Shown here: positions 1 to 59,448 of the stretch, piece by piece
Layout of the letters: each line of letters begins with the position of its first letter
Numbering within the stretch: position 1 is the first letter of the stretch
Source of the DNA: Terriglobales bacterium
Lineage (GTDB): Bacteria > Acidobacteriota > Terriglobia > Terriglobales > Acidobacteriaceae
NCBI GenBank assembly: GCA_050014035.1
Contig: JBEKED010000001.1
Span: 1-59,448, forward strand
DNA: 59,448 bases
Direction of reading: 5' to 3'
Notes under the pieces: generated by a model
Told to the model about the DNA's origin: nothing
The model's input: only the letters and a program-made list of their open reading frames with translations
The model's database searches: none
Made by a program: the position numbers and the translations under genes

Positions 1-680
1 ATCCCGTGGTCGACCACCGCCGTCAACGAAGCTTGCATTTGCTCACGCCGCATCCCCTCGTCAACTCGCGAATACCGATAAGCCAGCGCCAGCGCCTGAT
101 CCACATTCGCCGCGACCGAAACCGCATGGAACATCTTCACCACGCTCCCCACCTTATATCCAAAATCGATCCGGAAAGGATCTCCCAGCCCCGTGTACTT
201 CACCAGATCCAAATCTCGTTGCATCAACTCCAGCACTCCCGCATCGGTGAACGCGTCGCACATGGTGTTCACAATAGCAACCCGTCCGCTACGCTGCTGC
301 ACTCGCTCACCGCGTCCCATTGGAACTAGGTACATCGAAGTCAGCAAGTCCATCTCTTTCGCCGGATCCTCCGTCAGCACCGCCTTCGTAGGCCCCACAT
401 CGAGCATCGTCCCAAATCGTTCGTTCATAAGTTGCATCAGTTCTTCCCGCCGTCGCAAACTCCCCAGTCGTCCGCGGATCTCCCGCTCCACCATCTCGAA
501 CCACTCCAATTCCACATCCGGAGCCACGCACTGCAGCATTCGCCAGTCGCGAGTAAACCGCACCTCGGCAAATCCACCATCGCTTTCCAGCAACAACAGT
601 CCGACCGTAACGAAGTCATCCCGCAAGGCATGCGGCAAGAATCGCAACAGATAAAGTTCGAGTTGTCGCTTCTCAGCCAT
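1..680 (-). CDS. DUF3037-like protein (partial; C-terminus lies beyond the left edge)
   Basis: Absent from the ORF track because it runs off the window. A reverse-strand ATG at 680-678 opens a stop-free frame down to position 1: MAEKRQLELYLLRFLPHALRDDFVTVGLLLLESDGGFAEVRFTRDW... The N-terminal pattern (RF-x-P ... D/E-F-x-x-VG-hydrophobic run) matches my memory of DUF3037, a family that typically sits next to a HipA-like kinase. Confidence 0.65.
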   Translation of the reverse strand, partial: MAEKRQLELYLLRFLPHALRDDFVTVGLLLLESDGGFAEVRFTRDWRMLQCVAPDVELEWFEMVEREIRGRLGSLRRREELMQLMNERFGTMLDVGPTKAVLTEDPAKEMDLLTSMYLVPMGRGERVQQRSGRVAIVNTMCDAFTDAGVLELMQRDLDLVKYTGLGDPFRIDFGYKVGSVVKMFHAVSVAANVDQALALAYRYSRVDEGMRREQMQASLTAVVDHG

Positions 681-704
681 CCCGTGAACCCCTGTGCGCC
701 CTTT

Positions 705-750
705 GGTTCAATCTTCTCTGCAATCTCAGCGTTCTCTGCGTTCAGAAAGA
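705..750 (-). repeat. Triple-word intergenic element, copy E1 (word GCAGAG/GCTGAG)
   Basis: Plus strand reads GGTTCAATCTTCTCTGCAATCTCAGCGTTCTCTGCGTTCAGAAAG. It lies between the stop of the HipA-like gene (757) and the DUF3037 start (680). Same architecture as the copies at 1576, 3368 and 11809. Confidence 0.6.
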
Positions 751-756
751 CGCCCG

Positions 757-1563
757 CTAAGCCTCGCTCTCCCACTCCGGAAACGGCCGCCGCGGCGACC
801 CCCGAAACGCCAGAATCAGCTCCCGCACCAGCGTCTTCCGCGCGATCAGCCGTTCGACCAGCGCCTCCAACTCATCCCACGACCCGCCATACCACCCCGG
901 AGGTATCTCTCCCGCAACTCGCCAGATCGCATCTTCATCCAGCTTCTCAATTCGCGATAACCAGGGCTCGAACGACTCCCATCCACTAACCCGCGCATAT
1001 ACCTCATTCCGCGGATACACTCCACGCAATGGAAAATCCGGAAACGTCCACTCCCCTGCATTAAAGCAATACCCCTGATCGATGAACGCCGCCGAGTATT
1101 TCTTCTCCCGCATCTTCCGCCAGAATGCCGCCTGCCTTCCATCCGCATTGCATGTCCATTTATCCAGCGCCAGTATCCCCGCAAACGTACTGAGGTTCCG
1201 CACCCGGTCCAACATCTCCGGAGGCAAGTAATCGAGCACCTGCCCTTCCACCGGGCTCACCACATACCGTGACCCAAACTGCAACCCCGCCTCCACTTGA
1301 ACCTCATGGCTCCCCAGCACAATCGTCAATTCCGCCGTGTGTTCCACCAGCCACGGCTTTACCTCCACCACCTCCGCCGCCGGCACCGGCAGTCCCACCC
1401 GCTCCGCCAGTCGCGTAGCCAGAAACTCGTTAGCCAGTACCCGCTCATGCTGAGGATTATTCCGAAACTTCACCACGTAGTAATGCCCATCGTCGCACCG
1501 CATCAAATGTCCCTGCGCCCCACCCCGCATCCGCTTAACATGTTGGACCGCAGTAGTAGGCAT
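757..1563 (-). CDS. HipA-like serine/threonine kinase (kinase domain only)
   Basis: The ORF track gives 757..1632. Kinase-type motifs are present: YYVVKFRNNPQHERVLANEFLATRLAERVGLPVP, LALDKWTCNADGRQ, AFIDQGYCF. I prefer the start at Met24 (1563), because residues 2-23 (KSFTTGNTGDHRETF) are simply the translation of repeat element E2. Confidence 0.75.
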   Translation of the reverse strand: MPTTAVQHVKRMRGGAQGHLMRCDDGHYYVVKFRNNPQHERVLANEFLATRLAERVGLPVPAAEVVEVKPWLVEHTAELTIVLGSHEVQVEAGLQFGSRYVVSPVEGQVLDYLPPEMLDRVRNLSTFAGILALDKWTCNADGRQAAFWRKMREKKYSAAFIDQGYCFNAGEWTFPDFPLRGVYPRNEVYARVSGWESFEPWLSRIEKLDEDAIWRVAGEIPPGWYGGSWDELEALVERLIARKTLVRELILAFRGSPRRPFPEWESEA

Positions 1564-1575
1564 AAGTCCGGAAAA

Positions 1576-1611
1576 GGTTTCCCTGTGGTCCCCTGTGTTC
1601 CCTGTGGTGAA
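1576..1611 (-). repeat. Triple-word intergenic element, copy E2 (word CACAGGG)
   Basis: Plus strand reads GGTTTCCCTGTGGTCCCCTGTGTTCCCTGTGGTGAA. Clearly homologous to 3368..3405. Confidence 0.7.
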
Positions 1612-1716
1612 GCTCTTGCCTCTAGCCGACACCGGCAGAGGCGACGCCAGAAACCGCCACCATCAAGATACAAGCGCCAAAAAGTCCTGCCTGTGACAAC
1701 CGCACACAGAGAATGT

Positions 1717-3312
1717 TCACTTTCCCGCCAGTCCCACCGCCGCACGCTTCCATTTCCGCCCCGCTTCCTCCTTCCGCACCGCCCAGGCAATCGCGATAGC
1801 CATCACGCAATCGTCGTGCGCGCCCCCAGAAGCTCCCGTTCCCCCATCCCTATCCCGCACAAACGTCCGCAATTCCTGCAGCAGCCGCGAACTCCGGAAC
1901 AGCCCCGGCTCGTCGATCAACGCATCCCCCAGATTCTCGATCATTTTCGGACGACTCACCGCCGTAGTCGCCCACCCACCCTTCGCTTGCGCAAAAACCT
2001 TCGGATAGCCAAAATTCTCCAGATGCGCCAGCACCCCATTCCCGTGATTATTGCCCTCCACTGCCAGCAGCGCCGTATTGTATTCCTTCCCCAGTTTCAC
2101 CAGTTTCTGCGCAAACTCCCGCAAAGGCCAATGTCCGTGCAGCTCCGCACACTGCGTTCCCAGGTCCCGATCGATCACTTCCGCGCACGAATAATCCCCG
2201 TCGATCCCGCCTCCCGCCGGATCGGCTCCAATCACGTACTCCCGCCCCGGATGCGTAGGCAGCCAAATCAGCAGTCGATCGTTATCCCGCGTCTCGAACG
2301 GTTCGCCCGAAATCTCGAAAGCTCGATCCAGCGACGCTAGGTCAAACACGCATTCCCCCGATACCAGGAAACACGACACCGCATCCTCGGCATATTCCTG
2401 TACTGCCCGTCCTCGCAATGACGCCCATTGTTTCCGCCGCCATGCGATCTGTTCATCCTTCAGCCCGTGAAGGTTCTTCAGCTGTATCTCTTCTTCCGTC
2501 AGCGGCGCACAATTCCCGCAATCCTCAAGAACGTACGCCTCGTCATACCACCACGGGAAAAAGTGCCTCCTGTACCCCGTATCCTCCGCCCGCTGCCACT
2601 CCTCATAGAAAAGTCCGCCCGCTCCATTCGGAGTCGACTCCAGCACAATGTCTCCGTCCGGCACCACCGCCGCCCGCAACGAGGCCAGCGCCTCATCTCC
2701 TTCTCGCCCCCAGCGCGACACCTCCGAGCAATGCAGATTCTGGATCGTCCGCCCTCGTCCCGCATTCTCCACCGCCGAAGCCAGGCAGTATTCGCTGTCC
2801 AAACTCGGAAACACCAAATGCCGCGCGCTGCGGTACGAAGTTCGCAGGCAGCCTTTCCGTGCCTCCTCCGGCAAATTCTCCCAGAACCGCCGCACGATCC
2901 GAAAAATGTCCTCCGCCGCTTCCCTGTCCTGCGTTACCTGCATGCTCAAAGTGCCCGGCTGCGTGATCGTCTGCACAAAGAATCGAGCCGCAATGTACGT
3001 TGTGACTCCCACCTGTCGCGCCTTCAGCACCACATTTTTCTTAGCCTTCTCCCGCGAGCACACCCGCGAATATTCCAGTTGCGCCCGGTTTAAATGCAGC
3101 GAGATCCGGCCTTCCCTCTTCGTTCGGATCTTCAAAAATTCTTCAATGAAGCCATCCCGATTCGTTGGTTCTCGTGAATTCCCCGGCTCTATTCCCTCCC
3201 CAAGCGCTCGGTGAAACTCCCAAGGTTCATCTAAGTGCTTTCCGAACTCCGACAAATAATCTTTCGTCCAATCAAAATTCACCACCACCAGCCCATAAGA
3301 GCCCCGACCCAT
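1717..3312 (-). CDS. Phage terminase large subunit (apparently intact, orphan)
   Basis: 531-aa ORF. It has the terminase ATPase motif VLKARQVGVTTY plus LESTPNG. The C-terminal RNase-H-like nuclease acidic motifs are also present (VIGADPAGGGIDGDYS, LLAVEGNNHG, AHDDCVMAIAIAW). Confidence 0.85.
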   Translation of the reverse strand: MGRGSYGLVVVNFDWTKDYLSEFGKHLDEPWEFHRALGEGIEPGNSREPTNRDGFIEEFLKIRTKREGRISLHLNRAQLEYSRVCSREKAKKNVVLKARQVGVTTYIAARFFVQTITQPGTLSMQVTQDREAAEDIFRIVRRFWENLPEEARKGCLRTSYRSARHLVFPSLDSEYCLASAVENAGRGRTIQNLHCSEVSRWGREGDEALASLRAAVVPDGDIVLESTPNGAGGLFYEEWQRAEDTGYRRHFFPWWYDEAYVLEDCGNCAPLTEEEIQLKNLHGLKDEQIAWRRKQWASLRGRAVQEYAEDAVSCFLVSGECVFDLASLDRAFEISGEPFETRDNDRLLIWLPTHPGREYVIGADPAGGGIDGDYSCAEVIDRDLGTQCAELHGHWPLREFAQKLVKLGKEYNTALLAVEGNNHGNGVLAHLENFGYPKVFAQAKGGWATTAVSRPKMIENLGDALIDEPGLFRSSRLLQELRTFVRDRDGGTGASGGAHDDCVMAIAIAWAVRKEEAGRKWKRAAVGLAGK

Positions 3313-3367
3313 GTAGCGGCGGATTCATTCCGCCCCGCATATTCCCACGCATCGCACCGATCCAGCA

Positions 3368-3405
3368 GGTTTTCCCCTGTGCCCCTCTGTGTCCCCTGTG
3401 GTAAA
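3368..3405 (-). repeat. Triple-word intergenic element, copy E3 (word CACAGGGG)
   Basis: Plus strand reads GGTTTTCCCCTGTGCCCCTCTGTGTCCCCTGTGGTAAA. It lies between the stop at 3437 and the terminase start at 3312. Confidence 0.7.
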
Positions 3406-3436
3406 GCTTTTGATGTGTCCTGCACAGAAGCCGCCC

Positions 3437-5956
3437 TCAATGCGTCACGCTCAGACTCTCCGGCACGTACACGTAAGCTCCAATCTCCCACCCCAATCCA
3501 TACGAATCCTGATTAATTCCCAGCAGGTCGTATTGATACTCCGCTCCCAGATTCAACCCCGCATCCCGCACCGGAGAATTCACCGTAGGCCGAAAATCCG
3601 CCGCCACTCCATTCCCACCGCATACGTAAAAGCTGCCCGCCACATAGCCCGGCGGCACCGCATCGTTCGCCGCGCATGATTGCAGCAGGTTCACCATCTG
3701 CGTGTTCGACTCCAGAGTCGCGCCTCCTTGCACCAGCGCATCCATAAAGTTTTCAACCTCATCCGGCCGCAACTCATTCACGTGCCAGAAATATCCGATC
3801 GGTCTTCCCCAAAGCGCGTTCTTGAACACATCCTGACTAACCAGGTTTCGCATCTGCTGATAACTCAGATGTTGGTAGTTAGGCACTGCCCCCTGGCTCA
3901 AAATGTTGAACACGTCATATCCCTTAGCCAGCGTCGCATCCGCCCCACCCAGAACCCACGTCGAAGTAAGAGACCCCGTCCCGCGCACTCCCTTGAATCC
4001 CAGCCCGCTGGCGATGTTTTCCGTCAATGCGTCTCCGTAAGTACCGGGCATCACGTACACCAGATTGTTGAGATTCAATCCGGGAAGCCCCGAAAGGTAC
4101 TGGTTAAACCAGCTTAACGCCCAAGTCATCTCGTCGCTTTCAAGATGCGTTTCATCGAACAGCACGCATCCCGGAGTCGAAGGAACTGCGGTACAACTGG
4201 AAGCCACCGGCAAACTGCTCGGTAACGTCATCGGCCCCGCCACTCCCGGACTGGAAAATGTGTCGGCCAGCGAAAAGGCGTGTGCCCGCCCCTTCGCAAA
4301 TTGACTGTTGTATGCGGTAGCATCCACCGCATAGCAATTCGGCTCTGCCTGTAGAGTCGCCACGATATTCGCCAGCGTGTCGATCTGTCCCGTCCCCGCC
4401 GTTCCCCCCGGCGGCACCGGAGTCAGATCCCACGAGTGATAGCAAGTCGGATCGTAAGGCGAAGTCGTAAGCGTCAGGTTCCCCCCTCCGCCGCTGTGCG
4501 TGATGCTCAGCGTGTAACTTCCCGGCCCCACGTACGCCAGCAGAAAAGCGTCGCAAGGGATCGGCCCCGCCGCATCGTTGCATGACGTAGTCGAAGGCGG
4601 ATTCCAGTATTGATGCGAGACGGAATGCGTATTGATATCCCACCCCGCATTGATCCATCCCTGCACCTCCCCGATAATCGACTGCGATTCCAACCCGTTG
4701 GTGACCACCGCAATCGAAAGCGGCACCTTCTTCGCCGCCATCATCGGCAGCAACCCGTTCACATACGTATCGCTGTACTCAACCAGCCCGGGATCGTCAA
4801 AAGTCACCGTCGTATAAGCCGGCCACCGCTGCCACGCATGCACCCAAGGCGGCGTTTCAGCCGGTATATTATGTGTTCCTCCCGTCGGTCCAGGCGTGCC
4901 CGCAACATCCACAGCCAATGCCGTGGCCAGATAGTTGCCATACAAATGGCAGTAGTCGTAATTCACCGCTCCGTCCACCGCATCAAAAATCCCGTACGTC
5001 CGGTTGCCATACGCCCGGCAGTTCTTAATTTCGAAGTAGCACCCGCCGCCACTGCATCCAGACCCAGGGTTTTTGAAGCTGTAGCCCATGTAATTCATGT
5101 TCGCGTCGGTGTTGTAAAGATGGATGTCGACGGGTGTCCCGCTAGGTTGCACATAGAAACCCAACGGCACCGTGCTGTTCTCGACTTCACTGTTAGACGC
5201 GATATTTGCCAGCCAAAGATGATCACTTAGCCCCTGCACCTGCACTCCATAGGAGTCGAACCAGTCAATCTGCAGATGCTGAATCTCCAGCCACGAGACG
5301 GAATTCAGATTCAATACTGTCTCCCCGCTCAGCACAATCGGCGCAACCAGGCGCGAATACCCCGCATTCGTCGCCGGATTCCCCTCGGCGCTGTACACAT
5401 ACAAAATGTAATTCGTCGAGTCGTACCAGAAATCCCGGTCGTGGCTCAGAGCGCTCTCGCTCCCTTGCGCCGTACCCCACACCGTCCCAAACCGTACATA
5501 CTGCAACTGCGTCGGCGGCTGCGTCAGGCAATAAAACCCCCGCACCCCGCACTGCATCACCGTCGTCAGCCCGCTAGTGGCCGAATAAAGCGTAGCCGCC
5601 CACACATTCGTATTAGGAACCTGCGTCCACCACTGTTGCCCCACCGGCAAATACCCCGTCAAGTGCGGCGGCTGGCCAGTCCCATAACTGTCGATCTTGA
5701 TCAGCGCGCCCCCCGTAGCCGGGTTAGTCCCACTCGATGGCGGAGTCAAAGTCTCGTTCCAGGTACAGTCCCGCAACAGGTTGATCGTGTCACCGGGCTG
5801 ATAGCTGCTGATCCCAACCTCCAGCAAAGTGCGCCAAGCCAGTTGCGGACTCGTCCCCGGATTCCCATTCGACCCATAATTACAATCGACGTAGTAATTC
5901 GAGGCACACGCCAGCGGCGCTCCCAGACATAGAAGCATCAACAATTTTGTCATCAT
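3437..5956 (-). CDS. Secreted beta-helix protein fused to a polysaccharide deacetylase (CE4/NodB-like) domain
   Basis: 839-aa ORF with a signal peptide (MMTKLLMLLCLGAPLACA/SN). The N-terminal half looks like a parallel beta-helix. The C-terminal half carries NodB-type motifs (VTFDDPG, NTHSVSHQ). Confidence 0.8.
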   Translation of the reverse strand: MMTKLLMLLCLGAPLACASNYYVDCNYGSNGNPGTSPQLAWRTLLEVGISSYQPGDTINLLRDCTWNETLTPPSSGTNPATGGALIKIDSYGTGQPPHLTGYLPVGQQWWTQVPNTNVWAATLYSATSGLTTVMQCGVRGFYCLTQPPTQLQYVRFGTVWGTAQGSESALSHDRDFWYDSTNYILYVYSAEGNPATNAGYSRLVAPIVLSGETVLNLNSVSWLEIQHLQIDWFDSYGVQVQGLSDHLWLANIASNSEVENSTVPLGFYVQPSGTPVDIHLYNTDANMNYMGYSFKNPGSGCSGGGCYFEIKNCRAYGNRTYGIFDAVDGAVNYDYCHLYGNYLATALAVDVAGTPGPTGGTHNIPAETPPWVHAWQRWPAYTTVTFDDPGLVEYSDTYVNGLLPMMAAKKVPLSIAVVTNGLESQSIIGEVQGWINAGWDINTHSVSHQYWNPPSTTSCNDAAGPIPCDAFLLAYVGPGSYTLSITHSGGGGNLTLTTSPYDPTCYHSWDLTPVPPGGTAGTGQIDTLANIVATLQAEPNCYAVDATAYNSQFAKGRAHAFSLADTFSSPGVAGPMTLPSSLPVASSCTAVPSTPGCVLFDETHLESDEMTWALSWFNQYLSGLPGLNLNNLVYVMPGTYGDALTENIASGLGFKGVRGTGSLTSTWVLGGADATLAKGYDVFNILSQGAVPNYQHLSYQQMRNLVSQDVFKNALWGRPIGYFWHVNELRPDEVENFMDALVQGGATLESNTQMVNLLQSCAANDAVPPGYVAGSFYVCGGNGVAADFRPTVNSPVRDAGLNLGAEYQYDLLGINQDSYGLGWEIGAYVYVPESLSVTH

Positions 5957-5981
5957 GATTTTTGTGAGTTGGTAACTTATG

Positions 5982-8900
5982 CTAGTTCTGCATCTGATAG
6001 GTCACGGTTGCGACCATTCCAGCGGCGTTCGTGCTGCAACCCGATGCAGCAGTCGTGACCTTGATTCGCAACAGATGTCCCGCAGTAACATTCGTGCTCC
6101 CCGTAACCTGGGAGTAGAAATTGTTGCCCGACGTAAGTGGAATCGAATAACCGCCAACCTCCGCCCCCGCCGTTCCATCCCAAACCTGAACCACCGGATA
6201 AGTCGCGCACCCCACCGGAGCAGTGTTCGCCGCAAAGTCGAAGCCGGTAATCGTCAACCCGGCAGGAATCGTCCAATTGCAGTTTTGCGAGGCCGATGTC
6301 GACCCCGCCACCGGACAAGTCCAATTGAAATAAGTCTCGCTCTTTACATAGGCTGTTGTCGCCAGTTTCGTCGAGTTATCTCCCACGCTTTGTGTGGTTG
6401 CCGTCGTCCCATTCGGCAATGTCGGCGTCCCGCTCAAATTCGCCGCCGTCCCCGTAGTGTTCGCCGCGTTGTTTGGAATGTCGCTCGAGAGCAGAGTCGG
6501 TAACTGCGCATGGGGTAATGTTCCGGTCGTGACCTGACTGGCGGATACCACGATGTTCCCGGTCAACGCGTTCCCGTTCACTGTAGTTGAGGTCGGAACG
6601 TACCCAGGCAATACCGTGCCGGAGGGGAGAGTAGGGGTGCCGGAAAGATTCGCCGCCGTCCCCGTAGTGTTCGCCGCGTTGTTCGGAATCTCCGACGCCG
6701 CCAGCAACCCCCCGCTCAGCTGAGGAATATCGCTGCCCGTACTTCCCACCGTGTACGACGTCCCCCACGCGCTCCCCGTCGAATTCGCAATCCCCGCCCC
6801 CGGCCACACCATCCCGCCGCCCGACGGCATACACGACGCCCCACTACTCAGCTGGCAATGAAACGCATTATCCGATCCCACGCCCATTGAAAAATTCATC
6901 CCGCTAGGAACCGTAACCGAAGTTCCCGTCCATTCCACCCCCGACCACTGCGTCGGACCCGACCCCGTCTGATTAATATTCCCCGCCACGTTAAGATTTC
7001 CGCTCAGCGTAACCGTACTCGAAAATGTCTTCGCCCCCGTTATCGTCTCTGCCCCCGCCAGGTGAACGACAGTCGAGTCCACCGCAGCCCCCGTAACCTG
7101 CCCCACGGAATAATCCCCAGTAGCCGCCGTCACCGCGCCCGTCCGTCCAAATACCGAACTCACCGCCCCGCCTCCGCCGCCCCCGCTCGGAGCTCCAAGA
7201 CTCACCCGCACATTGCCGCCTTCAATTCTCCCAATCACCTGCACGCCCGTCGGCCGCGTGGTTGATCCCGTATCGTGACACTCTCCCGCTTGCGTCGTAC
7301 TGGCAACCACGTAATCTCCCGCCACCGGACTGCCCGCATCGAAATTACACACGGCTAATCCCGCCCACGTGATCACCGCTTTGTTCGACGTTCCCGCCCC
7401 GCTGCTGACAATGCCGACCACTCCATCCGTACTCGACGTAGACGCCGTCTGCACCCCGCTCGCCCCGCTGTTATAAACCGCCAAAGAATTCAGTGTCGTG
7501 CCGTTTGTCCCGTCGTTCTGATACTCGAAATCCTGCCGGCCCGTGCTGTATATATTGAACGACGTCTTCGCGAACACGCTCCGCATCGCCTGCCCGCTGT
7601 CGGTCCCGATATCGTAGCTATTGTCCGTGCTCGGCTTCAATGCGCCCGTCGCCGCGAACCCCCACTTCAAACTCGACCCGATATACATCCCCAACCCCAG
7701 CGCGTTGCCGCTGGTCGCATCCTCGCTCCGCAACACCTGGTAACCGCTCGCCGTGTCGTACCCCATCGACATCCGCGTCCACTGCGTGTTGTTCGTGTAG
7801 GTCGAATACACCCGGAAGTTCTCCGCGTTACTTCCATTCCTCTCCTCTAAGTAATAGGCAGGGTTACCGCCCCCCGGATCCGAATTGAACAGGGTAGTAA
7901 GGCCCAGCTGCACCGCTTGCCCATTATTGTCAATGAAGAATGGCGCGTGTTTCGAAATATCAAACCAGAACACGCCCCAGTTATTAATCCCACTCGGCTG
8001 CGTCGTTTCAGGCAGTTCAATCAAATCCGGCGTCGTGCAATTCGCATTTCCATTCGCCGCAATCCCCGTCGCAAACGACCCGCTGCACTGCGTCGGAGTC
8101 GCCGCCAACGCCAGCGCCGTTCCCGCCTGTCCACTGATATTCGAACTAGTAAGTGCAACCTGCTCCGTTGTTCCTCCAATGTTGACCACTGGCAACCCCG
8201 CGGCCGTATCAAGTCCAATTCCGCCCACCGCTGGAACGTAGCCGCTCCCCGCCGGCAATACCAGGTTCCCGCTCACCGCCACATTAGTAGTAAATGTCTT
8301 GGCCCCGGTGATCGTCTCGGCATTCGCCAGGTGCACCACCGTTGAGTCAACCGCAGCTCCGGTAACTTGTCCCACCGAGTAATCCCCCGTCGCCGCCACC
8401 ACTGCGCCCGTTCGCCCGAACACCGAACTAACACCCCCACCGCCGCCGCCCCCCGATCCGCACGCACTTCCAGTTGACGTAATTAACCCGGACACAACAT
8501 TCAGGCAACCATTCGTTAGCCCAGGAAGCGTTACGCTCTGGTCGAACTGCGCCGCAACATTGAATTCCTTCAGCGTTCCCGTGAGCCGCTCCAGCCAGTT
8601 CGAGTGAATCCCGTCGCCAGTCTGCGCGATGTAATTCGTGATCGATATCGGCGCCCCAAATGCCAGTTGCCCCGCACTCGCATACACGTTCCCCGGCGTG
8701 TCCGTCCCAATCCACGTGTCATTCGCACTTGCCGGCGGACGAAATCCCCACGTCGATTGCGTCAGCGTCGGCTGCGAATCCAGCAGCGTGATAATGTGGT
8801 GCGCCGAAATAAGTGACCCTGGCGTGCCCGTGAAATTCAACCGCCCTTTCGTCAATGTCATCCCATTGCCGACATTTGCCCCATCGCTCAACAACGTCGC

Positions 8901-11732
8901 TGTCTGATTCGGCACCGCGTTATTCGAAGATGTCACACTCGCCAGACAGGTCGTATAACCTCCCGGCGACGGTACCCCGTAGTTCGTGCATAGACTGGCG
9001 ATCTGCAATGGATTTCCGAACAGCCCCACCGCTACCGCACCCGCCTCGTCCCGATCCACGATCACTGGAGTGCTCACCGACACGATCGAACCCGGCCAGA
9101 AGTTAAGTGTCCCGGTGTAATGGCCCGGTTTAATGGTGTACGCCGAGGTGGACGACGATCCGTTATCTGTATAACTGCAAACAAATCCGCCCGAGCAGGC
9201 CGCCGCCTGGGTCAGTCCTTTTGCCACATATCCGCATATCCCACCCGCTCCTCCAGGGCATCCTCCGCTATACGGAAACACTGAACCCACACTGGCTGGA
9301 GTCGCTATCCGCAGTACGTCATAAGTGATCCCATCCGCCCCATTTGCTACCCTGGGCCAGCGCACCGGAATCGACTCTGTTCCCGTCGATAGCCAACTCA
9401 TGATCTGCATCGGAGAGGTTTGCACATTAGTCGTCGTGTCATTAGCCACGATGAAATATGTGTACGGAATCGACCCGCTTCCACCCGCCGCAAACCCTCC
9501 CGTCGTGCCCCCATTCCCGGTAATCTCAAAACTCCCACTCGAGGCTCCCGCAATCAAACCCGCGATCCCGAGCCCAGGAAACGGAGATGTCGCTGGAGAT
9601 TGCGGGTTTAGTGCGTTGCTGTCCTCGGAATAGATGTTCTTGAGATATGCTCCCTGATAGTTCCCCGTGGTGTTCGATGCGTATACTTCCCACGGTCCCG
9701 TCGCTTGCAAAACTGTGTTCTCGATATAAAGCCCATTCGAGTTATAGTCGGTCACTCCATTCGAATAATTTGCCGTGATCGTCGAATCCCGCAGCGTAAT
9801 CACCGGCGCAATCGGCAAACTTTGGTTCCCTGCCGAGAACACGAACGATCCCGTCCAGTTCGCGTTAGCGTTCAGCGAAATGCCCTGATTGTTGAAGTGA
9901 TCGATGGTCGCATTCTCATCGTCCCACAGGTCGAAAAAGTTGTTGAAGTGGCCGTTCTCTGAATCTTTGTCATAGGAAATGTCCACCAGATGCGTGTCCA
10001 TCGCGTCGTCTAAAACCGCCACATACGCCAGCGCTACCACTCCAGGGCTTGTCTGCGCCGCAATATTAGCTGCCGTGTGCGCATACTGAAATGTGGTCGA
10101 GTTCGGTACCGCCGTGATCGTCGCATCCCCCCAGTAGCTGCTGTTGTCGGTAAATAAAATCGTCACCATATCCCCGACTCGAAAGCCATGCGGGCTCGCC
10201 GTCGTGATGGTCACCACCTGCGATGTCAACTGCGTTTGCGTGATCGCCACTCCCGCAAAAGATGCGTTGCTCGAAACATTGACCGGCGTCCGAAAGCTCA
10301 GCCCCGCAACCGTGTTGTCCGTGTAGTCGTTCGAGTACCTTAGATCGCCGATCTGCAAGCACGCCCCGCGCCCAAGGCAGTTCAGTGACGTCCCGTAGCC
10401 GCTCAGAATTGATTGGTTGCTATGCAGGTAGATGGTTCCATAGATGTTGTAGGTGTTAATCGTGCTGTTCGGCCCGTTCGCTGGAATCGTCACATTGCAC
10501 TGACTATTCTTGTACTGCGTCGCACTAACTCCGCAACCCGCATTCAGCGTCTCTTGTATACCGGAGGAGGCTGAACCAATGGTATATCCCGCCGCATAAG
10601 AGTAGAACGGAGTGAACGTAATCGTCCCTGACCCCGCTCCTGACATGCATCCCCCCGCCGCCGCGATCACACTCACCGCTTCGCTATTGCCTCCTCCAGT
10701 CAGAAGAACTTGATACCCGGCTCCACTCGTCGTATCAATGCCCGTCGGACACGGCGTCAGCGTGACCGTTGCCTGGGTTCCACCAGTTAACGTACTGGAC
10801 ATCGTTTGCGTCCAATTCAACGAAGTCGTCGCATACGTGATCCCCGCCGGCGCGCCCCCGCCACAGGAACCCCAGGTCGAGTTTCCATTCAAACACGTTG
10901 CTGAACTGGCCACTCCCGCACCCAGTTCCCCGGGAGGAACCGTCCCATTCACCAGCCCCGCTTTCACCGCCAGCCCGTTGTCCACATAGTTCCGGTCTGC
11001 TGCCTGGTTCGGCGACGTCGGATCCGCCGGCAACGTCAGCGGTCCAGTCATCGTCCCGCCCGCCAGGGGAAGGTACGCTCCCGCGCCAACATTCTGTACT
11101 GCCGTATCCACATAGTTCTTATTAGCCGCGTCAGTCGGCTGCACCGGCGCTGGCAGTAAAGGGGACGCTGTAAACTGCTTCGTGCCCGTTATCGTTTCCG
11201 TTCCCGCCAGGTGTACCACCGTGGCATCGACCGCCAGCGGCGCGATCGCCGCATTTACATACTCCTGCGTAGCTGCCAGATTCCCCAGCCCCGTATCCGG
11301 AGTCGTCAGCACCTCCGCAATCGTCACCGGCGATGTTGTCGGAACCGACCAATACTCAGTTCGCACCGTTCCATCATCCAGTTGGAAAACCGCAACATAC
11401 AACGTTCCCGCCGGAGTCGCTCCCACGTTCGGCACCAGCTGTGCCGTAAACGCCCCGAGCGGCCCGATCGTCACCGCCAGGTTGCCCGCCGCCACCGCAT
11501 CGCCCGCCGCCGACTCGAACGTCGGCCACGAAATCAGCACCGTACCCGACGCTGTCGTTCCGTCCGCCCGGTACACCGTATCGCTGATGGTCGTAAGCGC
11601 TGGTCCCTGGGCTTGCAATGTAGTCGACAACGATAACAATGCCAACGCCAACGCCGACAGCAGCACCCGTAAACTCACCATCCCCGTTGCCATCGGGAAG
11701 CACTCGTTATTCACCCCATACCATCTGCGCAT
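5982..11732 (-). CDS. Giant secreted tail-fibre-like repeat protein (~1916 aa)
   Basis: The ORF track gives 5982..11774. I prefer the ATG at 11732, which lies 8 nt after the SD GAGGAGAG. The product begins MRRWYGV...MVSLRVLLSALALALLSLSTTLQA/QG, a signal peptide. Phage tail-fibre collar motifs are present (PLAGGTMTGPLTLPADPTSPNQAADRNYVDN), and a VVHLAG(T/A)ETITG(T/A)K(Q/T)F module occurs three times. The protein is rich in Gly/Thr/Ser/Asn. Confidence 0.85.
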   Translation of the reverse strand: MRRWYGVNNECFPMATGMVSLRVLLSALALALLSLSTTLQAQGPALTTISDTVYRADGTTASGTVLISWPTFESAAGDAVAAGNLAVTIGPLGAFTAQLVPNVGATPAGTLYVAVFQLDDGTVRTEYWSVPTTSPVTIAEVLTTPDTGLGNLAATQEYVNAAIAPLAVDATVVHLAGTETITGTKQFTASPLLPAPVQPTDAANKNYVDTAVQNVGAGAYLPLAGGTMTGPLTLPADPTSPNQAADRNYVDNGLAVKAGLVNGTVPPGELGAGVASSATCLNGNSTWGSCGGGAPAGITYATTSLNWTQTMSSTLTGGTQATVTLTPCPTGIDTTSGAGYQVLLTGGGNSEAVSVIAAAGGCMSGAGSGTITFTPFYSYAAGYTIGSASSGIQETLNAGCGVSATQYKNSQCNVTIPANGPNSTINTYNIYGTIYLHSNQSILSGYGTSLNCLGRGACLQIGDLRYSNDYTDNTVAGLSFRTPVNVSSNASFAGVAITQTQLTSQVVTITTASPHGFRVGDMVTILFTDNSSYWGDATITAVPNSTTFQYAHTAANIAAQTSPGVVALAYVAVLDDAMDTHLVDISYDKDSENGHFNNFFDLWDDENATIDHFNNQGISLNANANWTGSFVFSAGNQSLPIAPVITLRDSTITANYSNGVTDYNSNGLYIENTVLQATGPWEVYASNTTGNYQGAYLKNIYSEDSNALNPQSPATSPFPGLGIAGLIAGASSGSFEITGNGGTTGGFAAGGSGSIPYTYFIVANDTTTNVQTSPMQIMSWLSTGTESIPVRWPRVANGADGITYDVLRIATPASVGSVFPYSGGCPGGAGGICGYVAKGLTQAAACSGGFVCSYTDNGSSSTSAYTIKPGHYTGTLNFWPGSIVSVSTPVIVDRDEAGAVAVGLFGNPLQIASLCTNYGVPSPGGYTTCLASVTSSNNAVPNQTATLLSDGANVGNGMTLTKGRLNFTGTPGSLISAHHIITLLDSQPTLTQSTWGFRPPASANDTWIGTDTPGNVYASAGQLAFGAPISITNYIAQTGDGIHSNWLERLTGTLKEFNVAAQFDQSVTLPGLTNGCLNVVSGLITSTGSACGSGGGGGGGVSSVFGRTGAVVAATGDYSVGQVTGAAVDSTVVHLANAETITGAKTFTTNVAVSGNLVLPAGSGYVPAVGGIGLDTAAGLPVVNIGGTTEQVALTSSNISGQAGTALALAATPTQCSGSFATGIAANGNANCTTPDLIELPETTQPSGINNWGVFWFDISKHAPFFIDNNGQAVQLGLTTLFNSDPGGGNPAYYLEERNGSNAENFRVYSTYTNNTQWTRMSMGYDTASGYQVLRSEDATSGNALGLGMYIGSSLKWGFAATGALKPSTDNSYDIGTDSGQAMRSVFAKTSFNIYSTGRQDFEYQNDGTNGTTLNSLAVYNSGASGVQTASTSSTDGVVGIVSSGAGTSNKAVITWAGLAVCNFDAGSPVAGDYVVASTTQAGECHDTGSTTRPTGVQVIGRIEGGNVRVSLGAPSGGGGGGAVSSVFGRTGAVTAATGDYSVGQVTGAAVDSTVVHLAGAETITGAKTFSSTVTLSGNLNVAGNINQTGSGPTQWSGVEWTGTSVTVPSGMNFSMGVGSDNAFHCQLSSGASCMPSGGGMVWPGAGIANSTGSAWGTSYTVGSTGSDIPQLSGGLLAASEIPNNAANTTGTAANLSGTPTLPSGTVLPGYVPTSTTVNGNALTGNIVVSASQVTTGTLPHAQLPTLLSSDIPNNAANTTGTAANLSGTPTLPNGTTATTQSVGDNSTKLATTAYVKSETYFNWTCPVAGSTSASQNCNWTIPAGLTITGFDFAANTAPVGCATYPVVQVWDGTAGAEVGGYSIPLTSGNNFYSQVTGSTNVTAGHLLRIKVTTAASGCSTNAAGMVATVTYQMQN

Positions 11733-11771
11733 GTCTTTTTCTCTCCTCGTAAGCGCGCGCGAAGCTTGGCC

Positions 11772-11800
11772 CAATAAGAAAGCCGCTCAATTTGAGCGGC
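11772..11800 (-). terminator. Rho-independent terminator after the phosphatase gene
   Basis: Minus strand reads GCCGCTC-aaatt-GAGCGGC followed by TTTCTTATTGG. It lies between the phosphatase stop (11895) and the tail-fibre-like start. Confidence 0.6.
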
Positions 11801-11808
11801 GCCCGAAA

Positions 11809-11860
11809 GGTTTTTCCCGTCTTTCTCTGTATTTCTCTGCGTCCTCTGCGTTAAGGTTTT
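11809..11860 (-). repeat. Triple-word intergenic element, copy E4 (word GCAGAG/ACAGAG)
   Basis: Plus strand reads GGTTTTTCCCGTCTTTCTCTGTATTTCTCTGCGTCCTCTGCGTTAAGGTTTT. Confidence 0.6.
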
Positions 11861-11894
11861 TGACTTTCGCCGCAACCGCACGAAAACCCGATGA

Positions 11895-12359
11895 TCACTC
11901 TGAAGCCCGCGGCTCGCTCTCCATTCGCGACGACACATATCGCCGCACGCTCTCCACGTACACATCCGCGAAATCCACCACCGGCCTGCATCTCTCGATC
12001 AGCACCATCGCCGCTTCCATCTCCCAATCCATTGCACAGAGCACTGCCAGCGTCATCATCGGCGCCCGGTGCACCCCCGCCGCGCAATGAATGTAAAGTC
12101 GCGCTGACGGTTCGTCCAGCGCTTCCAACGCAAAATCCACCCCGCGTTGCAGCAATTCCGACGGTTTTGGCAGAAAATCGTCGTCCGTAGGATTCCACAG
12201 CACCCGGATGCCATGCGGTGCCGCCAGCGGCCCGTCATCAAACTCGATCTGCATGTCGAGCACGTGCGTCACTCCCGCCTGCGCCAGTTCTTCCATGTTC
12301 CGCGCGTTCCAGATCCCACCCCCCAGCGCGATTCGCTCCGTGACCCAGGATATGTCCAT
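11895..12359 (-). CDS. Dual-specificity / tyrosine protein phosphatase
   Basis: 154-aa ORF with the CX5R active-site loop (IHCAAGVHRAP) in a DSP-sized protein. Confidence 0.85.
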   Translation of the reverse strand: MDISWVTERIALGGGIWNARNMEELAQAGVTHVLDMQIEFDDGPLAAPHGIRVLWNPTDDDFLPKPSELLQRGVDFALEALDEPSARLYIHCAAGVHRAPMMTLAVLCAMDWEMEAAMVLIERCRPVVDFADVYVESVRRYVSSRMESEPRASE

Positions 12360-12432
12360 GCTGCGTTCCGCCGCACCCTCCGGCCCAATCCTCAGTGGCT
12401 CCCTAGCACTCTTCTGATTCTACGTCACTCCC

Positions 12433-12465
12433 CAAAATAGAAAAGGGCGCGATTTGCGTCGCGCC
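12433..12465 (-). terminator. Rho-independent terminator after the sigma-like gene
   Basis: Minus strand reads GGGCGCGA-cgcaaa-TCGCGCCC followed by TTTTCTATTTT, 40 nt downstream of the stop at 12507. Confidence 0.7.
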
Positions 12466-12506
12466 CTTCGGAGTTCTAAATATTCTTGACTCTTATATCC
12501 AGAATA

Positions 12507-13088
12507 TCAGATCACAGGGGGTAAACGGACATCTTTTTCATGTTTATTTTTGCCATCCTTTGAACCACTTACGTCGAAATCATAGCTTTCACCCCCTTGA
12601 CAACTTTCAACCCCACAAGTCGCCGACCCCATTTCTTCCAACAAACCGCCCGCGAGTAGTATCCGCCCGAGTTCGTCGAGCGCCTCCTGTAAGCGGCGGC
12701 GCACGCTTCTGGGCGTACAACCGAGCAGTCGTGCGACCTCATGCGCATCGTATTCTTCGAGAATATTCATCGCTAGCAACCTTTTGTCGATTGCGCTCAA
12801 CTTATCGATCGCCTTCTCCATATCGGTCACAAAGATCACAACGTCTTCGAAGTTCCTCATCGTGTATGACGTCACCCGTGTTCGGAAGAACTCCCGACCC
12901 AGCAGCGACGGCAGTCTCCCTACCTCGACCGAAGCTCGGGCATACCGCCGCAGCAGCGCTGTTGTGCGTGCGCGGTAAGGCCACATTTCCATCTCCGTTT
13001 CGGCAAACAACACCGATGGTGGCGGTCCTGCCTGTCCCATCAGACTCCGTGAGTCTGCGTTCATGGTTTGCACGCTTGTCATGCCCAC
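12507..13088 (-). CDS. Sigma-70 region-4-like HTH protein (no recognisable region 2)
   Basis: 193-aa ORF. The central segment LSAIDKRLLAMNILEEYDAHEVARLLGCTPRSVRRRLQEALDELGRIL matches the sigma-70 region 4 HTH pattern. It overlaps the upstream zinc-ribbon ORF by 10 nt. Confidence 0.6.
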   Translation of the reverse strand: MGMTSVQTMNADSRSLMGQAGPPPSVLFAETEMEMWPYRARTTALLRRYARASVEVGRLPSLLGREFFRTRVTSYTMRNFEDVVIFVTDMEKAIDKLSAIDKRLLAMNILEEYDAHEVARLLGCTPRSVRRRLQEALDELGRILLAGGLLEEMGSATCGVESCQGGESYDFDVSGSKDGKNKHEKDVRLPPVI

Positions 13089-13369
13089 ACCCCCATCGTA
13101 GCCACGCCCTGCAAAGACTCAATTCGTCCCGAGTTATGGGGGTGTTCTCTTCGACCCGTCGTTTCTTGTCCTTGCGCTCGCGTTCTGTGTCGGCGTCCTT
13201 CCCGGGGAAGCGCCTCCCCAGACTTTGGCATCGCCGCCAAACAGATACGGCAACCGGCGCAATACACGCCGTCTGCTCCCTGCGGACGCAGCCACAATCC
13301 GCCGCACCGCTCGCAATATTTCAGTTCGACTTGGATTTGCGGACTTTCCATTCTGCCTATGAAGTTCAT
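13079..13369 (-). CDS. Small zinc-ribbon protein
   Basis: 96-aa ORF with a strong SD (AAGGAGAGG) 5 nt before the ATG. It has two CxxC pairs (CERCGG ... CAGCRIC). It is translationally coupled to the sigma-like ORF. Confidence 0.6.
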   Translation of the reverse strand: MNFIGRMESPQIQVELKYCERCGGLWLRPQGADGVYCAGCRICLAAMPKSGEALPREGRRHRTRAQGQETTGRREHPHNSGRIESLQGVATMGVWA

Positions 13370-13402
13370 GATTGCCTCTCCTTATGAAATGGGACCATTC
13401 AA

Positions 13403-13443
13403 ACAATAAAAAGCCCTGGTGCCGACTTCTCGGCCCCAGGGCT
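13403..13443 (-). terminator. Rho-independent terminator after the YezD-like gene
   Basis: Minus strand reads AGCCCTGG-ggccgagaagtcggca-CCAGGGCT followed by TTTTTATTGTTTG. Confidence 0.7.
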
Positions 13444-13492
13444 CGTTTCTCTTACGATGACCTGTAATGCTATTTATTTAGAAATGCAGTAG

Positions 13493-13720
13493 CTACTGTA
13501 ACCGGGCGGCAACCCCGGACTCAGATTGCCGGAAGTAACCTTCCTCGTAGCCAGACTTGAGCACCTGCCCGTTTTGCACCAGGACGCTCAGCCGCCCATT
13601 GAAGCGAATAACCTGCAGTAACCGTTGCATCGCTGCAGAGAGCACTTCCGCCGAGCGTACTTTCCGGCGGAACTCTCCGAAGTGTTTTTCTTCATTCTCG
13701 TGAGACTGTGTTTCTATCAT
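13493..13720 (-). CDS. Small YezD/DUF2292-like protein
   Basis: The ORF track gives 13493..13741. I prefer the start at MIETQ (13720), which follows the SD GAGAGG. The C-terminal segment LLQVIRFNGRLSVLVQNGQVLKSGYEEGY resembles the YezD pattern (FGS-V-x-I-x-VQDGKVV). The family assignment is tentative. Confidence 0.5.
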   Translation of the reverse strand: MIETQSHENEEKHFGEFRRKVRSAEVLSAAMQRLLQVIRFNGRLSVLVQNGQVLKSGYEEGYFRQSESGVAARLQ

Positions 13721-14135
13721 GACAGGTAACCTCTCTTGCATTTATAAGTAGATTATGAAACATAGTACTGTCTTATAGTACAAACCTATCCTTAGTAAGT
13801 CAATAATTACGTTACTGTGATGTTGTAACCTATACGTATGTCAGCCTTACAGACGGCATCCTATACTGCGACATCGAATCCTTCCCTGCTTTATGGAAGT
13901 AAGAACCTTTAAGTAAAGTCAAATGTGCCGACATCGGAGGCCGCAGGTTCCAGCGTGGAAATTCAACTAAGATGGAACTGCAAAGGATACTATGCAGGTG
14001 TACAAAAGTAGGTATTCATTGTCCGATAGCATTAATGAGGATGGAAAGGTCCGTGAATTATCTTTCCAGGCGATCACATGCCCGGGTCTTCAACGGGAAA
14101 GTCCTCGACGGGATTGCCCCGTCCCCACGGCAAGA

Positions 14136-14798
14136 CTAGCCACGTTCAAACACGTGCTTTTCTTCTAACTGCCGAACCGCTGCAGCCATGTCGCCTTCAT
14201 AGCGCTCTCTTTGCTCAATTAGCGCCGGGAGCGCGGTGGCATGGCGCCGCGCCATGGTGAAGAGCCCTTGCTTTGCGACTTCAGCCGCGATCTCAGCAAG
14301 GTGATCGACGGTGGTATCGAGGTAGAGGCTTTCAATCGGGTCGCCCAGCCACACATCTCCGCCCACCAGACGCGTTTGCCAGTACACCTTGCGCTCGATC
14401 ATGCGCGAAATTTCTTCGTCGCTAGCCTGGCCGAAACTCCACTTCTTGAGCTTGAAGTTGTAGTGTCTGCTGGAAAGAGGCAGCGGCACCAGTTTGCCCG
14501 ATTTCACGAACTCCGTCTGCTTCTGATCGACTTCCTTGCGCAGAGCATTGATGACCAGGCCTTCTGTGTCTTTCGGTTCGAGGGAAGGCAGCGCTTCCCG
14601 TAAAGTGGCGGAAAGATTCACGGCCACCAGCGCGCGCAGGTCATCGGAGTTTTCCAGCGTGACCACAGTATGCAGAACCTCAAAGTCCGCGCCCGACGTG
14701 GCGTGGTGAAAAGGCCATTCGAGTTTGAAACTGAGTGGCAGTCCAGTGCGGGTGACATAGATGGTTTTCGGCGTGGTACTCTGGTTCGGGGTGCTCAT
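14136..14798 (-). CDS. Hypothetical protein (220 aa, no recognised family)
   Basis: Long ORF with normal (not Arg/Pro-skewed) composition, and no better ORF on either strand. I recognise no motifs. Confidence 0.6.
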   Translation of the reverse strand: MSTPNQSTTPKTIYVTRTGLPLSFKLEWPFHHATSGADFEVLHTVVTLENSDDLRALVAVNLSATLREALPSLEPKDTEGLVINALRKEVDQKQTEFVKSGKLVPLPLSSRHYNFKLKKWSFGQASDEEISRMIERKVYWQTRLVGGDVWLGDPIESLYLDTTVDHLAEIAAEVAKQGLFTMARRHATALPALIEQRERYEGDMAAAVRQLEEKHVFERG

Positions 14799-14852
14799 AG
14801 GATCTTTGCCAATATTGTAAGCCGTTATTTTAACCTTGATGCATTGCTGAGC

Positions 14853-16118
14853 CTACCGCGACGTCGTCAGACGGACCAATTGCCACAAATTCCAAATCGC
14901 GGAGGCGCCCAACAATCCGCACAGACCTGCCGTCACGGGCACCCCCTGTTGCGTCTCCAACAAATCGGCGAACACTCCGCTGACGAAAACGAAAAGGAAC
15001 ACGAGCAGTGTCAGATGAAACCCTTGTCCCGGAAAATCGGGAGTGCCCATAGCCGAAATGAGTAACAGTACCGCCACCAAGAGCGGCACCGTGTTTCCGA
15101 AATAACGTGTGCGCTTCCAACCGAGGTATGCGATCAGTGCAACCGGCAAGGCAATCATCAGCGGAGGACTGCTGACGGAGATTGTTTGCATGATGCTCCG
15201 GTAAGAGGCCGGCATTTCAAACGCGGCAGGTTCGAAGTCAAACCACCGCGCGTGCCGTATCCCTTGCCAGAACAACGCAGCTTCGAAACAGTAGGCGGCA
15301 AACAGCAACACTACGGCGACTGCGACGGCAACCATCCAAACCCCGAGCGCCGCGAGCGGACGGACGGGCGCGACCCACAATATTAGCGGCAAAATCAATA
15401 GCGCCAGCACTCCAAGAGAAAACTGGTTGCCCGTTGCCAGCGCAAACGACAGCCCCAGAAGCAGAATGCGCCGCCAATTCCAGAGCACCACTTCGCGAGG
15501 AGCATAGAGTGTGTGCGCGACAGCAATCGCAGCGAAAACGGTTCCGAACGCCCCCCACACCGCACCCATCTCTCCCGCGCTCTGGATGCCAGTTGCGTTC
15601 ACGATCATAGCCGGCGAAAAGCAGTAGAGTACAAGCGCGATATATCCACCAGCGTTGCCGGAAAGCCGGCGCGCAACGTACCAGAGCGAAGCTCCCAGCA
15701 TGACGCCGAAAAACAGGTATGGGATCGCGGTCAGGAATGGTTGGAGCGATTCCGGCAGCCACGCCCCGTGGCGCACCAGAAGCGGCGCCGCAGCAATGAG
15801 GTAGTAGAGGGGCGAGCGGTCCTGATCGTAACCGTCGCGCACGCGAAGGTGTCCGGAGCGGCCCGCGGAAGGCAATCCGGTTGCGGCCTCCGAACGCAAC
15901 GACTCGGGAGTTCCCGCGATGACGCCTCTCTTCCACTGCTCGAGGCCTTGATAGATGCGCAGAGACTGGTCGGAGTCCGGCAGCGCAGCCTGTAACGTTT
16001 GCACGCGTATCAGCCATACGCATTGCAGCAGGTACACCAGAAGCAGCGCGGCCGCGATCCACTGCGGAGCGCGGAACGCATCGGAATGGAAAAATCGGGG
16101 CACCGATTCGCGCAACAA
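14853..16118 (-). CDS. Polytopic membrane protein, GT-C (ArnT/PMT_2)-like glycosyltransferase
   Basis: 421-aa ORF with roughly 10 or more hydrophobic spans. The first-loop motif DQDRSPLYYL is typical of GT-C enzymes. The function call is tentative. Confidence 0.6.
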   Translation of the reverse strand: MLRESVPRFFHSDAFRAPQWIAAALLLVYLLQCVWLIRVQTLQAALPDSDQSLRIYQGLEQWKRGVIAGTPESLRSEAATGLPSAGRSGHLRVRDGYDQDRSPLYYLIAAAPLLVRHGAWLPESLQPFLTAIPYLFFGVMLGASLWYVARRLSGNAGGYIALVLYCFSPAMIVNATGIQSAGEMGAVWGAFGTVFAAIAVAHTLYAPREVVLWNWRRILLLGLSFALATGNQFSLGVLALLILPLILWVAPVRPLAALGVWMVAVAVAVVLLFAAYCFEAALFWQGIRHARWFDFEPAAFEMPASYRSIMQTISVSSPPLMIALPVALIAYLGWKRTRYFGNTVPLLVAVLLLISAMGTPDFPGQGFHLTLLVFLFVFVSGVFADLLETQQGVPVTAGLCGLLGASAIWNLWQLVRLTTSR

Positions 16119-16220
16119 GGCAGACCGAGTGTTTTACCATGTCCGGGACAATAATGGAGAACAAACCGACGCAGAGCGTCTTGATTGGCGAAGCGGAATA
16201 AAATGTCCGCCCTACACAAC

Positions 16221-19007
<2,787 letters not shown>

Positions 19008-19128
19008 TCACTATTTTAACACAGAAAGCGCGCATTTCGGGGTCGGAATCGAGACGATAAACTGCGCTTTTTGTTGCTCTTAGGAACGTACTTTCGAGTG
19101 CAGGACAGCGCTCCCGAGCGATCGGATT

Positions 19129-19866
19129 CTAGTGTGCCGATGACTTTGACGCGCCTGACTTTGTGGCCCCGAAATGGAGGCGGTCCATCAAGTCGTCGAG
19201 TTCATCCTCGCTGCCGGCGATGAACGTAAACGAAACGATCCGACCTTTCGCGAGCAGGACGAGAGTGCACTGGCGCATGGTGAGTTTGTCACTGGTCGTC
19301 TTAACTTCGAGCGACTTGATGAAGTCCGCGCGCAGCAGTTGCCGCGATTCAACTTCCAGCGCATACGGTTCACCATCGGGTTTAAAGCCTTTTGAGGTCG
19401 CGAGTTCCGTCAGCGGCCCGAGGTAGTCTTCAGCTTTCGTGAGACCGGGATATGACGCTACACTCTCCGAGGCGAACACGGCCGCGGAGTTGATAGTGTC
19501 CCCGGTGGCCTCCGGAGGACGCTCGAAAACTGCCAGCAGAACTTCTGCTTTACTGGGTGCGCTTCCCTCATTCATATCTTTGGTGCGATCCACCCAGCCG
19601 TAAGGAATCGGATAACGAAATCCGAAAGTCGTATTGCGGTAAAGCTGTGCGTCTTCACTGTTTGCAGACTTGGCGGTCCGCGTAGCGCCTTGCGCAGGCG
19701 GTGCTTTGCTTTGTGCCTCCGCCATGAAGGTCAGGCTCAACGAAATGAGTGCAACCATAACGACACCGAATCCTGATCCGTTCCGGCCACAGACGACTGC
19801 CGAGCTTCGCTGAGCTTTGATGGTCGAGGGCGCTGGTCCCCTCACTGACCACGAGCACAAGTGCAT
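19129..19866 (-). CDS. Secreted hypothetical protein
   Basis: ORF with an internal signal-like segment (VVMVALISLSLTFMAEAQS). The true start is probably downstream of 19866. I recognise no family. Confidence 0.55.
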   Translation of the reverse strand: MHLCSWSVRGPAPSTIKAQRSSAVVCGRNGSGFGVVMVALISLSLTFMAEAQSKAPPAQGATRTAKSANSEDAQLYRNTTFGFRYPIPYGWVDRTKDMNEGSAPSKAEVLLAVFERPPEATGDTINSAAVFASESVASYPGLTKAEDYLGPLTELATSKGFKPDGEPYALEVESRQLLRADFIKSLEVKTTSDKLTMRQCTLVLLAKGRIVSFTFIAGSEDELDDLMDRLHFGATKSGASKSSAH

Positions 19867-19892
19867 AGCTCCATGCTACCAGCGTCCGATCG

Positions 19893-21068
19893 CTACTCAA
19901 TGAACATGCAATCTCCATAGGAATAAAAGCGGTACCCTGCCTCGACCGCGTGCCGGTAAGCAGCCATCACTAATTCCTTCCCACCCAGCGCGCAAACCAG
20001 CATCAACAGCGTGGATTGTGGCAGATGAAAGTTGGTCAGCAGGGCATCTACAACCCGAAAGTGATAGCCCGGATAGATAAATAACTCTGCCTCGCCTCGT
20101 CCGCCTTCCACGCGATCCTCGCCGGTTCGCTGCGCTGCGTGCTCCAATGTGCGGACGCTGGTTGTGCCAACAGCCACCACACGCCGGCCTTCGACTTTCG
20201 CCCGGTTGATCGCTTGCGCCGCCTCCGCTGGAATCTCGTACCGCTCCCCATGCAGTTTGTGGTCTTCCACTTCTTCGGTTCGCACTGGCTGAAAGGTGCC
20301 CAATCCTATGTGCAGGCTGATCTCGGCAACTTGGATCCCTCTTGCTCGAATCTGCCCGAGAATCTCGGGCGTGAAGTGCAGGCCGGCCGTCGGCGCCGCT
20401 ACCGATTTTGCACCGGACACAGGCGTCTGGGCGAACACCGTCTGGTAACGTTCTCGGTCGTCCGCGCGGTCGCTGCGGTCGATGTAGGGCGGAAGGGGCA
20501 CGTGCCCGATGCGCTCGACCCAACCGAAGAAATCAGCGACTGGGGCGAAGCGGATGCGCCGCTCCCCAAAACTGCCGCGCTCCACAACCTCGGCTTCCAG
20601 TTCTGGCGAGGCGTCGCCTGAGTAGCCGAGTGGACCCCCAAAGCAGAGTCTTTCTCCGACCCCGATCTTCCGCCCCGGCCGTACCAGGCATTCCCACTCA
20701 TTCGGATCCTCGGACACCTGCCGTGTCAGCAGAACTTCGACCCGCCCGCGCAGAAAATCTCGTGCCGCCGGATTGTGCGCACTCAGGGACTGGGCCCGTT
20801 GTCCGCTCCGGTGGCCGTAGAGTCGCGCCGGAAACACCCGCGCATTGTTCACGACCAGCAAGTCATCGGACCGCAGCAGGTCGGGGAACTCGCGAAACAT
20901 CCGGTCTCGCCAACTTTGACCCTGCCCACCCCGACCCGCCCCACTCCCACCTAGCGGATTTTGGTTGGGCCCTCTGAGGTGCAGAAGGCGTGACCCGGAG
21001 CGGTCTGCCAATGGCTCCTGCGCAATCCGTTCAGGCGGCAGATCATACTGGAAATCCGACACGAGCAT
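19893..21068 (-). CDS. queA: S-adenosylmethionine:tRNA ribosyltransferase-isomerase
   Basis: The N-terminus [29 protein letters not shown] and the C-terminal motifs ([35 protein letters not shown]) are QueA hallmarks. Confidence 0.93.
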
Positions 21069-21206
21069 CTAGATTATAGGGAGGGGGCACTCTCAAGATC
21101 CCAAACCCATCTACCAGGTCACCCCACCCTTCATATTTACATATTTTTGATCTGCTAGTTCTTGTAAGGTTTCCGAGACGTGCTGTACCATGACCGCAAG
21201 GTTCTA

Positions 21207-21962
21207 ATGGCCAGCGACCGCAAAAATCGACTCGAAATTGTGCAATACGGCCGCATGCTGCACGAAAACGGATTTGTCGCCGCCACAGACGGAAACCTTT
21301 CCGTCCGCCTTAACGGCAAACACCTGCTGGTGACTCCTACCTGTTTCAGCAAGGGCAGGATGCGCGCGTCCGACATGGTGGTAGTAGACATGAACGGAAA
21401 ACGCCTTGCCGGTAAGCGCCGAGTCTCCAGCGAACTCGGCATGCATCTCTTGATTTACCGTCTGCGCCCAGACGTGAATGGCATCGTGCACGCTCACCCC
21501 CCCACTGCCACCGGGTTTGCCGCTTCCGGATATGATCTCAACCGGCCTCTGGTGTGTGAAGTCGTCGTCGGTCTGGGTTCGATTCCGCTCGCGCGCTACG
21601 GCACCCCGGGCACTCCCGAGCTGACGGATGCACTCGCGCCCCTGATTCCGCACCATGACGCCATCCTCATGGCCAATCACGGAGTCGTCACCTTCGGCTC
21701 TTCGCTCGAAAATGCCTACATGAAAATGGAAACCGTCGAACACTTCGCGAAGATCGCGCTGGTCACGCACCTGCTCGGCAACGAGCAACCTCTGGGTGAA
21801 AAGGAAGTGGAGAAGCTCCATGAGGTACGCCACCGCTACAACGGCGGCGGAACGCCCACTGCGCCGCGTCCTCCGCTTGCGACCAGTGCTCTTCAATCCA
21901 ACCTGCAAGCGGATCTTCAGTCCGATGACGAGCCGAAAGAAACGGCCGCCAGCCGACAATAG
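21207..21962 (+). CDS. Class II aldolase/adducin-family protein
   Basis: Fuculose-phosphate-aldolase-like motifs are present: GNLSVRL, MHLLIYRLRPDVNGIVHAHPP, ILMANHGVVTFG. I prefer the ATG at 21207 over the GTG at 21180. Confidence 0.85.
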   Translation: MASDRKNRLEIVQYGRMLHENGFVAATDGNLSVRLNGKHLLVTPTCFSKGRMRASDMVVVDMNGKRLAGKRRVSSELGMHLLIYRLRPDVNGIVHAHPPTATGFAASGYDLNRPLVCEVVVGLGSIPLARYGTPGTPELTDALAPLIPHHDAILMANHGVVTFGSSLENAYMKMETVEHFAKIALVTHLLGNEQPLGEKEVEKLHEVRHRYNGGGTPTAPRPPLATSALQSNLQADLQSDDEPKETAASRQ

Positions 21963-21964
21963 GC

Positions 21965-24181
21965 TTATTCCCCTCCAATGCGAAACCTCAGGCCCGCGCG
22001 AACGTTCGCCGTCAGCGACGGATATCCCACCACTTCGTTGTAATGATCATTGAGTGCGTTTTGGAGGTTCGCATACGCCGTAATTCGCGAGTTAATCGCA
22101 TACCACGCGCCTAGATCGACGCGCGCGTAGCCAGCAGCATGGTAAATGTTATTGGGATACAGGTAAGCATCGTCCGGGCGTCGGCCCACGAAGCTCCCTC
22201 CCAGATTTGCTCCCCATCGCAATCCCAAATAACTGAGGAGCGTTGTTGCCGAGTGCTTGGGGCGACGGAGCAAGGGATCTCCCGGAGCATACGGATACGA
22301 ACAAGGACTTGCTGGCGTACACGACGGATTCTCGAGTATCTCGGTCGAGGTGTAGGTGTAGGCCCCGGTGAGCGACAGTCTTGAGCGGATCCTTCCTTGT
22401 AACTCAACTTCGGCGCCCTGCGCGAAAGATCGCTGCAAGTTGAAAAACTGGTACTCGCCCGTCGGATTGGGTATGGCTTCAATCTGGTCATGAAAGAGAT
22501 TGTTGAAGTAGGTTGCGTTCAGAGCCCAGCGGCCCTCCAACAATTTCTGCTCGAAGCCAGCTTCGAAAGCTCGCGTGCGCTCCGGCAACAGGTTATGGTT
22601 CGGGGCATAGCCATATCCGGGCTCGCCAAACGTCTCGTAAAGGGCGGGTTCCATAAATCCAGTAGCATACGAAAAACGCAGGCGCGTTCCAGACAACCAT
22701 TCTCCGCCGCGCAACGCCAGCAGCGTCAGGGCAACCCGAGGCACGCCCGTATTACCGTATGCGCTGCTGTGATCGAAGCGACCGCCCGCGATCGCCGACA
22801 GCCTCCCTAGATTGAACTGCTGTTGCAAATACGCGTCCTGATCCAAGCGCTGCCCGGGAGCGGGAGGAGGAAAATCCATATCGTTCACAACCCCGGTCTC
22901 ATTCTCCATACGGTATCCAAAGGTGCTGTGTGCCCAGGTGCGCTCCGAGTAATCGCCCTGATATTCGAATCCCACGCGGTTGACGTGCGTGTCATAGCGA
23001 TCCGGAAAATCGTCATAGCTCGCAGGATTGCTATTCAGGTTCACGTCGATGTAGCGGAAGAGGGAATCGAAGCCAGTGAAGCGGTGTTGCCATCCTGAAG
23101 GCCCTGCTGCTGTAAGTTCTACACTCCCCAGAATATTGTTCTGGTGCGACGATTCGCTGGGGTTGGGCTCCAACAACGGATCGCCGTTGAAGTCCCACTC
23201 CCCCGGCACTCCCGTATAGCTGTTCGAGTGCCGCACCCGGATCCGCAGCGTCACTTGATCCGCAATTGCAGCGCCCACATTCGCGCCTTCCAGCGAATCC
23301 GAATATGCATCGTTCACGCTCCGTCCCTCGGTGTTGAACTGGCTGCCAAACAAGTTATAGTCGAAACGCCGGAAGATGCCAGCGACAGACGCGTAACCGT
23401 TGGCTGTTCCAAAATTCCCTCCGTCGGCGCCGAAGCGCAGCTCAGGCACCCGAGTGCTTCCCGTGCGCGTCCACACCTGCACCACACTGGTCATGGCATC
23501 GGAGCCGTATAGAGTGCTCTGCGCACCGCGCACAAACTCCAAGCGATCCGCCTGCGCCAAGGGCAACGTGCCGAAGTCGAACGTTTCACCCGGATTATCG
23601 ATAGCCACTCCATCGACAATCACTTTGTTGTAAGTCGACTCGCCGCCGCGCACAAAGAGCGACGAAAATCCGCCGCGTTGCCCCGCCGTATTCACCACTG
23701 CGCCCGGCAGGAACCGGATCGCATCGTCCGCCGCAATGGGCTGCATCGCCTCCAGTTGCCCGCTGCTCAGCGTGTCAACCTCGGCGCCCGCGGCCTGGCT
23801 CGCAACCGGAGTGCGGGTCGCGGTCACCACTAGGGTTTCCGCCGCTGAAGCCACGCGAAGCCTGACGGTGACAACTTCGCCGGTGGCAGAAACGTCCACC
23901 GTCTCCGCCGCGAATCCCGGAGCCAGCACTTGCACACGATAGGATTCGGAACTCGAGGCCGTCTCCCGAAAAATCGCCAGCCCCTCGCCCGACGTGTTCA
24001 GCACGTCTGCCAGAGCAGCCTTTCCCACCTTCAGCAATTGCACCTGCGCGCCCGCCACCACGGCGTCTTGCGGATCGACAACCTTGACCTTGATTTCGGC
24101 AGAAACAATGGACGTCAGGATGGACACCAGACCGATGGCCACCAAAAAAACAACACGAGCGAACTGGCGAGAAAAACGCAT
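21965..24181 (-). CDS. TonB-dependent receptor (cobalamin-riboswitch controlled, BtuB-like role inferred)
   Basis: It has a signal peptide, a carboxypeptidase-regulatory-like N-terminal domain, plug motifs (LPGAVVNTAGQRGG, RGGESTYNKVIVDGV), and a beta-barrel ending in RFRIGGE. I moved the start to the ATG at 24181 (MRFSRQ), because the track's extra MIKETC codons are the SD AAAGGAGAC. Confidence 0.9.
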   Translation of the reverse strand: MRFSRQFARVVFLVAIGLVSILTSIVSAEIKVKVVDPQDAVVAGAQVQLLKVGKAALADVLNTSGEGLAIFRETASSSESYRVQVLAPGFAAETVDVSATGEVVTVRLRVASAAETLVVTATRTPVASQAAGAEVDTLSSGQLEAMQPIAADDAIRFLPGAVVNTAGQRGGFSSLFVRGGESTYNKVIVDGVAIDNPGETFDFGTLPLAQADRLEFVRGAQSTLYGSDAMTSVVQVWTRTGSTRVPELRFGADGGNFGTANGYASVAGIFRRFDYNLFGSQFNTEGRSVNDAYSDSLEGANVGAAIADQVTLRIRVRHSNSYTGVPGEWDFNGDPLLEPNPSESSHQNNILGSVELTAAGPSGWQHRFTGFDSLFRYIDVNLNSNPASYDDFPDRYDTHVNRVGFEYQGDYSERTWAHSTFGYRMENETGVVNDMDFPPPAPGQRLDQDAYLQQQFNLGRLSAIAGGRFDHSSAYGNTGVPRVALTLLALRGGEWLSGTRLRFSYATGFMEPALYETFGEPGYGYAPNHNLLPERTRAFEAGFEQKLLEGRWALNATYFNNLFHDQIEAIPNPTGEYQFFNLQRSFAQGAEVELQGRIRSRLSLTGAYTYTSTEILENPSCTPASPCSYPYAPGDPLLRRPKHSATTLLSYLGLRWGANLGGSFVGRRPDDAYLYPNNIYHAAGYARVDLGAWYAINSRITAYANLQNALNDHYNEVVGYPSLTANVRAGLRFRIGGE

Positions 24182-24204
24182 ACACGTCTCCTTTATCACG
24201 CGAA

Positions 24205-24440
24205 AGGGTTGTGTGGACGGTTCACGCCGGTCTCCTGGCTATGCGAGTCAGAATGTGAGTGATCGCTCCCAATGAACTTCAGTTCAATCAGCTTTCACAC
24301 GGCATTCGGCTACTACAATCGGCCTTCCCAGAGTTGTCGTTGTCACATCCCCAGTGACCCATTGCGTTGTCCTCGCTAACAGTTGCGCGGCAGCGCGGGA
24401 ATTGCACCCGCTTCCCATAGCGCCAGCGTGTCGGGCCGGC
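24205..24440 (-). promoter_or_regulatory. Cobalamin (B12) riboswitch
   Basis: The minus strand contains GGGAAGCGGGTGCAATTCCCGCGCTGCCGCGCAACTGT, then GTCACTGG ... CTGGGAAGGC. It also has the B12 box AGCCAGGAGACCGGCGTGAA (plus-strand 24222-24241). All of this lies immediately 5' of the TonB receptor start. Confidence 0.9.
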
Positions 24441-24563
24441 CTACGATCATGCGCGAACCTAATTTTGAGAAAGAACAAAACAGCAGCCCAGCCAATCTAC
24501 CGGGCGCCTCGATACAAAGTCAAACGCCAGTGCAAAGCAACGCAATGCAAGCGCTTCCAGTCG

Positions 24564-25319
24564 CTATCTTTTATGGATAGGGAATTCCGCCGTTCCTACG
24601 CGCGCAACATGCTCCTCAGCAAAGCGCGTAACGCGTTCGAGCGCCGCCTGAAGCCGACGGTGGAACTCCATCATCTGCGCATCCGATTCCGCATTGCCGG
24701 GAACTTGGATCTTGCCGCTGAAGCGCACCAGCGCTTTCGAGAATGGCTTGGGAATCGCCATCGCATCCCATGTGTTCAGCACCCAGGCATCGCTCAACGC
24801 CACATAGAATGCCACCATCGGCAACGCGGTGGCCCGCGCCAGCAGCACCGGACCAGGCTTCGCCACATATTTCGGGCCGCGCGGACCGTCGATCGTAAAC
24901 GCCACTAGGTTTCCCTGTTCCAGTTGGCTTTTCAATCCCAGCAGCGCCGCAGCGCCACCGCGACTGCTCGACCCTCGCACTGCGACAAAGCCAAGTTTTT
25001 CAATCGTCCTCGCGATGTACTCCCCGTCGAAGCTGCGGCTCACCATTACTGCAATTCCGGTCTTCCTCCATACCCACGCGCTGGCAAATACGGCCCGGTG
25101 CCAGAAAGAGTAAATGACAGGTTTTTCATAAATCGCGTCCGGCGGCGAAGGCGGCTCTTCCCACGATATCGAATAGCGGAGAGTCGGACCAATCAATGAA
25201 ATCGCCAGATAGCTCGCCCCGCTGATGAGCCACAAGAGGATTCTTTGTCCGACCGAGAATCGGCGAGTTTCCAAATCGGAGGATTGCTCCGGCTCAGTCA
25301 CGGCGGAAGAGGAACTCAC
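24564..25319 (-). CDS. DUF374 / lysophospholipid acyltransferase-family protein
   Basis: Motifs FWHRAVFASAW, VSRSFDGEYIARTIEKLGFVAVRGSSSRGG and TIDGPRGP are typical of DUF374. Confidence 0.8.
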   Translation of the reverse strand: MSSSSAVTEPEQSSDLETRRFSVGQRILLWLISGASYLAISLIGPTLRYSISWEEPPSPPDAIYEKPVIYSFWHRAVFASAWVWRKTGIAVMVSRSFDGEYIARTIEKLGFVAVRGSSSRGGAAALLGLKSQLEQGNLVAFTIDGPRGPKYVAKPGPVLLARATALPMVAFYVALSDAWVLNTWDAMAIPKPFSKALVRFSGKIQVPGNAESDAQMMEFHRRLQAALERVTRFAEEHVARVGTAEFPIHKR

Positions 25320-25382
25320 GCGGCTATTGTAGCCGGGAAGGAAGGTTTACCTGAAAGCCGACAAACTGAAAGCGGAAGCTCT

Positions 25383-26093
25383 CTACGCTTCGAGGTACGC
25401 CACGATCCACTCTTTCAGCCGTTGCCGCCGTTCGTCGCTGGCGTCAAAACGAATTCCGAAGTTCTTGTTGCTCCTCTTCCAGGTAACCTGGCCTCGCACC
25501 CAGACGCGCGGCAGCGTCAGCAGTGAAAACGACACCTCCACCTGACTGCCCTGCTCGGGCGTGTGATTGCCTTTGAGCGACATCCCTCCCGAACTGATCT
25601 CTTGGCTGGTGGCGGTGATGCGCCCGCCGTCCGCCAGCGCGATGCCAACTTCGGTCATGACTGGGATACGCACGTAGCGCCGGAATTCGTGCAACACCAA
25701 CATTCGCGTCGAGCGTACCAGCTTCATCGCAGCCGACCGCTCCAGCGGTTCGTGAAATACCGCGTTAATGCATAACTTCGAATATCGCATGGCATCCTGC
25801 GCGGTGCCGCCCAGCCCGTAGATGATGACCCGGCTGTTGGACGCCGAGGATCGTGCTAATTCGATGATGCTGCCAGCGGATTCGCCCAGAGGCAAGACGC
25901 AAGCCTCGAATTTCTCGTGTTGCAGTCGACCCACGTTTTCGTGCGCGATCGGAACCGTCTCGATTCCAAACTGACGGAAGCATTCTGTGATCAGCTGCGA
26001 AGAGGCCTCAGTCAAGTCAAACAGAGCCACCCGCGCGACGCTCTTTCGATGTACAGGAAGGGGAGTGAGAACGGCATCGGTTGTAGTAGGCAT
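25383..26093 (-). CDS. PilZ domain protein with a receiver-like N-terminal domain
   Basis: C-terminal PilZ signature: RRYVRIPV ... QEISSGGMSL. Confidence 0.75.
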   Translation of the reverse strand: MPTTTDAVLTPLPVHRKSVARVALFDLTEASSQLITECFRQFGIETVPIAHENVGRLQHEKFEACVLPLGESAGSIIELARSSASNSRVIIYGLGGTAQDAMRYSKLCINAVFHEPLERSAAMKLVRSTRMLVLHEFRRYVRIPVMTEVGIALADGGRITATSQEISSGGMSLKGNHTPEQGSQVEVSFSLLTLPRVWVRGQVTWKRSNKNFGIRFDASDERRQRLKEWIVAYLEA

Positions 26094-26383
26094 GGGTCCC
26101 AGGGGATGAAGCCCTCCAAAATCCCATTCTGACGCGCCTTTTCACCGCTGCATAGGTTTCGAAAGGACCTACCCCCCGTCCTAAAGGACCATTACGGAAG
26201 TCGTACCTGGGCCGTTCTCACCCTGCTCCCTTCGTTTGTCCCAGGTGATTACGATGTCAAGTCGCGCAGCCTGATCGCATCGCGGAAATCTCCCCAAGCC
26301 AGGCACCCCGAGCTACGCGCAGGCAAGGGTTTTCACCGCTGCGACCGCGTCGATGGTTTTTTGGGGCACTCTGGCCTGTGACA

Positions 26384-27040
26384 TCACTCAAACTGTCGGC
26401 GGAATCTCTCCCACTGATCCTTGACTTCCCCAACTTCCCGCCGCAACTCCGCCACTTCTCCTTCCAACCGTGCGATGCGCTCGGCATCCGCCGGATTGCG
26501 TTCGCCCGCGGTGCTGGCATAAACGGGCATCTCGGCTTCCACTACGTCTCCTGCCAACAGATGGGCGTACCGCGATTCCTTCGTTCCCGGTCGTCGCGGC
26601 AGTACCTTCGCCAGCAGAGGATCGCGCTGCATCAGTTTCTGCAAGGCCGATTGCACGTCGTCCAGTGTTTCGAAGTGATGCAACCGCTCCGTGCGTCCGC
26701 GCAGTTCGCCCGGCGTCTGCGGACCACGTAATAGAAGCACGCACAACACAGCTATCTCCGGACGGGTGAAGTTAAACACCTCCTGTAGACGCTGTTCATA
26801 CTTGGTCACGCGACTGTCGGCGCCGCGCGCCGGTCCAGCCAAACGCTGCTCCTGCAAACCTTCGAGCGCGTCGCGCACCGCATCTTCATCCAGTTGCATC
26901 ACCGGTTCGCGGTTCGACTTCTGATTACAGGCGTTCACTAGCGCGTTCAGCGACAACGGATAGTACTCCGGTGTGGTGATATCTTTTTCGATCAGCGCCC
27001 CGAGCACGCGAACTTCGGTTTCAGTGAGCTTGATATCCAT
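26384..27040 (-). CDS. YceH-family (DUF480) protein
   Basis: N-terminus LTETEVRVLGALIEKDITTPEYYPLSLNALVNACNQKSNREPVM is a YceH hallmark. Confidence 0.85.
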   Translation of the reverse strand: MDIKLTETEVRVLGALIEKDITTPEYYPLSLNALVNACNQKSNREPVMQLDEDAVRDALEGLQEQRLAGPARGADSRVTKYEQRLQEVFNFTRPEIAVLCVLLLRGPQTPGELRGRTERLHHFETLDDVQSALQKLMQRDPLLAKVLPRRPGTKESRYAHLLAGDVVEAEMPVYASTAGERNPADAERIARLEGEVAELRREVGEVKDQWERFRRQFE

Positions 27041-27175
27041 GGATTTTTCAACCGCCCTCGATTGTATAGAAGCAACCAGACTCTAAGCGTGTGCAAGAGC
27101 GTCCAAGCCTAGCAACAGCGTCCCGCACCTTCAAGGCACGGTATACTCAATAGTTTGTCGCGTACCTTTACATAC

Positions 27176-27769
27176 ATGTGTGATCCGGCAGAAGCACCGA
27201 GAGTTCCTATTGAAAAACTGGTGCGGGAACTTCGCACCTTACCCCCCTCCGCCTTTGATAACACGGCGGAGGTCAGGTCATTGCTCGCAAAAGCGCCAGT
27301 CGAACAAGCCAGCCTCGCGCCTTATTTGACTTGGAACTGGCAACACTACACGCGCAACCTGATCGACAAGACGGACCTCTACGAACTGATCGCCATCTGC
27401 TGGGAAGTCGGCCAGGGTAGTTCAGTGCACAATCATCGCGGTCAGAATTGCTGGATGGCGGCGCCGGTGGGCAGGCTGCTGGTGGAAAATTTTCACGTCG
27501 AATTTGAGAATGTAGAGACAGGAAGGTGCCGCTTGCTGGCATCTAACACGGTGGAGTTGACGTCGGCCAATCCGTGCGCGGTCGATCCGCGAGAACCTGT
27601 GCACCGGGTGGTGAATCCGCGGGAAGCGAACCAGCGTGCTGTAACCCTGCACGTCTATTCACGGCCCTTTGATACCTGCGTGGTCTATTCGCCAGAGCAG
27701 GGCACATGCGGAGACATCCAGCTTCGCTACAATACAGTCTTCGGAAAACCGGTTGCCAGCAGTCAGTAG
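27176..27769 (+). CDS. Cysteine dioxygenase type I-like cupin
   Basis: Cupin motif GSSVHNHRGQNCWMAAPVGRLLVENF ... HRVVNP. I prefer the ATG at 27176 over the TTG at 27155. Confidence 0.7.
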   Translation: MCDPAEAPRVPIEKLVRELRTLPPSAFDNTAEVRSLLAKAPVEQASLAPYLTWNWQHYTRNLIDKTDLYELIAICWEVGQGSSVHNHRGQNCWMAAPVGRLLVENFHVEFENVETGRCRLLASNTVELTSANPCAVDPREPVHRVVNPREANQRAVTLHVYSRPFDTCVVYSPEQGTCGDIQLRYNTVFGKPVASSQ

Positions 27770-27891
27770 CTAGTTTTCAAGTCTCGAGATGCAAGATGAT
27801 GTCCTTGATCTGCTCGCATCCGTTGGAGCCAGAAAGGCTCGCTTATGAATCTGCGAACTGGTTACTGGCAACCGCTTTTAAAGGAGGAATC

Positions 27892-28674
27892 GTGAGGACA
27901 TACGTGGGAGTTCTGGCCGGCGTGGTTGCGCTCAGTGTTATCTCGTGGGCGCAGGCCCCAACTCCGGCTCCCACTACAGATCAAACTACGGCGCAAGCAC
28001 CGGCTCAAGAGCCAACTCCGATTCCAACTCCACCTCCAGTCGCCAAGCCATTACCCGCGCCCGAGTATCCTCGGATTGAACTCTTTGGCGGCGGTTCCTA
28101 CGCCGAGGCCGGTCTTTTTAACGCCGGACACTGGGCCGGGCTGCCCGGTTGGGATGCTTCTCTGGCTGGCAATGTGACCAATTGGCTGGGGTTCGTCGTC
28201 GAGGGCGGCCAGTTCTTCGGAACGTCGAAAATTCCCAGCGCTTCACCGGCGCCATTTCCAGGCAATCAGACCTACGAGCCAGATGGGGCTTCCCTATTCA
28301 ACGTGTCCACCCGAGAGTACAACTTTCTTTTTGGCGCGCAATTTGCCCGCCGCAAGTATGGAATGTGGACGCCGTTTGGCGAGCTTCTGTACGGACATCA
28401 GGGCGCAAGGGGCGTTGCCACTCCCGTCATACCAGGTCCTCTGGTCACCGAAGTCGGCACCGGCCGCGCGCTGGTCGCAGGCTTTGGCGGGGACCGCAGA
28501 ATCAACCAGCGTTTCGCCATTCGCTTCAAGGCCGACTATTTACAGACTGGCACAAATTTCCCGTCCGTCGGCAAGCAGAAGCAGGACAACTTCCGTTTCT
28601 CCGTGGGCGTTGTGATCCGCAACGTCCACAAAAAGAAGCGCACGCTCGAGGACGAAACTCAGATCGAGCCGTAA
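27892..28674 (+). CDS. Outer-membrane beta-barrel protein
   Basis: A GTG at 27892 lies 3 nt after the SD AAAGGAGGAAT and gives the signal peptide VRTYVGVLAGVVALSVISWAQA. A Pro/Thr-rich linker follows, then alternating beta-strand pattern and an aromatic-rich C-terminus. The 5' extension of the track ORF (from 27706) overlaps the preceding gene. Confidence 0.75.
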   Translation: MRTYVGVLAGVVALSVISWAQAPTPAPTTDQTTAQAPAQEPTPIPTPPPVAKPLPAPEYPRIELFGGGSYAEAGLFNAGHWAGLPGWDASLAGNVTNWLGFVVEGGQFFGTSKIPSASPAPFPGNQTYEPDGASLFNVSTREYNFLFGAQFARRKYGMWTPFGELLYGHQGARGVATPVIPGPLVTEVGTGRALVAGFGGDRRINQRFAIRFKADYLQTGTNFPSVGKQKQDNFRFSVGVVIRNVHKKKRTLEDETQIEP

Positions 28675-28745
28675 CACGCCTGGCAGTCCGCAGGCTCGGT
28701 CGCCCCCGCGGCTGACGATTCCATCCCCGAACTGGGGGCCGGAGT

Positions 28746-29048
28746 TTACGGGCGTCGCAGTAAGTCGCTGAGCGGCTCCGCCTTAGCCCGCAGTTCGTCG
28801 GCGAAACCGGCGCCCTTTTCGACCGCTTCTTCGAAGCGCTCTTTGGCCTCGTCCGTCCATTCCGACACCGTATCTAAGGCATCACCATAAGAACGTCGCA
28901 GGTCTTTCCGCAATTGCCGCCCAGCCTTCGGAGCCAGCAATAGACCGAGGGCAGCGCCCACGCCGAGCCCGATCAGCAAAAAAGTGACTGCGGTGCCGGC
29001 GGAGCCGTCCGAACTCTCATATTTCCCAATATGCATAGAAACCTCCAC
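28746..29048 (-). CDS. YtxH domain protein
   Basis: TM segment plus LLAPKAGRQLRKDLRRSY, typical of YtxH. Confidence 0.75.
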   Translation of the reverse strand: MEVSMHIGKYESSDGSAGTAVTFLLIGLGVGAALGLLLAPKAGRQLRKDLRRSYGDALDTVSEWTDEAKERFEEAVEKGAGFADELRAKAEPLSDLLRRP

Positions 29049-29070
29049 TTCACTTCCATTCTAGCCCCGA

Positions 29071-29163
29071 TTTTGGAATTGGCAATTTGTGATATGTAAT
29101 TTCCAATTTTAGGCCTCGCGAGTCACCAGATTTTTCAATTACAAATCACAAATTACAAATCCC
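29071..29163. repeat. Inverted pair of AT-rich triple-word elements (word ACAAAT) upstream of efp
   Basis: GCAATTTGTGATATGTAATTTCC (29081-29103) is roughly the reverse complement of TTCAATTACAAATCACAAATTACAAATCCC (29134-29163). Confidence 0.65.
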
Positions 29164-29285
29164 TAGCGGCTCTGTTCCCACAATCCTCCCTGCCTGTGTA
29201 GAATAAAGTGTTAACCCCAAGTGCGGCGGAATACCTGCCCCGCTGCGAGAATTCCTAGCAGAGTGAAGGAGATGTAAAACCAGCA

Positions 29286-29846
29286 ATGTCGATTCCTGCG
29301 ACCCAACTCCGTCCCGGCATGATCATCAAGCACAACAATGACTTGCATTCCGTGTTCAGCGTCGAACATCGTACTCCGGGCAACCTGCGCGCCTTCATTC
29401 AGGCAAAGTTGCGCAACCTGCGCACCGGCGCCATGTTCGAGCACCGTTTCCGCTCTCCCGACCCCATTGAAAAGGTCAACGTGGATGAGGTCAACATGGA
29501 GTTTTTGTACGCCGATGGCGACAGCTACTACTTCATGGACACAACCAACTACGAGCAAACCCACCTGACCCGCGACATCCTCGGCGATGCCGTGGACTAC
29601 CTCACATCGAACTTGCAGATCAAGGTGGAGTTTTTCGATGGCAAGGCTGTGGGTATTGAGTTACCCCAGACCGTGGTGCTGACGGTAATGGAAGTCGAGC
29701 CCGGCCTGAAGAGCGCGACCGCATCGAGTGTGACTAAGCCGGCAAAGACCGAAACCGGACTCGTCGTGCAGGTGCCCTCATTCATCAACGAAGGCGAAAA
29801 GATCAAGGTGGACACGGCGGAAGGCACGTATTTGTCGAGAGCGTAG
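29286..29846 (+). CDS. efp: Elongation factor P
   Basis: 186-aa ORF. LRPGMIIKHNNDLHSVFSVEHRTPGNLRAFIQAKLRNLRTG is the classic EF-P N-terminus. Confidence 0.96.
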   Translation: MSIPATQLRPGMIIKHNNDLHSVFSVEHRTPGNLRAFIQAKLRNLRTGAMFEHRFRSPDPIEKVNVDEVNMEFLYADGDSYYFMDTTNYEQTHLTRDILGDAVDYLTSNLQIKVEFFDGKAVGIELPQTVVLTVMEVEPGLKSATASSVTKPAKTETGLVVQVPSFINEGEKIKVDTAEGTYLSRA

Positions 29847-29847
29847 A

Positions 29848-29932
29848 AATTTGCAATTGGTAATTTGTAATTGAACCCTTGTCATGGTTCCGTTTTTCCA
29901 ATTGCAAATTTCGAATTTGAAATCACAAATGC
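29848..29932. repeat. Inverted pair of AT-rich triple-word elements downstream of efp (likely terminator hairpin)
   Basis: Perfect 14-bp inverted repeat: AAATTTGCAATTGG (29848-29861) and CCAATTGCAAATTT (29898-29911). Confidence 0.65.
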
Positions 29933-30225
29933 CTCCAGAACGAACTTCCGTCCACGCTCGGCGCTTTCTAGTTCGCGGACGTGTACAAGGCGTCGGCTTC
30001 CGGTGGTTTGTCGAGCGTGAGGCGCACATCCTGCAAATTACCGGATGGGTGCGCAATAATCACGACGGTAGCGTCGAAGTGCTGGCCATGGGAACGCCCG
30101 AGCAGTTGGCCGGACTGCGATCGCGCCTGCAGGAAGGACCGCGCGCAGCGCGCATCGATAACGTCGAGGAATCCGAGGCCGAGCCCGTTGCCCGGCTCTC
30201 TTCATTTCAGGTTCGAGGAGCTTAG
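29929..30225 (+). CDS. acyP: Acylphosphatase
   Basis: [37 protein letters not shown] is the acylphosphatase signature. I set the start at ATG 29929, because the track's 5' extension translates the repeat element. Confidence 0.88.
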
Positions 30226-30244
30226 ACTTAACGTGCAAACCAAC

Positions 30245-30787
30245 ATGCCCATCGAAACGGTAGATTGTGACGGACTCAAAAAGTTGATCCGCGAGGTGCC
30301 CGACTTCCCGAAGAAAGGCATCCTGTTTTACGACATCACGACCCTGCTGAAAGATAAGCTGGGTTTCGCACGCCTGATCGACGCGCTCTCGGCAAACTAC
30401 ATTGGCAAAGAAATCGACCTGGTCCTCGGCATGGAGGCGCGCGGCTTTATTTTTGGACCGGCGCTCGCCTACCGGCTGAATGCGGGATTCGTTCCCGTCC
30501 GCAAGCCGGGAAAGTTGCCCGCCGAAACGGTGAAGGTCAGCTACGAACTGGAATATGGCAGCAACGCGCTGGAGATCCACAAAGATGCAATCGGAAAAGG
30601 CCAGCGCGTTCTGATTGTTGACGACCTGCTCGCCACCGGCGGAACCGCAGTCGCGACCGCGGAACTGGCCAATGGACTGGGCGCGGAAATCGCGGGACTG
30701 GCGTTTGTGGTCGAACTCGATTTCCTGAAGGGCCGCGAGAAGCTGGCCAACTATGACGTGTTTTCGCTGCTCCACTATGATCGGTAG
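30245..30787 (+). CDS. apt: Adenine phosphoribosyltransferase
   Basis: [21 protein letters not shown] and the PRPP loop [14 protein letters not shown] are present. I set the start at MPIETV (30245). The track ORF from 29981 is an upstream extension that overlaps acyP. Confidence 0.93.
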
Positions 30788-30858
30788 TGTCAGGATTCCA
30801 TAATGTAAGGATCGACGGCACCGGCAAGTTGAGCTCGGCGCCGATTCCTCCCTCTGGC

Positions 30859-30990
30859 TTATTTCAGTAAACGTCCCGCTGCCAGAAACACGCCTTTCCA
30901 AATCGCCAGGCTAACAGCCAGCGACGCAGCGTAAGAGAAGATGGCAATCCAGTTCCAATGCACACACCTTTCGCCTTCACGGATCCACAT
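30859..30990 (-). CDS. Possible 43-aa small membrane protein
   Basis: Below the track's length cutoff. The ATG follows an AGGAG 9 nt upstream. Product: MWIREGERCVHWNWIAIFSYAASLAVSLAIWKGVFLAAGRLLK, with one hydrophobic span. I recognise no homology. Confidence 0.3.
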   Translation of the reverse strand: MWIREGERCVHWNWIAIFSYAASLAVSLAIWKGVFLAAGRLLK

Positions 30991-31247
30991 GGGGGAGGGC
31001 TCCTATTCTCGTTGTTGGTTAAGCAATTATCAGACCATTCATTATTCCCGCAAGTGCTTGAAAATGTTCTTGGAGTATGTCTGTCCCGCCGGCTGCGACA
31101 GAGTGAAATCGCCACGCGCCGTGTGATTTTGCCGCCTCGCCGTCAAAAAATACACCGAAAACCTCGACACCCGAGGTCGGCCAGTCGTCTAACCACCACA
31201 GGAACATTCGAAACATGGTGGTACCCTAAAGTCTCTGACGGAAAACG

Positions 31248-32066
31248 GTGGCTATGCGCAAAGTTTCGCTTTCCATGCCGAGTGTAGTGCTGACGGCGAT
31301 CAGATTCCTCCTTATTTGCGCCTCCGCATGCGTGGGTGTTGGCGAAGCCGCAATCGATTCCAGCCCGCTTCCCACTTCCATTCCAACCGCGCCGCTCTCC
31401 GTCGACCAGGTGGTGAACAATCTTGTCCGCAGAAATGCAGAGCGAGAACGGGCACTGCGCCACTATGAATCCACCCGCGTTTATCACCTCGCCTATCGCG
31501 GATTCCCAGGTGATCGCGACGCGGAGATGACCGTCGAGGCAGCTTACGACAGTCCCTCTACAAAGAATTTCAAAATCCTCTCCCAGCAGGGATCCAAGTT
31601 GATCATCGACCGCGTCTTCAAGCGCTTGCTTGAAAGCGAGAAAGAAGGCGCTGAGCCGGAAATGCACGCCCGCACGCTGCTCGATCGCAGCAACTATGAT
31701 TTCACCTTGATCGCGTACGAGCCCTCCACCCAGGGCAATCGATACGTGCTCGAGGTACACCCGAAAGCGCGAAGCAAGTATGTCTATCACGGCAAAATCT
31801 GGGTTGACGCCACCGATTTCGCCGTGACTCGGATTGACGCCGAACCCGCCCAGAATCCCTCTTTCTGGACCAAGAGAAGCGAGATCCATCACGAGTACAT
31901 GAAGGTTCAGGATTTTTGGCTTCCGCATCGTAACGAGTCTGTAAGCTACATCCGCCTCGGCGGGCGTGCCACCCTGACGATTGACTACGGGAACTACCGC
32001 GTTAACGATTCGCGGCCATCGGAAAGCACAATGACGCCATCCACTTCCAGTAGCCGTGAACCTTAG
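31248..32066 (+). CDS. Outer-membrane lipoprotein-sorting (LolA-like fold) protein
   Basis: Signal peptide, then a pattern typical of this family (YHLAYRGFPGDRDAEM..., YVLEVHPKARSKYVYHGKIWVDATDFAVTRIDAEPA). The start may instead be the ATG at 31254. Confidence 0.7.
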   Translation: MAMRKVSLSMPSVVLTAIRFLLICASACVGVGEAAIDSSPLPTSIPTAPLSVDQVVNNLVRRNAERERALRHYESTRVYHLAYRGFPGDRDAEMTVEAAYDSPSTKNFKILSQQGSKLIIDRVFKRLLESEKEGAEPEMHARTLLDRSNYDFTLIAYEPSTQGNRYVLEVHPKARSKYVYHGKIWVDATDFAVTRIDAEPAQNPSFWTKRSEIHHEYMKVQDFWLPHRNESVSYIRLGGRATLTIDYGNYRVNDSRPSESTMTPSTSSSREP

Positions 32067-32133
32067 TTTCCGTTCCTAAGTGCGTATTTATGAGCCGCCC
32101 GCGGTAGTACAATCCCGCCATGGACGGACCACC

Positions 32134-32643
32134 ATGAACAGCCTGACGCAGCCAAACGTGAATCCCACGGCAGAGCCGCAAGAGTCCAGCCTCCGCCCTA
32201 TCCTGATCGGGATCGTCATCGTCGGCATCGTGGTCGGAGTCCTCGCCCTGATTTTCCGCGCCGAGCAAAAAAAGCCCGCCCCACCCCCGCAGTATGCCGC
32301 GTTCCTGAAATTCTCCGACCTGAAGACCAGCGCAGCCCAGAATTTTGCCGGCATAACGGTCAATTATCTCGACGGCAGCATCACCAACACCGGCGATAAA
32401 ACCGTCGTCCATGCCCTGGTACAGATCCTGTTCAAGGACGAACTGGGACAATTGGCGCAACGCGAGGAACTTCCCATCCACATACTGCGGACCGGCGGAC
32501 CCTACGACGAAGCCGTGGACCTCAGCCAGTCGCCGCTCGGTCCCGGCGAAAGCAAGCCTTTTCGGCTGACGTTTGAGAACATCTCCGCGCAGTGGAATCA
32601 CGCCTATCCCGATCTGCAGGTCACGCAGGTAACGGTGAAGTAA
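32134..32643 (+). CDS. Membrane-anchored hypothetical protein
   Basis: ATG at 32134 gives MNSLTQPNV... A single TM span follows (ILIGIVIVGIVVGVLALIF), then a soluble domain. I recognise no family. Confidence 0.6.
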   Translation: MNSLTQPNVNPTAEPQESSLRPILIGIVIVGIVVGVLALIFRAEQKKPAPPPQYAAFLKFSDLKTSAAQNFAGITVNYLDGSITNTGDKTVVHALVQILFKDELGQLAQREELPIHILRTGGPYDEAVDLSQSPLGPGESKPFRLTFENISAQWNHAYPDLQVTQVTVK

Positions 32644-32732
32644 GTTCAGAGGTCAGAAGAGAGACGTCAGATTGCAGAGGGGGAAACCTCCGACGTGGCT
32701 TCTTAACCTTTGCAATCTGACCTCTGCAATGC
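32644..32732. repeat. Triple-word element pair (words GTCAGA/GCAGAG) between the hypothetical gene and selD
   Basis: GTTCAGAGGTCAGAAGAGAGACGTCAGATTGCAGAGGGGGAAACC is followed by TTAACCTTTGCAATCTGACCTCTGCAATGC. GTCAGATTGC and ATTGCAGAGG have reverse complements in the second half. Confidence 0.6.
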
Positions 32733-32754
32733 TCCCCTCCGCTACAATGACCTC

Positions 32755-33891
32755 GTGCCCGACATAAAACCATTCCGTCTCACGGAGTCCGTAAAAGCCG
32801 CGGGTTGAGCGTCCAAGCTGAGTCCGGCGGCGCTGGACACGGTGCTTGGGAAATTAGCCCGGCAACAGGACCCTAATGTGCTAGTCGGATTCGATCATGC
32901 CGACGACGCCGGTGTGTATCTCATCGCGCCCGAGATGGCGCTGGTGCAGACGGTTGATTTCTTCACGCCTATTGTCGACGATCCCTACACCTTCGGCCAA
33001 ATCGCCGCTACCAACGCGCTCAGCGATGTCTATGCGATGGGAGGAAAGCCGCTGACTTCTCTGGCCCTCGTCTGTTTCCCTGATAAAGGCGACCTCAACA
33101 TCCTGGAGCGCATTCTCGCCGGCGGCCTGTCGAAAATGGTCGAAGCGGGGTGCACGGTGGTTGGCGGCCACAGCATCCGCGACGAAGAAACGAAATTCGG
33201 ATATTCGGTTACGGGAGTGATTCATCCGCAGCGCGTCCTTGCCAATCAGGGCGCGCAACCCGGCGACCGTTTGCTTTTTACCAAGGCGCTCGGCACCGGA
33301 GTCATTTCGACGGCGATCAAGAAAGGTGTCGCAAAGCAGGAGTGGATTGACGCGGCCGTGAAATCGATGACCACTCTGAACAAAGCCGCCGCCGCAGTAA
33401 TCACGGGAGAAGGAATCACCACCGCTCACGTAGGGGCGGACGCCCTCGTCCGCCCAGCCGAGCAAAGCTCGGCAGCAATGTCTGCAAGGCGAAATCAGTG
33501 GTCTGTCCATGCCCTGACCGACGTCACCGGCTTCGGCCTGATTGGCCACGCGCGCGAAATGGCACTGGCTTCAAACGTCAGCCTTTTCCTCCGAGCTGCC
33601 AGCATTCCCGTGCTCGAAGGCGCGCTCGACTGCATCCGCGCCGGCCACATTCCCGGCGGCCTCAAGGCGAATCGCGACTTCGCCGAATGCATGGTCGACT
33701 ACGATCCGTCGGTTCCCGGCGACATCCGCACGCTTTTGTACGATCCGCAAACCGCCGGCGGCCTGCTGATCGCGGTTTCCGCCGAAGATGCAAGTCCGCT
33801 CACCCACGCGCTGAACTCTGCAGGTGTTCCCGCCGTCGAAATCGGAGAAGTGCTACCGCAGGCGAAACCTCTAATCCGAGTTGCTTTCTGA
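32755..33891 (+). CDS. selD: Selenide, water dikinase (selenophosphate synthetase), selenocysteine-containing
   Basis: The track ORF (32842..33891) has SelD motifs: DDAGVY, ALSDVYAMGG, TDVTGFGLIGH, DPQTAGGLL. The frame extends upstream to GTG 32755 through one in-frame TGA (32806-32808). That gives RLTESVKAAG-U-ASKLSP, matching the SelD GxGC(U)xxK active-site loop. Confidence 0.85.
32812..32850 (+). promoter_or_regulatory. Candidate bacterial SECIS hairpin
   Basis: The stem pairs TCCAAGC (32812-18) with GCTTGGG (32844-50). An inner stem pairs GTCC (32822-25) with GGAC (32835-38). The hairpin starts 4 nt after the TGA. Confidence 0.5.
33430..33476 (+). repeat. Double-hairpin REP-like element inserted in frame within selD
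   Basis: GGGCGGACG-ccct-CGTCCGCCC, then GCCGAGC-aaa-GCTCGGC. It encodes HVGADALVRPAEQSSA inside an extra segment of roughly 30 aa ahead of the conserved TDVTGFG motif. A second copy lies at 42536. Confidence 0.8.
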
Positions 33892-34431
33892 TGGCGCCGG
33901 GGTCTGGCTTGCCTCGATCAGTTCCCAGATGTGTGCCAGGTGATGGTCATCGTGCTCGGCCACAAAATACAAGTGGTCCACGAGTCGCATGGGCGTTTTC
34001 AGCCTGGGATGGAGTAACGTGCGTGAGAAGTTTGCCGGGTCGATCTTCTCGACTCGGCTCATCAGTCGTGAGCGGGCGCTTCGGAACTCGGCCAGTATTT
34101 CGCCGATTGCGCGCCGGTTGTGTTGCGCTTCGTGGGTTCTACGATTGCTCAGATCAGCCACGGTAAGCTGCGACGCGTCTGTAAGATAGTCTTCGATCCG
34201 CGCCGTCCATAGAGGTTCGAGATCCAGCAAGTGCCCGGCGTGTTCCTGGGCCGACCATTTTTCATTTTCGCCCGGCTTCCTAACCAGGACTTCGCGAGCA
34301 GCGCCGCGGACGATTTCTTCCAGCCGCGCCGGAGTCCCCCGTAGACGCACGCACAGGTTCGGATGCTGCTCCACTGGAAACGTGAAGTCAAACGTTCGTC
34401 CAAACCAAATCGGCGGTCGGCTCATGGTCAT
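33871..34431 (-). CDS. DinB-family protein
   Basis: His-triad pattern (AQEHAGHLLD ... AEHDDHHLAHIWELI). Its 3' end converges on selD and overlaps it by 21 nt. Confidence 0.75.
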   Translation of the reverse strand: MTMSRPPIWFGRTFDFTFPVEQHPNLCVRLRGTPARLEEIVRGAAREVLVRKPGENEKWSAQEHAGHLLDLEPLWTARIEDYLTDASQLTVADLSNRRTHEAQHNRRAIGEILAEFRSARSRLMSRVEKIDPANFSRTLLHPRLKTPMRLVDHLYFVAEHDDHHLAHIWELIEASQTPAPSESNSD

Positions 34432-34448
34432 AGGCGCTGAATGTCTTG

Positions 34449-35285
34449 TTACTTAGTCTCGAGCAGTTTGTTCACCTCGGAGTAAGGGATCGCTCCCTCC
34501 ATGGCGGTATACGTTCCCGAACTTTTGAGTTCCTCCGCTATCCGCCGCAGCAGGCCGAGCGTTGCACGCATGGGGCCCGCGCCCACGCTTACTCGCGCCA
34601 CCCCCAGCGTCGCGAGTTCCGGAATCGAGGGCGTTCCCACGCCCGCGAGAATGTTGAGCGGACATTCTACTGCTTTCACCAGCCGCCCAATCGTTTCTGC
34701 ATCTTTGAGCCCGGGCACGAAGACACAATCGGCGCCCGCATCACGAAACGCCAGCGAGCGCCGCACCGCTTCAGAATAGTCCGCATCCGGATTCCCGCCG
34801 GGCAGCAAGTACACATCGGTGCGCGCGTTGATCACAATTTGCGCTCGCATGTCCACGGCAGCCTGGCGCGCCGCCTTGACCTTTTCGACCGCCAATTCAA
34901 ACCCGATCAAAGGCCGCGCCGGATCGCTGCTACCATCCTCCAGGTTCATGCCGACCGCTCCGGCTTCAATCAGATCGCGGGTGGTGCTGGCGGCGTCCTC
35001 GGGAGTCGAACCATATCCCGATTCAACATCGGCGGTCACGGGAACATGCACGGCGCGAGCGATGCGGCCGATACGAGCCAGCATTTCCTCGCGTGGAATC
35101 CGTTCGCCGTCAGGATAACCGAGCGAATAAGCGATGCCCGCGGAAGTGGTTGCAATCGCTGGGAATCCGGCCTCTTCAAAGATACGGGCGCTGGCCACAT
35201 CCCACGCGTTCGGCAGAATGAGCATGGCCGGTCCGCGATGCAACTGCCGAAACTGGATCGCTTTGCTGCTCTGGGATTCCATCAT
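34449..35285 (-). CDS. Isocitrate lyase / PEP mutase-family protein (2-methylisocitrate-lyase-like)
   Basis: LILPNAWDVASARIFEEAGFPAIATTSAGIAYSLGYPDGE and NLEDG motifs are present. Confidence 0.85.
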   Translation of the reverse strand: MMESQSSKAIQFRQLHRGPAMLILPNAWDVASARIFEEAGFPAIATTSAGIAYSLGYPDGERIPREEMLARIGRIARAVHVPVTADVESGYGSTPEDAASTTRDLIEAGAVGMNLEDGSSDPARPLIGFELAVEKVKAARQAAVDMRAQIVINARTDVYLLPGGNPDADYSEAVRRSLAFRDAGADCVFVPGLKDAETIGRLVKAVECPLNILAGVGTPSIPELATLGVARVSVGAGPMRATLGLLRRIAEELKSSGTYTAMEGAIPYSEVNKLLETK

Positions 35286-35333
35286 CTTCCCATCCTTATC
35301 GTCGTCGTCCGGGCCGCTGGCAAGCTGGTACCA

Positions 35334-35735
35334 TTAATGGCCTCGAGCTTTATCCTGCATGCGCTCGACGAAACTGGGCACGTGCACCACGGCGCGCCCC
35401 ACGGTCCCGCGCCCGATCTCCTGAGTTCCATCGTGCGCACTCACGCGCATGGTGTAGAACCGGCCGTCAAACGATTCCAGTTCCGCTTCGGCGTGGATGC
35501 GCATGCCGATCCCGCTGGCCGCGCGGTGTTCGATGTTGATCGAGATGCCCACCGTGATTTCTCCCTCGTCGCAAAACGGCTGCAGGGCGTTGAATCCGGC
35601 CGTTTCCATCAGCCGAATCATATCCGGAGTCGAATATACCGGTGGCAACTCGGAGTTATGGGCAGCGAGTGTGTGCTTCAGTTCGACGGTTTCATCCGCC
35701 ACACCGCGTACGCCAATGGGGATCGGTCGGGCCAT
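35334..35735 (-). CDS. Hotdog-fold thioesterase (FlK-like)
   Basis: 133-aa ORF. PVYSTPDMIRLMETAG ... TVGISINIEHRAASGIG ... is typical of this thioesterase family. Confidence 0.7.
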   Translation of the reverse strand: MARPIPIGVRGVADETVELKHTLAAHNSELPPVYSTPDMIRLMETAGFNALQPFCDEGEITVGISINIEHRAASGIGMRIHAEAELESFDGRFYTMRVSAHDGTQEIGRGTVGRAVVHVPSFVERMQDKARGH

Positions 35736-35820
35736 ATTTGCTCAATATGTTTGGGCAACATGATGGCTCAAAAGGGGGAGTGGACATCCGGGCCCTAAAG
35801 GGGCATCTGATTTCAAACAA

Positions 35821-35868
35821 CTTGCGGTATCGCTAAAGCGATACCCTGATACGAAACGCGAGTTTTTC
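35821..35868 (+). repeat. Hairpin repeat family B, copy 1
   Basis: CTTGCGGTATCGCTAAAGCGATACCCTGATACGAAACGCGAGTTTTT. About 85% identical by eye to 58964..59009. Confidence 0.7.
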
Positions 35869-35878
35869 AGTAAACAGT

Positions 35879-36580
35879 TTACGCCGCTGCCCGTTTCATC
35901 CGCCGCTCTTCGAAGCCATCCAGCACCGCCCACAAAGCCTTCGCGGCGCTCTCGGCCGCAACCAACGCCTTTTCGGCAGTTTCCGGATTCGCCTGGACCC
36001 GCTTCTCCAGTTGATTGCGCCAAACCTGGGCGTGGTACACGTCGGCGGTGGCGTGCAAAGTGAAATAGGCGCGGGTTTTCTCGTCAGCCCCGTAGAGCTC
36101 GCGCAGGCCGCGATTTTTCTCTTGCGCCACGCGCGGCACCTGCGATTCGTAAGCATAGAAAGCAGCCAGTGCCTCTTCCGGAGTGCCCTCACTGGCGACC
36201 CGCTGGAACCAGGAGGTGAGCTTGCGAACGCCCGCTACCGGCCGCCGTTTCGCCGTGCGGCTGCCACCCACCCCTTCGACGAAGTCGAGCCACAGTTCGG
36301 AGTGCGACCGCTCCGGTTCGCCAAAAGAATCCTCGCCGCCCTTCTCATCCGTCATATTGGCCAGAACAGCCCGGCGCAGTTCGCCTTCCTCCAGGCGCAC
36401 ACCCAACTGCGCCAGATAGCCGGGAAACGCTTCGACGTGAGGGTAGTAATCTTCAGCGTAGGCGCGCAGATCGTCGCTGGTTAGTTCGCCCGCCGACCAT
36501 GCTTTATAGAATGGGTGACAGAGCAAGTCGTATTGATGAATGCGATCCTCGAGCAGAGACAAAAACGCCTTCGTTTCCAT
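35879..36580 (-). CDS. Heme-oxygenase-like diiron protein (TenA/PqqC/CADD family)
   Basis: HPFYKAWSAGELTSDDLRAYAEDYYPHVEAFPGYL ... FYAYESQVP ... FTLHATADVYH are present. I set the start at METKAF (36580). Confidence 0.75.
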   Translation of the reverse strand: METKAFLSLLEDRIHQYDLLCHPFYKAWSAGELTSDDLRAYAEDYYPHVEAFPGYLAQLGVRLEEGELRRAVLANMTDEKGGEDSFGEPERSHSELWLDFVEGVGGSRTAKRRPVAGVRKLTSWFQRVASEGTPEEALAAFYAYESQVPRVAQEKNRGLRELYGADEKTRAYFTLHATADVYHAQVWRNQLEKRVQANPETAEKALVAAESAAKALWAVLDGFEERRMKRAAA

Positions 36581-36774
36581 GATTTTCCCCATGTGATTTA
36601 CCCCGATGACCTTCAACTATACCGTCGCACGCACCGAATCGCAAGGCATGTATGACGGCGACCTTCTTGCGCAACGCGGCTTCGACCGTGCCCTCACTCC
36701 ACCTCGCTCTGTGTCCTGCGTCACATCGTCGTCACTCTCCAAGATAAGACAATGGCGACGACGGAGGGCAAACC

Positions 36775-37239
36775 ATGCGTGGCGACAAGAAGGTGATCGA
36801 GCAGTTGAATTCGGGTCTAAGCTCCGAATTGACGGCGATTGTGCAATACATGACGCAATCGGAGATGTGCCAGAACTGGGGCTACAAGCACCTGGCCGAG
36901 CGCACAAAGGCACGCGCCATCGAGGAGATGAAGCACGCGGAAGGATTCATTGAGCGCATTATCTTCCTCGACAGCATCCCGACGGTAGATGTGGGATTGA
37001 AGCCACAACTTGGCAGCAACGTGCAGCAGCAAATGGACGTTAATTTCAAAGACGAGCGGGATGCCGTGCGCCAGTATAACCAGGCGGTGAAGGTGTGCAC
37101 CGAAGCCAAGGACGACGGCTCTCGAGCGTTATTCGAGCGCCTGATCAAGGACGAAGAGCGTCACGTCGATTACCTTGAGGCTCAGATCCACTCCATCAGG
37201 GAAATGGGCATCGCCAACTACTTGGCGCAGCAATTGTAA
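36775..37239 (+). CDS. bfr: Bacterioferritin
   Basis: MRGDKKVIEQLN...ELTAIVQYMTQSEMCQNWGY...EEMKHAE...DEERHVDYLE are the bacterioferritin diiron and heme-Met motifs. Confidence 0.93.
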   Translation: MRGDKKVIEQLNSGLSSELTAIVQYMTQSEMCQNWGYKHLAERTKARAIEEMKHAEGFIERIIFLDSIPTVDVGLKPQLGSNVQQQMDVNFKDERDAVRQYNQAVKVCTEAKDDGSRALFERLIKDEERHVDYLEAQIHSIREMGIANYLAQQL

Positions 37240-37269
37240 CTCGCAGCAGTTGTAACTCTTGGACAGACG

Positions 37270-37594
37270 ATGGCTTCTTATCACGTATTCCGCAATCGGC
37301 GCGCGGCGGCGCTTGTTACGGTGCTGACGCTAGCTTTGGCGCTCTCGGGCTGCAACTGGTTTCGCGATTTTGATTTCGCCCGCGGCGCCCGCCTGACCGG
37401 AGGCAACCCGGAGGCCGGGCGAAAGAAGCTGGCCATGCATTCGTGCGGTTCCTGCCACTTCATTCCCGGCGTTCCCAGGGCCGAAGGCAACAGACAAGCC
37501 TTCTCATCGCAAGCCCGGCACCAACATGCCCGATATCTCTCTCACTCCGGAGGAGTGTCGCGACATGACCGCCTATCTGTTCTCGATTAATTAG
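37270..37594 (+). pseudogene. Lipoprotein-type mono-heme cytochrome c, apparently frameshifted
   Basis: Lipobox LALSGC and the heme motif CGSCH are in the frame from 37270. The expected C-terminal axial-Met segment PGTNMPDISLTPEECRDMTAYLFSIN (stop at 37594) is in a different frame, from about 37490 onward. Confidence 0.55.
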
Positions 37595-37738
37595 GCCTGG
37601 CAGCGCCGGATGAATGTCCGGAGCAATGTCCCGACCGATATCCGTCCCGACGCCAGCCTTGCCGGAACCCGCCTCCTTTCGTTGTTACAATGAATTCAGC
37701 AGGATTCTCTCCGCTGTTCTGGGTCTCGACACGAGCAC

Positions 37739-39874
37739 ATGCAGGCATTTGACGAACATTTCGACGTCGTAGTGGTCGGCGCCGGTCATGCCGGCTGCGA
37801 AGCCGCCATGGCGTCCGCTCGCATGGGTCTGAAGACCGCTCTGTTTACCTTGAATGTCGATCTGATTGCGCAGATGTCCTGTAATCCGGCGATCGGCGGC
37901 ATCGCCAAGGGCCACTTGGTGCGCGAAGTGGACGCGCTCGGCGGCATCATGGGCGAAATCACCGACGCGGTCGGAATTCAGTTCCGCCTGCTCAACACTT
38001 CGCGCGGGCCCGCCGTCTGGTCGCCGCGTGCCCAGTGCGACAAACAGGCCTATCGCCTGAAGATGCGTGAAGTGCTGGAGTCGCAATCGAATCTGAAGAT
38101 CAAACAGGCGGAAGTGGCCGATGTGATTGTTGAGTCGTTCGCTGTTCGTGGTTCGTCGTTCGCTGGTTCCGATGACGATGCGAATGGTCATCCCTCGCGA
38201 AGCGAGGAAGTTGCGAACTGCGTGCGACGAACAGGGAACGGCGAACGCATCATTACCGGCATTCTCCTTCGCGACGGCCGCCGCGTTTCCGCGAACGCGG
38301 TCATCATCACTACCGGTACTTTTCTCAATGGTCTAATCCACTGCGGAGAGCAGCAGTATCCGGCGGGGCGTTCAGGAGAGCCGGCGGCCGTTCTGCTCGG
38401 CGAGGCGCTCAAGAAGCTCGGCCTGCGCGGATGCCGGCTCAAGACCGGCACGCCTCCGCGGCTCGACGGGCGCACCATCGACTGGGCGCGCTTCGAGCGC
38501 CAGCCCGGCGATGTCGACCCGACCCCGTTCAGTTTTCGCACCCGTCGCGTCGCCCATCACGATTCGCAGGTGCCGTGCTACATCGCCTTTACCACCGAAG
38601 AAACGCATCGCATCATTCGCCAGAACGTGCACCGCTCGCCCATGTATAGCGGGCAAATTCAATCGACCGGACCGCGGTATTGTCCCTCGATAGAAGATAA
38701 GATCGTAAAGTTTCCCGACAAGCTGACGCACCAGCTTTTCCTGGAACCCGAAGGCCTGAACACCCACGAGATCTACGTCAACGGCATGAGCACCTCGCTG
38801 CCGATCGATGTGCAACTGGCAATTCTCAAGTCGATTCCCGGCCTCGACAACGCGGAGATGATGCGCCCCGGTTATGCCATTGAGTACGACTCCATCGATC
38901 CCACCGAACTGAAGCGCACGCTGGAAACGAAAAAGATTGCAGGCCTGTTTCTAGCCGGCCAGATCAATGGCACGTCGGGATACGAAGAAGCGGCCTGCCA
39001 GGGGATTATGGCGGGAATCAACGCGGCTTTGAAGACAAAGAACGAAGCGCCGCTGGTTCTTGACCGCACCGAAGGTTACACGGCGATTCTGATCGACGAT
39101 CTGATCTCGAAAGGCACCAACGAACCGTACCGGATGTTTACATCAAGGGCGGAGTTCCGCTTGCACCTGCGCATCGACAATGCCGACCGCCGGCTCACTC
39201 CGCACGGACGGCGCGTTGGCCTGATCTCGGATGAGGCCTGGTCCGAGTTTCAAACCAAGCAGCAGCGGCTGGAGGAAGTAAAGCAAGTGCTGGAGAGGAC
39301 AAAACTTACAGCCGCCGCATTGCCCGCGTGGGGACGGACGCATTCGTCCGTCCCACCTGAGCAAAGCTCAGCCGCTTTGGCTGACAACAAATCAACCTCG
39401 CACGATCTATCTGCCGCCATTGGCCAGTCGCTGGCGCAACTGCTGAAGCGTCCCGAAATTACGATCGAGCAACTGGCGCCGGTTCTTCGGGATCTCCTGC
39501 CTGGTTTTTTTGAAAGAAGTTCCTCAGCGAACTCGGCGGCCTCGGCGGTTAATGTTTCCCAGGCCCATCTCTCATCTGAAATCCACAACGAACTCAAATC
39601 CGTCGAAATTGAAATTAAGTACGCTGGATACCTCGACCAGCAGCAGCGCGCCATCGACCGTCTCAAGAAGGCCGAGCAGCGCCGCATTCCCGATTGGTTC
39701 GACTACCGCGCGGTGAGCGGGTTGTCGCGCGAAATGCAGGAAAAACTTGGTAAGGTCATCCCGCAAACGCTGGGCCAAGCCTCGCGCATTCCCGGCGTAA
39801 CCCCGGCGGCGGTTTCGTTGATCAATGTGTATATCGAGATACAGGCGCGCCGCCGGGAGCAGGCTGCGTTGTAG
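37739..39874 (+). CDS. mnmG: tRNA uridine 5-carboxymethylaminomethyl modification enzyme MnmG
   Basis: [48 protein letters not shown] and [13 protein letters not shown] are present. Several low-complexity insertions lengthen it to 711 aa. Confidence 0.95.
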
Positions 39875-39910
39875 CCTGCCGTAACCGCAACCCGCGCTTC
39901 GAGACGAAAC

Positions 39911-40498
39911 TCAGATGCGGGGCATGTTGCTCGTGCCTTGGCGTAGGGCGGAGAAGCCTTGCCATGCGATCCACGCGGCGGTGGCCCACAGCAGCAACCC
40001 GAAAGATAACCCCACTACTCTTTGGCGAAGGATGTCATCGGCCGCAAAAGCACCGGCGAGGGCAATCACGCAGCCCAGGAATCCCGTCACGTGGTAGATC
40101 GGCGCCCTGAACAACGGCGCCAATGGGAAGAAATGAACGCCGACAATGAGGGCGATCGCACACGGGATGTAGCCGGGATAATGGATGACATTCAACCCGG
40201 CCACGGCCACAATAATCGCAGCCGTTTCCAGACCAAAAATCAGGCCGAAGCGCCGCCCTGTCGCGCGGAAGGCCGCTATCTGGTCAGGGGTCGGGGGAAC
40301 TGTGTCGCGCGGCAGCCGTGTGGTCAGAAAACCCAGTGTCGCGACCGACACTCCCAGGGCGATGCCCGCGAGAAGAAGCGAAAGCCGCAAACCTGTGGAC
40401 GAGGCTGCGACCAGCAGTCCTATCAGCAGCCAGACGATGCCAAAGCCGAACATGATGCTGGCGCCGGTGGTCATTCCGATTAATACATTTCGATCCAT
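39911..40498 (-). CDS. Integral membrane protein (about 6 TM), unknown family
   Basis: 195-aa ORF made almost entirely of hydrophobic spans. Confidence 0.6.
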   Translation of the reverse strand: MDRNVLIGMTTGASIMFGFGIVWLLIGLLVAASSTGLRLSLLLAGIALGVSVATLGFLTTRLPRDTVPPTPDQIAAFRATGRRFGLIFGLETAAIIVAVAGLNVIHYPGYIPCAIALIVGVHFFPLAPLFRAPIYHVTGFLGCVIALAGAFAADDILRQRVVGLSFGLLLWATAAWIAWQGFSALRQGTSNMPRI

Positions 40499-40517
40499 AT
40501 TCCAATCTGGCCCTGGT

Positions 40518-41468
40518 TCAGCGCGCTGCCGCCTTTCCCAGGGCGGATCTTAGTTCCTCGTACGAGAGCGTTCCCGGATGATACATCGCCACTTTCCCGG
40601 CGCGATTCAGGACTACCAGGGTCGGTGTCGTGCTGGCTCCGTAAGCATTGAAATTTTGTTTGCTCAGAGGAACCGGCATATCGGTCAGGCTGGCGTAGTA
40701 GCGGCTGCGAACGGACTCAATATACGCTCGCTCCTGATCAGGCGAGACATCGACCCCTTGTGCCGCGTAGCCGTAGAGTTGAGTGGGACCGATCACGACG
40801 AGGCCCTCGGGGGCGAACTCCTGCCGCAAGCGCGCGATTACCGGGACTTCGGCTTTGCAGTCCACACACCAATGCGCCCAGAAAAACAGAAGAACGGGCG
40901 ATCCTTTCAGCGATGCCAGCGTCGCTGGCTTTGGTCCAAGATACTGAGTGACTTGTAATGGAGGCGCAGGTTGTCCGACCAGAACGAGCAGGTTGAGATT
41001 CTTCTGCAGCCGAGCCCGTATGGATGTATTCCCGTAGCGCGCCAAAGCCGTGCGAAGCAAGCTGATCGCCTTGACCCGCTCCCCTTTCGCTGCCCTTTCC
41101 TGGGCAAGGACCTCATAGGCAGCGCCGACGGCCACAGGGAGATGCGGTTCGGCGTCGAGTTTGCGTTTGGTGGTGGTGAGTTGCTGCTCTGAGAGAGTGC
41201 GCGTCTCAGTGGCGTAGGCAGCGGCTTGATCCCACTGCTGGACCGCGGCCGCTGCACGCGCCATCCATGACAAGGCCTCGAGATATTCGGGTGTAACCCC
41301 GTGCGCAGCCTTATAAGTCCGAAGTTCTGATTCCGCCACCGAGAACGAATTCTGCGCCAGGTGAGCGCGAACATCCCCGACTAGGTCCGTCTCAGCGACG
41401 ATCGATGCAACTAAAACACAGAACCCCGCCAACGCGAGGCTCCATTTCCCCATTCGAACACGCATCAT
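40518..41468 (-). CDS. TlpA-like thiol:disulfide oxidoreductase with a TPR-like N-terminal region
   Basis: Signal peptide. C-terminal thioredoxin fold with LLFFWAHWCVDCKAE (CxxC). Confidence 0.8.
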   Translation of the reverse strand: MMRVRMGKWSLALAGFCVLVASIVAETDLVGDVRAHLAQNSFSVAESELRTYKAAHGVTPEYLEALSWMARAAAAVQQWDQAAAYATETRTLSEQQLTTTKRKLDAEPHLPVAVGAAYEVLAQERAAKGERVKAISLLRTALARYGNTSIRARLQKNLNLLVLVGQPAPPLQVTQYLGPKPATLASLKGSPVLLFFWAHWCVDCKAEVPVIARLRQEFAPEGLVVIGPTQLYGYAAQGVDVSPDQERAYIESVRSRYYASLTDMPVPLSKQNFNAYGASTTPTLVVLNRAGKVAMYHPGTLSYEELRSALGKAAAR

Positions 41469-41509
41469 TTGATAATGAATGAGGCCTCGTGAAGTTGCAA
41501 ACCGAGAGC

Positions 41510-41872
41510 TCAGGCGGCAATCGCGTATCGGCCATCAAACTGGGCCAGAACGCTCATCATTTCGTGGAAGGAAACAATTTCAAAGTTAAGAATGGAGCGG
41601 TTCTGGACCAATCCCTCCAAAACCGGTTTGGAGGGGCGATACAGTTTCAAGCGAATGTCATGTTCACGTGTCCAGCGCTCCAGAAAGGCGAGCATCCCCA
41701 GGCCGCCGCCACTCATTGCCTCGACTTCGGAAAGATCCAACGTAATGATGCTGGAATCCTCCTGCGCCAGCACTGTATCGCGAAGCTTAAAAACCGTATC
41801 GCTGCGCGTGATCCTGCCCTTGCACTCAATTACCGCCAGGTCACTGATGTTCTCGACGTGTATGGACATCAT
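41510..41872 (-). CDS. STAS-domain protein (anti-sigma-factor antagonist-like)
   Basis: VIECKGRITRSDTVFKLRD ... ITLDLSEVEAMSGGGLGMLAFL. I set the start at MMSIHVEN. Confidence 0.75.
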   Translation of the reverse strand: MMSIHVENISDLAVIECKGRITRSDTVFKLRDTVLAQEDSSIITLDLSEVEAMSGGGLGMLAFLERWTREHDIRLKLYRPSKPVLEGLVQNRSILNFEIVSFHEMMSVLAQFDGRYAIAA

Positions 41873-41999
41873 AAAGACCCCTCCGCACCGACTGGAAAGC
41901 ACGAACCCTGCCAAAGGTGATAAGCCTTATTTTTCAATTTGATGCGAAAACGCAACCGACGGTTAACTGGGAACTTTTGGGAGGAGTGGGAGCAACGTA

Positions 42000-42239
42000 T
42001 TCCTACAGAAAACACTGTATAAGGAGACCGCTGCAGGACGGATTACTGGTGTAATAATAGAATTTTCTAGCCATTTACCATCAATTATGTACAATTTAGG
42101 TGCGTTTGATGTTTGCGGTTCGTTAGCAGTGCTCTGCTCTACAGCTTGACCTGCCTTACGGCGTGATCTGCGTGAGCGTGATCTGCACTATCCTGCGAGC
42201 TCCAGCGCTACTTCAACACCAAAGGAACACAGCAACATC
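42000..42239 (+). promoter_or_regulatory. Long csp 5' leader region (promoter plus structured UTR, inferred)
   Basis: A 320-bp gap lies upstream of the cold-shock gene. It has a TACAAT box at about 42092 and a direct repeat GCGTGATCTGC x2 (42161-42188). Long structured leaders are typical of cspA-type genes. Confidence 0.35.
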
Positions 42240-42440
42240 ATGGAAACAGGAACAGTAAAGTGGTTTAACGATGCCAAGGGCTATGGTTTTATCAGCCGCC
42301 AGAATGGCGAGGACGTTTTCGTTCACTTCTCCGCCATCCAGGCAAACGGCTTTCGCAGCCTGCAGGAAGGTCAACAAGTTCAGTTCGACGTAGTGAAAGG
42401 CCCCAAGGGCTGGCAGGCGGAGAACGTCAAAGGCGTCTAG
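42240..42440 (+). CDS. Cold-shock protein (CspA family)
   Basis: [15 protein letters not shown] ... DVFVHFSAI are the RNP1/RNP2 motifs. Confidence 0.96.
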
Positions 42441-42463
42441 ACCACAATTACAATTCGGGAAAG

Positions 42464-42495
42464 AAAGCGGCCGGCACAGGCCGCTTTTCTTTTTG
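42464..42495 (+). terminator. Rho-independent terminator of csp
   Basis: AAAGCGGCC-ggcaca-GGCCGCTTT followed by TCTTTTT. Confidence 0.85.
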
Positions 42496-42535
42496 ATTGA
42501 ATGCGAGGATGAACGCCCGCAGCTAGAATCCTCGC

Positions 42536-42582
42536 GTAGGGACAGACGCCCTCGTCTGTCCAGCCGAGCGAAGCTCGGCAGC
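42536..42582 (+). repeat. Double-hairpin REP-like element, intergenic copy
   Basis: GGACAGACG-ccct-CGTCTGTCC, then GCCGAGC-gaa-GCTCGGC. Same element as inside selD (33430), with compensatory stem changes. Confidence 0.8.
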
Positions 42583-42620
42583 GGCCCGCGCCATGGCCAA
42601 CTCTCTGGGTGAGATGCCGC

Positions 42621-42965
42621 TCACGCCGCCTGTTCCGCTTCGGCGATTGTTCCGTAGAAGCGAAAAAAGCCTTCCACCCGCGTGACCTCGAGAGCCTGAT
42701 GGATGCGCTGATTCACACCGACTAATCCGAGGCTACGCCCATCGTGTTGCCGTGTGACATAGGCCCCGACCAGCGCCCCGATTCCTGCAGAATCCGCCAA
42801 AGGCACTGCAGTGAAGTCCAGAATGAGTGCACGCGAGTGGTTGGCACGCACTTTGGATTGAAACCCGAATACGTTGGGAAGCGTTAGAGGTCCCGATAGG
42901 CGCAGGATTTGGATTCCCTCCCGCGACCCGGGAATATCTTCGATTTGCAAGGGCTGATCGGGCAT
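42621..42965 (-). CDS. STAS-domain protein (anti-sigma-factor antagonist-like)
   Basis: ILRLSGPLTLPNVFGFQSKV ... LILDFTAVPLADSAGIGALVG. I set the start at MPDQPL (42965). Confidence 0.75.
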   Translation of the reverse strand: MPDQPLQIEDIPGSREGIQILRLSGPLTLPNVFGFQSKVRANHSRALILDFTAVPLADSAGIGALVGAYVTRQHDGRSLGLVGVNQRIHQALEVTRVEGFFRFYGTIAEAEQAA

Positions 42966-43061
42966 GTGAGAACTGTTAACGGTGAATGACACAGTAAATG
43001 TTAAAAACACTTGCGGGCTGCGGGATTTCGGATTGCTCGACGCTCTCCTGCGCGAGCCTTG

Positions 43062-44447
43062 CTATTCTCCGCCCACGGTGAGTCCGTCAATTCGAATCGT
43101 TGGCGAGGCTACGCTGCCTCGGAATTCCAGGTCGCTCGCGATCTCCGAGATGTTGCAGAACATTTCTTTGAGATTGCCGGCTACCGTAATCTCCTCTACC
43201 GGGTACGCCAGTTCGCCGTTGACGATCCACATGCCGGAGGCGCCGCGGGAGTAGTCACCGGTGACCAGATTGGCGCCGTGCCCCAGAAATTCAGTTACAT
43301 ATAGGCCGTCTTTGATGTCCGCAATAATCTGGTTCGGCGTTTTCGTTCCTGGTTCGAGGAAATAATTTCCCGGTCCAATGCCGGGAGTCCCAGCGAGTCC
43401 GCGAGAGGCATTGGCGGTGGTTTCCAGTCCCAACTTCTTCGCCGTGTAGGTATTAAGCAGATACGATTTCAGGATGCCGTTCTCAATCACCACCGTGCGG
43501 CGCGCGGGAATGCCTTCGCCATCGAAAGGCGCCGTGCCGAAACCGCCGGGCATAGTGCCGTCGTCGATAACGGTGACGTTCGTTCCGGCAATCTTCTCGC
43601 CCAGCTTGCCTGCCAGGAACGAGGCTCCGCGATAGACCGAATCTCCGTTCACGCCCTCGAAGATGTGTTCGAGCATGGATCTAGCGACCATGGGATCGAG
43701 CACGACCGGAACATGCGCGGTTTTCACTTTGCGCGCACCCAGACGACGCAGGGTGCGGCGCGCCGCCTCTTTCCCAACTTGCTCCGCCGAGTCGAGTTTC
43801 GCCAGACTTCGCGCCACCGAATACCAGTAATCGCGCTGCATCCCGCCCCTTTCATCCTGTGCGATAGGCACGGCAGCGACCGAGCAGTACGACCGCCGGT
43901 ATTCGCCGACGAAGCCATGAGAATTCGCCAGCACTTTTCTGCCAGTCGCGGCATCGAACGATCCCCCCTCGGAGTTCTTGATGCGGGGATCGGCGTCGAG
44001 CGCGGCCTTTTCTGCGCGCCGCGCATAATCAATGCGATCGGGTCCGGGTAGTGAGTATACGTCCTCGTAATAAAGCTGGAGGTCGCCGGAAAGGGATCCG
44101 AGCTTGCCAGCTTCGGGAATTCCGGCGTAGGGATCCTCGGAACAGATCTTCGCCAGTTCGAGCGCCGACTTCAGCATGCGCTCGATACCGGCGGCCGAAA
44201 AGTCGCTGGAGTACGTGCTGGCGGCGCGCTGTCCAAAGAAAACGCGCACGCCGATGGCGCGCGAGCCCGACTCTTTCAGCGTTTCAACCTGGCCCAGCCT
44301 TACCACTGTGGAGAACTCGTCGCCTTCGCGGACGACGCACTCCGCAGCGGTAGCGCCGCCTTGCATGGCGCGGTGGACTACGTCGGTGGCTAGCTGATCG
44401 AGATCAGTTGCCGTTTGCTGATCGCTGGTTGCTTCAGTACTTGGCAT
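43062..44447 (-). CDS. pmbA: TldD/PmbA-family metalloprotease, PmbA type
   Basis: 461-aa ORF with the PmbA-like N-terminus (GATAAECVVREGDEFSTVVRLGQVETLKES) and a C-terminus ending GSVASPTIRIDGLTVGG. Confidence 0.88.
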   Translation of the reverse strand: MPSTEATSDQQTATDLDQLATDVVHRAMQGGATAAECVVREGDEFSTVVRLGQVETLKESGSRAIGVRVFFGQRAASTYSSDFSAAGIERMLKSALELAKICSEDPYAGIPEAGKLGSLSGDLQLYYEDVYSLPGPDRIDYARRAEKAALDADPRIKNSEGGSFDAATGRKVLANSHGFVGEYRRSYCSVAAVPIAQDERGGMQRDYWYSVARSLAKLDSAEQVGKEAARRTLRRLGARKVKTAHVPVVLDPMVARSMLEHIFEGVNGDSVYRGASFLAGKLGEKIAGTNVTVIDDGTMPGGFGTAPFDGEGIPARRTVVIENGILKSYLLNTYTAKKLGLETTANASRGLAGTPGIGPGNYFLEPGTKTPNQIIADIKDGLYVTEFLGHGANLVTGDYSRGASGMWIVNGELAYPVEEITVAGNLKEMFCNISEIASDLEFRGSVASPTIRIDGLTVGGE

Positions 44448-44470
44448 TGGATTTGATTACAGAAACTGCA

Positions 44471-44497
44471 GATCCCTCGCTTCACTCGGGATGACAA
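44471..44497 (-). repeat. Short repeat family C, copy 1
   Basis: Minus strand reads TTGTCATCCCGAGTGAAGCGAGGGATC. The related copy at 51816..51844 reads TTGTCATCCTGAGCGAAGCGAAGGACCTG. Confidence 0.65.
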
Positions 44498-44511
44498 ACT
44501 AGAACACAGCT

Positions 44512-45899
44512 TCACTGCATGAATCCGCCGGTTTCCCGTTTGGCGGTGCCGCCGACGGTCATCCGGTCGATTTTAATGGTCGGTATGCCGACGCCGACGG
44601 GAACTGCTTGTCCATCTTTGCCGCATGTGCCGACACCTTCATCGAGTTTTAGATCGTTGCCGACCATGGATACTCGCGTCAGCACATCGGGTCCGTTGCC
44701 GATCAGGGTTGCGCCTTTGATCGGAGCCGTGATCTGTCCGTCTTCTATGAGATACGCTTCCGATGCGGAGAAAACAAACTTGCCATTGGTGATATCTACT
44801 TGCCCGCCGCCGAAGTTCACCGCGTAAACGCCATTCTTCACCGAACGAATAATGTCTCCAGGATCGTCTTGCCCGGCCAGCATGTAGGTGTTCGTCATGC
44901 GTGGCATCGGAATGTGCTCGTAGCTTTCACGCCGTCCGTTACCGGTATCGGCCAGACCCATCAACTTCGATGAAAGCTTGTCGCTGAGATATCCCTTCAG
45001 AATTCCATTTTCGATCAGTACGGTTTCCTGAGTAGGCTGGCCTTCATCATCGACATTCAAGGACCCGCGACGCCACGGCATGGTGCCATTGTCGACCACC
45101 GTGCATTTTTCGCTGGCCACTCGTTTGCCGATCAGCCCGGCGAATGCCGACGTCTTCTTGCGATTGAAGTCGGCCTCCAACCCGTGGCCGACGGCTTCGT
45201 GCAACAGAACACCGGGCCATCCTGGACCGAGCACCACTTCCATGTCTCCGGCTGGAGCCTCGCGGGCGTCGAGTTGCAGAATCGCCCGCCGCCCGACGTT
45301 CCACGTCCCGAATTTGCGTCGGTCTTTGCGATACAGGAAACATTCATGCGTGCCAGCGGCTGCGAATCCTCCGCAAACGTGCCGTCGGAGCCGACCACCA
45401 GAATGGTTCTCAATTCGTCGGCGTAGCTGGCACGCACTTCCTTGATTCGCGGGTCGTATCCGCGCGCAGTGCGGTCGGCGCGCATCAACAGTTCGACCTT
45501 GGCGGTAATGTCCGCGTCGACTGACGGCATGGCTACTGGATACAAGCTGCGAGCCGGCTTCTGCTGGAATCCAGCGACTGTCGACTTGGCCGGAGCGCTG
45601 GCGATCAGCGCCGCGGTGCGCGCAGCATGGAGAATACGCTGCGGAGAAAGATCGTCCGTGTAAGCGTAGCCGGTGCGCTCTCCGGAAACGACGCGCACGC
45701 CGCACCCCGCCGAAATTCCCTGCGAGGCCGATTTCACCAGCGACTCATCCACCATCAGCGAGGTCGAGGTCAGGTATTCGAAATAGAGATCGGCGTAGTC
45801 GCCACCAGCCGAGAGCGCCGCAGCCAAGTAAGTCTCAAGGTCGTGGTTAGTAAGTCCGTAGTGCTCGAAGAAAAAATGTTTCTGATTGGCAATCACCAT
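44512..45899 (-). pseudogene. tldD: tldD metalloprotease, split across two frames (frameshift/deletion near 45280-45295)
   Basis: The N-terminal part is in the frame of ORF 45132..45899 (GDYADLYFEY ... [11 protein letters not shown]). The C-terminal part is in the frame of ORF 44512..45705 ([34 protein letters not shown] ... GNGRRESY ... PRMTNTY ... CGKDGQ). The two frames overlap only at GGGCGGCGGGCGATTC. Confidence 0.7.
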
Positions 45900-46084
45900 A
45901 CTTTGGATGCCCTTGCCTCACAAACGATTCGCAGTGCTTACTGCATTATCCCATGAGGCGAGGCGCGTGAGTCCGCGGAGTGAGATTACGGAAGTGAAGC
46001 TGCCTCGCACCGGCACAAAACCAAACAATTTTGCGGCCCATGGATCACTGACGCCGTATCGGGCAAGGCGAATAATACTGACTT

Positions 46085-47623
46085 GTGACCCCAGAATCGC
46101 TCAGCCAGATGCTCTCCGATTTTCTCAACGGCGCACGTGTCGCCGTGGTTGTGGAAGACAGCACCATCGTGTTCGATCTGGCGGAGTCAAAGTATTCGAT
46201 TTCCGGCGAGTACAACAAATGCCTGCTGCACCTCTGGTCGCATGAGCGGAATATCGTGCGCCGCGTGCTGGATGCAGATATGAAGGCCACTACGCTTCGG
46301 TTGCAGGTCCAGCGCATGGGGCAGAATCGGCCAACTCGGCTCGACTTCTGCCGCGATCGCGATCAGCGGTCGCCTGCGGCGCGACGAGGTGCGCGCGTCG
46401 CCTACGAACCTCGGTTGCGGCGGGCGCTCGAGAAAAATCTCCCTGCATGGACCGTGGTCCGGCTCACTACCAGTATCGATCTCGAACACTCCTTCGGTCC
46501 CGCCTGCTTGCGCGGCTGGCTGCGGAAGGGGCAGCGCGCTCTCGCCGTCGTTGGAATCAACGACCAAGAATCGCAGGCGACTGTCGATGGCGCGCTGACC
46601 TGCGGAATTCTTTGGCTCGAGGCGTGCCGCTTGGCACAGCGGGAGCGTCGCGTCGTCGAAGGGCTGGTTCTGATTGTGCCAAATGGCATGGTTGCATTGA
46701 CCCGGCAGCGCATGGCGCATCTGCATCCCACAGCGGCGAAATGGTACTTGTACGAATTCGACCAGCGGGAGGATGCGCTGGTTCCGGTCGATCTCGGCGA
46801 TTGCGGCAACCTGGCAACCCGGCTGGTCCATTCCTTTGATGAGGGGCTGACGCGCGAACGCTTTGCGGAATCCATGGTGCGCATTGGGGGCATCCTGCCG
46901 CAAGCGGAAGTCGTCGTGATCTCTCCCGCGTTGATTTCGTTCCGAAGGCATGGCCTGGAATTTGCCCAAGCGCGGATTGCGCACGATCCGACAAATTTCC
47001 AAAGCAGTGAGGAAATCGTGTTTGGCGTGGGTCCGGAAGAGCGCGTTCTCAACTCGGAGAACGAAACCCAGTTTGCCGATCTGGTGCGACTGGCCGCGGC
47101 GGTCCGGCACAAGGACGGTCCTAAGAACCACGCGCTGTGGCGCATGCATCCGGAGCGCTGGCTGGAATCGCTGGTCGTCCGCGACATCGCGGCGCTTGAC
47201 GGCCGGCTGCGATCGGAGTTCGTGTACGCCCAAGTGCCCGCATTCGCCGCCGCGGACCGAGCCATGATTGACATTCTGGCTGAAACGCGCGAGGCCCGCC
47301 TGGCCGTCATCGAACTCAAAGCCGACGAGGATATCCATCTTCCCCTGCAGGGGGTGGATTACTGGTCGCGCGTTGCCTGGCACCAGAGTCGCGGAGAATT
47401 TGCGCAATTTGGTTATTTTCCCGGACGCGTGATCTCGCCGCTGAAGCCTCTACTCCTGCTGGTCGCGCCCGCTCTGCGCCTTCATCCCACGACCGACACA
47501 ATCCTGCGTTATCTGTCGCCCGAGATCGACTGGGAAGTGCTGGGAATTGACGAGCACTGGCGGGAGGAGATTCGGGTTGTGTTCCGGAAGCGGCCAGAGC
47601 GCGCGCCGGTTCGTGCCGCTTAG
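46085..47623 (+). CDS. Hypothetical 512-aa protein with a C-terminal PD-(D/E)XK nuclease-like motif
   Basis: Long ORF with ordinary composition. The C-terminal segment MIDILAETREARLAVIELKADEDIHLPLQGVDYW fits a D ... E-x-K restriction-endonuclease-fold core. Confidence 0.65.
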   Translation: MTPESLSQMLSDFLNGARVAVVVEDSTIVFDLAESKYSISGEYNKCLLHLWSHERNIVRRVLDADMKATTLRLQVQRMGQNRPTRLDFCRDRDQRSPAARRGARVAYEPRLRRALEKNLPAWTVVRLTTSIDLEHSFGPACLRGWLRKGQRALAVVGINDQESQATVDGALTCGILWLEACRLAQRERRVVEGLVLIVPNGMVALTRQRMAHLHPTAAKWYLYEFDQREDALVPVDLGDCGNLATRLVHSFDEGLTRERFAESMVRIGGILPQAEVVVISPALISFRRHGLEFAQARIAHDPTNFQSSEEIVFGVGPEERVLNSENETQFADLVRLAAAVRHKDGPKNHALWRMHPERWLESLVVRDIAALDGRLRSEFVYAQVPAFAAADRAMIDILAETREARLAVIELKADEDIHLPLQGVDYWSRVAWHQSRGEFAQFGYFPGRVISPLKPLLLLVAPALRLHPTTDTILRYLSPEIDWEVLGIDEHWREEIRVVFRKRPERAPVRAA

Positions 47624-47629
47624 AACTTG

Positions 47630-47721
47630 TTCACCGCCGAGACGCCGAGTGCGCCGAGAAAACCTTTTGGGGCTCTCGTGTTTGAACTTGGCCAAGAGTT
47701 TCTCGGCGTCTCGGCGGTGAA
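47630..47721. repeat. Perfect 20-bp inverted repeat formed by two triple-word elements (word GCCGAG); likely bidirectional terminator
   Basis: TTCACCGCCGAGACGCCGAG (47630-47649) pairs with CTCGGCGTCTCGGCGGTGAA (47702-47721). It lies between convergent genes ending at 47623 and 47731. Confidence 0.8.
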
Positions 47722-47730
47722 ACAGACTTC

Positions 47731-48282
47731 TCAGATTCCAATGCTCTTCCGCAGCATCACCAGTTGTCCAAGGTGATAAGCATTGTGGTCAGCCACCAGC
47801 AGCGCCTCGCGCAAAACTGTCTGTCCATCGCCCCACGGGATCCGGGTGTAGAGATCGACTTTGCGGTCGGAGACGAGCCGCTCCATCACCTGCAGATCTT
47901 TCCTGAAAGCGGCCATACTCGCGGTCCAAACCTTCTCATTCGAGGGTGCTTCCGATGCCGGCCAGTAGCCTTCGGGCCATTTCGGAGAAACATGCTTCGA
48001 GTTGCGGCTGAACTCCAGGATGTCCAACTGCGCGAGGCGCATGTGTTCCAGCAGCATCCAGGCGGTATGAGGAAAGTTCGCAACTTTGACTCCGGCGAGT
48101 TGCACGGGCCAGTCACCCATGGCATCGTCGAAGCTAGCGTGCGCTCCGCCCCCTTGCAGCAGGTAAAGCACGTGCTCGCGTAGCGATTGATCGAGGGATG
48201 CCGGTCGCGACCCAGCTTTCTTATTAGATGCAGACTTGGTTGACGTTTTCCTGGTTCTCGCTTTCGTGTTTTTCTTCGCCAT
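47731..48282 (-). CDS. DinB-family protein with a basic N-terminal tail
   Basis: I set the start at MAKKNTKARTRK (48282), which removes the overlap with the upstream gene. The C-terminus ADHNAYHLGQLVMLRK is DinB-like. Confidence 0.7.
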   Translation of the reverse strand: MAKKNTKARTRKTSTKSASNKKAGSRPASLDQSLREHVLYLLQGGGAHASFDDAMGDWPVQLAGVKVANFPHTAWMLLEHMRLAQLDILEFSRNSKHVSPKWPEGYWPASEAPSNEKVWTASMAAFRKDLQVMERLVSDRKVDLYTRIPWGDGQTVLREALLVADHNAYHLGQLVMLRKSIGI

Positions 48283-48379
48283 AGTGATCCCATTGTATGA
48301 AGGCTGGTGTCGACAGGAGAAGCCCAAACCTCTTTGGTCGTTCGTCGATGGTCTTTGGCGAACGATTGCTAGCGAACGA

Positions 48380-49600
48380 CTAACGACCATCGACGAACGA
48401 CTGATCCGGCGCCTCTCCTTTGTAAACTCGTCCGATTCCGCGCACCAGGCGGCGCATCGGCAGCTCTCCCCTGGCATCGCCAAAGAAAATTTCGCCCGTC
48501 CTCGTTCCGCGATAGCACCAGCGCCTTAGGATCGCGAGGTGCTCCATGCGCTCCATCGCGGCACTCGGCTTGGCTGCGGGAAATGCCGTCAGGGCGGCTT
48601 CGATGCGGGCTTCCATCGATTGCGATTTCGTGTGCTCCGATCCTGAGATGGGAAATTCCAGCGGCCCCGCGATTGCGCCCGCGTCAACGCGGAATAATGC
48701 GACGCTCTCAGGCTGCCTGGATTTTTGCTCGGACTTTTGCACGGATTTTTGCACGATCACGGCGTGCAACTGGTCAATCCGATGGACGAATTCAGGCAAC
48801 TGCTGCAAAACCGGAGTGAGTTTATCGAGCCGCGCATGAATAGCCGCGGCCGTCTCGAATTCCATTTTCGCGGAGGCGCTGTCGCGCTCGGCCGACATTT
48901 GTCGCTTTAGCGATTCCCCGCGCGAGTCCAGAAAATCCTCGACCCGCACTACTTCGGCGCGGTACTCCTCGTCGGTACAACCGCGAAAGCAGGGCGCCAG
49001 ACACATCTTCATCTCGGAATAAACGCAGCCTGGAAATTTCGGGTCAGGATGGAGGTCTTCCACGCATCGTCGCATTTTGAAAAAATCGAGCGCGTCGTTC
49101 ATGAACTTTTCCGCCGCCACCCGCGAAGCAAACGGCCCGTAGTAAACGTTTGTCCCTGGAAGCCGCTTTCCAGAAATCCGTCCCAACCGCGTGGTGATCG
49201 AAGCACGGGGATATTCGTTTTCCAGATGAAGCTTGACCAAAGGAGCAAAGCGCAGCCGCAGGCGATTCGCGTAGGTTTTGGGAAAAGCAGTGCGCAGGAC
49301 TTGATAAAGGACGAATCCAGATTCGAAGTCGGAGCCGGTTAACGTGTATTCGATCCCGTGAACTCGATGGCGCAGATTGAGGCGTTTGGTGCGCTCTTCC
49401 GGCGTGGAAAGCAGTCGCTGCAGCCGCCGCCGCAGGTTAGCAGTCTTGCTGATATAAGGCTCGGAATTCGTATCCTCGCCGCGCAGAGCAAACACAGCCG
49501 GGGCAGCGGCCACAGCGGAGAAGACCTCAGCGTCAGCTTCCGGCCGGAACTCGATGCGTTCGGTCAGCACTTGGAGATTGTAGTGGAGGTCAGACCTCAA
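48380..49600 (-). CDS. UvrC N-terminal-like (Cho-like) protein: degenerate GIY-YIG, Cys-rich and UVR motifs
   Basis: PAVFALRGEDTNSEPYISKTANLRRRL parallels the UvrC GIY-YIG region. CVYSEMKMCLAPCFRGC and the UVR-like MEFETAAAIHARLDKL are also present. No C-terminal EndoV-like or HhH region is recognisable. The TTG start overlaps the upstream stop (TTGA), so the start is uncertain. Confidence 0.65.
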   Translation of the reverse strand: MRSDLHYNLQVLTERIEFRPEADAEVFSAVAAAPAVFALRGEDTNSEPYISKTANLRRRLQRLLSTPEERTKRLNLRHRVHGIEYTLTGSDFESGFVLYQVLRTAFPKTYANRLRLRFAPLVKLHLENEYPRASITTRLGRISGKRLPGTNVYYGPFASRVAAEKFMNDALDFFKMRRCVEDLHPDPKFPGCVYSEMKMCLAPCFRGCTDEEYRAEVVRVEDFLDSRGESLKRQMSAERDSASAKMEFETAAAIHARLDKLTPVLQQLPEFVHRIDQLHAVIVQKSVQKSEQKSRQPESVALFRVDAGAIAGPLEFPISGSEHTKSQSMEARIEAALTAFPAAKPSAAMERMEHLAILRRWCYRGTRTGEIFFGDARGELPMRRLVRGIGRVYKGEAPDQSFVDGR

Positions 49601-50367
49601 CCGAAGCTAGCACTCTTAAACTTTTGCCGGAAGTCCGGTCCGTCCATCTTCACGATGCGGCACATCTCGTGCAATCGGGAGCGCATACGCTCTCCGATTC
49701 GGTCGCCGAGCGTTTCTTCGCGAGCCGCCGCTCGCGCCGGCGAAAGCGACCGAGCCACACCAGCGGCCGGCTCGTCCGCGAAATTTGTCGTGATGATGGT
49801 GGTTCGATTGTCGTTATAGCGAGTATTGAGGATCAGGCTAACCGTATCCCACACCCACTCGCTCGGTTTCACGGCGCCGAGTTCATCAAGCAACAGGATG
49901 TCGGCTTCAAACACCGGCCGCAGCACCTGCAACTCGGTCGCCTGCACAGAATCGTTGTAGGAATTCTGAATCTGTTTCAGCAGTTCGCGATAGTCGCAAA
50001 AAAGGCAGGCGCTTCCTCGGGTGGCGATTAGTTCCTTCAAAATACCCACCGCGAGGTGAGTCTTTCCGGTTCCGATTCCACCGACCAGCAGCAACCCAGC
50101 GCCGTCTCGCGAATTAAACTCCTGCACGAAGCGCGATGCACTGATCTGGGCCAGCGCAATCGAGCAATCGGCTCCCGGGAAATCCGTGGTGAAATTCGAT
50201 AGCTCGCAGTGCTCGTATCTCTTCGGAATCCGCGCCGCTGCGGTCAAAGCGCCGCCGCGCGCTCGCAACTGGCAATCGCAGCGCGTGACGCCGCCGTCGG
50301 GCGTTCCGGAAACTGTCTTCCATCCCGAGCCCGCGCACAGCGGGCAAACTTCGGCTGCTGTTTTCAT
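49597..50367 (-). CDS. DnaC/IstB-like AAA+ ATPase with an N-terminal zinc finger
   Basis: I set the start at MKTAAEVCPLCAGSG...CDC. Walker A is LLLVGGIGTGKTHLA and Walker B is ILLLDELG; TIITTNF is also present. Confidence 0.8.
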   Translation of the reverse strand: MKTAAEVCPLCAGSGWKTVSGTPDGGVTRCDCQLRARGGALTAAARIPKRYEHCELSNFTTDFPGADCSIALAQISASRFVQEFNSRDGAGLLLVGGIGTGKTHLAVGILKELIATRGSACLFCDYRELLKQIQNSYNDSVQATELQVLRPVFEADILLLDELGAVKPSEWVWDTVSLILNTRYNDNRTTIITTNFADEPAAGVARSLSPARAAAREETLGDRIGERMRSRLHEMCRIVKMDGPDFRQKFKSASFG

Positions 50368-50727
50368 GATTGTGTACTTTGTCCTGTAAGTAGACTCTGC
50401 ACCCCAACCCCTCTGCGCCGCAACTCGAAAGCGTTTCCTCTCTGTGCACATCCTGTGGAGAGGAACGCTGGGTTGTGGAGAACAGTGTCGAAGCGAGGAA
50501 AAATTGCTCATCGCGAAATCAAACGAAGAGCGCTTGACACGATCAACTCCTTCTTCAATCGCTACCGGCGAAAATTCACTTGAGGTGTCAAAACCGGCAA
50601 CTGGCACGTGTTTCCCATTGACAATCCCGCCGCATGGGCGAAAATGGCCATCGCCGGTGCTTGCGCGTTGCGCTCTCCCTCCCCGGCCGATGCGCGGGAA
50701 CCGTAACGACTAGTGTCAGGAGAGAGC

Positions 50728-51009
50728 ATGAATAAAGCTGATCTGGTTGACCGCATCGCCGGAGCCTGTAATATTTCCAAGGCGCAGGCGACCACCGCGA
50801 TCGACACCACCGTGGACAGCGTCACTGCTGCCCTTAGAAAAGGGGACAGAGTAGCTTTGATTGGATTCGGCACGTTTTCCGTCTCGCAGCGCAAGGCCCG
50901 CAATGGCCGAAACCCGCAGACGGGTGCCACCATCAAAATAGCTGCTCGTAGAGTCGCCAAATTCACTCCCGGGAACGAACTCAAGAAAGTGGTCAATAAA
51001 GGTAAGTAA
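50728..51009 (+). CDS. hup: HU-family DNA-binding protein
   Basis: MNKADLVDRIA ... GFGTFSVSQRKARNGRNPQTG ... The SD AGGAGAG precedes ATG 50728. Confidence 0.95.
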   Translation: MNKADLVDRIAGACNISKAQATTAIDTTVDSVTAALRKGDRVALIGFGTFSVSQRKARNGRNPQTGATIKIAARRVAKFTPGNELKKVVNKGK

Positions 51010-51038
51010 GGGGCCCCGAAATCTTGGATACAGCGAGG

Positions 51039-51070
51039 CGGCAGGGGGTCGGTCCTGCCGTTTTGTTTTG
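51039..51070 (+). terminator. Rho-independent terminator of hup
   Basis: CGGCAGG-gggtcggt-CCTGCCG followed by TTTTGTTTTG. Confidence 0.85.
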
Positions 51071-51090
51071 GATGTATCGGCCGTTAGCTC

Positions 51091-51125
51091 ATTGCCAAGA
51101 GCACGAAGTCACCCGAAGGAAAACC
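51091..51125 (+). repeat. Triple-word element copy (word CACGAAG/CCCGAAG)
   Basis: CATTGCCAAGAGCACGAAGTCACCCGAAGGAAAACC. Confidence 0.5.
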
Positions 51126-51155
51126 AATTGTGAAGTGATCCGCCGCCCTCTAGCT

Positions 51156-51482
51156 GGTACCCCCTCCCCCCTCCTGCGACGGTCTTTTGGAATTAGAGAC
51201 TTAGTGGTCGGCTTTTTCCCATGTCTTTGAGGAATAATGACTTACATTAAGGTATTTATAAATCAATGACTTAGCTCGCTGATTTCATGGGGATCCGGCT
51301 GTTCTCTCTGTACAGGTAACCCCCACCCCCCTATGCCGATCTTTTGGAATCATGCCCTTAGCGGCTGGTTTCCTCCAGATCTTTGAGGAATAAGGACTTA
51401 GATGTAGGATATTTATAATCAATGACTTAGCTCGCTTGGTTCGGGTTGTTTCACGCCAAGTCTTTGAGAAATAAATACTTTA
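51156..51482 (+). repeat. Two ~159-bp tandem repeats plus a partial third, each with a C-rich tract and three ~22-nt motifs
   Basis: Unit 1 starts at 51156 (GGTACCCCCTCCCCCCTCC...). Unit 2 starts at 51315 (GGTAACCCCCACCCCCCCTA...). The motif TCTTTGAGGAATAAnGACTTAG and variants occur at 51183, 51224, 51253, 51340, 51380, 51410 and 51461. Confidence 0.8.
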
Positions 51483-51626
51483 TTTGCTAACGGCCGGGCG
51501 TTACCCAAGTTCAGTTGTCAAAGAACGGAATTTTTCTGGAGCAACATTTTGTTTGCTATCAATCTAGTTTAGCAGGCGGTGTCAATGAGGTTCCGCTCTT
51601 AGATAGGGGCTCAGTTCAGGAAAAGC

Positions 51627-51666
51627 TCCACCCACGAAGGACACGAAGTTGCACGAAGAAAAACAC
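51627..51666 (+). repeat. Triple-word element copy (word CACGAAG)
   Basis: TCCACCCACGAAGGACACGAAGTTGCACGAAGAAAAACAC. Confidence 0.6.
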
Positions 51667-51815
51667 TGGGCTCCAGAGCTTGGTGATAGTCGTGTACTTG
51701 CCGGTTCGTTGATTTCCGGCGGTCAATACTGGAACCGAGATACTACCGAGCCGATTGGTGGTGTCGCAGTTTTGAAAACTCAGCGAGGCGAGTTGGAGTT
51801 GCTGCCAGCAAAAAG

Positions 51816-51844
51816 CAGGTCCTTCGCTTCGCTCAGGATGACAA
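51816..51844 (-). repeat. Short repeat family C, copy 2
   Basis: Minus strand reads TTGTCATCCTGAGCGAAGCGAAGGACCTG. See 44471..44497. Confidence 0.65.
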
Positions 51845-51951
51845 TGGTTGGGGATTAGACAAAGTGACCGACTGCCGAGCCGAGTTGGCTTGCTGAATCG
51901 TTTCTAGCTCCTATAGAATCTAAGTTCTGAATTCGAGGTTTGGAAACTTAC

Positions 51952-52191
51952 ATGAAAGCAGCCATTCATCCGCATTACAGTGAAATCCGCGTGCATTGCG
52001 CCTGCGGGAATGCATTCGTCACCCGTTCCACCCACAAGGGCGACATCAGCGTGGAAATCTGCGCTGCCTGCCATCCATTCTTTACCGGCAAGCAGAAGCT
52101 TATGGATACCGCTGGCCGGGTGGAGCGCTTCCGCCGCAAGTATGCCAAGAGCGACGCGGGAAAAGCGGAAGCCGCAAAAAAGGCGCAGTAA
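51952..52191 (+). CDS. rpmE: 50S ribosomal protein L31 (Zn-ribbon type)
   Basis: [22 protein letters not shown]...[13 protein letters not shown]...GRVERF. The ATG at 51952 is preferred over the TTG at 51940. Confidence 0.95.
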
Positions 52192-52275
52192 GTTTCGCGC
52201 AGGCAGTAGGGCTCGCGCAGAAAAGTTCCGCGGCAACGGGATGGCCGGGCGAGGACGCCCCGGACATCCATTCCT

Positions 52276-52302
52276 GCCTCTCCTTGTGGGAGGCTTTTTT
52301 TT
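52276..52302 (+). terminator. Rho-independent terminator of rpmE
   Basis: GCCTCTCC-ttgt-GGGAGGC followed by TTTTTTTT. Confidence 0.8.
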
Positions 52303-52368
52303 GTGTTCTCCACCAAACCTACGCGCGCTGGCAGGTGAGCGGGCCAAGGCTTACAATACTGGAATTCC

Positions 52369-52845
52369 ATGTCTCCACAACCGGACGACCTGACGGGCAT
52401 GAAAGACGATATGACGGCCTTCATTGAAGGGCTGGGCATGCGGCGCTTTTCTGGCTACGTCGAGTGCGAAGAGGTTCCTAGCGTGCTATGGGACTCGGAG
52501 CAGAATCCAGACGGGTGGAAGGATTTCGTGGAGCTGGCCAAATCGACGGGCGCGGTCTTCCTGACCATGCACACCTGGGCGCTGAGCCGGGAAGAGTTAG
52601 ATCGCTTGTCGCAGCTCCTGGCCGACAGCGATTTCAGAACCGACGAGGATATCGAAGAAGGCCGCTGGCTGAAGGCCTACATCGGCAAAACCGGTTTCGT
52701 GCAGTTGGGATGGGCGTACCAGGGATGCGTCTTTGTCTTTGAAGCGGGCACGGAGTGGTACGAGCATTATCAACACCTGCGCGAACTGGCGGATGATGGC
52801 GGCGGATTCATGATCGATGAGCCGGATCAGGACGAAGAGCGGTAG
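52369..52845 (+). CDS. Acidic hypothetical protein (158 aa)
   Basis: ORF with plausible composition and a TACAAT box about 17 nt upstream of the ATG. I recognise no family. Confidence 0.55.
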   Translation: MSPQPDDLTGMKDDMTAFIEGLGMRRFSGYVECEEVPSVLWDSEQNPDGWKDFVELAKSTGAVFLTMHTWALSREELDRLSQLLADSDFRTDEDIEEGRWLKAYIGKTGFVQLGWAYQGCVFVFEAGTEWYEHYQHLRELADDGGGFMIDEPDQDEER

Positions 52846-52870
52846 GAGGGCTTCTGGCTGTATCTCTGGC

Positions 52871-52902
52871 TTACACCGATTCCATTACACCGATTCCATT
52901 AC
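52871..52902. repeat. 14-bp tandem direct repeat (2.3 units) spanning the HDOD gene stop codon
   Basis: TTACACCGATTCCA occurs at 52871-52884 and again at 52885-52898, followed by TTAC. Confidence 0.85.
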
Positions 52903-53742
52903 TTTGATCTCATTGGCGATCTCGGCGGCTAGATCTTTGGCTTCGCCCGGGAAACGCTTTCGCGCCCGCTCGGGAAACTCGGCGAGAATTTCGACGTAGG
53001 TGCGAGACGACAAGCAGCGGACCACCGCAAATTCAAGCGCATCCGCTAACTCGCAACTAGGGGGAAGCAATGAAGCCGTGCCTTGCAGGTGTACTTCTGG
53101 AGCGTGATGGCACGCCGTAATTTCGAGGAACGCCTCGGGAAGATTCCAGGCCGCTACCAACGAACGTCCCGCTTGGCAGTGATCGATTCCGCACAACTCG
53201 CGTTCGGTCTGCAAAAGATCCCGGGGATGGCCTGCCGCGCGCTCGATGACGAGAGCGTATTGCTCGCACATGACCGCGGCAAGAGCCACCCTGCCGATGT
53301 CATGCAGAATGCCCGCGGCGTAGGCGAATTCCTTGTCCAATGAGCTCCAGGTGGCGCTGCGCTCGGCGATGATGGCGCAGGCGACGCTGTGACGCCAGCA
53401 CGACTTCATGACCGGGCTGAACGAGTCCGTGAGATACGCCTTCAGGCCGACCGTGATGACCAATCGCCTCAGACGCTGAAAGCCCAGCAGCATGGATGCC
53501 TGAATCACGCTGGTAACATTCTTGGAGAACGCCACGAGGGGAGAGTTTGCGATCCTAAGAACTGCAGTCGAGAACGCCGGATCGGGGCGGATCAGATCAC
53601 AGAGCTCCAGCAAGGACGTGTCCGTACCTGACATAAGTTTCAACGCCTTCAAGGCGATCGCAGGGAAAGGCGGAACATTGTCCGGATCCCAGCGTAGTTC
53701 TGTCGGCTCGGCCGCTTTGGTTGTGCTCGTTGCCGGAGTCAT
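52885..53742 (-). CDS. HDOD domain protein
   Basis: PPFPAIALKALKLMSGTDTSLLELCDLIRPDPAFSTAVLRIANSP ... AGILHDIGRVAL. Confidence 0.85.
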   Translation of the reverse strand: MTPATSTTKAAEPTELRWDPDNVPPFPAIALKALKLMSGTDTSLLELCDLIRPDPAFSTAVLRIANSPLVAFSKNVTSVIQASMLLGFQRLRRLVITVGLKAYLTDSFSPVMKSCWRHSVACAIIAERSATWSSLDKEFAYAAGILHDIGRVALAAVMCEQYALVIERAAGHPRDLLQTERELCGIDHCQAGRSLVAAWNLPEAFLEITACHHAPEVHLQGTASLLPPSCELADALEFAVVRCLSSRTYVEILAEFPERARKRFPGEAKDLAAEIANEIKVMESV

Positions 53743-53891
53743 TGCATTTTCCTCGCTTTGTTTGCATCGGCAATCTCGGCTTATTCGTGAATTACGCTGG
53801 TATGCCTACCCCAGTGCTCGAACCGTCGAGGGGCATACTTCTGCGGCAACAGGGCGGTGCTGCTAATCTGGTTCCTTCCCGAAACCTTCGT

Positions 53892-55763
53892 ATGCGCTGG
53901 ATATCCAATCCGCTGAATTCTCCGAAAGCTATACTGCTGCGCGCGGCCTTGCAGGATTCCAAACTTAGGATCCATCCTTCTGCTGTGCCCGTGCTCGCCG
54001 ACCTGCTGGTGCAGCGCGGGATCGAAGAACCAGAGGCCGCTGCCCATTTTCTTTCGCCGGAATTGAGCGATCTCCACGACCCACTGCTGATGAACGGAAT
54101 GAAATCCGCGCTGGACCGGCTGGAGGCGGCGTTGGAGCGTAAAGAGAAGATCTTGATCTACGGCGACTATGACGTCGACGGCACCACCGCGATCGTCATT
54201 CTCAAGACAGCCATCGAGCTCTGCGGAGGTGCCGCTGATTTTCACGTCCCGCATCGCATCCGTGAAGGCTATGGCATGCGCGACGAGGTCATCGAACGCG
54301 CCGCGGCCGAGGGCGTGCGGCTGATTATCAGTGTGGATACCGGCATCCGCGCGATCGCTGCCGCCGAAACGGCGCGTCGCACGGGAGTGGATCTGATCGT
54401 CACCGATCATCACCTGCCGGGACCGACGGGGGTCCCGCAGGCGCTGGTGGTGGTGAATCCGAATCAGGACGGTTGCGATTATCCATGTAAGTATCTGTGC
54501 GGCGCGGGCGTGGCGTTCAAGTTGGCGCAGGGATTGATGCAGCGGCGGCTGGACGAGAAAGATCAGTCGCGGCTGCTGATGTCGTTCATGAAGGTGGTGG
54601 CGATTGCGACCATCGCCGATGCGGTTCCGTTGTTGGGCGAGAATCGCGTGTTCGCGAAGCTGGGATTACAGGGGCTTCGCCGTCCGGTGAATGTCGGGCT
54701 GAAGGCACTGCTTGAGGTTGCGCAGCTCGGCGACGGGCGAGCGCTGACGGCGACCGAAGTGGCCTTCCGCATCGCGCCGCGCCTGAACGCCGCCGGACGC
54801 ATGGACGTGGCTCGCGACGTGGTGGAGCTTTTTAACGAGAAAGACAGGGAGCGTGCCCGGACGATTGCGGGGCGGCTTGACCGACTGAACGCTGAGCGGC
54901 AGGAGGAAGAGCGGCGCATCATGGATAACATCGAGCGCCGTCTGGAAGAAGAGCCGGCGCTACGCGATGCATATTGCGTGGTGCTGGATGGTGAAGGCTG
55001 GCATCGCGGCGTGATTGGCATCACCGCATCTCGCGTGGTGGAACGCCACGGGCGGCCAACCCTGGTCATTTCGCGGGAGGGCGATGAGGCCCACGGCTCG
55101 GGACGATCGATCGCCGCGTTCCATCTGCTGCATGCTCTCGAGTCGTGCCCTGATCTATTTTCCCGCTACGGCGGACACGCGCACGCGGTTGGCTTCGCGC
55201 TGCCCAGCGCCAACGTGGAAAAACTGCGTGAGCATCTGGACGGCTACGCGCGGGCACGCCTTACCCTCGCTGATTTCGAACCTCAGTTGGAGTGCGACCG
55301 GGAACTGCCCCTTGGCGAAGTCACGCCCGAACTTTATCAAGCGTTGCTGTTGCTCGAACCTTTTGGGATGGAGAATCGCGAGCCGGTTTTCACCGCGGGC
55401 GCCGTGCGGCTGATGGCGCCGCCGCAAGCGGTCAAAGACAAGCACGTTCGGCTGCGAATTTCTCCAGCCACTAATAGCTCAGCGGCGCAAGACTTCACGC
55501 CTCGCTGTCATCCCGACGCGGCGGCGATTCCGAAGCGAAACGGCTTGGTGGCGGAACAGAGCCCCTTTACCACACAAGCCTCACCTTCGTGGCGCGACAA
55601 CATCGCGTTCCAAGCCATGGGATGGAGCCTCAAGGAATCCTGCGACCGCCTGCAGTTGCTGGCCGGTGATCGGCTGGACATCGCCTATTCGCTCGGTATG
55701 AACGACCATCCTGAGTTCGGCGGATTGGAGTTGACCTTGCGCGACGTGTTGCGCAGCAATTGA
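53892..55763 (+). CDS. recJ: Single-stranded-DNA-specific exonuclease RecJ
   Basis: DHH motifs are present: ILIYGDYDVDGTTA, ISVDTGI, LIVTDHH, GAGVAFKL. I chose the start at MRWISNP (53892) by the N-terminal length expected for RecJ. The ATG at 53802 is also possible. Confidence 0.9.
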   Translation: MRWISNPLNSPKAILLRAALQDSKLRIHPSAVPVLADLLVQRGIEEPEAAAHFLSPELSDLHDPLLMNGMKSALDRLEAALERKEKILIYGDYDVDGTTAIVILKTAIELCGGAADFHVPHRIREGYGMRDEVIERAAAEGVRLIISVDTGIRAIAAAETARRTGVDLIVTDHHLPGPTGVPQALVVVNPNQDGCDYPCKYLCGAGVAFKLAQGLMQRRLDEKDQSRLLMSFMKVVAIATIADAVPLLGENRVFAKLGLQGLRRPVNVGLKALLEVAQLGDGRALTATEVAFRIAPRLNAAGRMDVARDVVELFNEKDRERARTIAGRLDRLNAERQEEERRIMDNIERRLEEEPALRDAYCVVLDGEGWHRGVIGITASRVVERHGRPTLVISREGDEAHGSGRSIAAFHLLHALESCPDLFSRYGGHAHAVGFALPSANVEKLREHLDGYARARLTLADFEPQLECDRELPLGEVTPELYQALLLLEPFGMENREPVFTAGAVRLMAPPQAVKDKHVRLRISPATNSSAAQDFTPRCHPDAAAIPKRNGLVAEQSPFTTQASPSWRDNIAFQAMGWSLKESCDRLQLLAGDRLDIAYSLGMNDHPEFGGLELTLRDVLRSN

Positions 55764-55816
55764 GCGACGGTAGTGTCTCAGTTTCAGGTACCCACTAGGT
55801 TATAATCTCGCCACCA

Positions 55817-58429
55817 ATGAACCTGCCCCCTGGCACCAAACTTGGGCCGTATGAGATTGTCTCGCTTCTGGGAGCGGGCGGCATGGGCGAAGTCTATCGA
55901 GCCCGTGACTCTCGTCTCCGACGCGAAGTGGCGATCAAGGTTTTGCCGCGGGAGCTTTCGCTTGACGCCGATCGGATGCGGCGTTTTGAGCAGGAAGCGC
56001 TGGCCACCGCTGCCCTGAACCATCCCAACATTCTGGCGGTGTTCGACATTGGCACGAGCGAAGGCTCGCCGTACGTCGTCTCCGAACTGCTGGAGGGAGA
56101 GACGCTGCGGGAGCGGCTGCGCAGCGGATCGATTGCCACGCGCAAGGCTTTGGACTATGCCTTGCAAATTGCGCACGGACTGGCCGCGGCCCACGAAAAA
56201 GGAATCATCCATCGCGACCTCAAGCCGGACAATCTGTTCATCACGAAGGATGGGCGGGTCAAGATTCTGGACTTCGGGCTCGCCAAACTGACTCAGGCCG
56301 ACCCCGGTGCGGGGTCTCACACTTCAATGCCAACTGTGACCCACGGCGCCACCGAAGCGGGCGTGGTGATGGGGACGGCGGGATACATGTCGCCGGAGCA
56401 GGTACGCGGCATCGCGCTCGATCCGCGCTCCGACATTTTCAGTTTTGGCGCAATTCTCTACGAGATGCTCTCGGGCAAACGGGCATTTCATGGCGACACT
56501 GCGGCGGATACGATGAGTTCGATTCTGAAGGAAGATCCTCCGGAGTTCAACGAAACCAACCGCAATGTCTCGCCGGCGCTGGAGCGCATTGTGCAGCACT
56601 GCCTGGAGAAAAACCCCGAGTCGCGCTTCCATTCCGCCAGCGATATTGCATTTGATCTCGAACATCTCTCCGGGCTTTCCGGGAGTGCGGCAAGAGTGGC
56701 GGCGGCGGGCGTTGACAGTCGAAACGTCCAGTCGCGCCGCAAGCTGTTGCTTGGGATCGCGGGTGGTCTGGCGCTTGCATGTGTGGTGTATGGACTCGGC
56801 TGGTGGAACGGCACGGCAAGCGGTCGCGCGCCCCGGGCAGAGTATCAGCAGATCACGTTTCGTACGGGTTCGATTGGCAATGCGCGGTTTACGCCTGACG
56901 GCAGCATGGTTTACAGCGCGTCATGGGAGGGCGGCGAGAATCAGCTTTATATGTCGCGCATCGATGATCCAGGATCGCGGGAGCTGGGAATCAGGGATGC
57001 GGAGCTGCTTTCGATTTCGAAGGGCGGCGAGATGGCGATCCGGATCAACTCGCGCAATTTGGGCGGATACGCTCGCAGCGGCACGATGGCGCGGGTTCCG
57101 CTGAGTGGAGGGACGCCGCGCGAGGTGCTGGACAATGTGCAGGACGCGGACTGGTCGGCGAACGGCGAGAGCATGGCGGTGGTGCGCTACGTTCCGGAGA
57201 ACGGTCATTGGCGTCTGGAATATCCGGCGGGCAAGGTTCTGATCGATGGGATTAACTGGATCAGCCATCCGAAGATTTCTCCGGATGGCAAGTGGATCGC
57301 CTTCGCCGACCACGAAAACATATCGGGCGACGACGAAGGTTCGCTGGCGGTGATTGGCGCGGACGGTAAAGAAAAAGAAAGAAAGCTTTCTTCGGGATGG
57401 ACTTCGCTGCAGGGAATTCTCTGGTCTCCTGACGGCGATGAAATCTGGTTTACCTGCACCAAGAGCGGCATCGGCGCGAACCCGCGCGCGGTAACCCTCT
57501 CCGGCAAAGAGCGGAGCATCACCAACGTACCGGGCGGAATGTGGCTGGAAGACATTCGCAACGGCAAGGTACTGACCGTGACCAATCACGAGCGGCTGGG
57601 AATCCGGGGCATCGAGCCGGGCGGAAAAGAAGAACGCGAACTGGGATGGTTTGGCTGGTCGGAGCTGCGCGATATCAGCCGCGACGGCAAGAAAATTCTG
57701 TTCGAAGAAGAAGGCGATGGCGGCGGACCGAATTACACGGTATTTCTGCGCGACACCGACGGATCGCCTCCGGCACGGATTGGCGAAGGCGTGGCGGGCG
57801 CTATTTCACCCGACGGAAAATGGGTGATCACGAAACCGGCGAAAGGCGGACAACTCAACCTGGTGCCGACGGGCGCGGGAGAATCCAGAGTGCTCACCCA
57901 TGATGCGGTGAGTTATGGCGGAGTGCGTTTTTTTCCGGATGGAAAGCACTTGCTGGCCTTTGGTATTGAAGCGGGACATGCCGGGCGGAGCTACGTGATC
58001 GATGTAGCGAGTGGAGATTCGAAGGCCGTCACTCCTGAGGGGACGACTAGCGGCTTAATATCGCCGGATGGCAAAAGCCTGTTGGTGCGGGGAACCGATG
58101 GCAAGCGAGGAATTTGGCCGCTGGACGGGGGCGATCTGCAGCCGATTCAGGGGATTGAGGCGAATGATTCGGTGATTGCCTGGGCTCCGGATGGTGAGAC
58201 AGTCTATGTAGCTCCAAGCCGACGGGGCGCGGTCGCTCTAAGATCCGTGAAAGTCTTTCGGGTTAATATCCGGACCGGAAGAAAAGAACCGTGGAAGACG
58301 TTCGGGGAAGAAACAGGCGCGGGAGTTACGTCGGTTGGATCCCCTCGTCTCTCTAGCGATGGGACGGCGTACGCCTACGTCTACACCAGGATCCTGTCGG
58401 AGGCGTATGTGGTTACTGGGTTGAAGTGA
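55817..58429 (+). CDS. Ser/Thr protein kinase with TM segment and C-terminal TolB-like beta-propeller
   Basis: Hanks kinase motifs ([40 protein letters not shown]). A TM segment follows ([21 protein letters not shown]). Repeated SPDGK propeller motifs then occur. Confidence 0.92.
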
Positions 58430-58611
58430 AGGCCATCTGATTACGAGAGCCAATCTTCGCGCTCGGAGGATTGCAACAGCCGCCCCCGCGATCAAAGTGT
58501 CGAGTCGCAGAAATTCCTCTTTTGAGCCATAATATCCGGCTTGCGGGCAAGCAAACCCCGCAGGCACTTTGGCACGATTTCGTGGAAGCGAGAGATGGTG
58601 GAACCAAAACC

Positions 58612-58887
58612 ATGGCGGGATCATACGACGAATGGATGAAAGAAGTCCGCGCTGCCTTCGGCTCATTGGACATGCCCATGGCGGACTGGCACGAAATTGG
58701 AGCGTTCGATTACCGCAGCGAATACGACTCAGGCGTCAAACCGAATGACGCCGCGCTGAAGGCTAACCGTCAATGGTGGCAGGAGTGGAACCAGTCTCTG
58801 CAGCAGGACTGCCGCAAGACCAGGGGCTGCTGGCTCCCCCGTGGCCATCAGGGCCAGTGCGAGCGTTTCTCGGAGAGCAAGGCCTGA
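58612..58887 (+). CDS. Small hypothetical protein (91 aa)
   Basis: ATG at 58612 gives MAGSYDEWMKEVRAAFG... Ordinary composition; I recognise no family. Confidence 0.45.
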   Translation: MAGSYDEWMKEVRAAFGSLDMPMADWHEIGAFDYRSEYDSGVKPNDAALKANRQWWQEWNQSLQQDCRKTRGCWLPRGHQGQCERFSESKA

Positions 58888-58963
58888 ATTGTATGCGTCG
58901 TTCTGGTTGCCCGCAATCTCGGCCAGAGACCAGGAAGCCATCGCCTTCCGTCGTTTCGATACG

Positions 58964-59009
58964 CTTGCGGCATCGCTAAAGCGATTCCCTGTTACGAAAC
59001 TTGGTTTTT
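58964..59009 (+). repeat. Hairpin repeat family B, copy 2
   Basis: CTTGCGGCATCGCTAAAGCGATTCCCTGTTACGAAACTTGGTTTTT. Compare 35821..35868. Confidence 0.7.
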
Positions 59010-59088
59010 CGACGACGGTTTCGAATGGATGGCCGGAATCAGCTTCGCAGCTTTACAGTTTCCTGCGAAACCCTTATAGTGCCGGGTC

Positions 59089-59448
59089 ATGGACGGAACT
59101 TTCTTCTGCAACAAGTGCGGGGCGCAGAATGCCGCGGGCGCTCAGTTCTGTAGCCGCTGTGGAACGCCCACGAGTCCAACTTCCGGCGTGATCCCGGCCG
59201 CGGTGCCTTCTTCAATTCCCGCGCCGCCGTACGCCGCGACGGCGCCTTCGTATCCGGGGGTCGCGCCAGCGGCCGGGGTTGGCTACGGAGGGTTCTGGAT
59301 TCGAGTGGTAGCCGCCATCATCGACGGCATTCTTGTGCGGGTGGTGGTGTCTCCGATTCACCTGTTTTTCGGTGGTCTCGGGCTGGCGGGAATGATGAGC
59401 GGAATCCATCCGCTTGGGCTTGCTCTTTTCGGTGGTGGGGTTACGTTT
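59089..59448 (+). CDS. Zinc-ribbon plus RDD-family membrane protein (partial; runs off the right edge)
   Basis: Absent from the ORF track. ATG at 59089 gives MDGTFFCNKCGAQNAAGAQFCSRCGTP, then a Pro-rich linker, then GGFWIRVVAAIIDGILV (RDD-type start). The frame stays open to the window end. Confidence 0.75.
   Translation, partial: MDGTFFCNKCGAQNAAGAQFCSRCGTPTSPTSGVIPAAVPSSIPAPPYAATAPSYPGVAPAAGVGYGGFWIRVVAAIIDGILVRVVVSPIHLFFGGLGLAGMMSGIHPLGLALFGGGVTF

Follow-up and report, generated by a model that had tools for sequence, protein, structure and literature searches.

The window analysed here, a stretch of 59,448 nucleotides from a Terriglobales bacterium, begins with two reverse-strand genes, one for a short HipA-like kinase and one for a DUF3037-domain protein, next to a phage-type terminase gene. 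What such a pair does in this position was the question. The initial annotation had taken it for a kinase-based toxin with its partner or for an anti-phage module. We established the identities of both proteins, the conservation of their pairing, the anatomy of the cassette that they form, and the fixed place of this cassette between the genes for the large terminase subunit (TerL) and the portal protein in a cluster of Terriglobia. The coordinates of the features are listed in Table 1.

Table 1. Kinase/DUF3037 cassette and neighbouring features of the phage-derived cluster in the window
Feature	Position	Strand	Remarks
DUF3037-domain protein, N-terminal 226 of 267 residues	1..680	-	ATG at 680; runs off position 1
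Kinase–DUF3037 spacer, 76 nt	681..756	-	Sequence poorly conserved
HipA_2-family (atypical protein-kinase-like) Ser/Thr kinase	757..1563	-	268 aa; ATG at 1563 to TAG at 757
Conserved non-coding element, candidate promoter and/or operator	1662..1727	-	Starts at the TerL stop codon
Large terminase subunit (TerL), 531 aa	1717..3312	-	phrog_2, 4.3e-28; weak Terminase_6C and GpA_ATPase
Secreted beta-helix/polysaccharide-deacetylase-like protein, 839 aa	3437..5956	-	Weak Pfam Beta_helix and Polysacc_deac_1
Fibre/receptor-binding-like protein with BppL_N repeats, 1930 aa	5982..11774	-	Pfam BppL_N, 2e-12
Dual-specificity protein phosphatase, 154 aa, HCxxGxxR	11895..12359	-	Pfam DSPc, 3.8e-8, 33.7 bits against a cut-off of 33.5
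Sigma-70 region-4 (ECF-like) protein, 193 aa, cluster head	12507..13088	-	Pfam Sigma70_r4_2, 2.8e-8, above cut-off
Conserved protein, 82 aa, first gene of the conserved cluster	13493..13741	-	tblastn synteny in about 35 metagenome loci

The translated kinase gene contained all three of the motifs quoted in the initial annotation (VVKFRNNPQHERVLANEF, LDKWTCNADGRQ, and FIDQGYCF) and matched the Pfam family HipA_2 (PF20613) with an E-value of 7.3e-13 and 48.8 bits, above the gathering threshold of 27, over profile positions 7–122 of 240 only. Pfam at E ≤ 0.1 detected neither HipA_N nor Couple_hipA, and the proposed HipA-type kinase core without the HipA N-terminal domains was thus confirmed. HipA_2 and DUF3037 both exceeded their thresholds in the Pfam searches; HipA_C, which the initial annotation had expected, did not, with 24 bits where 30.5 are required. 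The kinase also matched phrog_3162 (9e-17) and, with its N-terminal half only, the PADLOC profile PDC-M66A (1.1e-9, 35.9 bits). Its homologues are annotated by NCBI as "HipA family kinase", and NCBIfam gave no meaningful match for either the kinase or the DUF3037 protein. A start at the in-frame GTG (1632) would lengthen the kinase by 23 codons; the homologues start mostly at the ATG, and their modal length is 268 aa. Close homologues of each gene number in the hundreds, and the kinase, with a median dN/dS of 0.061, was the most constrained of the tested cluster genes. The Pfam scores, the conservation among homologues, and the dN/dS values ruled out chance ORFs or pseudogenes. Canonical HipBA was likewise ruled out by the missing N-terminal domains, the sub-threshold HipA_C score, and the lack of a HipB gene. 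The kinase is far shorter than canonical HipA (about 440 aa), the gene upstream encodes TerL rather than the XRE-HTH HipB or HipS of HipBA and HipBST, and the DUF3037 partner is encoded downstream, whereas the partner gene of HipBA lies upstream. The kinase and E. coli HipA are members of one broad superfamily with a kinase fold (HipA_2 and HipA_C in Pfam), and the two systems probably share the logic of a growth-arresting kinase checked by a partner encoded in the adjacent gene.

The window edge removes the final 41 codons and the stop codon of the DUF3037 gene; the complete protein was found in a 98.9%-identical contig (L001), where it has 267 aa, and in full length also in P0121. The DUF3037-like ORF that had been placed 76 nt downstream of the kinase on the same strand, running off the window edge, proved to be genuine: it starts at the ATG at 680, and the protein matched Pfam DUF3037 (PF11236) with an E-value of 2.8e-11 and 44.1 bits (gathering threshold 22.6), residues 11–117 aligning with profile positions 3–117 of 118. 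The N-terminal domain, approximately residues 1–120, is DUF3037, and it is followed by a C-terminal region of approximately 145 aa without a known family, for which four divergent members gave no Pfam family at E ≤ 10; DUF1829 was absent. The PADLOC profile PDC-M66B matched the protein weakly (0.005, 14 bits, approximately 70 residues) and a relative with 2.4e-7. The DUF3037 gene evolves faster than the kinase gene (median dN/dS 0.156), as is expected of a sensor or neutraliser. The AF2 model of the protein, with a pLDDT of 53, was unusable, probably because the alignment was shallow (78–90% identity), and Foldseek with this model found nothing (best E, 0.34).

The initial annotation had made its reading depend on the catalytic Asp and Asn of the kinase, and on alignment the Lys/Asp/Asn/Asp set was intact. 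K32, E46, D134, N139, and D162 were all kept in 89 of 89 cluster-associated copies, and among 53 diverse homologues K32, D134, and D162 were invariant and E46 and N139 were at least 90% conserved. The kinase therefore carries, as predicted from these alignments, intact catalytic-type residues: an ATP-binding Lys, a catalytic-loop Asp..Asn, and a metal-binding Asp. The catalytic loop reads D-K-W-T-C-N-A-D-G-R-Q and has neither the His nor the Asn of HipA at the corresponding positions. D141 corresponded in position to the Asp that is catalytic in CtkA and HipA, but in a non-significant profile match, and position 141 is Asn throughout the distant clade; the candidate catalytic base is either D134 or D141. 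Neither the kinase nor the DUF3037 protein gave a significant sequence match in the PDB, with a single sequence or a profile, and the solved HipA structures had no sequence-level match to the kinase; the CtkA match of the kinase profile (E 0.21) served only as an alignment guide. The AF2 model of the kinase was of moderate confidence (pLDDT 69). Foldseek with this model returned weak matches (TM ≤ 0.43) to atypical kinases only, namely Fam20C, CtkA, PI4KIIa, and HipA, including HipA 3fbr and HipT 7ab4, and these suggest a kinase-like fold.

The kinase and DUF3037 genes were adjacent at 77 of 79 assessable genome loci and at 26 of 29 viral-contig loci, which bears out the recurrent pairing stated in the initial annotation. 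The gap between them is 10–140 nt at most loci, and in some relatives it holds an extra gene, for 23S_rRNA_IVP or for a DUF3037::Peptidase_S24 protein. The TerL–portal junction of relatives also carries PIN_3, 23S_rRNA_IVP, and an SDH_protease fragment as cargo. In some relatives, a widespread fusion of the DUF3037 N-domain with a LexA C-terminal domain (DUF3037-N::LexA-CTD) occupies the same slot, just before the portal operon, giving a three-gene form. In this fusion, the DUF3037 N-domain stands in place of the LexA DNA-binding domain, and the paralogue thereby defined the boundary of the DUF3037 N-domain; its architecture suggests a cleavable inhibitor or repressor module. At one locus (L084), the order was TerL–kinase–portal without an adjacent DUF3037 gene, the kinase keeping K32, E46, D134, N139, and D162, a finding hard to square with an obligate toxin/antitoxin pair. 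In three cluster relatives (L105, L106, and L108), the pair was absent and TerL directly adjoined the portal gene, so the pair is dispensable for building particles. At three other loci (L030, L038, and L043), the pair lay outside any head-tail cluster, next to an integrase gene in L030. In tblastn searches of cultured-phage records, neither protein was matched. Plasmids yielded two HipA_2 kinases only, 25–27% identical, one among rhamnose/glycosyltransferase genes without a DUF3037 protein and the other in unannotated surroundings.

The cassette is bounded by conserved elements on both sides. Upstream, a conserved non-coding element of approximately 65 nt with a TAnnnT hexamer lies approximately 100 nt before the kinase ATG and consists of GTGAACA, N17, TGTCACAGGCAGG, approximately 21 nt, and TATCTT. 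In an alignment it was kept in about 35 loci of the close clade despite only 60–75% identity of TerL, and a comparable element, GTTCATnCGTCACA-N22-TAAGAT, is present in the distant clade. The window and L001 each contain a single copy of the motif GTCACA-N20-23-TANNNT; as it is not repeated elsewhere in either, it is not a general promoter of the cluster. A consensus sigma-70 scan called no promoter upstream of the kinase, and Rfam had no match in the cassette or its gaps. Downstream, just beyond the window, L001 has a terminator hairpin at 11863–11886 with a 10-bp stem, a GAAA loop, and a T-run. At 59 of 77 loci, the portal gene is preceded by a terminator-like hairpin with compensatory stem changes, which sits 3' of any inserted cargo. 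The kinase and DUF3037 genes thus form a self-contained, moron-like cassette with a candidate upstream control element and a predicted terminator. As in the morons of lambdoid and HK97 prophages, the insert lies between two essential morphogenesis genes, with a factor-independent terminator on its 3' side and a conserved non-coding element on its 5' side, in a slot that collects accessory genes. Classical morons occur patchily, but nearly all copies of the present element carry this cassette, and morons have their own promoter, whereas that of the cassette is a candidate only.

The initial annotation had called the terminase an orphan and had placed the pair downstream of phage-derived genes. 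Both statements had to be revised: the portal gene of L001 (PF04860, 7e-40) starts 427 nt past the DUF3037 stop codon, outside the window, and head-tail genes continue from there, so that the pair lies inside a head-tail cluster. Directly upstream of the cassette lay TerL, both in the window and in 74 of 80 genome loci. The order TerL–kinase–DUF3037–portal was found in approximately 74 of 80 species-representative Terriglobia genomes, drawn from at least 560 hits, and the cluster is carried by hundreds of species of soil Acidobacteria (Terriglobia). PHROGs and Pfam recognised a head-tail adaptor alone among the other cluster proteins, most of which are unannotated. The 839-aa protein, a candidate tailspike or depolymerase, and the 1930-aa protein belong to the same cluster and are syntenic in relatives. 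The phosphatase gene directly upstream of the fibre gene recurs in seven genome loci and at least 579 metagenome contigs, and its product is a possible counterpart to the kinase; the sigma-like gene is syntenic in metagenome loci. The presence of the phosphatase and the sigma-like factor in one cluster with the pair suggests a different, regulatory role, and was counted against a defence function. The 82-aa protein had no family match. On contigs that reach far enough for the flanks to be visible, gyrB-side genes border the cluster on one side (about 17 metagenome contigs) and a 2-oxoacid-dehydrogenase E2 gene borders it on the other (five genome loci), and divergence of the flanks correlates with that of the cluster (Spearman 0.66–0.77). 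Purifying selection acts on every cluster gene tested (dN/dS 0.06–0.16; 0.08–0.11 for those other than the pair). No integrase, replication, or lysis gene was recognised in the cluster; as many of its proteins are unannotated, lysogeny or lysis genes may be among those not recognised. Some contigs of the cluster are listed as viral in IMG/VR.

The view that this pairing has no assigned function is outdated, since it is the PADLOC candidate PDC-M66 and DS-6/HipAD has been validated against phages. In the pair at the Retron-Sda1 locus, deletion of the kinase abolished defence against Bas51, deletion of the DUF3037 gene was toxic, and the retron RT and ncRNA were dispensable for that defence (PMC12548924). 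In DS-6, mutation of a predicted catalytic residue abolished defence, and an interaction between A and B was predicted by AF3 (PMC13092281); DS-6, from DefensePredictor, is the "HipAD" of Brenes & Laub 2025, as cited in PMC13092281. Judged from sequence, the present pair is a distant relative of PDC-M66, DS-6/HipAD, and the Retron-Sda1-locus pair. As in PDC-M66 and DS-6, a short HipA-like kinase comes first and the DUF3037 protein second on the same strand, and PDC-M66A and PDC-M66B were the best PADLOC matches for the two proteins, yet weak ones. HipAD has also been reported from prophages, and the present pair lies within a phage-derived cluster. However, DS-6B has DUF1829 on the C-terminal side of DUF3037, whereas the partner here has no DUF1829; PDC-M66-type systems are scattered in defence islands, whereas this cassette keeps one place, between TerL and portal; and the three-gene form of some relatives, with DUF3037::LexA-CTD, differs from both PDC-M66 and DS-6. 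The distant relation to PDC-M66, the stability of the cassette, which keeps its position across at least 560 species and is unusual in this for a defence system, the kinase-only L084 locus, and Asn at position 141 in the distant clade were counted against the defence reading.

The published kinase-dependent defence and the toxicity of DUF3037 deletion make a toxin with its partner or an anti-phage module a reasonable default. This proposal of the initial annotation agrees with the domains, the pairing, the residues, and the experiments on homologues; it fits less well in that the cassette is unlike typical mobile defence cargo, having a fixed position and the best-conserved gene of its cluster as its kinase. 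By analogy with the homologous systems, the cassette may be a moron-like kinase/neutraliser unit of anti-phage defence, a reading to which we give an even chance. From the same analogy we infer the defence function of the present pair, a physical interaction between the kinase and the DUF3037 protein, and the toxicity, trigger, substrate, and defence phenotype that go with it. The DUF3037 N-domain would keep the kinase inactive, and the DUF3037 protein would probably repress the cassette at the conserved upstream element. The variable C-terminal domain of the partner would read a signal, either a phage product or stress, and release the kinase; in the LexA-CTD variants, the releasing signal would be RecA-stimulated self-cleavage. 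The free kinase would then phosphorylate essential host targets, growth would stop, and the infection would be aborted. The HipA-like kinase/DUF3037 architecture was validated as an immune system only recently; here it takes the form of a strongly conserved cassette with a set place between TerL and portal. The Terriglobia lineage offers a handle on trigger, substrate, and neutralisation, with hundreds of orthologous pairs in which the kinase evolves slowly and the partner faster. The recombination of the partner N-domain with different C-terminal domains, including a self-cleaving LexA domain, points to a testable trigger, and the kinase-only genome (L084) and the conserved candidate operator are further handles.

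The alternative that survives best, possible but on balance doubtful, is that the cassette regulates the phage-derived element around it, which would be GTA-like, and together with the phosphatase and the sigma-like factor switches head-tail expression and particle production; the kinase might act by phosphorylating a regulator or by stopping host translation in the producing cells. The conserved gene order and flanks with their correlated divergence, the lack of recognised mobility or lysogeny genes, the purifying selection on all tested cluster genes, strongest on the kinase, and the conservation of the phosphatase and sigma-like genes in the same cluster are consistent with such a role. So are the DUF3037-N::LexA-CTD protein, which has the architecture of an SOS-cleavable repressor and is encoded before the portal operon, and the retention of the kinase without DUF3037 in L084. 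However, some cluster relatives have neither gene, the pair also occurs outside head-tail clusters, and the same architecture is a stand-alone defence system in other bacteria. In addition, the terminator insulates the cassette from the portal operon that it would control, particle production and DNA binding by DUF3037 are postulates of this reading, and lysogeny or lysis genes may have gone unrecognised. A more specific version, in which the cassette, the phosphatase, and the sigma-like factor make up a phospho-regulatory switch of an undescribed, vertically inherited GTA-like element of Terriglobia, seems rather unlikely; in some lineages, the cassette includes the SOS-cleavable DUF3037::LexA-CTD protein. 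The surrounding element resembles RcGTA in being a head-tail cluster of approximately 25 kb with TerL, portal, and adaptor genes, in having no recognised integrase or replication genes, in purifying selection, and, on contigs that are long enough, in its conserved flanks. RcGTA is without a kinase/DUF3037 cassette, and the fibre genes ahead of TerL in the present cluster depart from its gene order; particles and DNA transfer, as RcGTA-type elements have them, are hypothetical for the present element. Our literature search found no paper on a GTA-like or domesticated phage element in Acidobacteria. If functional, the host element would be the first described for this abundant soil phylum, and it would carry an unusual kinase/phosphatase layer of control.

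We regard it as improbable that the pair is purely an addiction module, which would retain the cluster by post-segregational killing and have no role in defence or regulation. The architecture is indeed of the toxin/neutraliser type, DUF3037 deletion is toxic in a homologous system, the pair is central in a cluster retained across hundreds of species, and PIN-domain genes of TA type occur in the same hotspot. However, the dN/dS of 0.08–0.11 in the other cluster genes indicates that the cluster has a function of its own for which it is maintained, L084 has retained the kinase although the presumed antitoxin is gone, relatives of the cluster persist without the pair, and homologous systems give measurable defence. 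It is very improbable that the kinase acts as a virion-associated effector that is loaded into the head and enters the recipient cell together with the DNA, with DUF3037 as a chaperone or immunity factor of the producer, for although its gene lies between terminase and portal in the head-assembly part of the cluster and its best Foldseek matches in BFVD were kinase-like domains of very large phage proteins, these matches were weak (TM 0.3–0.45) and obtained with a model of moderate confidence, no portal or MuF-type domain is fused to the kinase, the pair also occurs outside head-tail clusters, and the presence of a separate terminator and upstream element speaks for expression that does not depend on the late genes. 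The phage proteins matched in BFVD carry annotations as ADP-ribosyltransferase or portal fusions.

The HipA-like kinase gene encoded a HipA_2 domain (PF20613, E 7.3e-13, 48.8 bits against a Pfam cut-off of 27) and its downstream neighbour a DUF3037 domain (PF11236, E 2.8e-11, 44.1 bits; cut-off 22.6), and these scores bore out the two domain assignments for which the initial annotation had proposed HMM searches; an NCBIfam search gave nothing useful for either protein. In Pfam, HipA_C was sub-threshold for the kinase, and the HipA N-terminal domains were absent from it. All genes relevant to the pair lie on the minus strand of the window. Many DUF3037 homologues (e.g., P0130, P0132, and P0163) carry the JGI label "chorismate mutase," which is probably a propagated mis-annotation because it has no Pfam support.

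Coordinates and features of the pair, its cluster, and related loci (L-numbers denote contigs of relatives)
Feature	Location	Strand	Remarks
Kinase	window 1563 (ATG)..757	minus	268 aa; carries the motifs quoted in the initial annotation
Kinase/DUF3037 spacer	window 756..681	minus	76 nt
DUF3037 ORF	window 680 (ATG) to 1, continuing past edge	minus	226 codons visible
Non-coding element, ~65 nt	window about 1727..1662	minus	starts at TerL stop codon
Large terminase (TerL)	window 3312..1717	minus	phrog_2, 4e-28; upstream of kinase
Dual-specificity phosphatase	window 11895-12359	minus	154 aa; DSPc 3.8e-8, just over cut-off; HCxxGxxR
Sigma-70-region-4/ECF-like protein	window 12507-13088	minus	upstream of phosphatase gene
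82-aa ORF	window 13493-13741	minus	farthest upstream of TerL
Terminator-like hairpin	L001 11863-11886		just outside window
DUF3037-N::Peptidase_S24 fusion	L036 10817-11716; L042 10904-11716; L202-L206 5001-5777		
PIN_3 gene	L049 12133-12540; also L060, L062	minus in L049	opposite strand; cargo in TerL-portal junction
23S_rRNA_IVP four-helix-bundle gene	L012 10882-11358; also L014, L022		cargo in TerL-portal junction
SDH-type ClpP-like protease fragment + 208-aa ORF	L011 11789-13003		cargo in TerL-portal junction
Unannotated 236-aa ORF	L024 3029-3739		cargo in TerL-portal junction

Eight public contigs were read for the kinase, and one of them (L001, 69 kb) was 98.9% identical to window 1..11563. 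From L001, the full-length DUF3037 protein was 267 aa, a portal gene (PF04860, 7e-40) lay 427 nt beyond its stop codon, and approximately nine further co-oriented genes, including that of a head-tail adaptor (phrog_442, 5.9e-11), followed past the portal. TerL on one side and the portal on the other enclose the pair. The terminase had been described as an orphan, which it is not, because the portal and further head-tail genes continue in L001; the edge of the window cuts through the cassette, and for that reason its genomic context had been misread. Upstream of TerL were genes for an 839-aa beta-helix protein and then a 1930-aa BppL_N fibre-like protein, and the phosphatase, the sigma-70-region-4 protein, and the 82-aa ORF formed the conserved head of the cluster. 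The head-tail cluster of approximately 25 kb consisted of window 1-13741 and L001 11564-20807. GC skew was strongly negative (-0.15 to -0.34) across the cluster (about the first 13-14 kb) and near zero elsewhere in the window, and G+C content was similar in both parts (0.54-0.60). From approximately 14 kb on, the window was ordinary chromosome, with gyrB, queA, a TonB-dependent receptor gene, mnmG, tldD/pmbA, and recJ. By the NCBI names of homologues, the host belongs to Terriglobales in the phylum Acidobacteriota.

A scan with each species represented by a single genome found close relatives of the kinase in at least 560 genomes, and the best 80 of these matches all belonged to Acidobacteriota/Terriglobia. 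Among these best 80, TerL was directly upstream of the kinase in approximately 74, the portal lay beyond a DUF3037 gene, together with the same set of head-tail genes, in at least 68, and the order of the cluster was kept in most; the pairing that the initial annotation had called recurrent was conserved, with a DUF3037 gene downstream in 77 of the 79 assessable loci, usually after a gap of 10-140 nt. The same gene order was seen on three independent long contigs. Identity was 72-98% for the kinase, the best-conserved protein of the entire cluster, 52-94% for TerL, 56-95% for the portal, and 29-91% for the DUF3037 protein, and median dN/dS rose from 0.061 for the kinase through 0.079-0.113 for four structural genes to 0.156 for DUF3037. 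Where contigs reached far enough, the flanks recurred across species. A 2-oxoacid-dehydrogenase E2 gene flanked the cluster on one side in five genome loci (L007/L019, L023, L074, and L084), and the other flank, upstream of the 82-aa, sigma, and phosphatase genes, consisted fully or partially of gyrB, a membrane protein gene, and a gene for a 220-aa protein (approximately 17 metagenome contigs, gyrB being reached in three). Divergence of flank genes correlated with that of cluster genes (Spearman 0.66-0.77, n=15-17). The cluster held no recognisable gene for an integrase, replication, or lysis, but most of its proteins carried no annotation. The synteny, selection, flank pattern, and missing functions together suggested that the cluster is a vertically inherited, functional, phage-derived element; it is possibly a GTA-like (gene transfer agent-like), domesticated element. 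A literature search did not find a paper on such a phage-derived or GTA-like element in Acidobacteria. Within this conserved cluster of phage origin, carried by a major phylum of soil bacteria, the pair is fixed in place.

The module type itself has already been published. The initial annotation regarded the pairing as having no assigned function, which is out of date, as a HipA-like kinase with DUF3037 is the PADLOC candidate PDC-M66, whose role in defence has been validated (PMC12548924; PMC13092281). At the Retron-Sda1 locus, the pair alone protects E. coli against phage Bas51, deletion of the kinase abolishes defence, and deletion of DUF3037 is toxic (PMC12548924). DefensePredictor validated DS-6, since renamed HipAD, which was also found independently in E. 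coli prophages; mutation of a predicted catalytic residue led to loss of defence, and AF3 predicted contact between A and B (PMC13092281). The general proposal of a kinase-based toxin/partner or anti-phage module therefore holds and has an experimental precedent in PDC-M66. The best PADLOC matches were PDC-M66A for the kinase (1.1e-9, N-terminal half only) and PDC-M66B for the DUF3037 protein (0.005 over approximately 70 residues). Whereas the order of kinase then DUF3037 is the same, the window pair matches the PDC-M66 profiles only weakly and partially, and whereas DS-6B bears a DUF1829 domain, the C-terminal 145 or so residues of the window partner matched nothing in Pfam, with hits accepted up to E<=10. 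Judged from these matches, the pair appears to be a distant variant of the PDC-M66 architecture with a different partner C-domain.

The catalytic-type residues of the kinase were intact on alignment: K32, D134, and D162 were invariant and E46 and N139 at least 90% conserved in 53 diverse homologues (37-62% identity), and all five were present in 89/89 cluster copies. The AF2 model of the kinase (pLDDT 69, pTM 0.67) gave weak Foldseek matches, the better of which were all atypical protein-kinase-like (Fam20C, CtkA, PI4KIIa, HipA, CotH, and HipT). Because of the invariance and the +5 spacing, D134..N139 is favoured as the putative catalytic loop. Position 141 (window codon about 1143-1141, minus strand) was Asp in 43/43 kinases of the close clade, including that of the window, and Asn in 43/44 of the distant clade; D141 stood opposite the catalytic Asp of CtkA and HipA in a weak, non-significant profile alignment to CtkA. 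The alternative to the D134..N139 loop is an altered chemistry in the distant clade.

TerL and the portal were directly adjacent, with the pair absent, in three viral contigs with related genes (L105, L106, and L108), and this adjacency indicates that the pair is probably not needed for particles. The pair was kept in 26/29 viral-contig loci, down to 53% kinase identity, and stood away from head-tail genes in three loci (L030, L038, and L043), once near a tyrosine integrase. The non-coding element at the TerL stop codon was conserved in approximately 35 close-clade loci despite TerL identity of only 60-75%, and the distant clade had an analogous upstream element. Its core motif, GTCACA-N21-TATCTT, had one copy each in the window and L001, and a promoter scan found no consensus sigma-70 promoter in it; the element is a candidate promoter, operator, or both. 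A terminator-like hairpin separated DUF3037 from the portal in 59/77 loci, with compensatory stem substitutions across species, and was placed after any extra inserted genes; in L001 it reads ACGGCACGGC-GAAA-GCTGTGCCGT, with a GNRA loop, and then a T-run. With several kinds of cargo in the same junction (Table), the layout of the pair would be that of an accessory cassette, a moron set in a hotspot for cargo.

The AF2 model of the DUF3037 protein (pLDDT 53) was unusable, and Foldseek found nothing with it. The partner is modular. Its N-domain (residues 1-120) was 78% identical to that of a widespread paralogue, the C-terminal half of which is a LexA-type Peptidase_S24 domain. This fusion comprised at least 55 protein clusters, which NCBI and JGI label "LexA." The S24 part of the fusion was approximately 71% identical to genuine Terriglobales LexA and retained the cleavage-site motif AAG along with GQSM and LKR. 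DUF3037-N therefore takes the place of the DNA-binding domain of LexA. The fusion lay between the kinase and an ordinary DUF3037 gene in 7/7 contexts (five look-ups, L036, and L042), and relatives thus have a three-gene, SOS-linked form (kinase, LexA-type fusion, and DUF3037). The architecture fits a putative SOS-cleavable protein that may act as a releasable inhibitor or repressor. The species-level genome L084, in which the kinase stands between TerL and the portal and no DUF3037 gene follows it, is a counter-example.

The best-supported reading, which we regard as about evenly poised, is that the pair may serve in defence as a moron-like cassette of kinase and neutraliser with kinship to PDC-M66/HipAD. 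It is favoured by the shared architecture and experimental precedent, by the moron-like anatomy and cargo hotspot, and by a partner that evolves faster in a pair dispensable for the element. Less probable, and held tentatively, is that the kinase and DUF3037 genes control the phage-derived element; the dispensability of the pair favours the defence reading, and for control speak the near-universal fixed position of the pair, a kinase under extreme constraint, the phosphatase and sigma-like factor co-resident in the cluster, the LexA-type fusion ahead of the portal operon, and L084, a locus (TerL-kinase-portal at 8324-12226) where the DUF3037 gene is absent and the kinase keeps all five residues. 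That the pair serves addiction only seems improbable beside the defence precedent, and it is very unlikely that the kinase is a virion-delivered effector, to which its matches in BFVD would point. The evolutionary behaviour of the module in Terriglobia and the surrounding element were unexpected and are testable.

A kinase and a phosphatase are both kept within the one phage-derived element. Two complete cluster copies on two contigs (L018 and L020) were both binned to MAG MFD09222.bin.1.125, and represent either a real duplication or a strain mixture in the bin. In some relatives, a divergent gene whose 248-aa product has an HTH-like N-terminus (L124 7667-8413, minus) lay just upstream of the 82-aa gene and adjoined an M13-peptidase-like gene, both judged by reading translations; the window lacks this stretch of approximately 3.3 kb and has just approximately 400 nt at 13742-14135. 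The host Ser/Thr Pkinase fused to PD40 beta-propeller repeats at window 55817-58429 (plus) is unrelated to the pair. A distant HipA_2 kinase (27% identity) on a Peribacillus plasmid (L200, NZ_CP133765.1, 53603-54379) had glycosyltransferase and dTDP-rhamnose genes around it but no DUF3037 partner, so the family of the kinase extends beyond the paired systems.

Follow-up and report, generated by a model that had tools for sequence, protein, structure and literature searches.

A candidate domesticated, podovirus-like DNA-packaging particle locus with exported fibre-like and glycan-enzyme-like proteins in Terriglobia

Overview of the locus

A large terminase gene and the genes for two large exported proteins lie at the left end of the window, the whole 59,448-nucleotide (59-kb) stretch of Terriglobales DNA that was analysed. 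Judged from its sequence and from its relatives, this trio is the upstream end of a phage-derived locus of ~22-25 kb that is fixed and maintained in Terriglobia (Acidobacteriota). The locus probably encodes an anciently domesticated, podovirus-like DNA-packaging particle. It is a gene transfer agent (GTA)-like candidate that also carries genes for exported fibre-like and glycan-enzyme-like proteins.

The three minus-strand ORFs were present exactly where a sequence-only reading of this DNA had placed them (Table 1). They are 531, 839, and 1930 aa long. The conserved order of the upstream block is sigma factor, phosphatase, giant protein, beta-helix protein, and TerL. No portal, capsid, or integrase gene was found near the trio inside the window, in agreement with that reading. 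No tRNA genes were found in the window. The description of TerL as an "orphan" proved to be an edge artefact. Only 1.7 kb separates TerL from the left end of the window, which falls within a DUF3037 gene.

Table 1. Features at the left end of the window
Feature	Coordinates	Strand	Basis
DUF3037 protein, kinase partner; 3' end cut by window edge	3..707	-	Pfam DUF3037, E 3e-11
HipA_2-type Ser/Thr kinase	757..1563	-	Pfam HipA_2, E 9e-13
CAGRGR-unit repeat, copy 3, between TerL and the HipA-like gene	1580..1604	-	
TerL, large terminase subunit (ATPase + RNaseH-like nuclease), gene 1 of the head module	1717..3312	-	profiles, motifs, synteny
CAGRGR-unit repeat, copy 2, in the 124-nt gap from the 839-aa gene to TerL	3374..3398	-	
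Exported protein, 839 aa: signal peptide, right-handed beta-helix, CE4-like (NodB-type) domain	3437..5956	-	
Giant exported protein, ~1916 aa	5982..11732 (ORF open to 11774)	-	BppL_N, phrog_10512, PDB
CAGRGR-unit repeat (purine-rich), copy 1, in the gap between the phosphatase and giant genes	11824..11848	-	
Dual-specificity protein phosphatase (DSPc)	11895..12359	-	Pfam DSPc, E 3.8e-8 (above cut-off)
Sigma-70 family protein, ECF-like, only region 4 detected; gene 1 of the block	12507..13088	-	Pfam, NCBIfam

TerL and the head genes

TerL matched phrog_2 over residues 66 to 520 (E 4e-28). The match to Pfam Terminase_6C scored 22.4 bits against a cut-off of 22.6, and the match to GpA_ATPase was also below cut-off (E 8e-4). 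The nuclease domain matched PDB 5tge (E 6.7e-5). TerL encodes an ATPase with Walker A and B motifs and a C-terminal RNaseH-like nuclease with acidic catalytic residues. Its Walker A is of the deviant kind with an upstream Lys and resembles that of lambda gpA. The ATPase motifs (K97-A-R-Q-x-G-x-T-T and E197) and the nuclease residues D364, E419, and HDD499-501 (D500, D501) were invariant in 19 orthologues, so both sets of motifs are intact, as the sequence-only reading had them. TerL has more than 5700 relatives. The best 120 share 63-77% identity with it, apart from the near-identical P0001. The dN/dS ratio (omega) of TerL was 0.15-0.29, which indicates purifying selection. Low pairwise dS in TerL hinted at an overlapping element. 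This idea was dropped since four-fold-site diversity was ordinary (0.50 across 80 orthologues).

The expected neighbours of a terminase, a portal and a capsid gene, are found next to it in relatives, outside the window. There TerL is followed by HipA_2, DUF3037, the portal, a 183-aa protein, a coiled-coil scaffold-like protein, a 323-aa capsid protein, and a head-tail adaptor, and then by four small proteins and a ~781-aa protein (g781). Among the relatives that show this series are a neighbour species with 94% identity and a chromosome of 5.46 Mb. The distance from the TerL end downstream to the portal is 0.1-5.5 kb, with the portal 0.1-2.5 kb beyond the DUF3037 gene, and the capsid-type gene lies ~3 kb further. 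In the closest relative (L006), the portal starts ~1.8 kb past the point equivalent to the window edge. The portal matched PF04860 (E 1.7e-41) and phrog_2662/phrog_12, and the adaptor matched phrog_442.

Exact matches to the window's own TerL sequence were found only on contigs of 2.8-4.4 kb, and those to P0001 on contigs of at most 16.8 kb. These contigs reach no more than ~0.65 kb past the DUF3037 gene. We infer a portal in the window's own strain from the relatives.

The 323-aa protein is, by transitive homology, a predicted SU10-type major capsid protein. Matches to PF17236 (SU10_MCP) were found for 11 of 32 remote homologues (best E 3.9e-8), and a diverse profile of the family matched PDB 9vel Gp6.1 (E 0.0028). 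The protein is exactly 323 aa long in 119 of the 120 best clusters, which are 86-96% identical to the first sequence of the query. Mean column identity across the class is 85%. Narrow-profile PDB searches with the 323-aa, 183-aa, and ~781-aa proteins gave no matches, and an AlphaFold model of the 323-aa protein from 15 sequences was unusable (pLDDT 37). The NCBIfam search returned nothing useful. Seven cluster proteins had no family match, and several small ORFs between the sigma and E2 genes belong to no family. The cluster yielded no recognisable small terminase, tail tube, tape measure, or holin, and no clear lysis cassette.

The exported proteins

Giant protein. The N-termini of orthologues suggest that the gene starts at the ATG at 11732 and encodes 1916 aa, not 1930. 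The protein contains three copies of a ~25-aa collar motif, VVHLAGxETITGxKTF (Pfam BppL_N, PDB 4hem/3u6x). It matched BppL_N (E 2e-12), phrog_10512, and the TP901-1 BPP in the PDB (E 1e-4), which bears out the fibre-collar motifs of the sequence-only reading. By heuristic reading, its signal peptide is long, has an AxA-type site, and is conserved across orthologues. It also contains 11 closely spaced Cys pairs, kept in 17-21 of up to 21 orthologues. The C-terminal tip of ~200 aa is variable. Past about residue 1720 it is unalignable even against the 88%-identical L006 orthologue. The omega of the giant protein was 0.09-0.15.

The collar motif is shared with BppL, the lower baseplate protein of the lactococcal phage TP901-1, but it accounts for a few percent of the 1916 aa. 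No other phage match was found in the rest, and phage matches cover only ~5% of the length. The giant protein additionally has the Sec signal peptide and the 11 conserved Cys pairs. It has the collar modules and the variable tip of a fibre or receptor-binding protein, but its signal peptide and Cys pairs do not fit a fibre that is assembled in the cytoplasm without an export signal. A polymorphic toxin was considered because the C-terminus is variable. It was rejected because the tip has a beta-rich, lectin-like character and the giant gene is not followed by a gene for a small immunity protein.

839-aa protein. The beta-helix and CE4 deacetylase architecture given earlier for this protein is supported by its motifs and by the match of its beta-helix N-cap to PDB 7v6m (E 1.5e-8), while the direct Pfam matches to Beta_helix (E 4e-4) and Polysacc_deac_1 (E 3.5e-4) are below cut-off. 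PF13229 is precomputed for many of its homologues. The CE4 motifs TFDD and HSxSH, with D387, D388, H444, and H448, were invariant in 24 homologues, and would supply the Asp-His-His metal triad and the catalytic Asp of a CE4 enzyme. The best chitin deacetylase match, PDB 5z34, reached only E 0.38. The protein has at least nine invariant Cys and no PHROG match. It has no particle-binding domain, and its N-terminus is a signal peptide. The gene occurs in two allelic size classes among loci, with an omega of 0.06-0.15. An AlphaFold model from a 24-sequence alignment was unusable (pLDDT 39).

PelA/PgaB-type enzymes are periplasmic or secreted, act on exopolysaccharide, and pair their CE4 deacetylase with a domain that binds or cleaves glycans. 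The 839-aa protein resembles them in its signal peptide and its conserved TFDD and HSxxH motifs. It differs in that the partner domain is a right-handed beta-helix, and there is no significant sequence match. Its gene is also linked to a phage-like head cluster and occurs as two exchangeable alleles.

Role of the two proteins. The signal peptides claimed earlier were confirmed, by heuristic reading, as conserved in 78 orthologues of the 839-aa protein and 53 of the giant protein. Both proteins are thus predicted to be exported via Sec and stabilised by disulfides. Virion proteins are normally assembled in the cytoplasm, and the signal peptides and disulfide-type Cys therefore argue against the two as ordinary virion parts. 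The phage-like nature that had been ascribed to them was borne out over only ~5-10% of their length, where they resemble real phage proteins. They are variable at just those places that vary in receptor-binding proteins (the giant tip and the two allelic classes of the beta-helix/CE4 protein). We propose that they form a glycan-recognition and glycan-deacetylating arm that acts on exopolysaccharide outside the cytoplasm. They may either join particles after lysis or ready the cell surface for particle release or uptake.

It is possible, although in our judgment unlikely, that both are ordinary host genes for the envelope or for exopolysaccharide, one encoding an adhesin-like fibre and the other a periplasmic glycan deacetylase in the style of PelA/PgaB, which only adjoin the domesticated head cluster and are functionally unconnected to TerL. 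Their conserved signal peptides and disulfide-type Cys would fit this origin, as would the short extent of phage resemblance and the lack of a PHROG match for the 839-aa protein. In locus L066, the homologues are parted from TerL by selA, DUF488, and a membrane protein. In most loci, by contrast, the exported genes are co-oriented with TerL and adjoin it, and this holds in clades where TerL has diverged to 57-60%. The fibre-collar motifs and the receptor-binding type of variability in both proteins also count against simple neighbours. So does an accessory set (the d201 lipoprotein, d376, and a d989-like domain) whose position switches between the upstream side of TerL and the downstream side of g781, as though a single ancestral element had been permuted. 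The genes immediately upstream of TerL in deep clades encode beta-helix proteins with signal peptides (1315-2042 aa), giant-like proteins, and a d201-type lipoprotein. A spanin role was considered for the d201 lipoprotein and rejected, as it has no C-terminal membrane segment.

Regulator-like genes

Sigma factor and phosphatase. The sigma protein matched Pfam Sigma70_r4_2 (E 2.8e-8) and, below cut-off, NCBIfam sigma70-ECF (E 7e-8). Its gene was found upstream of the phosphatase in 33 of 85 loci, many of which end before reaching the sigma position. The phosphatase gene is kept in front of the giant gene in 46 loci and has an omega of 0.08-0.15. A terminator-like hairpin lies past it at 11782-11800.

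HipA_2 and DUF3037. In 81 of 85 loci the kinase gene is inserted in the interval from TerL to the portal, and the HipA_2 and DUF3037 genes are adjacent in at least 77. HipA_2 is the most conserved gene of the locus, with 93-98% identity where TerL has 69-94%. Its omega was 0.03-0.11. The pair gave weak matches to both components, A (HipA-like; E 1.1e-9) and B (DUF3037; E 1.6e-3), of PDC-M66, which PADLOC lists as no more than a candidate defence system.

The ECF-like sigma factor, the dual-specificity phosphatase, and the HipA-type kinase probably form a host-side control layer of the locus.

Distribution, genomic site, and selection

A TerL relative is encoded in 483 species-representative genomes. 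The 80 genomes that were fetched are labelled Acidobacteriota, except for two Candidatus Tumulicola contigs. The sequence-only reading had put forward synteny of the trio in relatives as a check, and the gene order following TerL was kept in ~74 of the 85 fetched loci. A 2-oxoacid dehydrogenase E2 gene directly follows the cluster in all 34 long loci. The E2 flank is also present in the deep-clade loci L054, L066, and L069. Next to TerL in L066 lie two host genes, selA and DUF488. A Peptidase_M15_3 gene was observed beyond the E2 gene, and its link to the locus is only putative.

Purifying selection was found in all five genes tested (omega 0.03-0.29). Pairwise distances of the portal, the capsid protein, and g781 correlate with those of E2 (r 0.52-0.74 in the single clade retrieved), and in the same test the portal and capsid protein diverge no faster than E2. 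The co-divergence is only moderate, which suggests some exchange between lineages. No integrase, repressor, or replication genes were found in the ORFs scanned from sigma to E2 with Pfam and PHROG (loci L001, L066, and L086) or among precomputed Pfam hits. Two loci assigned to one genome (L016 and L017) share 88-98% identity and the same flanks. A true duplication was rejected for them, and they most likely represent two strains in one bin.

The locus has several features of a viriform. It is a structural cluster without genes for integration, lysogeny, or replication, it is present across the clade at a conserved site with signs of vertical inheritance (the E2 flank and the distance correlation), and its structural genes are under purifying selection. 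An ordinary temperate prophage has an integrase and an attachment site, often at a tRNA gene, and a patchy distribution among strains; here no integrase was found in the scanned ORFs and no tRNA in the window, and the flank was the same wherever it was examined.

Relationship to phages and earlier prophage calls

The nearest true phages share 28-36% TerL identity with the locus and nothing else. A search of 50,697 phage genomes gave no match to the capsid protein. Sequences in IMG/VR that exceed 44% TerL identity all belong to the same element. The most similar phage TerL proteins are those of the podophages CRP-7 (Roseobacter) and Stx2-converting phages (28-29% identity, aligned over 86-87% of the length). 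The order of TerL, portal, scaffold, capsid, adaptor, and large tail protein is podophage-like, and the PF17236 matches among remote homologues of the 323-aa protein recall SU10-type podophages. Comparisons of the capsid-type and ~781-aa proteins with the CRP-7 capsid and tail proteins by hhalign were negative. The locus also differs from podophages in having no replication, lysogeny, or early genes.

Acidobacterial prophages of "Cluster 153" were described as likely active and as a new viral group by Eichorst et al. 2018 (PMC5900883). The members are Terriglobus saanensis, T. roseus, Terriglobus sp. TAA 43, strain KBS 89, Terracidiphilus gabretensis, Ca. Koribacter versatilis, and the metagenome contig JGI26339J46600_10000010 (PMC5900883). 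This last contig is our locus L108 and carries the element. It is probable that the Cluster 153 regions are the same loci as the Terriglobia element and that the label of a likely active prophage referred to this locus. Cultured Terriglobus, Terracidiphilus, and Koribacter strains probably carry it. The fixed site, class-wide distribution, selection, and exported proteins were not reported in that work (PMC5900883).

On the sequence-only reading, an ordinary prophage would be indicated if portal and capsid genes lay shortly past the left edge. Such genes were found in relatives, but the conclusion fails on site, breadth, and co-divergence. An ordinary prophage does not hold because the element occupies one site, a TerL relative occurs in 483 species-representative genomes, the genes co-diverge with E2, and the scanned ORFs contain no gene for an integrase, a repressor, or replication. 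It is improbable, for related reasons, that the locus represents functional temperate phages of one family that all happen to use the same conserved integration site. In favour of such a family, TerL, portal, capsid-type protein, and adaptor are all intact, but the structural genes amount to only ~13-14 kb with housekeeping genes on the borders. Virus pipelines do pick up the locus (four IMG/VR contigs with TerL at or above 70% identity, and L108 within Cluster 153; PMC5900883), yet no closely related free phage was found in the 50,697 phage genomes or in IMG/VR. The lack of tRNA genes in the window, the missing integrase, repressor, and replication genes in the scanned ORFs, and the breadth of TerL relatives with divergence tracking E2 also count against such a phage family.

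A decaying remnant, in which TerL survives by chance or was repurposed without a capsid, drew on the absence of portal and capsid genes inside the window and is now very hard to credit, because the locus is cut by the window edge and continues in relatives with portal, capsid-type, adaptor, and other structural genes after TerL, every tested gene has an omega far below 1, and the capsid-type protein keeps its length and sequence; the decayed prophage with an orphan terminase that had been suggested is refuted. A capsid-forming PICI or satellite was also rejected, with no integrase and a fixed site.

Comparison with gene transfer agents

The reading that we favour is a domesticated locus that still makes particles. 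It would build short-tailed, phage-like particles, and TerL, with its ATPase and nuclease intact, would package DNA through the portal. The product may be a GTA-like viriform or another DNA-containing particle that serves the host. The sequence-only reading had offered a domesticated, exported module with a repurposed terminase as its second possibility. Domestication and export fit the data, and repurposing is not needed because TerL stands with its normal partners.

GTA particles carry random host DNA, too little to hold their own locus, and deliver it to recipients. The locus resembles RcGTA of Alphaproteobacteria in several ways. Both have a head(-tail) cluster of ~14 kb that begins with terminase and portal and contains no integrase or replication genes. 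Both are found at a fixed chromosomal position with clade-wide vertical inheritance and purifying selection. In both, accessory genes (fibres, lysis) are partly elsewhere. Host regulators control RcGTA and probably also the Terriglobia locus. There is no sequence relationship between the two. The capsid of the Terriglobia locus is of the predicted SU10 type, and its TerL is nearest to podophage terminases. The particle is probably short-tailed, since neither a tape measure nor a tail tube could be recognised. A small terminase was likewise not found. The HipA_2/DUF3037 pair separates TerL from the portal, and the fibre-like and spike-like proteins have signal peptides.

A more specific proposal is offered tentatively, and we consider it doubtful as a whole. 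The locus could be a new, hitherto unrecognised and independently domesticated GTA of Terriglobia with a short-tailed, SU10-capsid particle, encoded at one fixed position in hundreds of species from soil. Its Sec-exported adsorption proteins would fold with disulfides outside the cytoplasm and would join the particle, or act on exopolysaccharide, only after release, and production would be gated by the kinase, phosphatase, and sigma factor.

Acidobacteriota are among the most abundant soil bacteria, and to our knowledge little is known of their gene exchange. If the GTA proposal is true, this would be a new, independently evolved GTA family in a dominant soil lineage. It would also provide a concrete mechanism for gene flow in Acidobacteriota and for the turnover of surface-glycan recognition genes. 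Surveys of soil viruses based on counts of terminase, portal, or capsid genes will register this host locus as a prophage, which seems to have happened in IMG/VR and in earlier genome surveys. The exported, disulfide-rich relatives of fibres and spikes raise a new question of how phage-derived particles cooperate with the cell envelope.

Intergenic repeats

A host-type REP-like element had been reported after each gene of the trio. A repeat of CAGRGR units was found after the 839-aa gene and after TerL, but the 25-nt gap behind the giant gene has none. With its flanks, the element is ~50-60 nt long and intergenic. It is absent from L006 and sporadic in other loci. Three matches were found in the 59-kb window, where 0.09 would be expected by chance.

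Genes of the cluster in the window

The three minus-strand open reading frames lie exactly where the sequence-only reading placed them. The terminase large subunit (TerL) contains 531 amino acids. It scored 22.4 bits for Terminase_6C against a Pfam cutoff of 22.6, and GpA_ATPase was likewise slightly below its cutoff. The nuclease domain of a solved structure (5tge) aligns with its C-terminal half. The candidate catalytic residues (K97-A-R-Q-x-G-x-T-T, E197, D364, E419, and H499-D-D) were invariant in an alignment of 19 orthologues with 63 to 74% identity. Orthologue N termini place the start of the giant gene at the ATG at 11732. A family profile of the 839-aa protein, built from 24 homologues, matched a solved beta-helix protein (7v6m) at its N-terminal cap with an E value of 1.5e-8. 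Its CE4 motifs, TFDD (D387, D388) and HSxSH (H444, H448), were invariant.

To the right of these genes are a DSP phosphatase, a sigma-70 region-4 protein, two unknown ORFs, gyrB, queA, and a TonB-dependent receptor. The receptor gene lies directly downstream of a cobalamin riboswitch and presumably encodes a B12-regulated uptake receptor. The window contains no tRNA. A strong, unbroken GC skew of -0.15 to -0.34 extends over the whole cluster (1 to 13000), which makes the coding strand G-rich, and it declines to about 0 past roughly 14 kb.

Features of the locus in the window and in relatives (L-numbers). Omega was estimated by the Nei-Gojobori method for window genes against six relatives.
Feature	Sequence	Coordinates	Strand	Remarks	Omega
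DUF3037 gene	Window	3-707	-	Runs past the left end of the window	
HipA_2 kinase	Window	757-1563	-	Left of TerL	0.03-0.11
TerL-like gene	Window	1717-3312	-	531 aa; phrog_2 (terminase large subunit), E 4e-28	0.15-0.29
839-aa protein	Window	3437-5956	-	Beta_helix and Polysacc_deac_1, both subthreshold in Pfam	0.06-0.15
Giant ORF	Window	5982-11774	-	BppL_N collar motifs, E 2e-12; TP901-1 baseplate protein match	0.09-0.15
DSP phosphatase	Window				0.08-0.15
ORF between sigma gene and gyrB	Window	14136-14798	-	220 aa; no Pfam match	
ORF between sigma gene and gyrB	Window	14853-16118	-	421 aa; no Pfam match	
TonB-dependent receptor gene	Window	21965-24238	-		
Cobalamin riboswitch	Window	24208-24467	-	RF00174, 62.6 bits	
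CAGRGR-unit repeats	Window	1580-1604, 3374-3398, 11824-11848	-	Purine-rich on the coding strand	
Capsid-type gene	L001	16812-17783			
Capsid-type gene	L006	18151-19122			
DUF3037-portal spacer	L004	6576-7224			
DUF3037-portal spacer	L006	13480-15160			
Gene group past E2	L086	15406-20508			

Head genes past the left edge in relatives

The sequence-only reading was largely right in what it observed, but its headline, an orphan terminase, is an edge artefact. It reported no portal or capsid in sight. This is literally true of the window, but just 1.7 kb of sequence lies to the left of TerL. In relatives, portal and capsid-type genes are found downstream of TerL, and the portal begins shortly past the position matching the window edge, so the orphan state results from the cut.

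A TerL protein search retrieved more than 5,700 relatives, and the best 120 were examined. Apart from one near-identical sequence (P0001), these were 63 to 77% identical and full length or nearly so. Those with an organism name were Terriglobales MAGs, several on megabase contigs. On the 5.46-Mb chromosome carrying L001, the upstream order is sigma gene, DSP phosphatase, 1897-aa protein, 803-aa beta-helix protein, and TerL. TerL is followed by HipA_2, a 23S-rRNA-IVP protein, DUF3037, and a 425-aa Phage_portal protein. The next genes encode proteins of 183, 143, 323, 209, 134, 172, 149, 169, and 781 aa. The portal is unambiguous (PF04860, E 1.7e-41; phrog_2662/phrog_12). The 209-aa gene encodes a head-tail adaptor (phrog_442), and the 143-aa gene, located where a scaffold would be expected, encodes a coiled coil. 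The closest relative, L006, encodes a TerL 94% identical to that of the window and shares about 88% nucleotide identity across 13 kb; the portal of L006 begins some 1.8 kb past the point equivalent to window base 1.

The capsid-type protein and probable particle type

The 323-aa protein had no direct match in Pfam, PHROG, NCBIfam, the PDB, or phage genomes. HMMER, run exhaustively against 1.84 billion representative proteins, retrieved 318 relatives. The capsid-family alignment contained 31 full-length or nearly full-length relatives and one family member, with 29 to 54% identity. PF17236 (SU10 major capsid protein) was matched by 11 of these 32 sequences (best E value, 3.9e-8), and Major_capside and Phage_capsid by one each. 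A diverse family profile also matched Gp6.1 of PDB 9vel over 240 residues (E 0.0028). By transitive homology, the 323-aa protein is the major capsid protein.

Among the 120 best clusters, identity to the first sequence of the query was 86 to 96%, and 119 had a length of exactly 323 aa. The protein was 72 to 82% identical in lineages with a TerL identity of only 44 to 52%. Such constraint is unusually strong for a capsid protein. In L001, L006, and the IMG/VR loci L173 to L178, this gene exceeded all others of the element in conservation by a wide margin.

The closest phage TerLs, at 28 to 29% identity, were those of Roseobacter phage CRP-7 and of Stx2-converting phages, all of them short-tailed. 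CRP-7 shares with the element the order TerL, portal, scaffold, capsid, and then large tail proteins. No tape measure or tail tube was recognized in the cluster. For these reasons, a podovirus-like particle is the most economical reading of the sequences. The approximately 781-aa protein may be a tail or nozzle protein.

Distribution, fixed site, and selection

One genome per GTDB species was scanned, and 483 of these genomes encode a TerL relative. Among the 80 examined, the labels were Acidobacteriaceae, Terriglobales, Terriglobia, or Acidobacteriota, with the exception of two Candidatus Tumulicola contigs. Gene order was common to about 74 of 85 loci in the tblastn table, and the remainder were mostly truncated contigs. 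A metagenome scan centered on the approximately 781-aa gene added 80 loci and supplied the clade for the distance comparison below.

The same minus-strand 2-oxoacid dehydrogenase E2 gene lies 3' of the cluster in all 34 loci long enough to judge. It also flanks the deep-clade loci L054, L066, and L069. The optional small genes d99 and d376 sometimes lie between the cluster and E2. The d99 protein, encoded after the 781-aa gene, carries a membrane segment at its C terminus. Directly 5' of TerL in L066 are selA and a DUF488 gene. None of the ORFs scanned encodes an integrase, repressor, or replication protein.

In the clade from the metagenome scan, pairwise protein distances of the portal, the capsid protein, the 149/169-aa genes, and the 781-aa gene correlated with those of the flanking E2 (Pearson r, 0.52 to 0.74). 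Mean distances were 0.118 for the portal and 0.098 for the capsid protein versus 0.117 to 0.118 for E2, so these genes evolve no faster than E2. The omega values of TerL and of the four other genes tested indicate purifying selection. TerL pairwise dS was lower than that of its neighbors, but four-fold-site diversity across 80 orthologues was ordinary.

This pattern of conservation, site, and selection is the signature by which domesticated elements such as RcGTA-like clusters are recognized. It does not fit an ordinary prophage, nor a decaying one, the latter being one of the two earlier readings.

IMG/VR contigs with a TerL identity above 44% carried the same element, in the same order where sequence sufficed, except for L178. 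True phages in IMG/VR had TerLs from 31 to 36% identity downward and had nothing else in common with the element. L178 (IMGVR_UViG_3300047494_000274; 55.8 kb) is a distant, rearranged member with a TerL identity of 46%. Upstream it carries a scaffold-like gene, a capsid gene, most genes through the 169-aa gene, and a giant-like gene. Downstream it carries TerL, HipA, DUF3037, portal, and the 781-aa gene.

Earlier sightings

Eichorst et al. 2018 (PMC5900883) described "Cluster 153" as likely active prophages. Its hosts were Terriglobus saanensis, T. roseus, Terriglobus sp. TAA 43, strain KBS 89, Terracidiphilus gabretensis, and Ca. Koribacter versatilis, and it included the soil contig JGI26339J46600_10000010. 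This contig is our L108, a carrier of the element, so the locus was probably seen before and taken for a new viral group. In a 2025 Sphagnum virome (PMC12142844), a shared phage-like contig mapped to an Acidobacteriaceae genome, and gene transfer agents were raised only as a general possibility. The searchable literature contained no description of a gene transfer agent of this kind in Acidobacteria/Acidobacteriota, and within it the locus has so far not been recognized as a host-maintained particle locus.

Predicted export and variability of the two large proteins

Signal peptides had been noted on both large proteins, and the pattern holds in their orthologues. The 839-aa protein has a basic n-region, a hydrophobic core, and an AxA-type site in 78 orthologues. 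Its mature N terminus past this site is conserved (e.g., ...GAPLACA/SNYYVDCNYGSNGN or ...A.A/TTYYVD). The giant protein has a longer leader ending LQA/QGPALTTISDTVYRADG (53 orthologues); the leaders diverge in sequence and keep the pattern. The 839-aa protein has at least 9 invariant cysteines. The giant protein has 22, arranged as 11 closely spaced pairs, each kept in 17 to 21 of up to 21 orthologues. Such a pattern is typical of disulfide-bonded extracytoplasmic proteins. From the conserved signals and the cysteines alike, both proteins are predicted to be exported.

Similarity to phage proteins is limited to short modules (residues 153 to 253 and 496 to 564 of the giant protein and 19 to 101 of the 839-aa protein). 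Over roughly its last 200 residues, the giant protein could not be aligned to orthologues, not even to that of L006 (88% identical). Alleles of the 839-aa protein fall into two classes. Those of about 835 aa are 82 to 90% identical to the window copy and those of about 798 aa are 65 to 69% identical, irrespective of TerL relatedness. L016 and L017 come from one MAG (MFD09222.bin.1.125) and have the same flanks. Their first 5.7 kb, covering most of the giant gene, show 98% identity. This drops to 78 to 82% at the 3' end of that gene and across the beta-helix/CE4 gene. These are probably co-occurring strains that differ mainly in a receptor-binding-like module. The variability of both proteins is of the receptor-binding-protein type.

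In deeper clades, signal-peptide beta-helix proteins of 1315 to 2042 aa, giant-like proteins, and a lipoprotein of the 201-aa type (d201) are encoded directly 5' of TerL. In the clade of the window, d201 and d376 homologues lie 3' of the 781-aa gene or past E2. The accessory set resembles a single ancestral late region whose parts have been permuted around the head genes, which favors a functional link over chance neighborhood.

Proposed role of the locus

A fixed host site carries a set of intact genes for terminase, portal, capsid, adaptor, and further proteins, conserved and codiverging. It also brings exported, variable fiber-like and glycan-enzyme-like proteins and a kinase/phosphatase/sigma set. 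The best reading of these sequences is a class-wide, host-maintained, phage-derived particle locus. The second earlier reading, a domesticated module with exported proteins, pointed in the right direction. Domesticated phage structural clusters (GTA-like) are a known kind of system. Unusual here are the exported adsorption-type proteins, the embedded kinase pair, and the SU10-type capsid lineage.

The chances are about even that the host makes short-tailed, DNA-filled particles, with TerL cutting DNA and pumping it through the portal. These would act for the host, and the most plausible role is that of a gene transfer agent. The export signals and cysteines argue against assembly of the two large proteins in the cytoplasm. 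It is nearly an even prospect that they are not virion parts but act on producer or recipient cells, at the exopolysaccharide and envelope. A less likely alternative is that they meet the particles once cells have lysed or at the cell surface, and somewhat less likely again is a tie to the head cluster by neighborhood only. In the particle locus proposed here, the kinase, phosphatase, and sigma genes are, from their position, candidates for limiting production to a subpopulation.

Kinase pair, spacers, and repeats

Between TerL and the portal, HipA_2 was found in 81 of 85 loci and DUF3037 in 77. TerL abuts the portal only in L054, L066, and L076. The pair weakly matches the PADLOC candidate system PDC-M66. 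By identity and by omega, HipA_2 is the best-conserved gene of the locus, and the pair is more conserved than TerL. A sigma-phosphatase pair lies 5' of the giant gene in two clades.

The DUF3037-portal spacer is a strain-variable insertion hotspot. It may hold an IVP gene, a ClpP-like SDH protease fragment (L006), or unique DNA (L004). The IVP gene is present in L167, with a TerL identical to that of the window, and is missing from the window.

Past E2, most loci conserve a group encoding a variable Cys-rich lipoprotein of about 1000 aa, Peptidase_M15_3 (endolysin-like), the d201 lipoprotein, and a papain-family protease. This group may be part of the same system because lipoprotein and d376 homologues are directly 5' of TerL in deeper clades.

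The elements described earlier as REP-like are present as three copies of a CAGRGR-unit repeat, all in intergenic gaps of the locus. No further copies occur in the window, where chance alone predicts 0.09. Repeats of this type are absent from L006 and occupy other intergenic positions in L007, L010, and L086. From this sporadic distribution, they are small mobile intergenic repeats rather than conserved signals.
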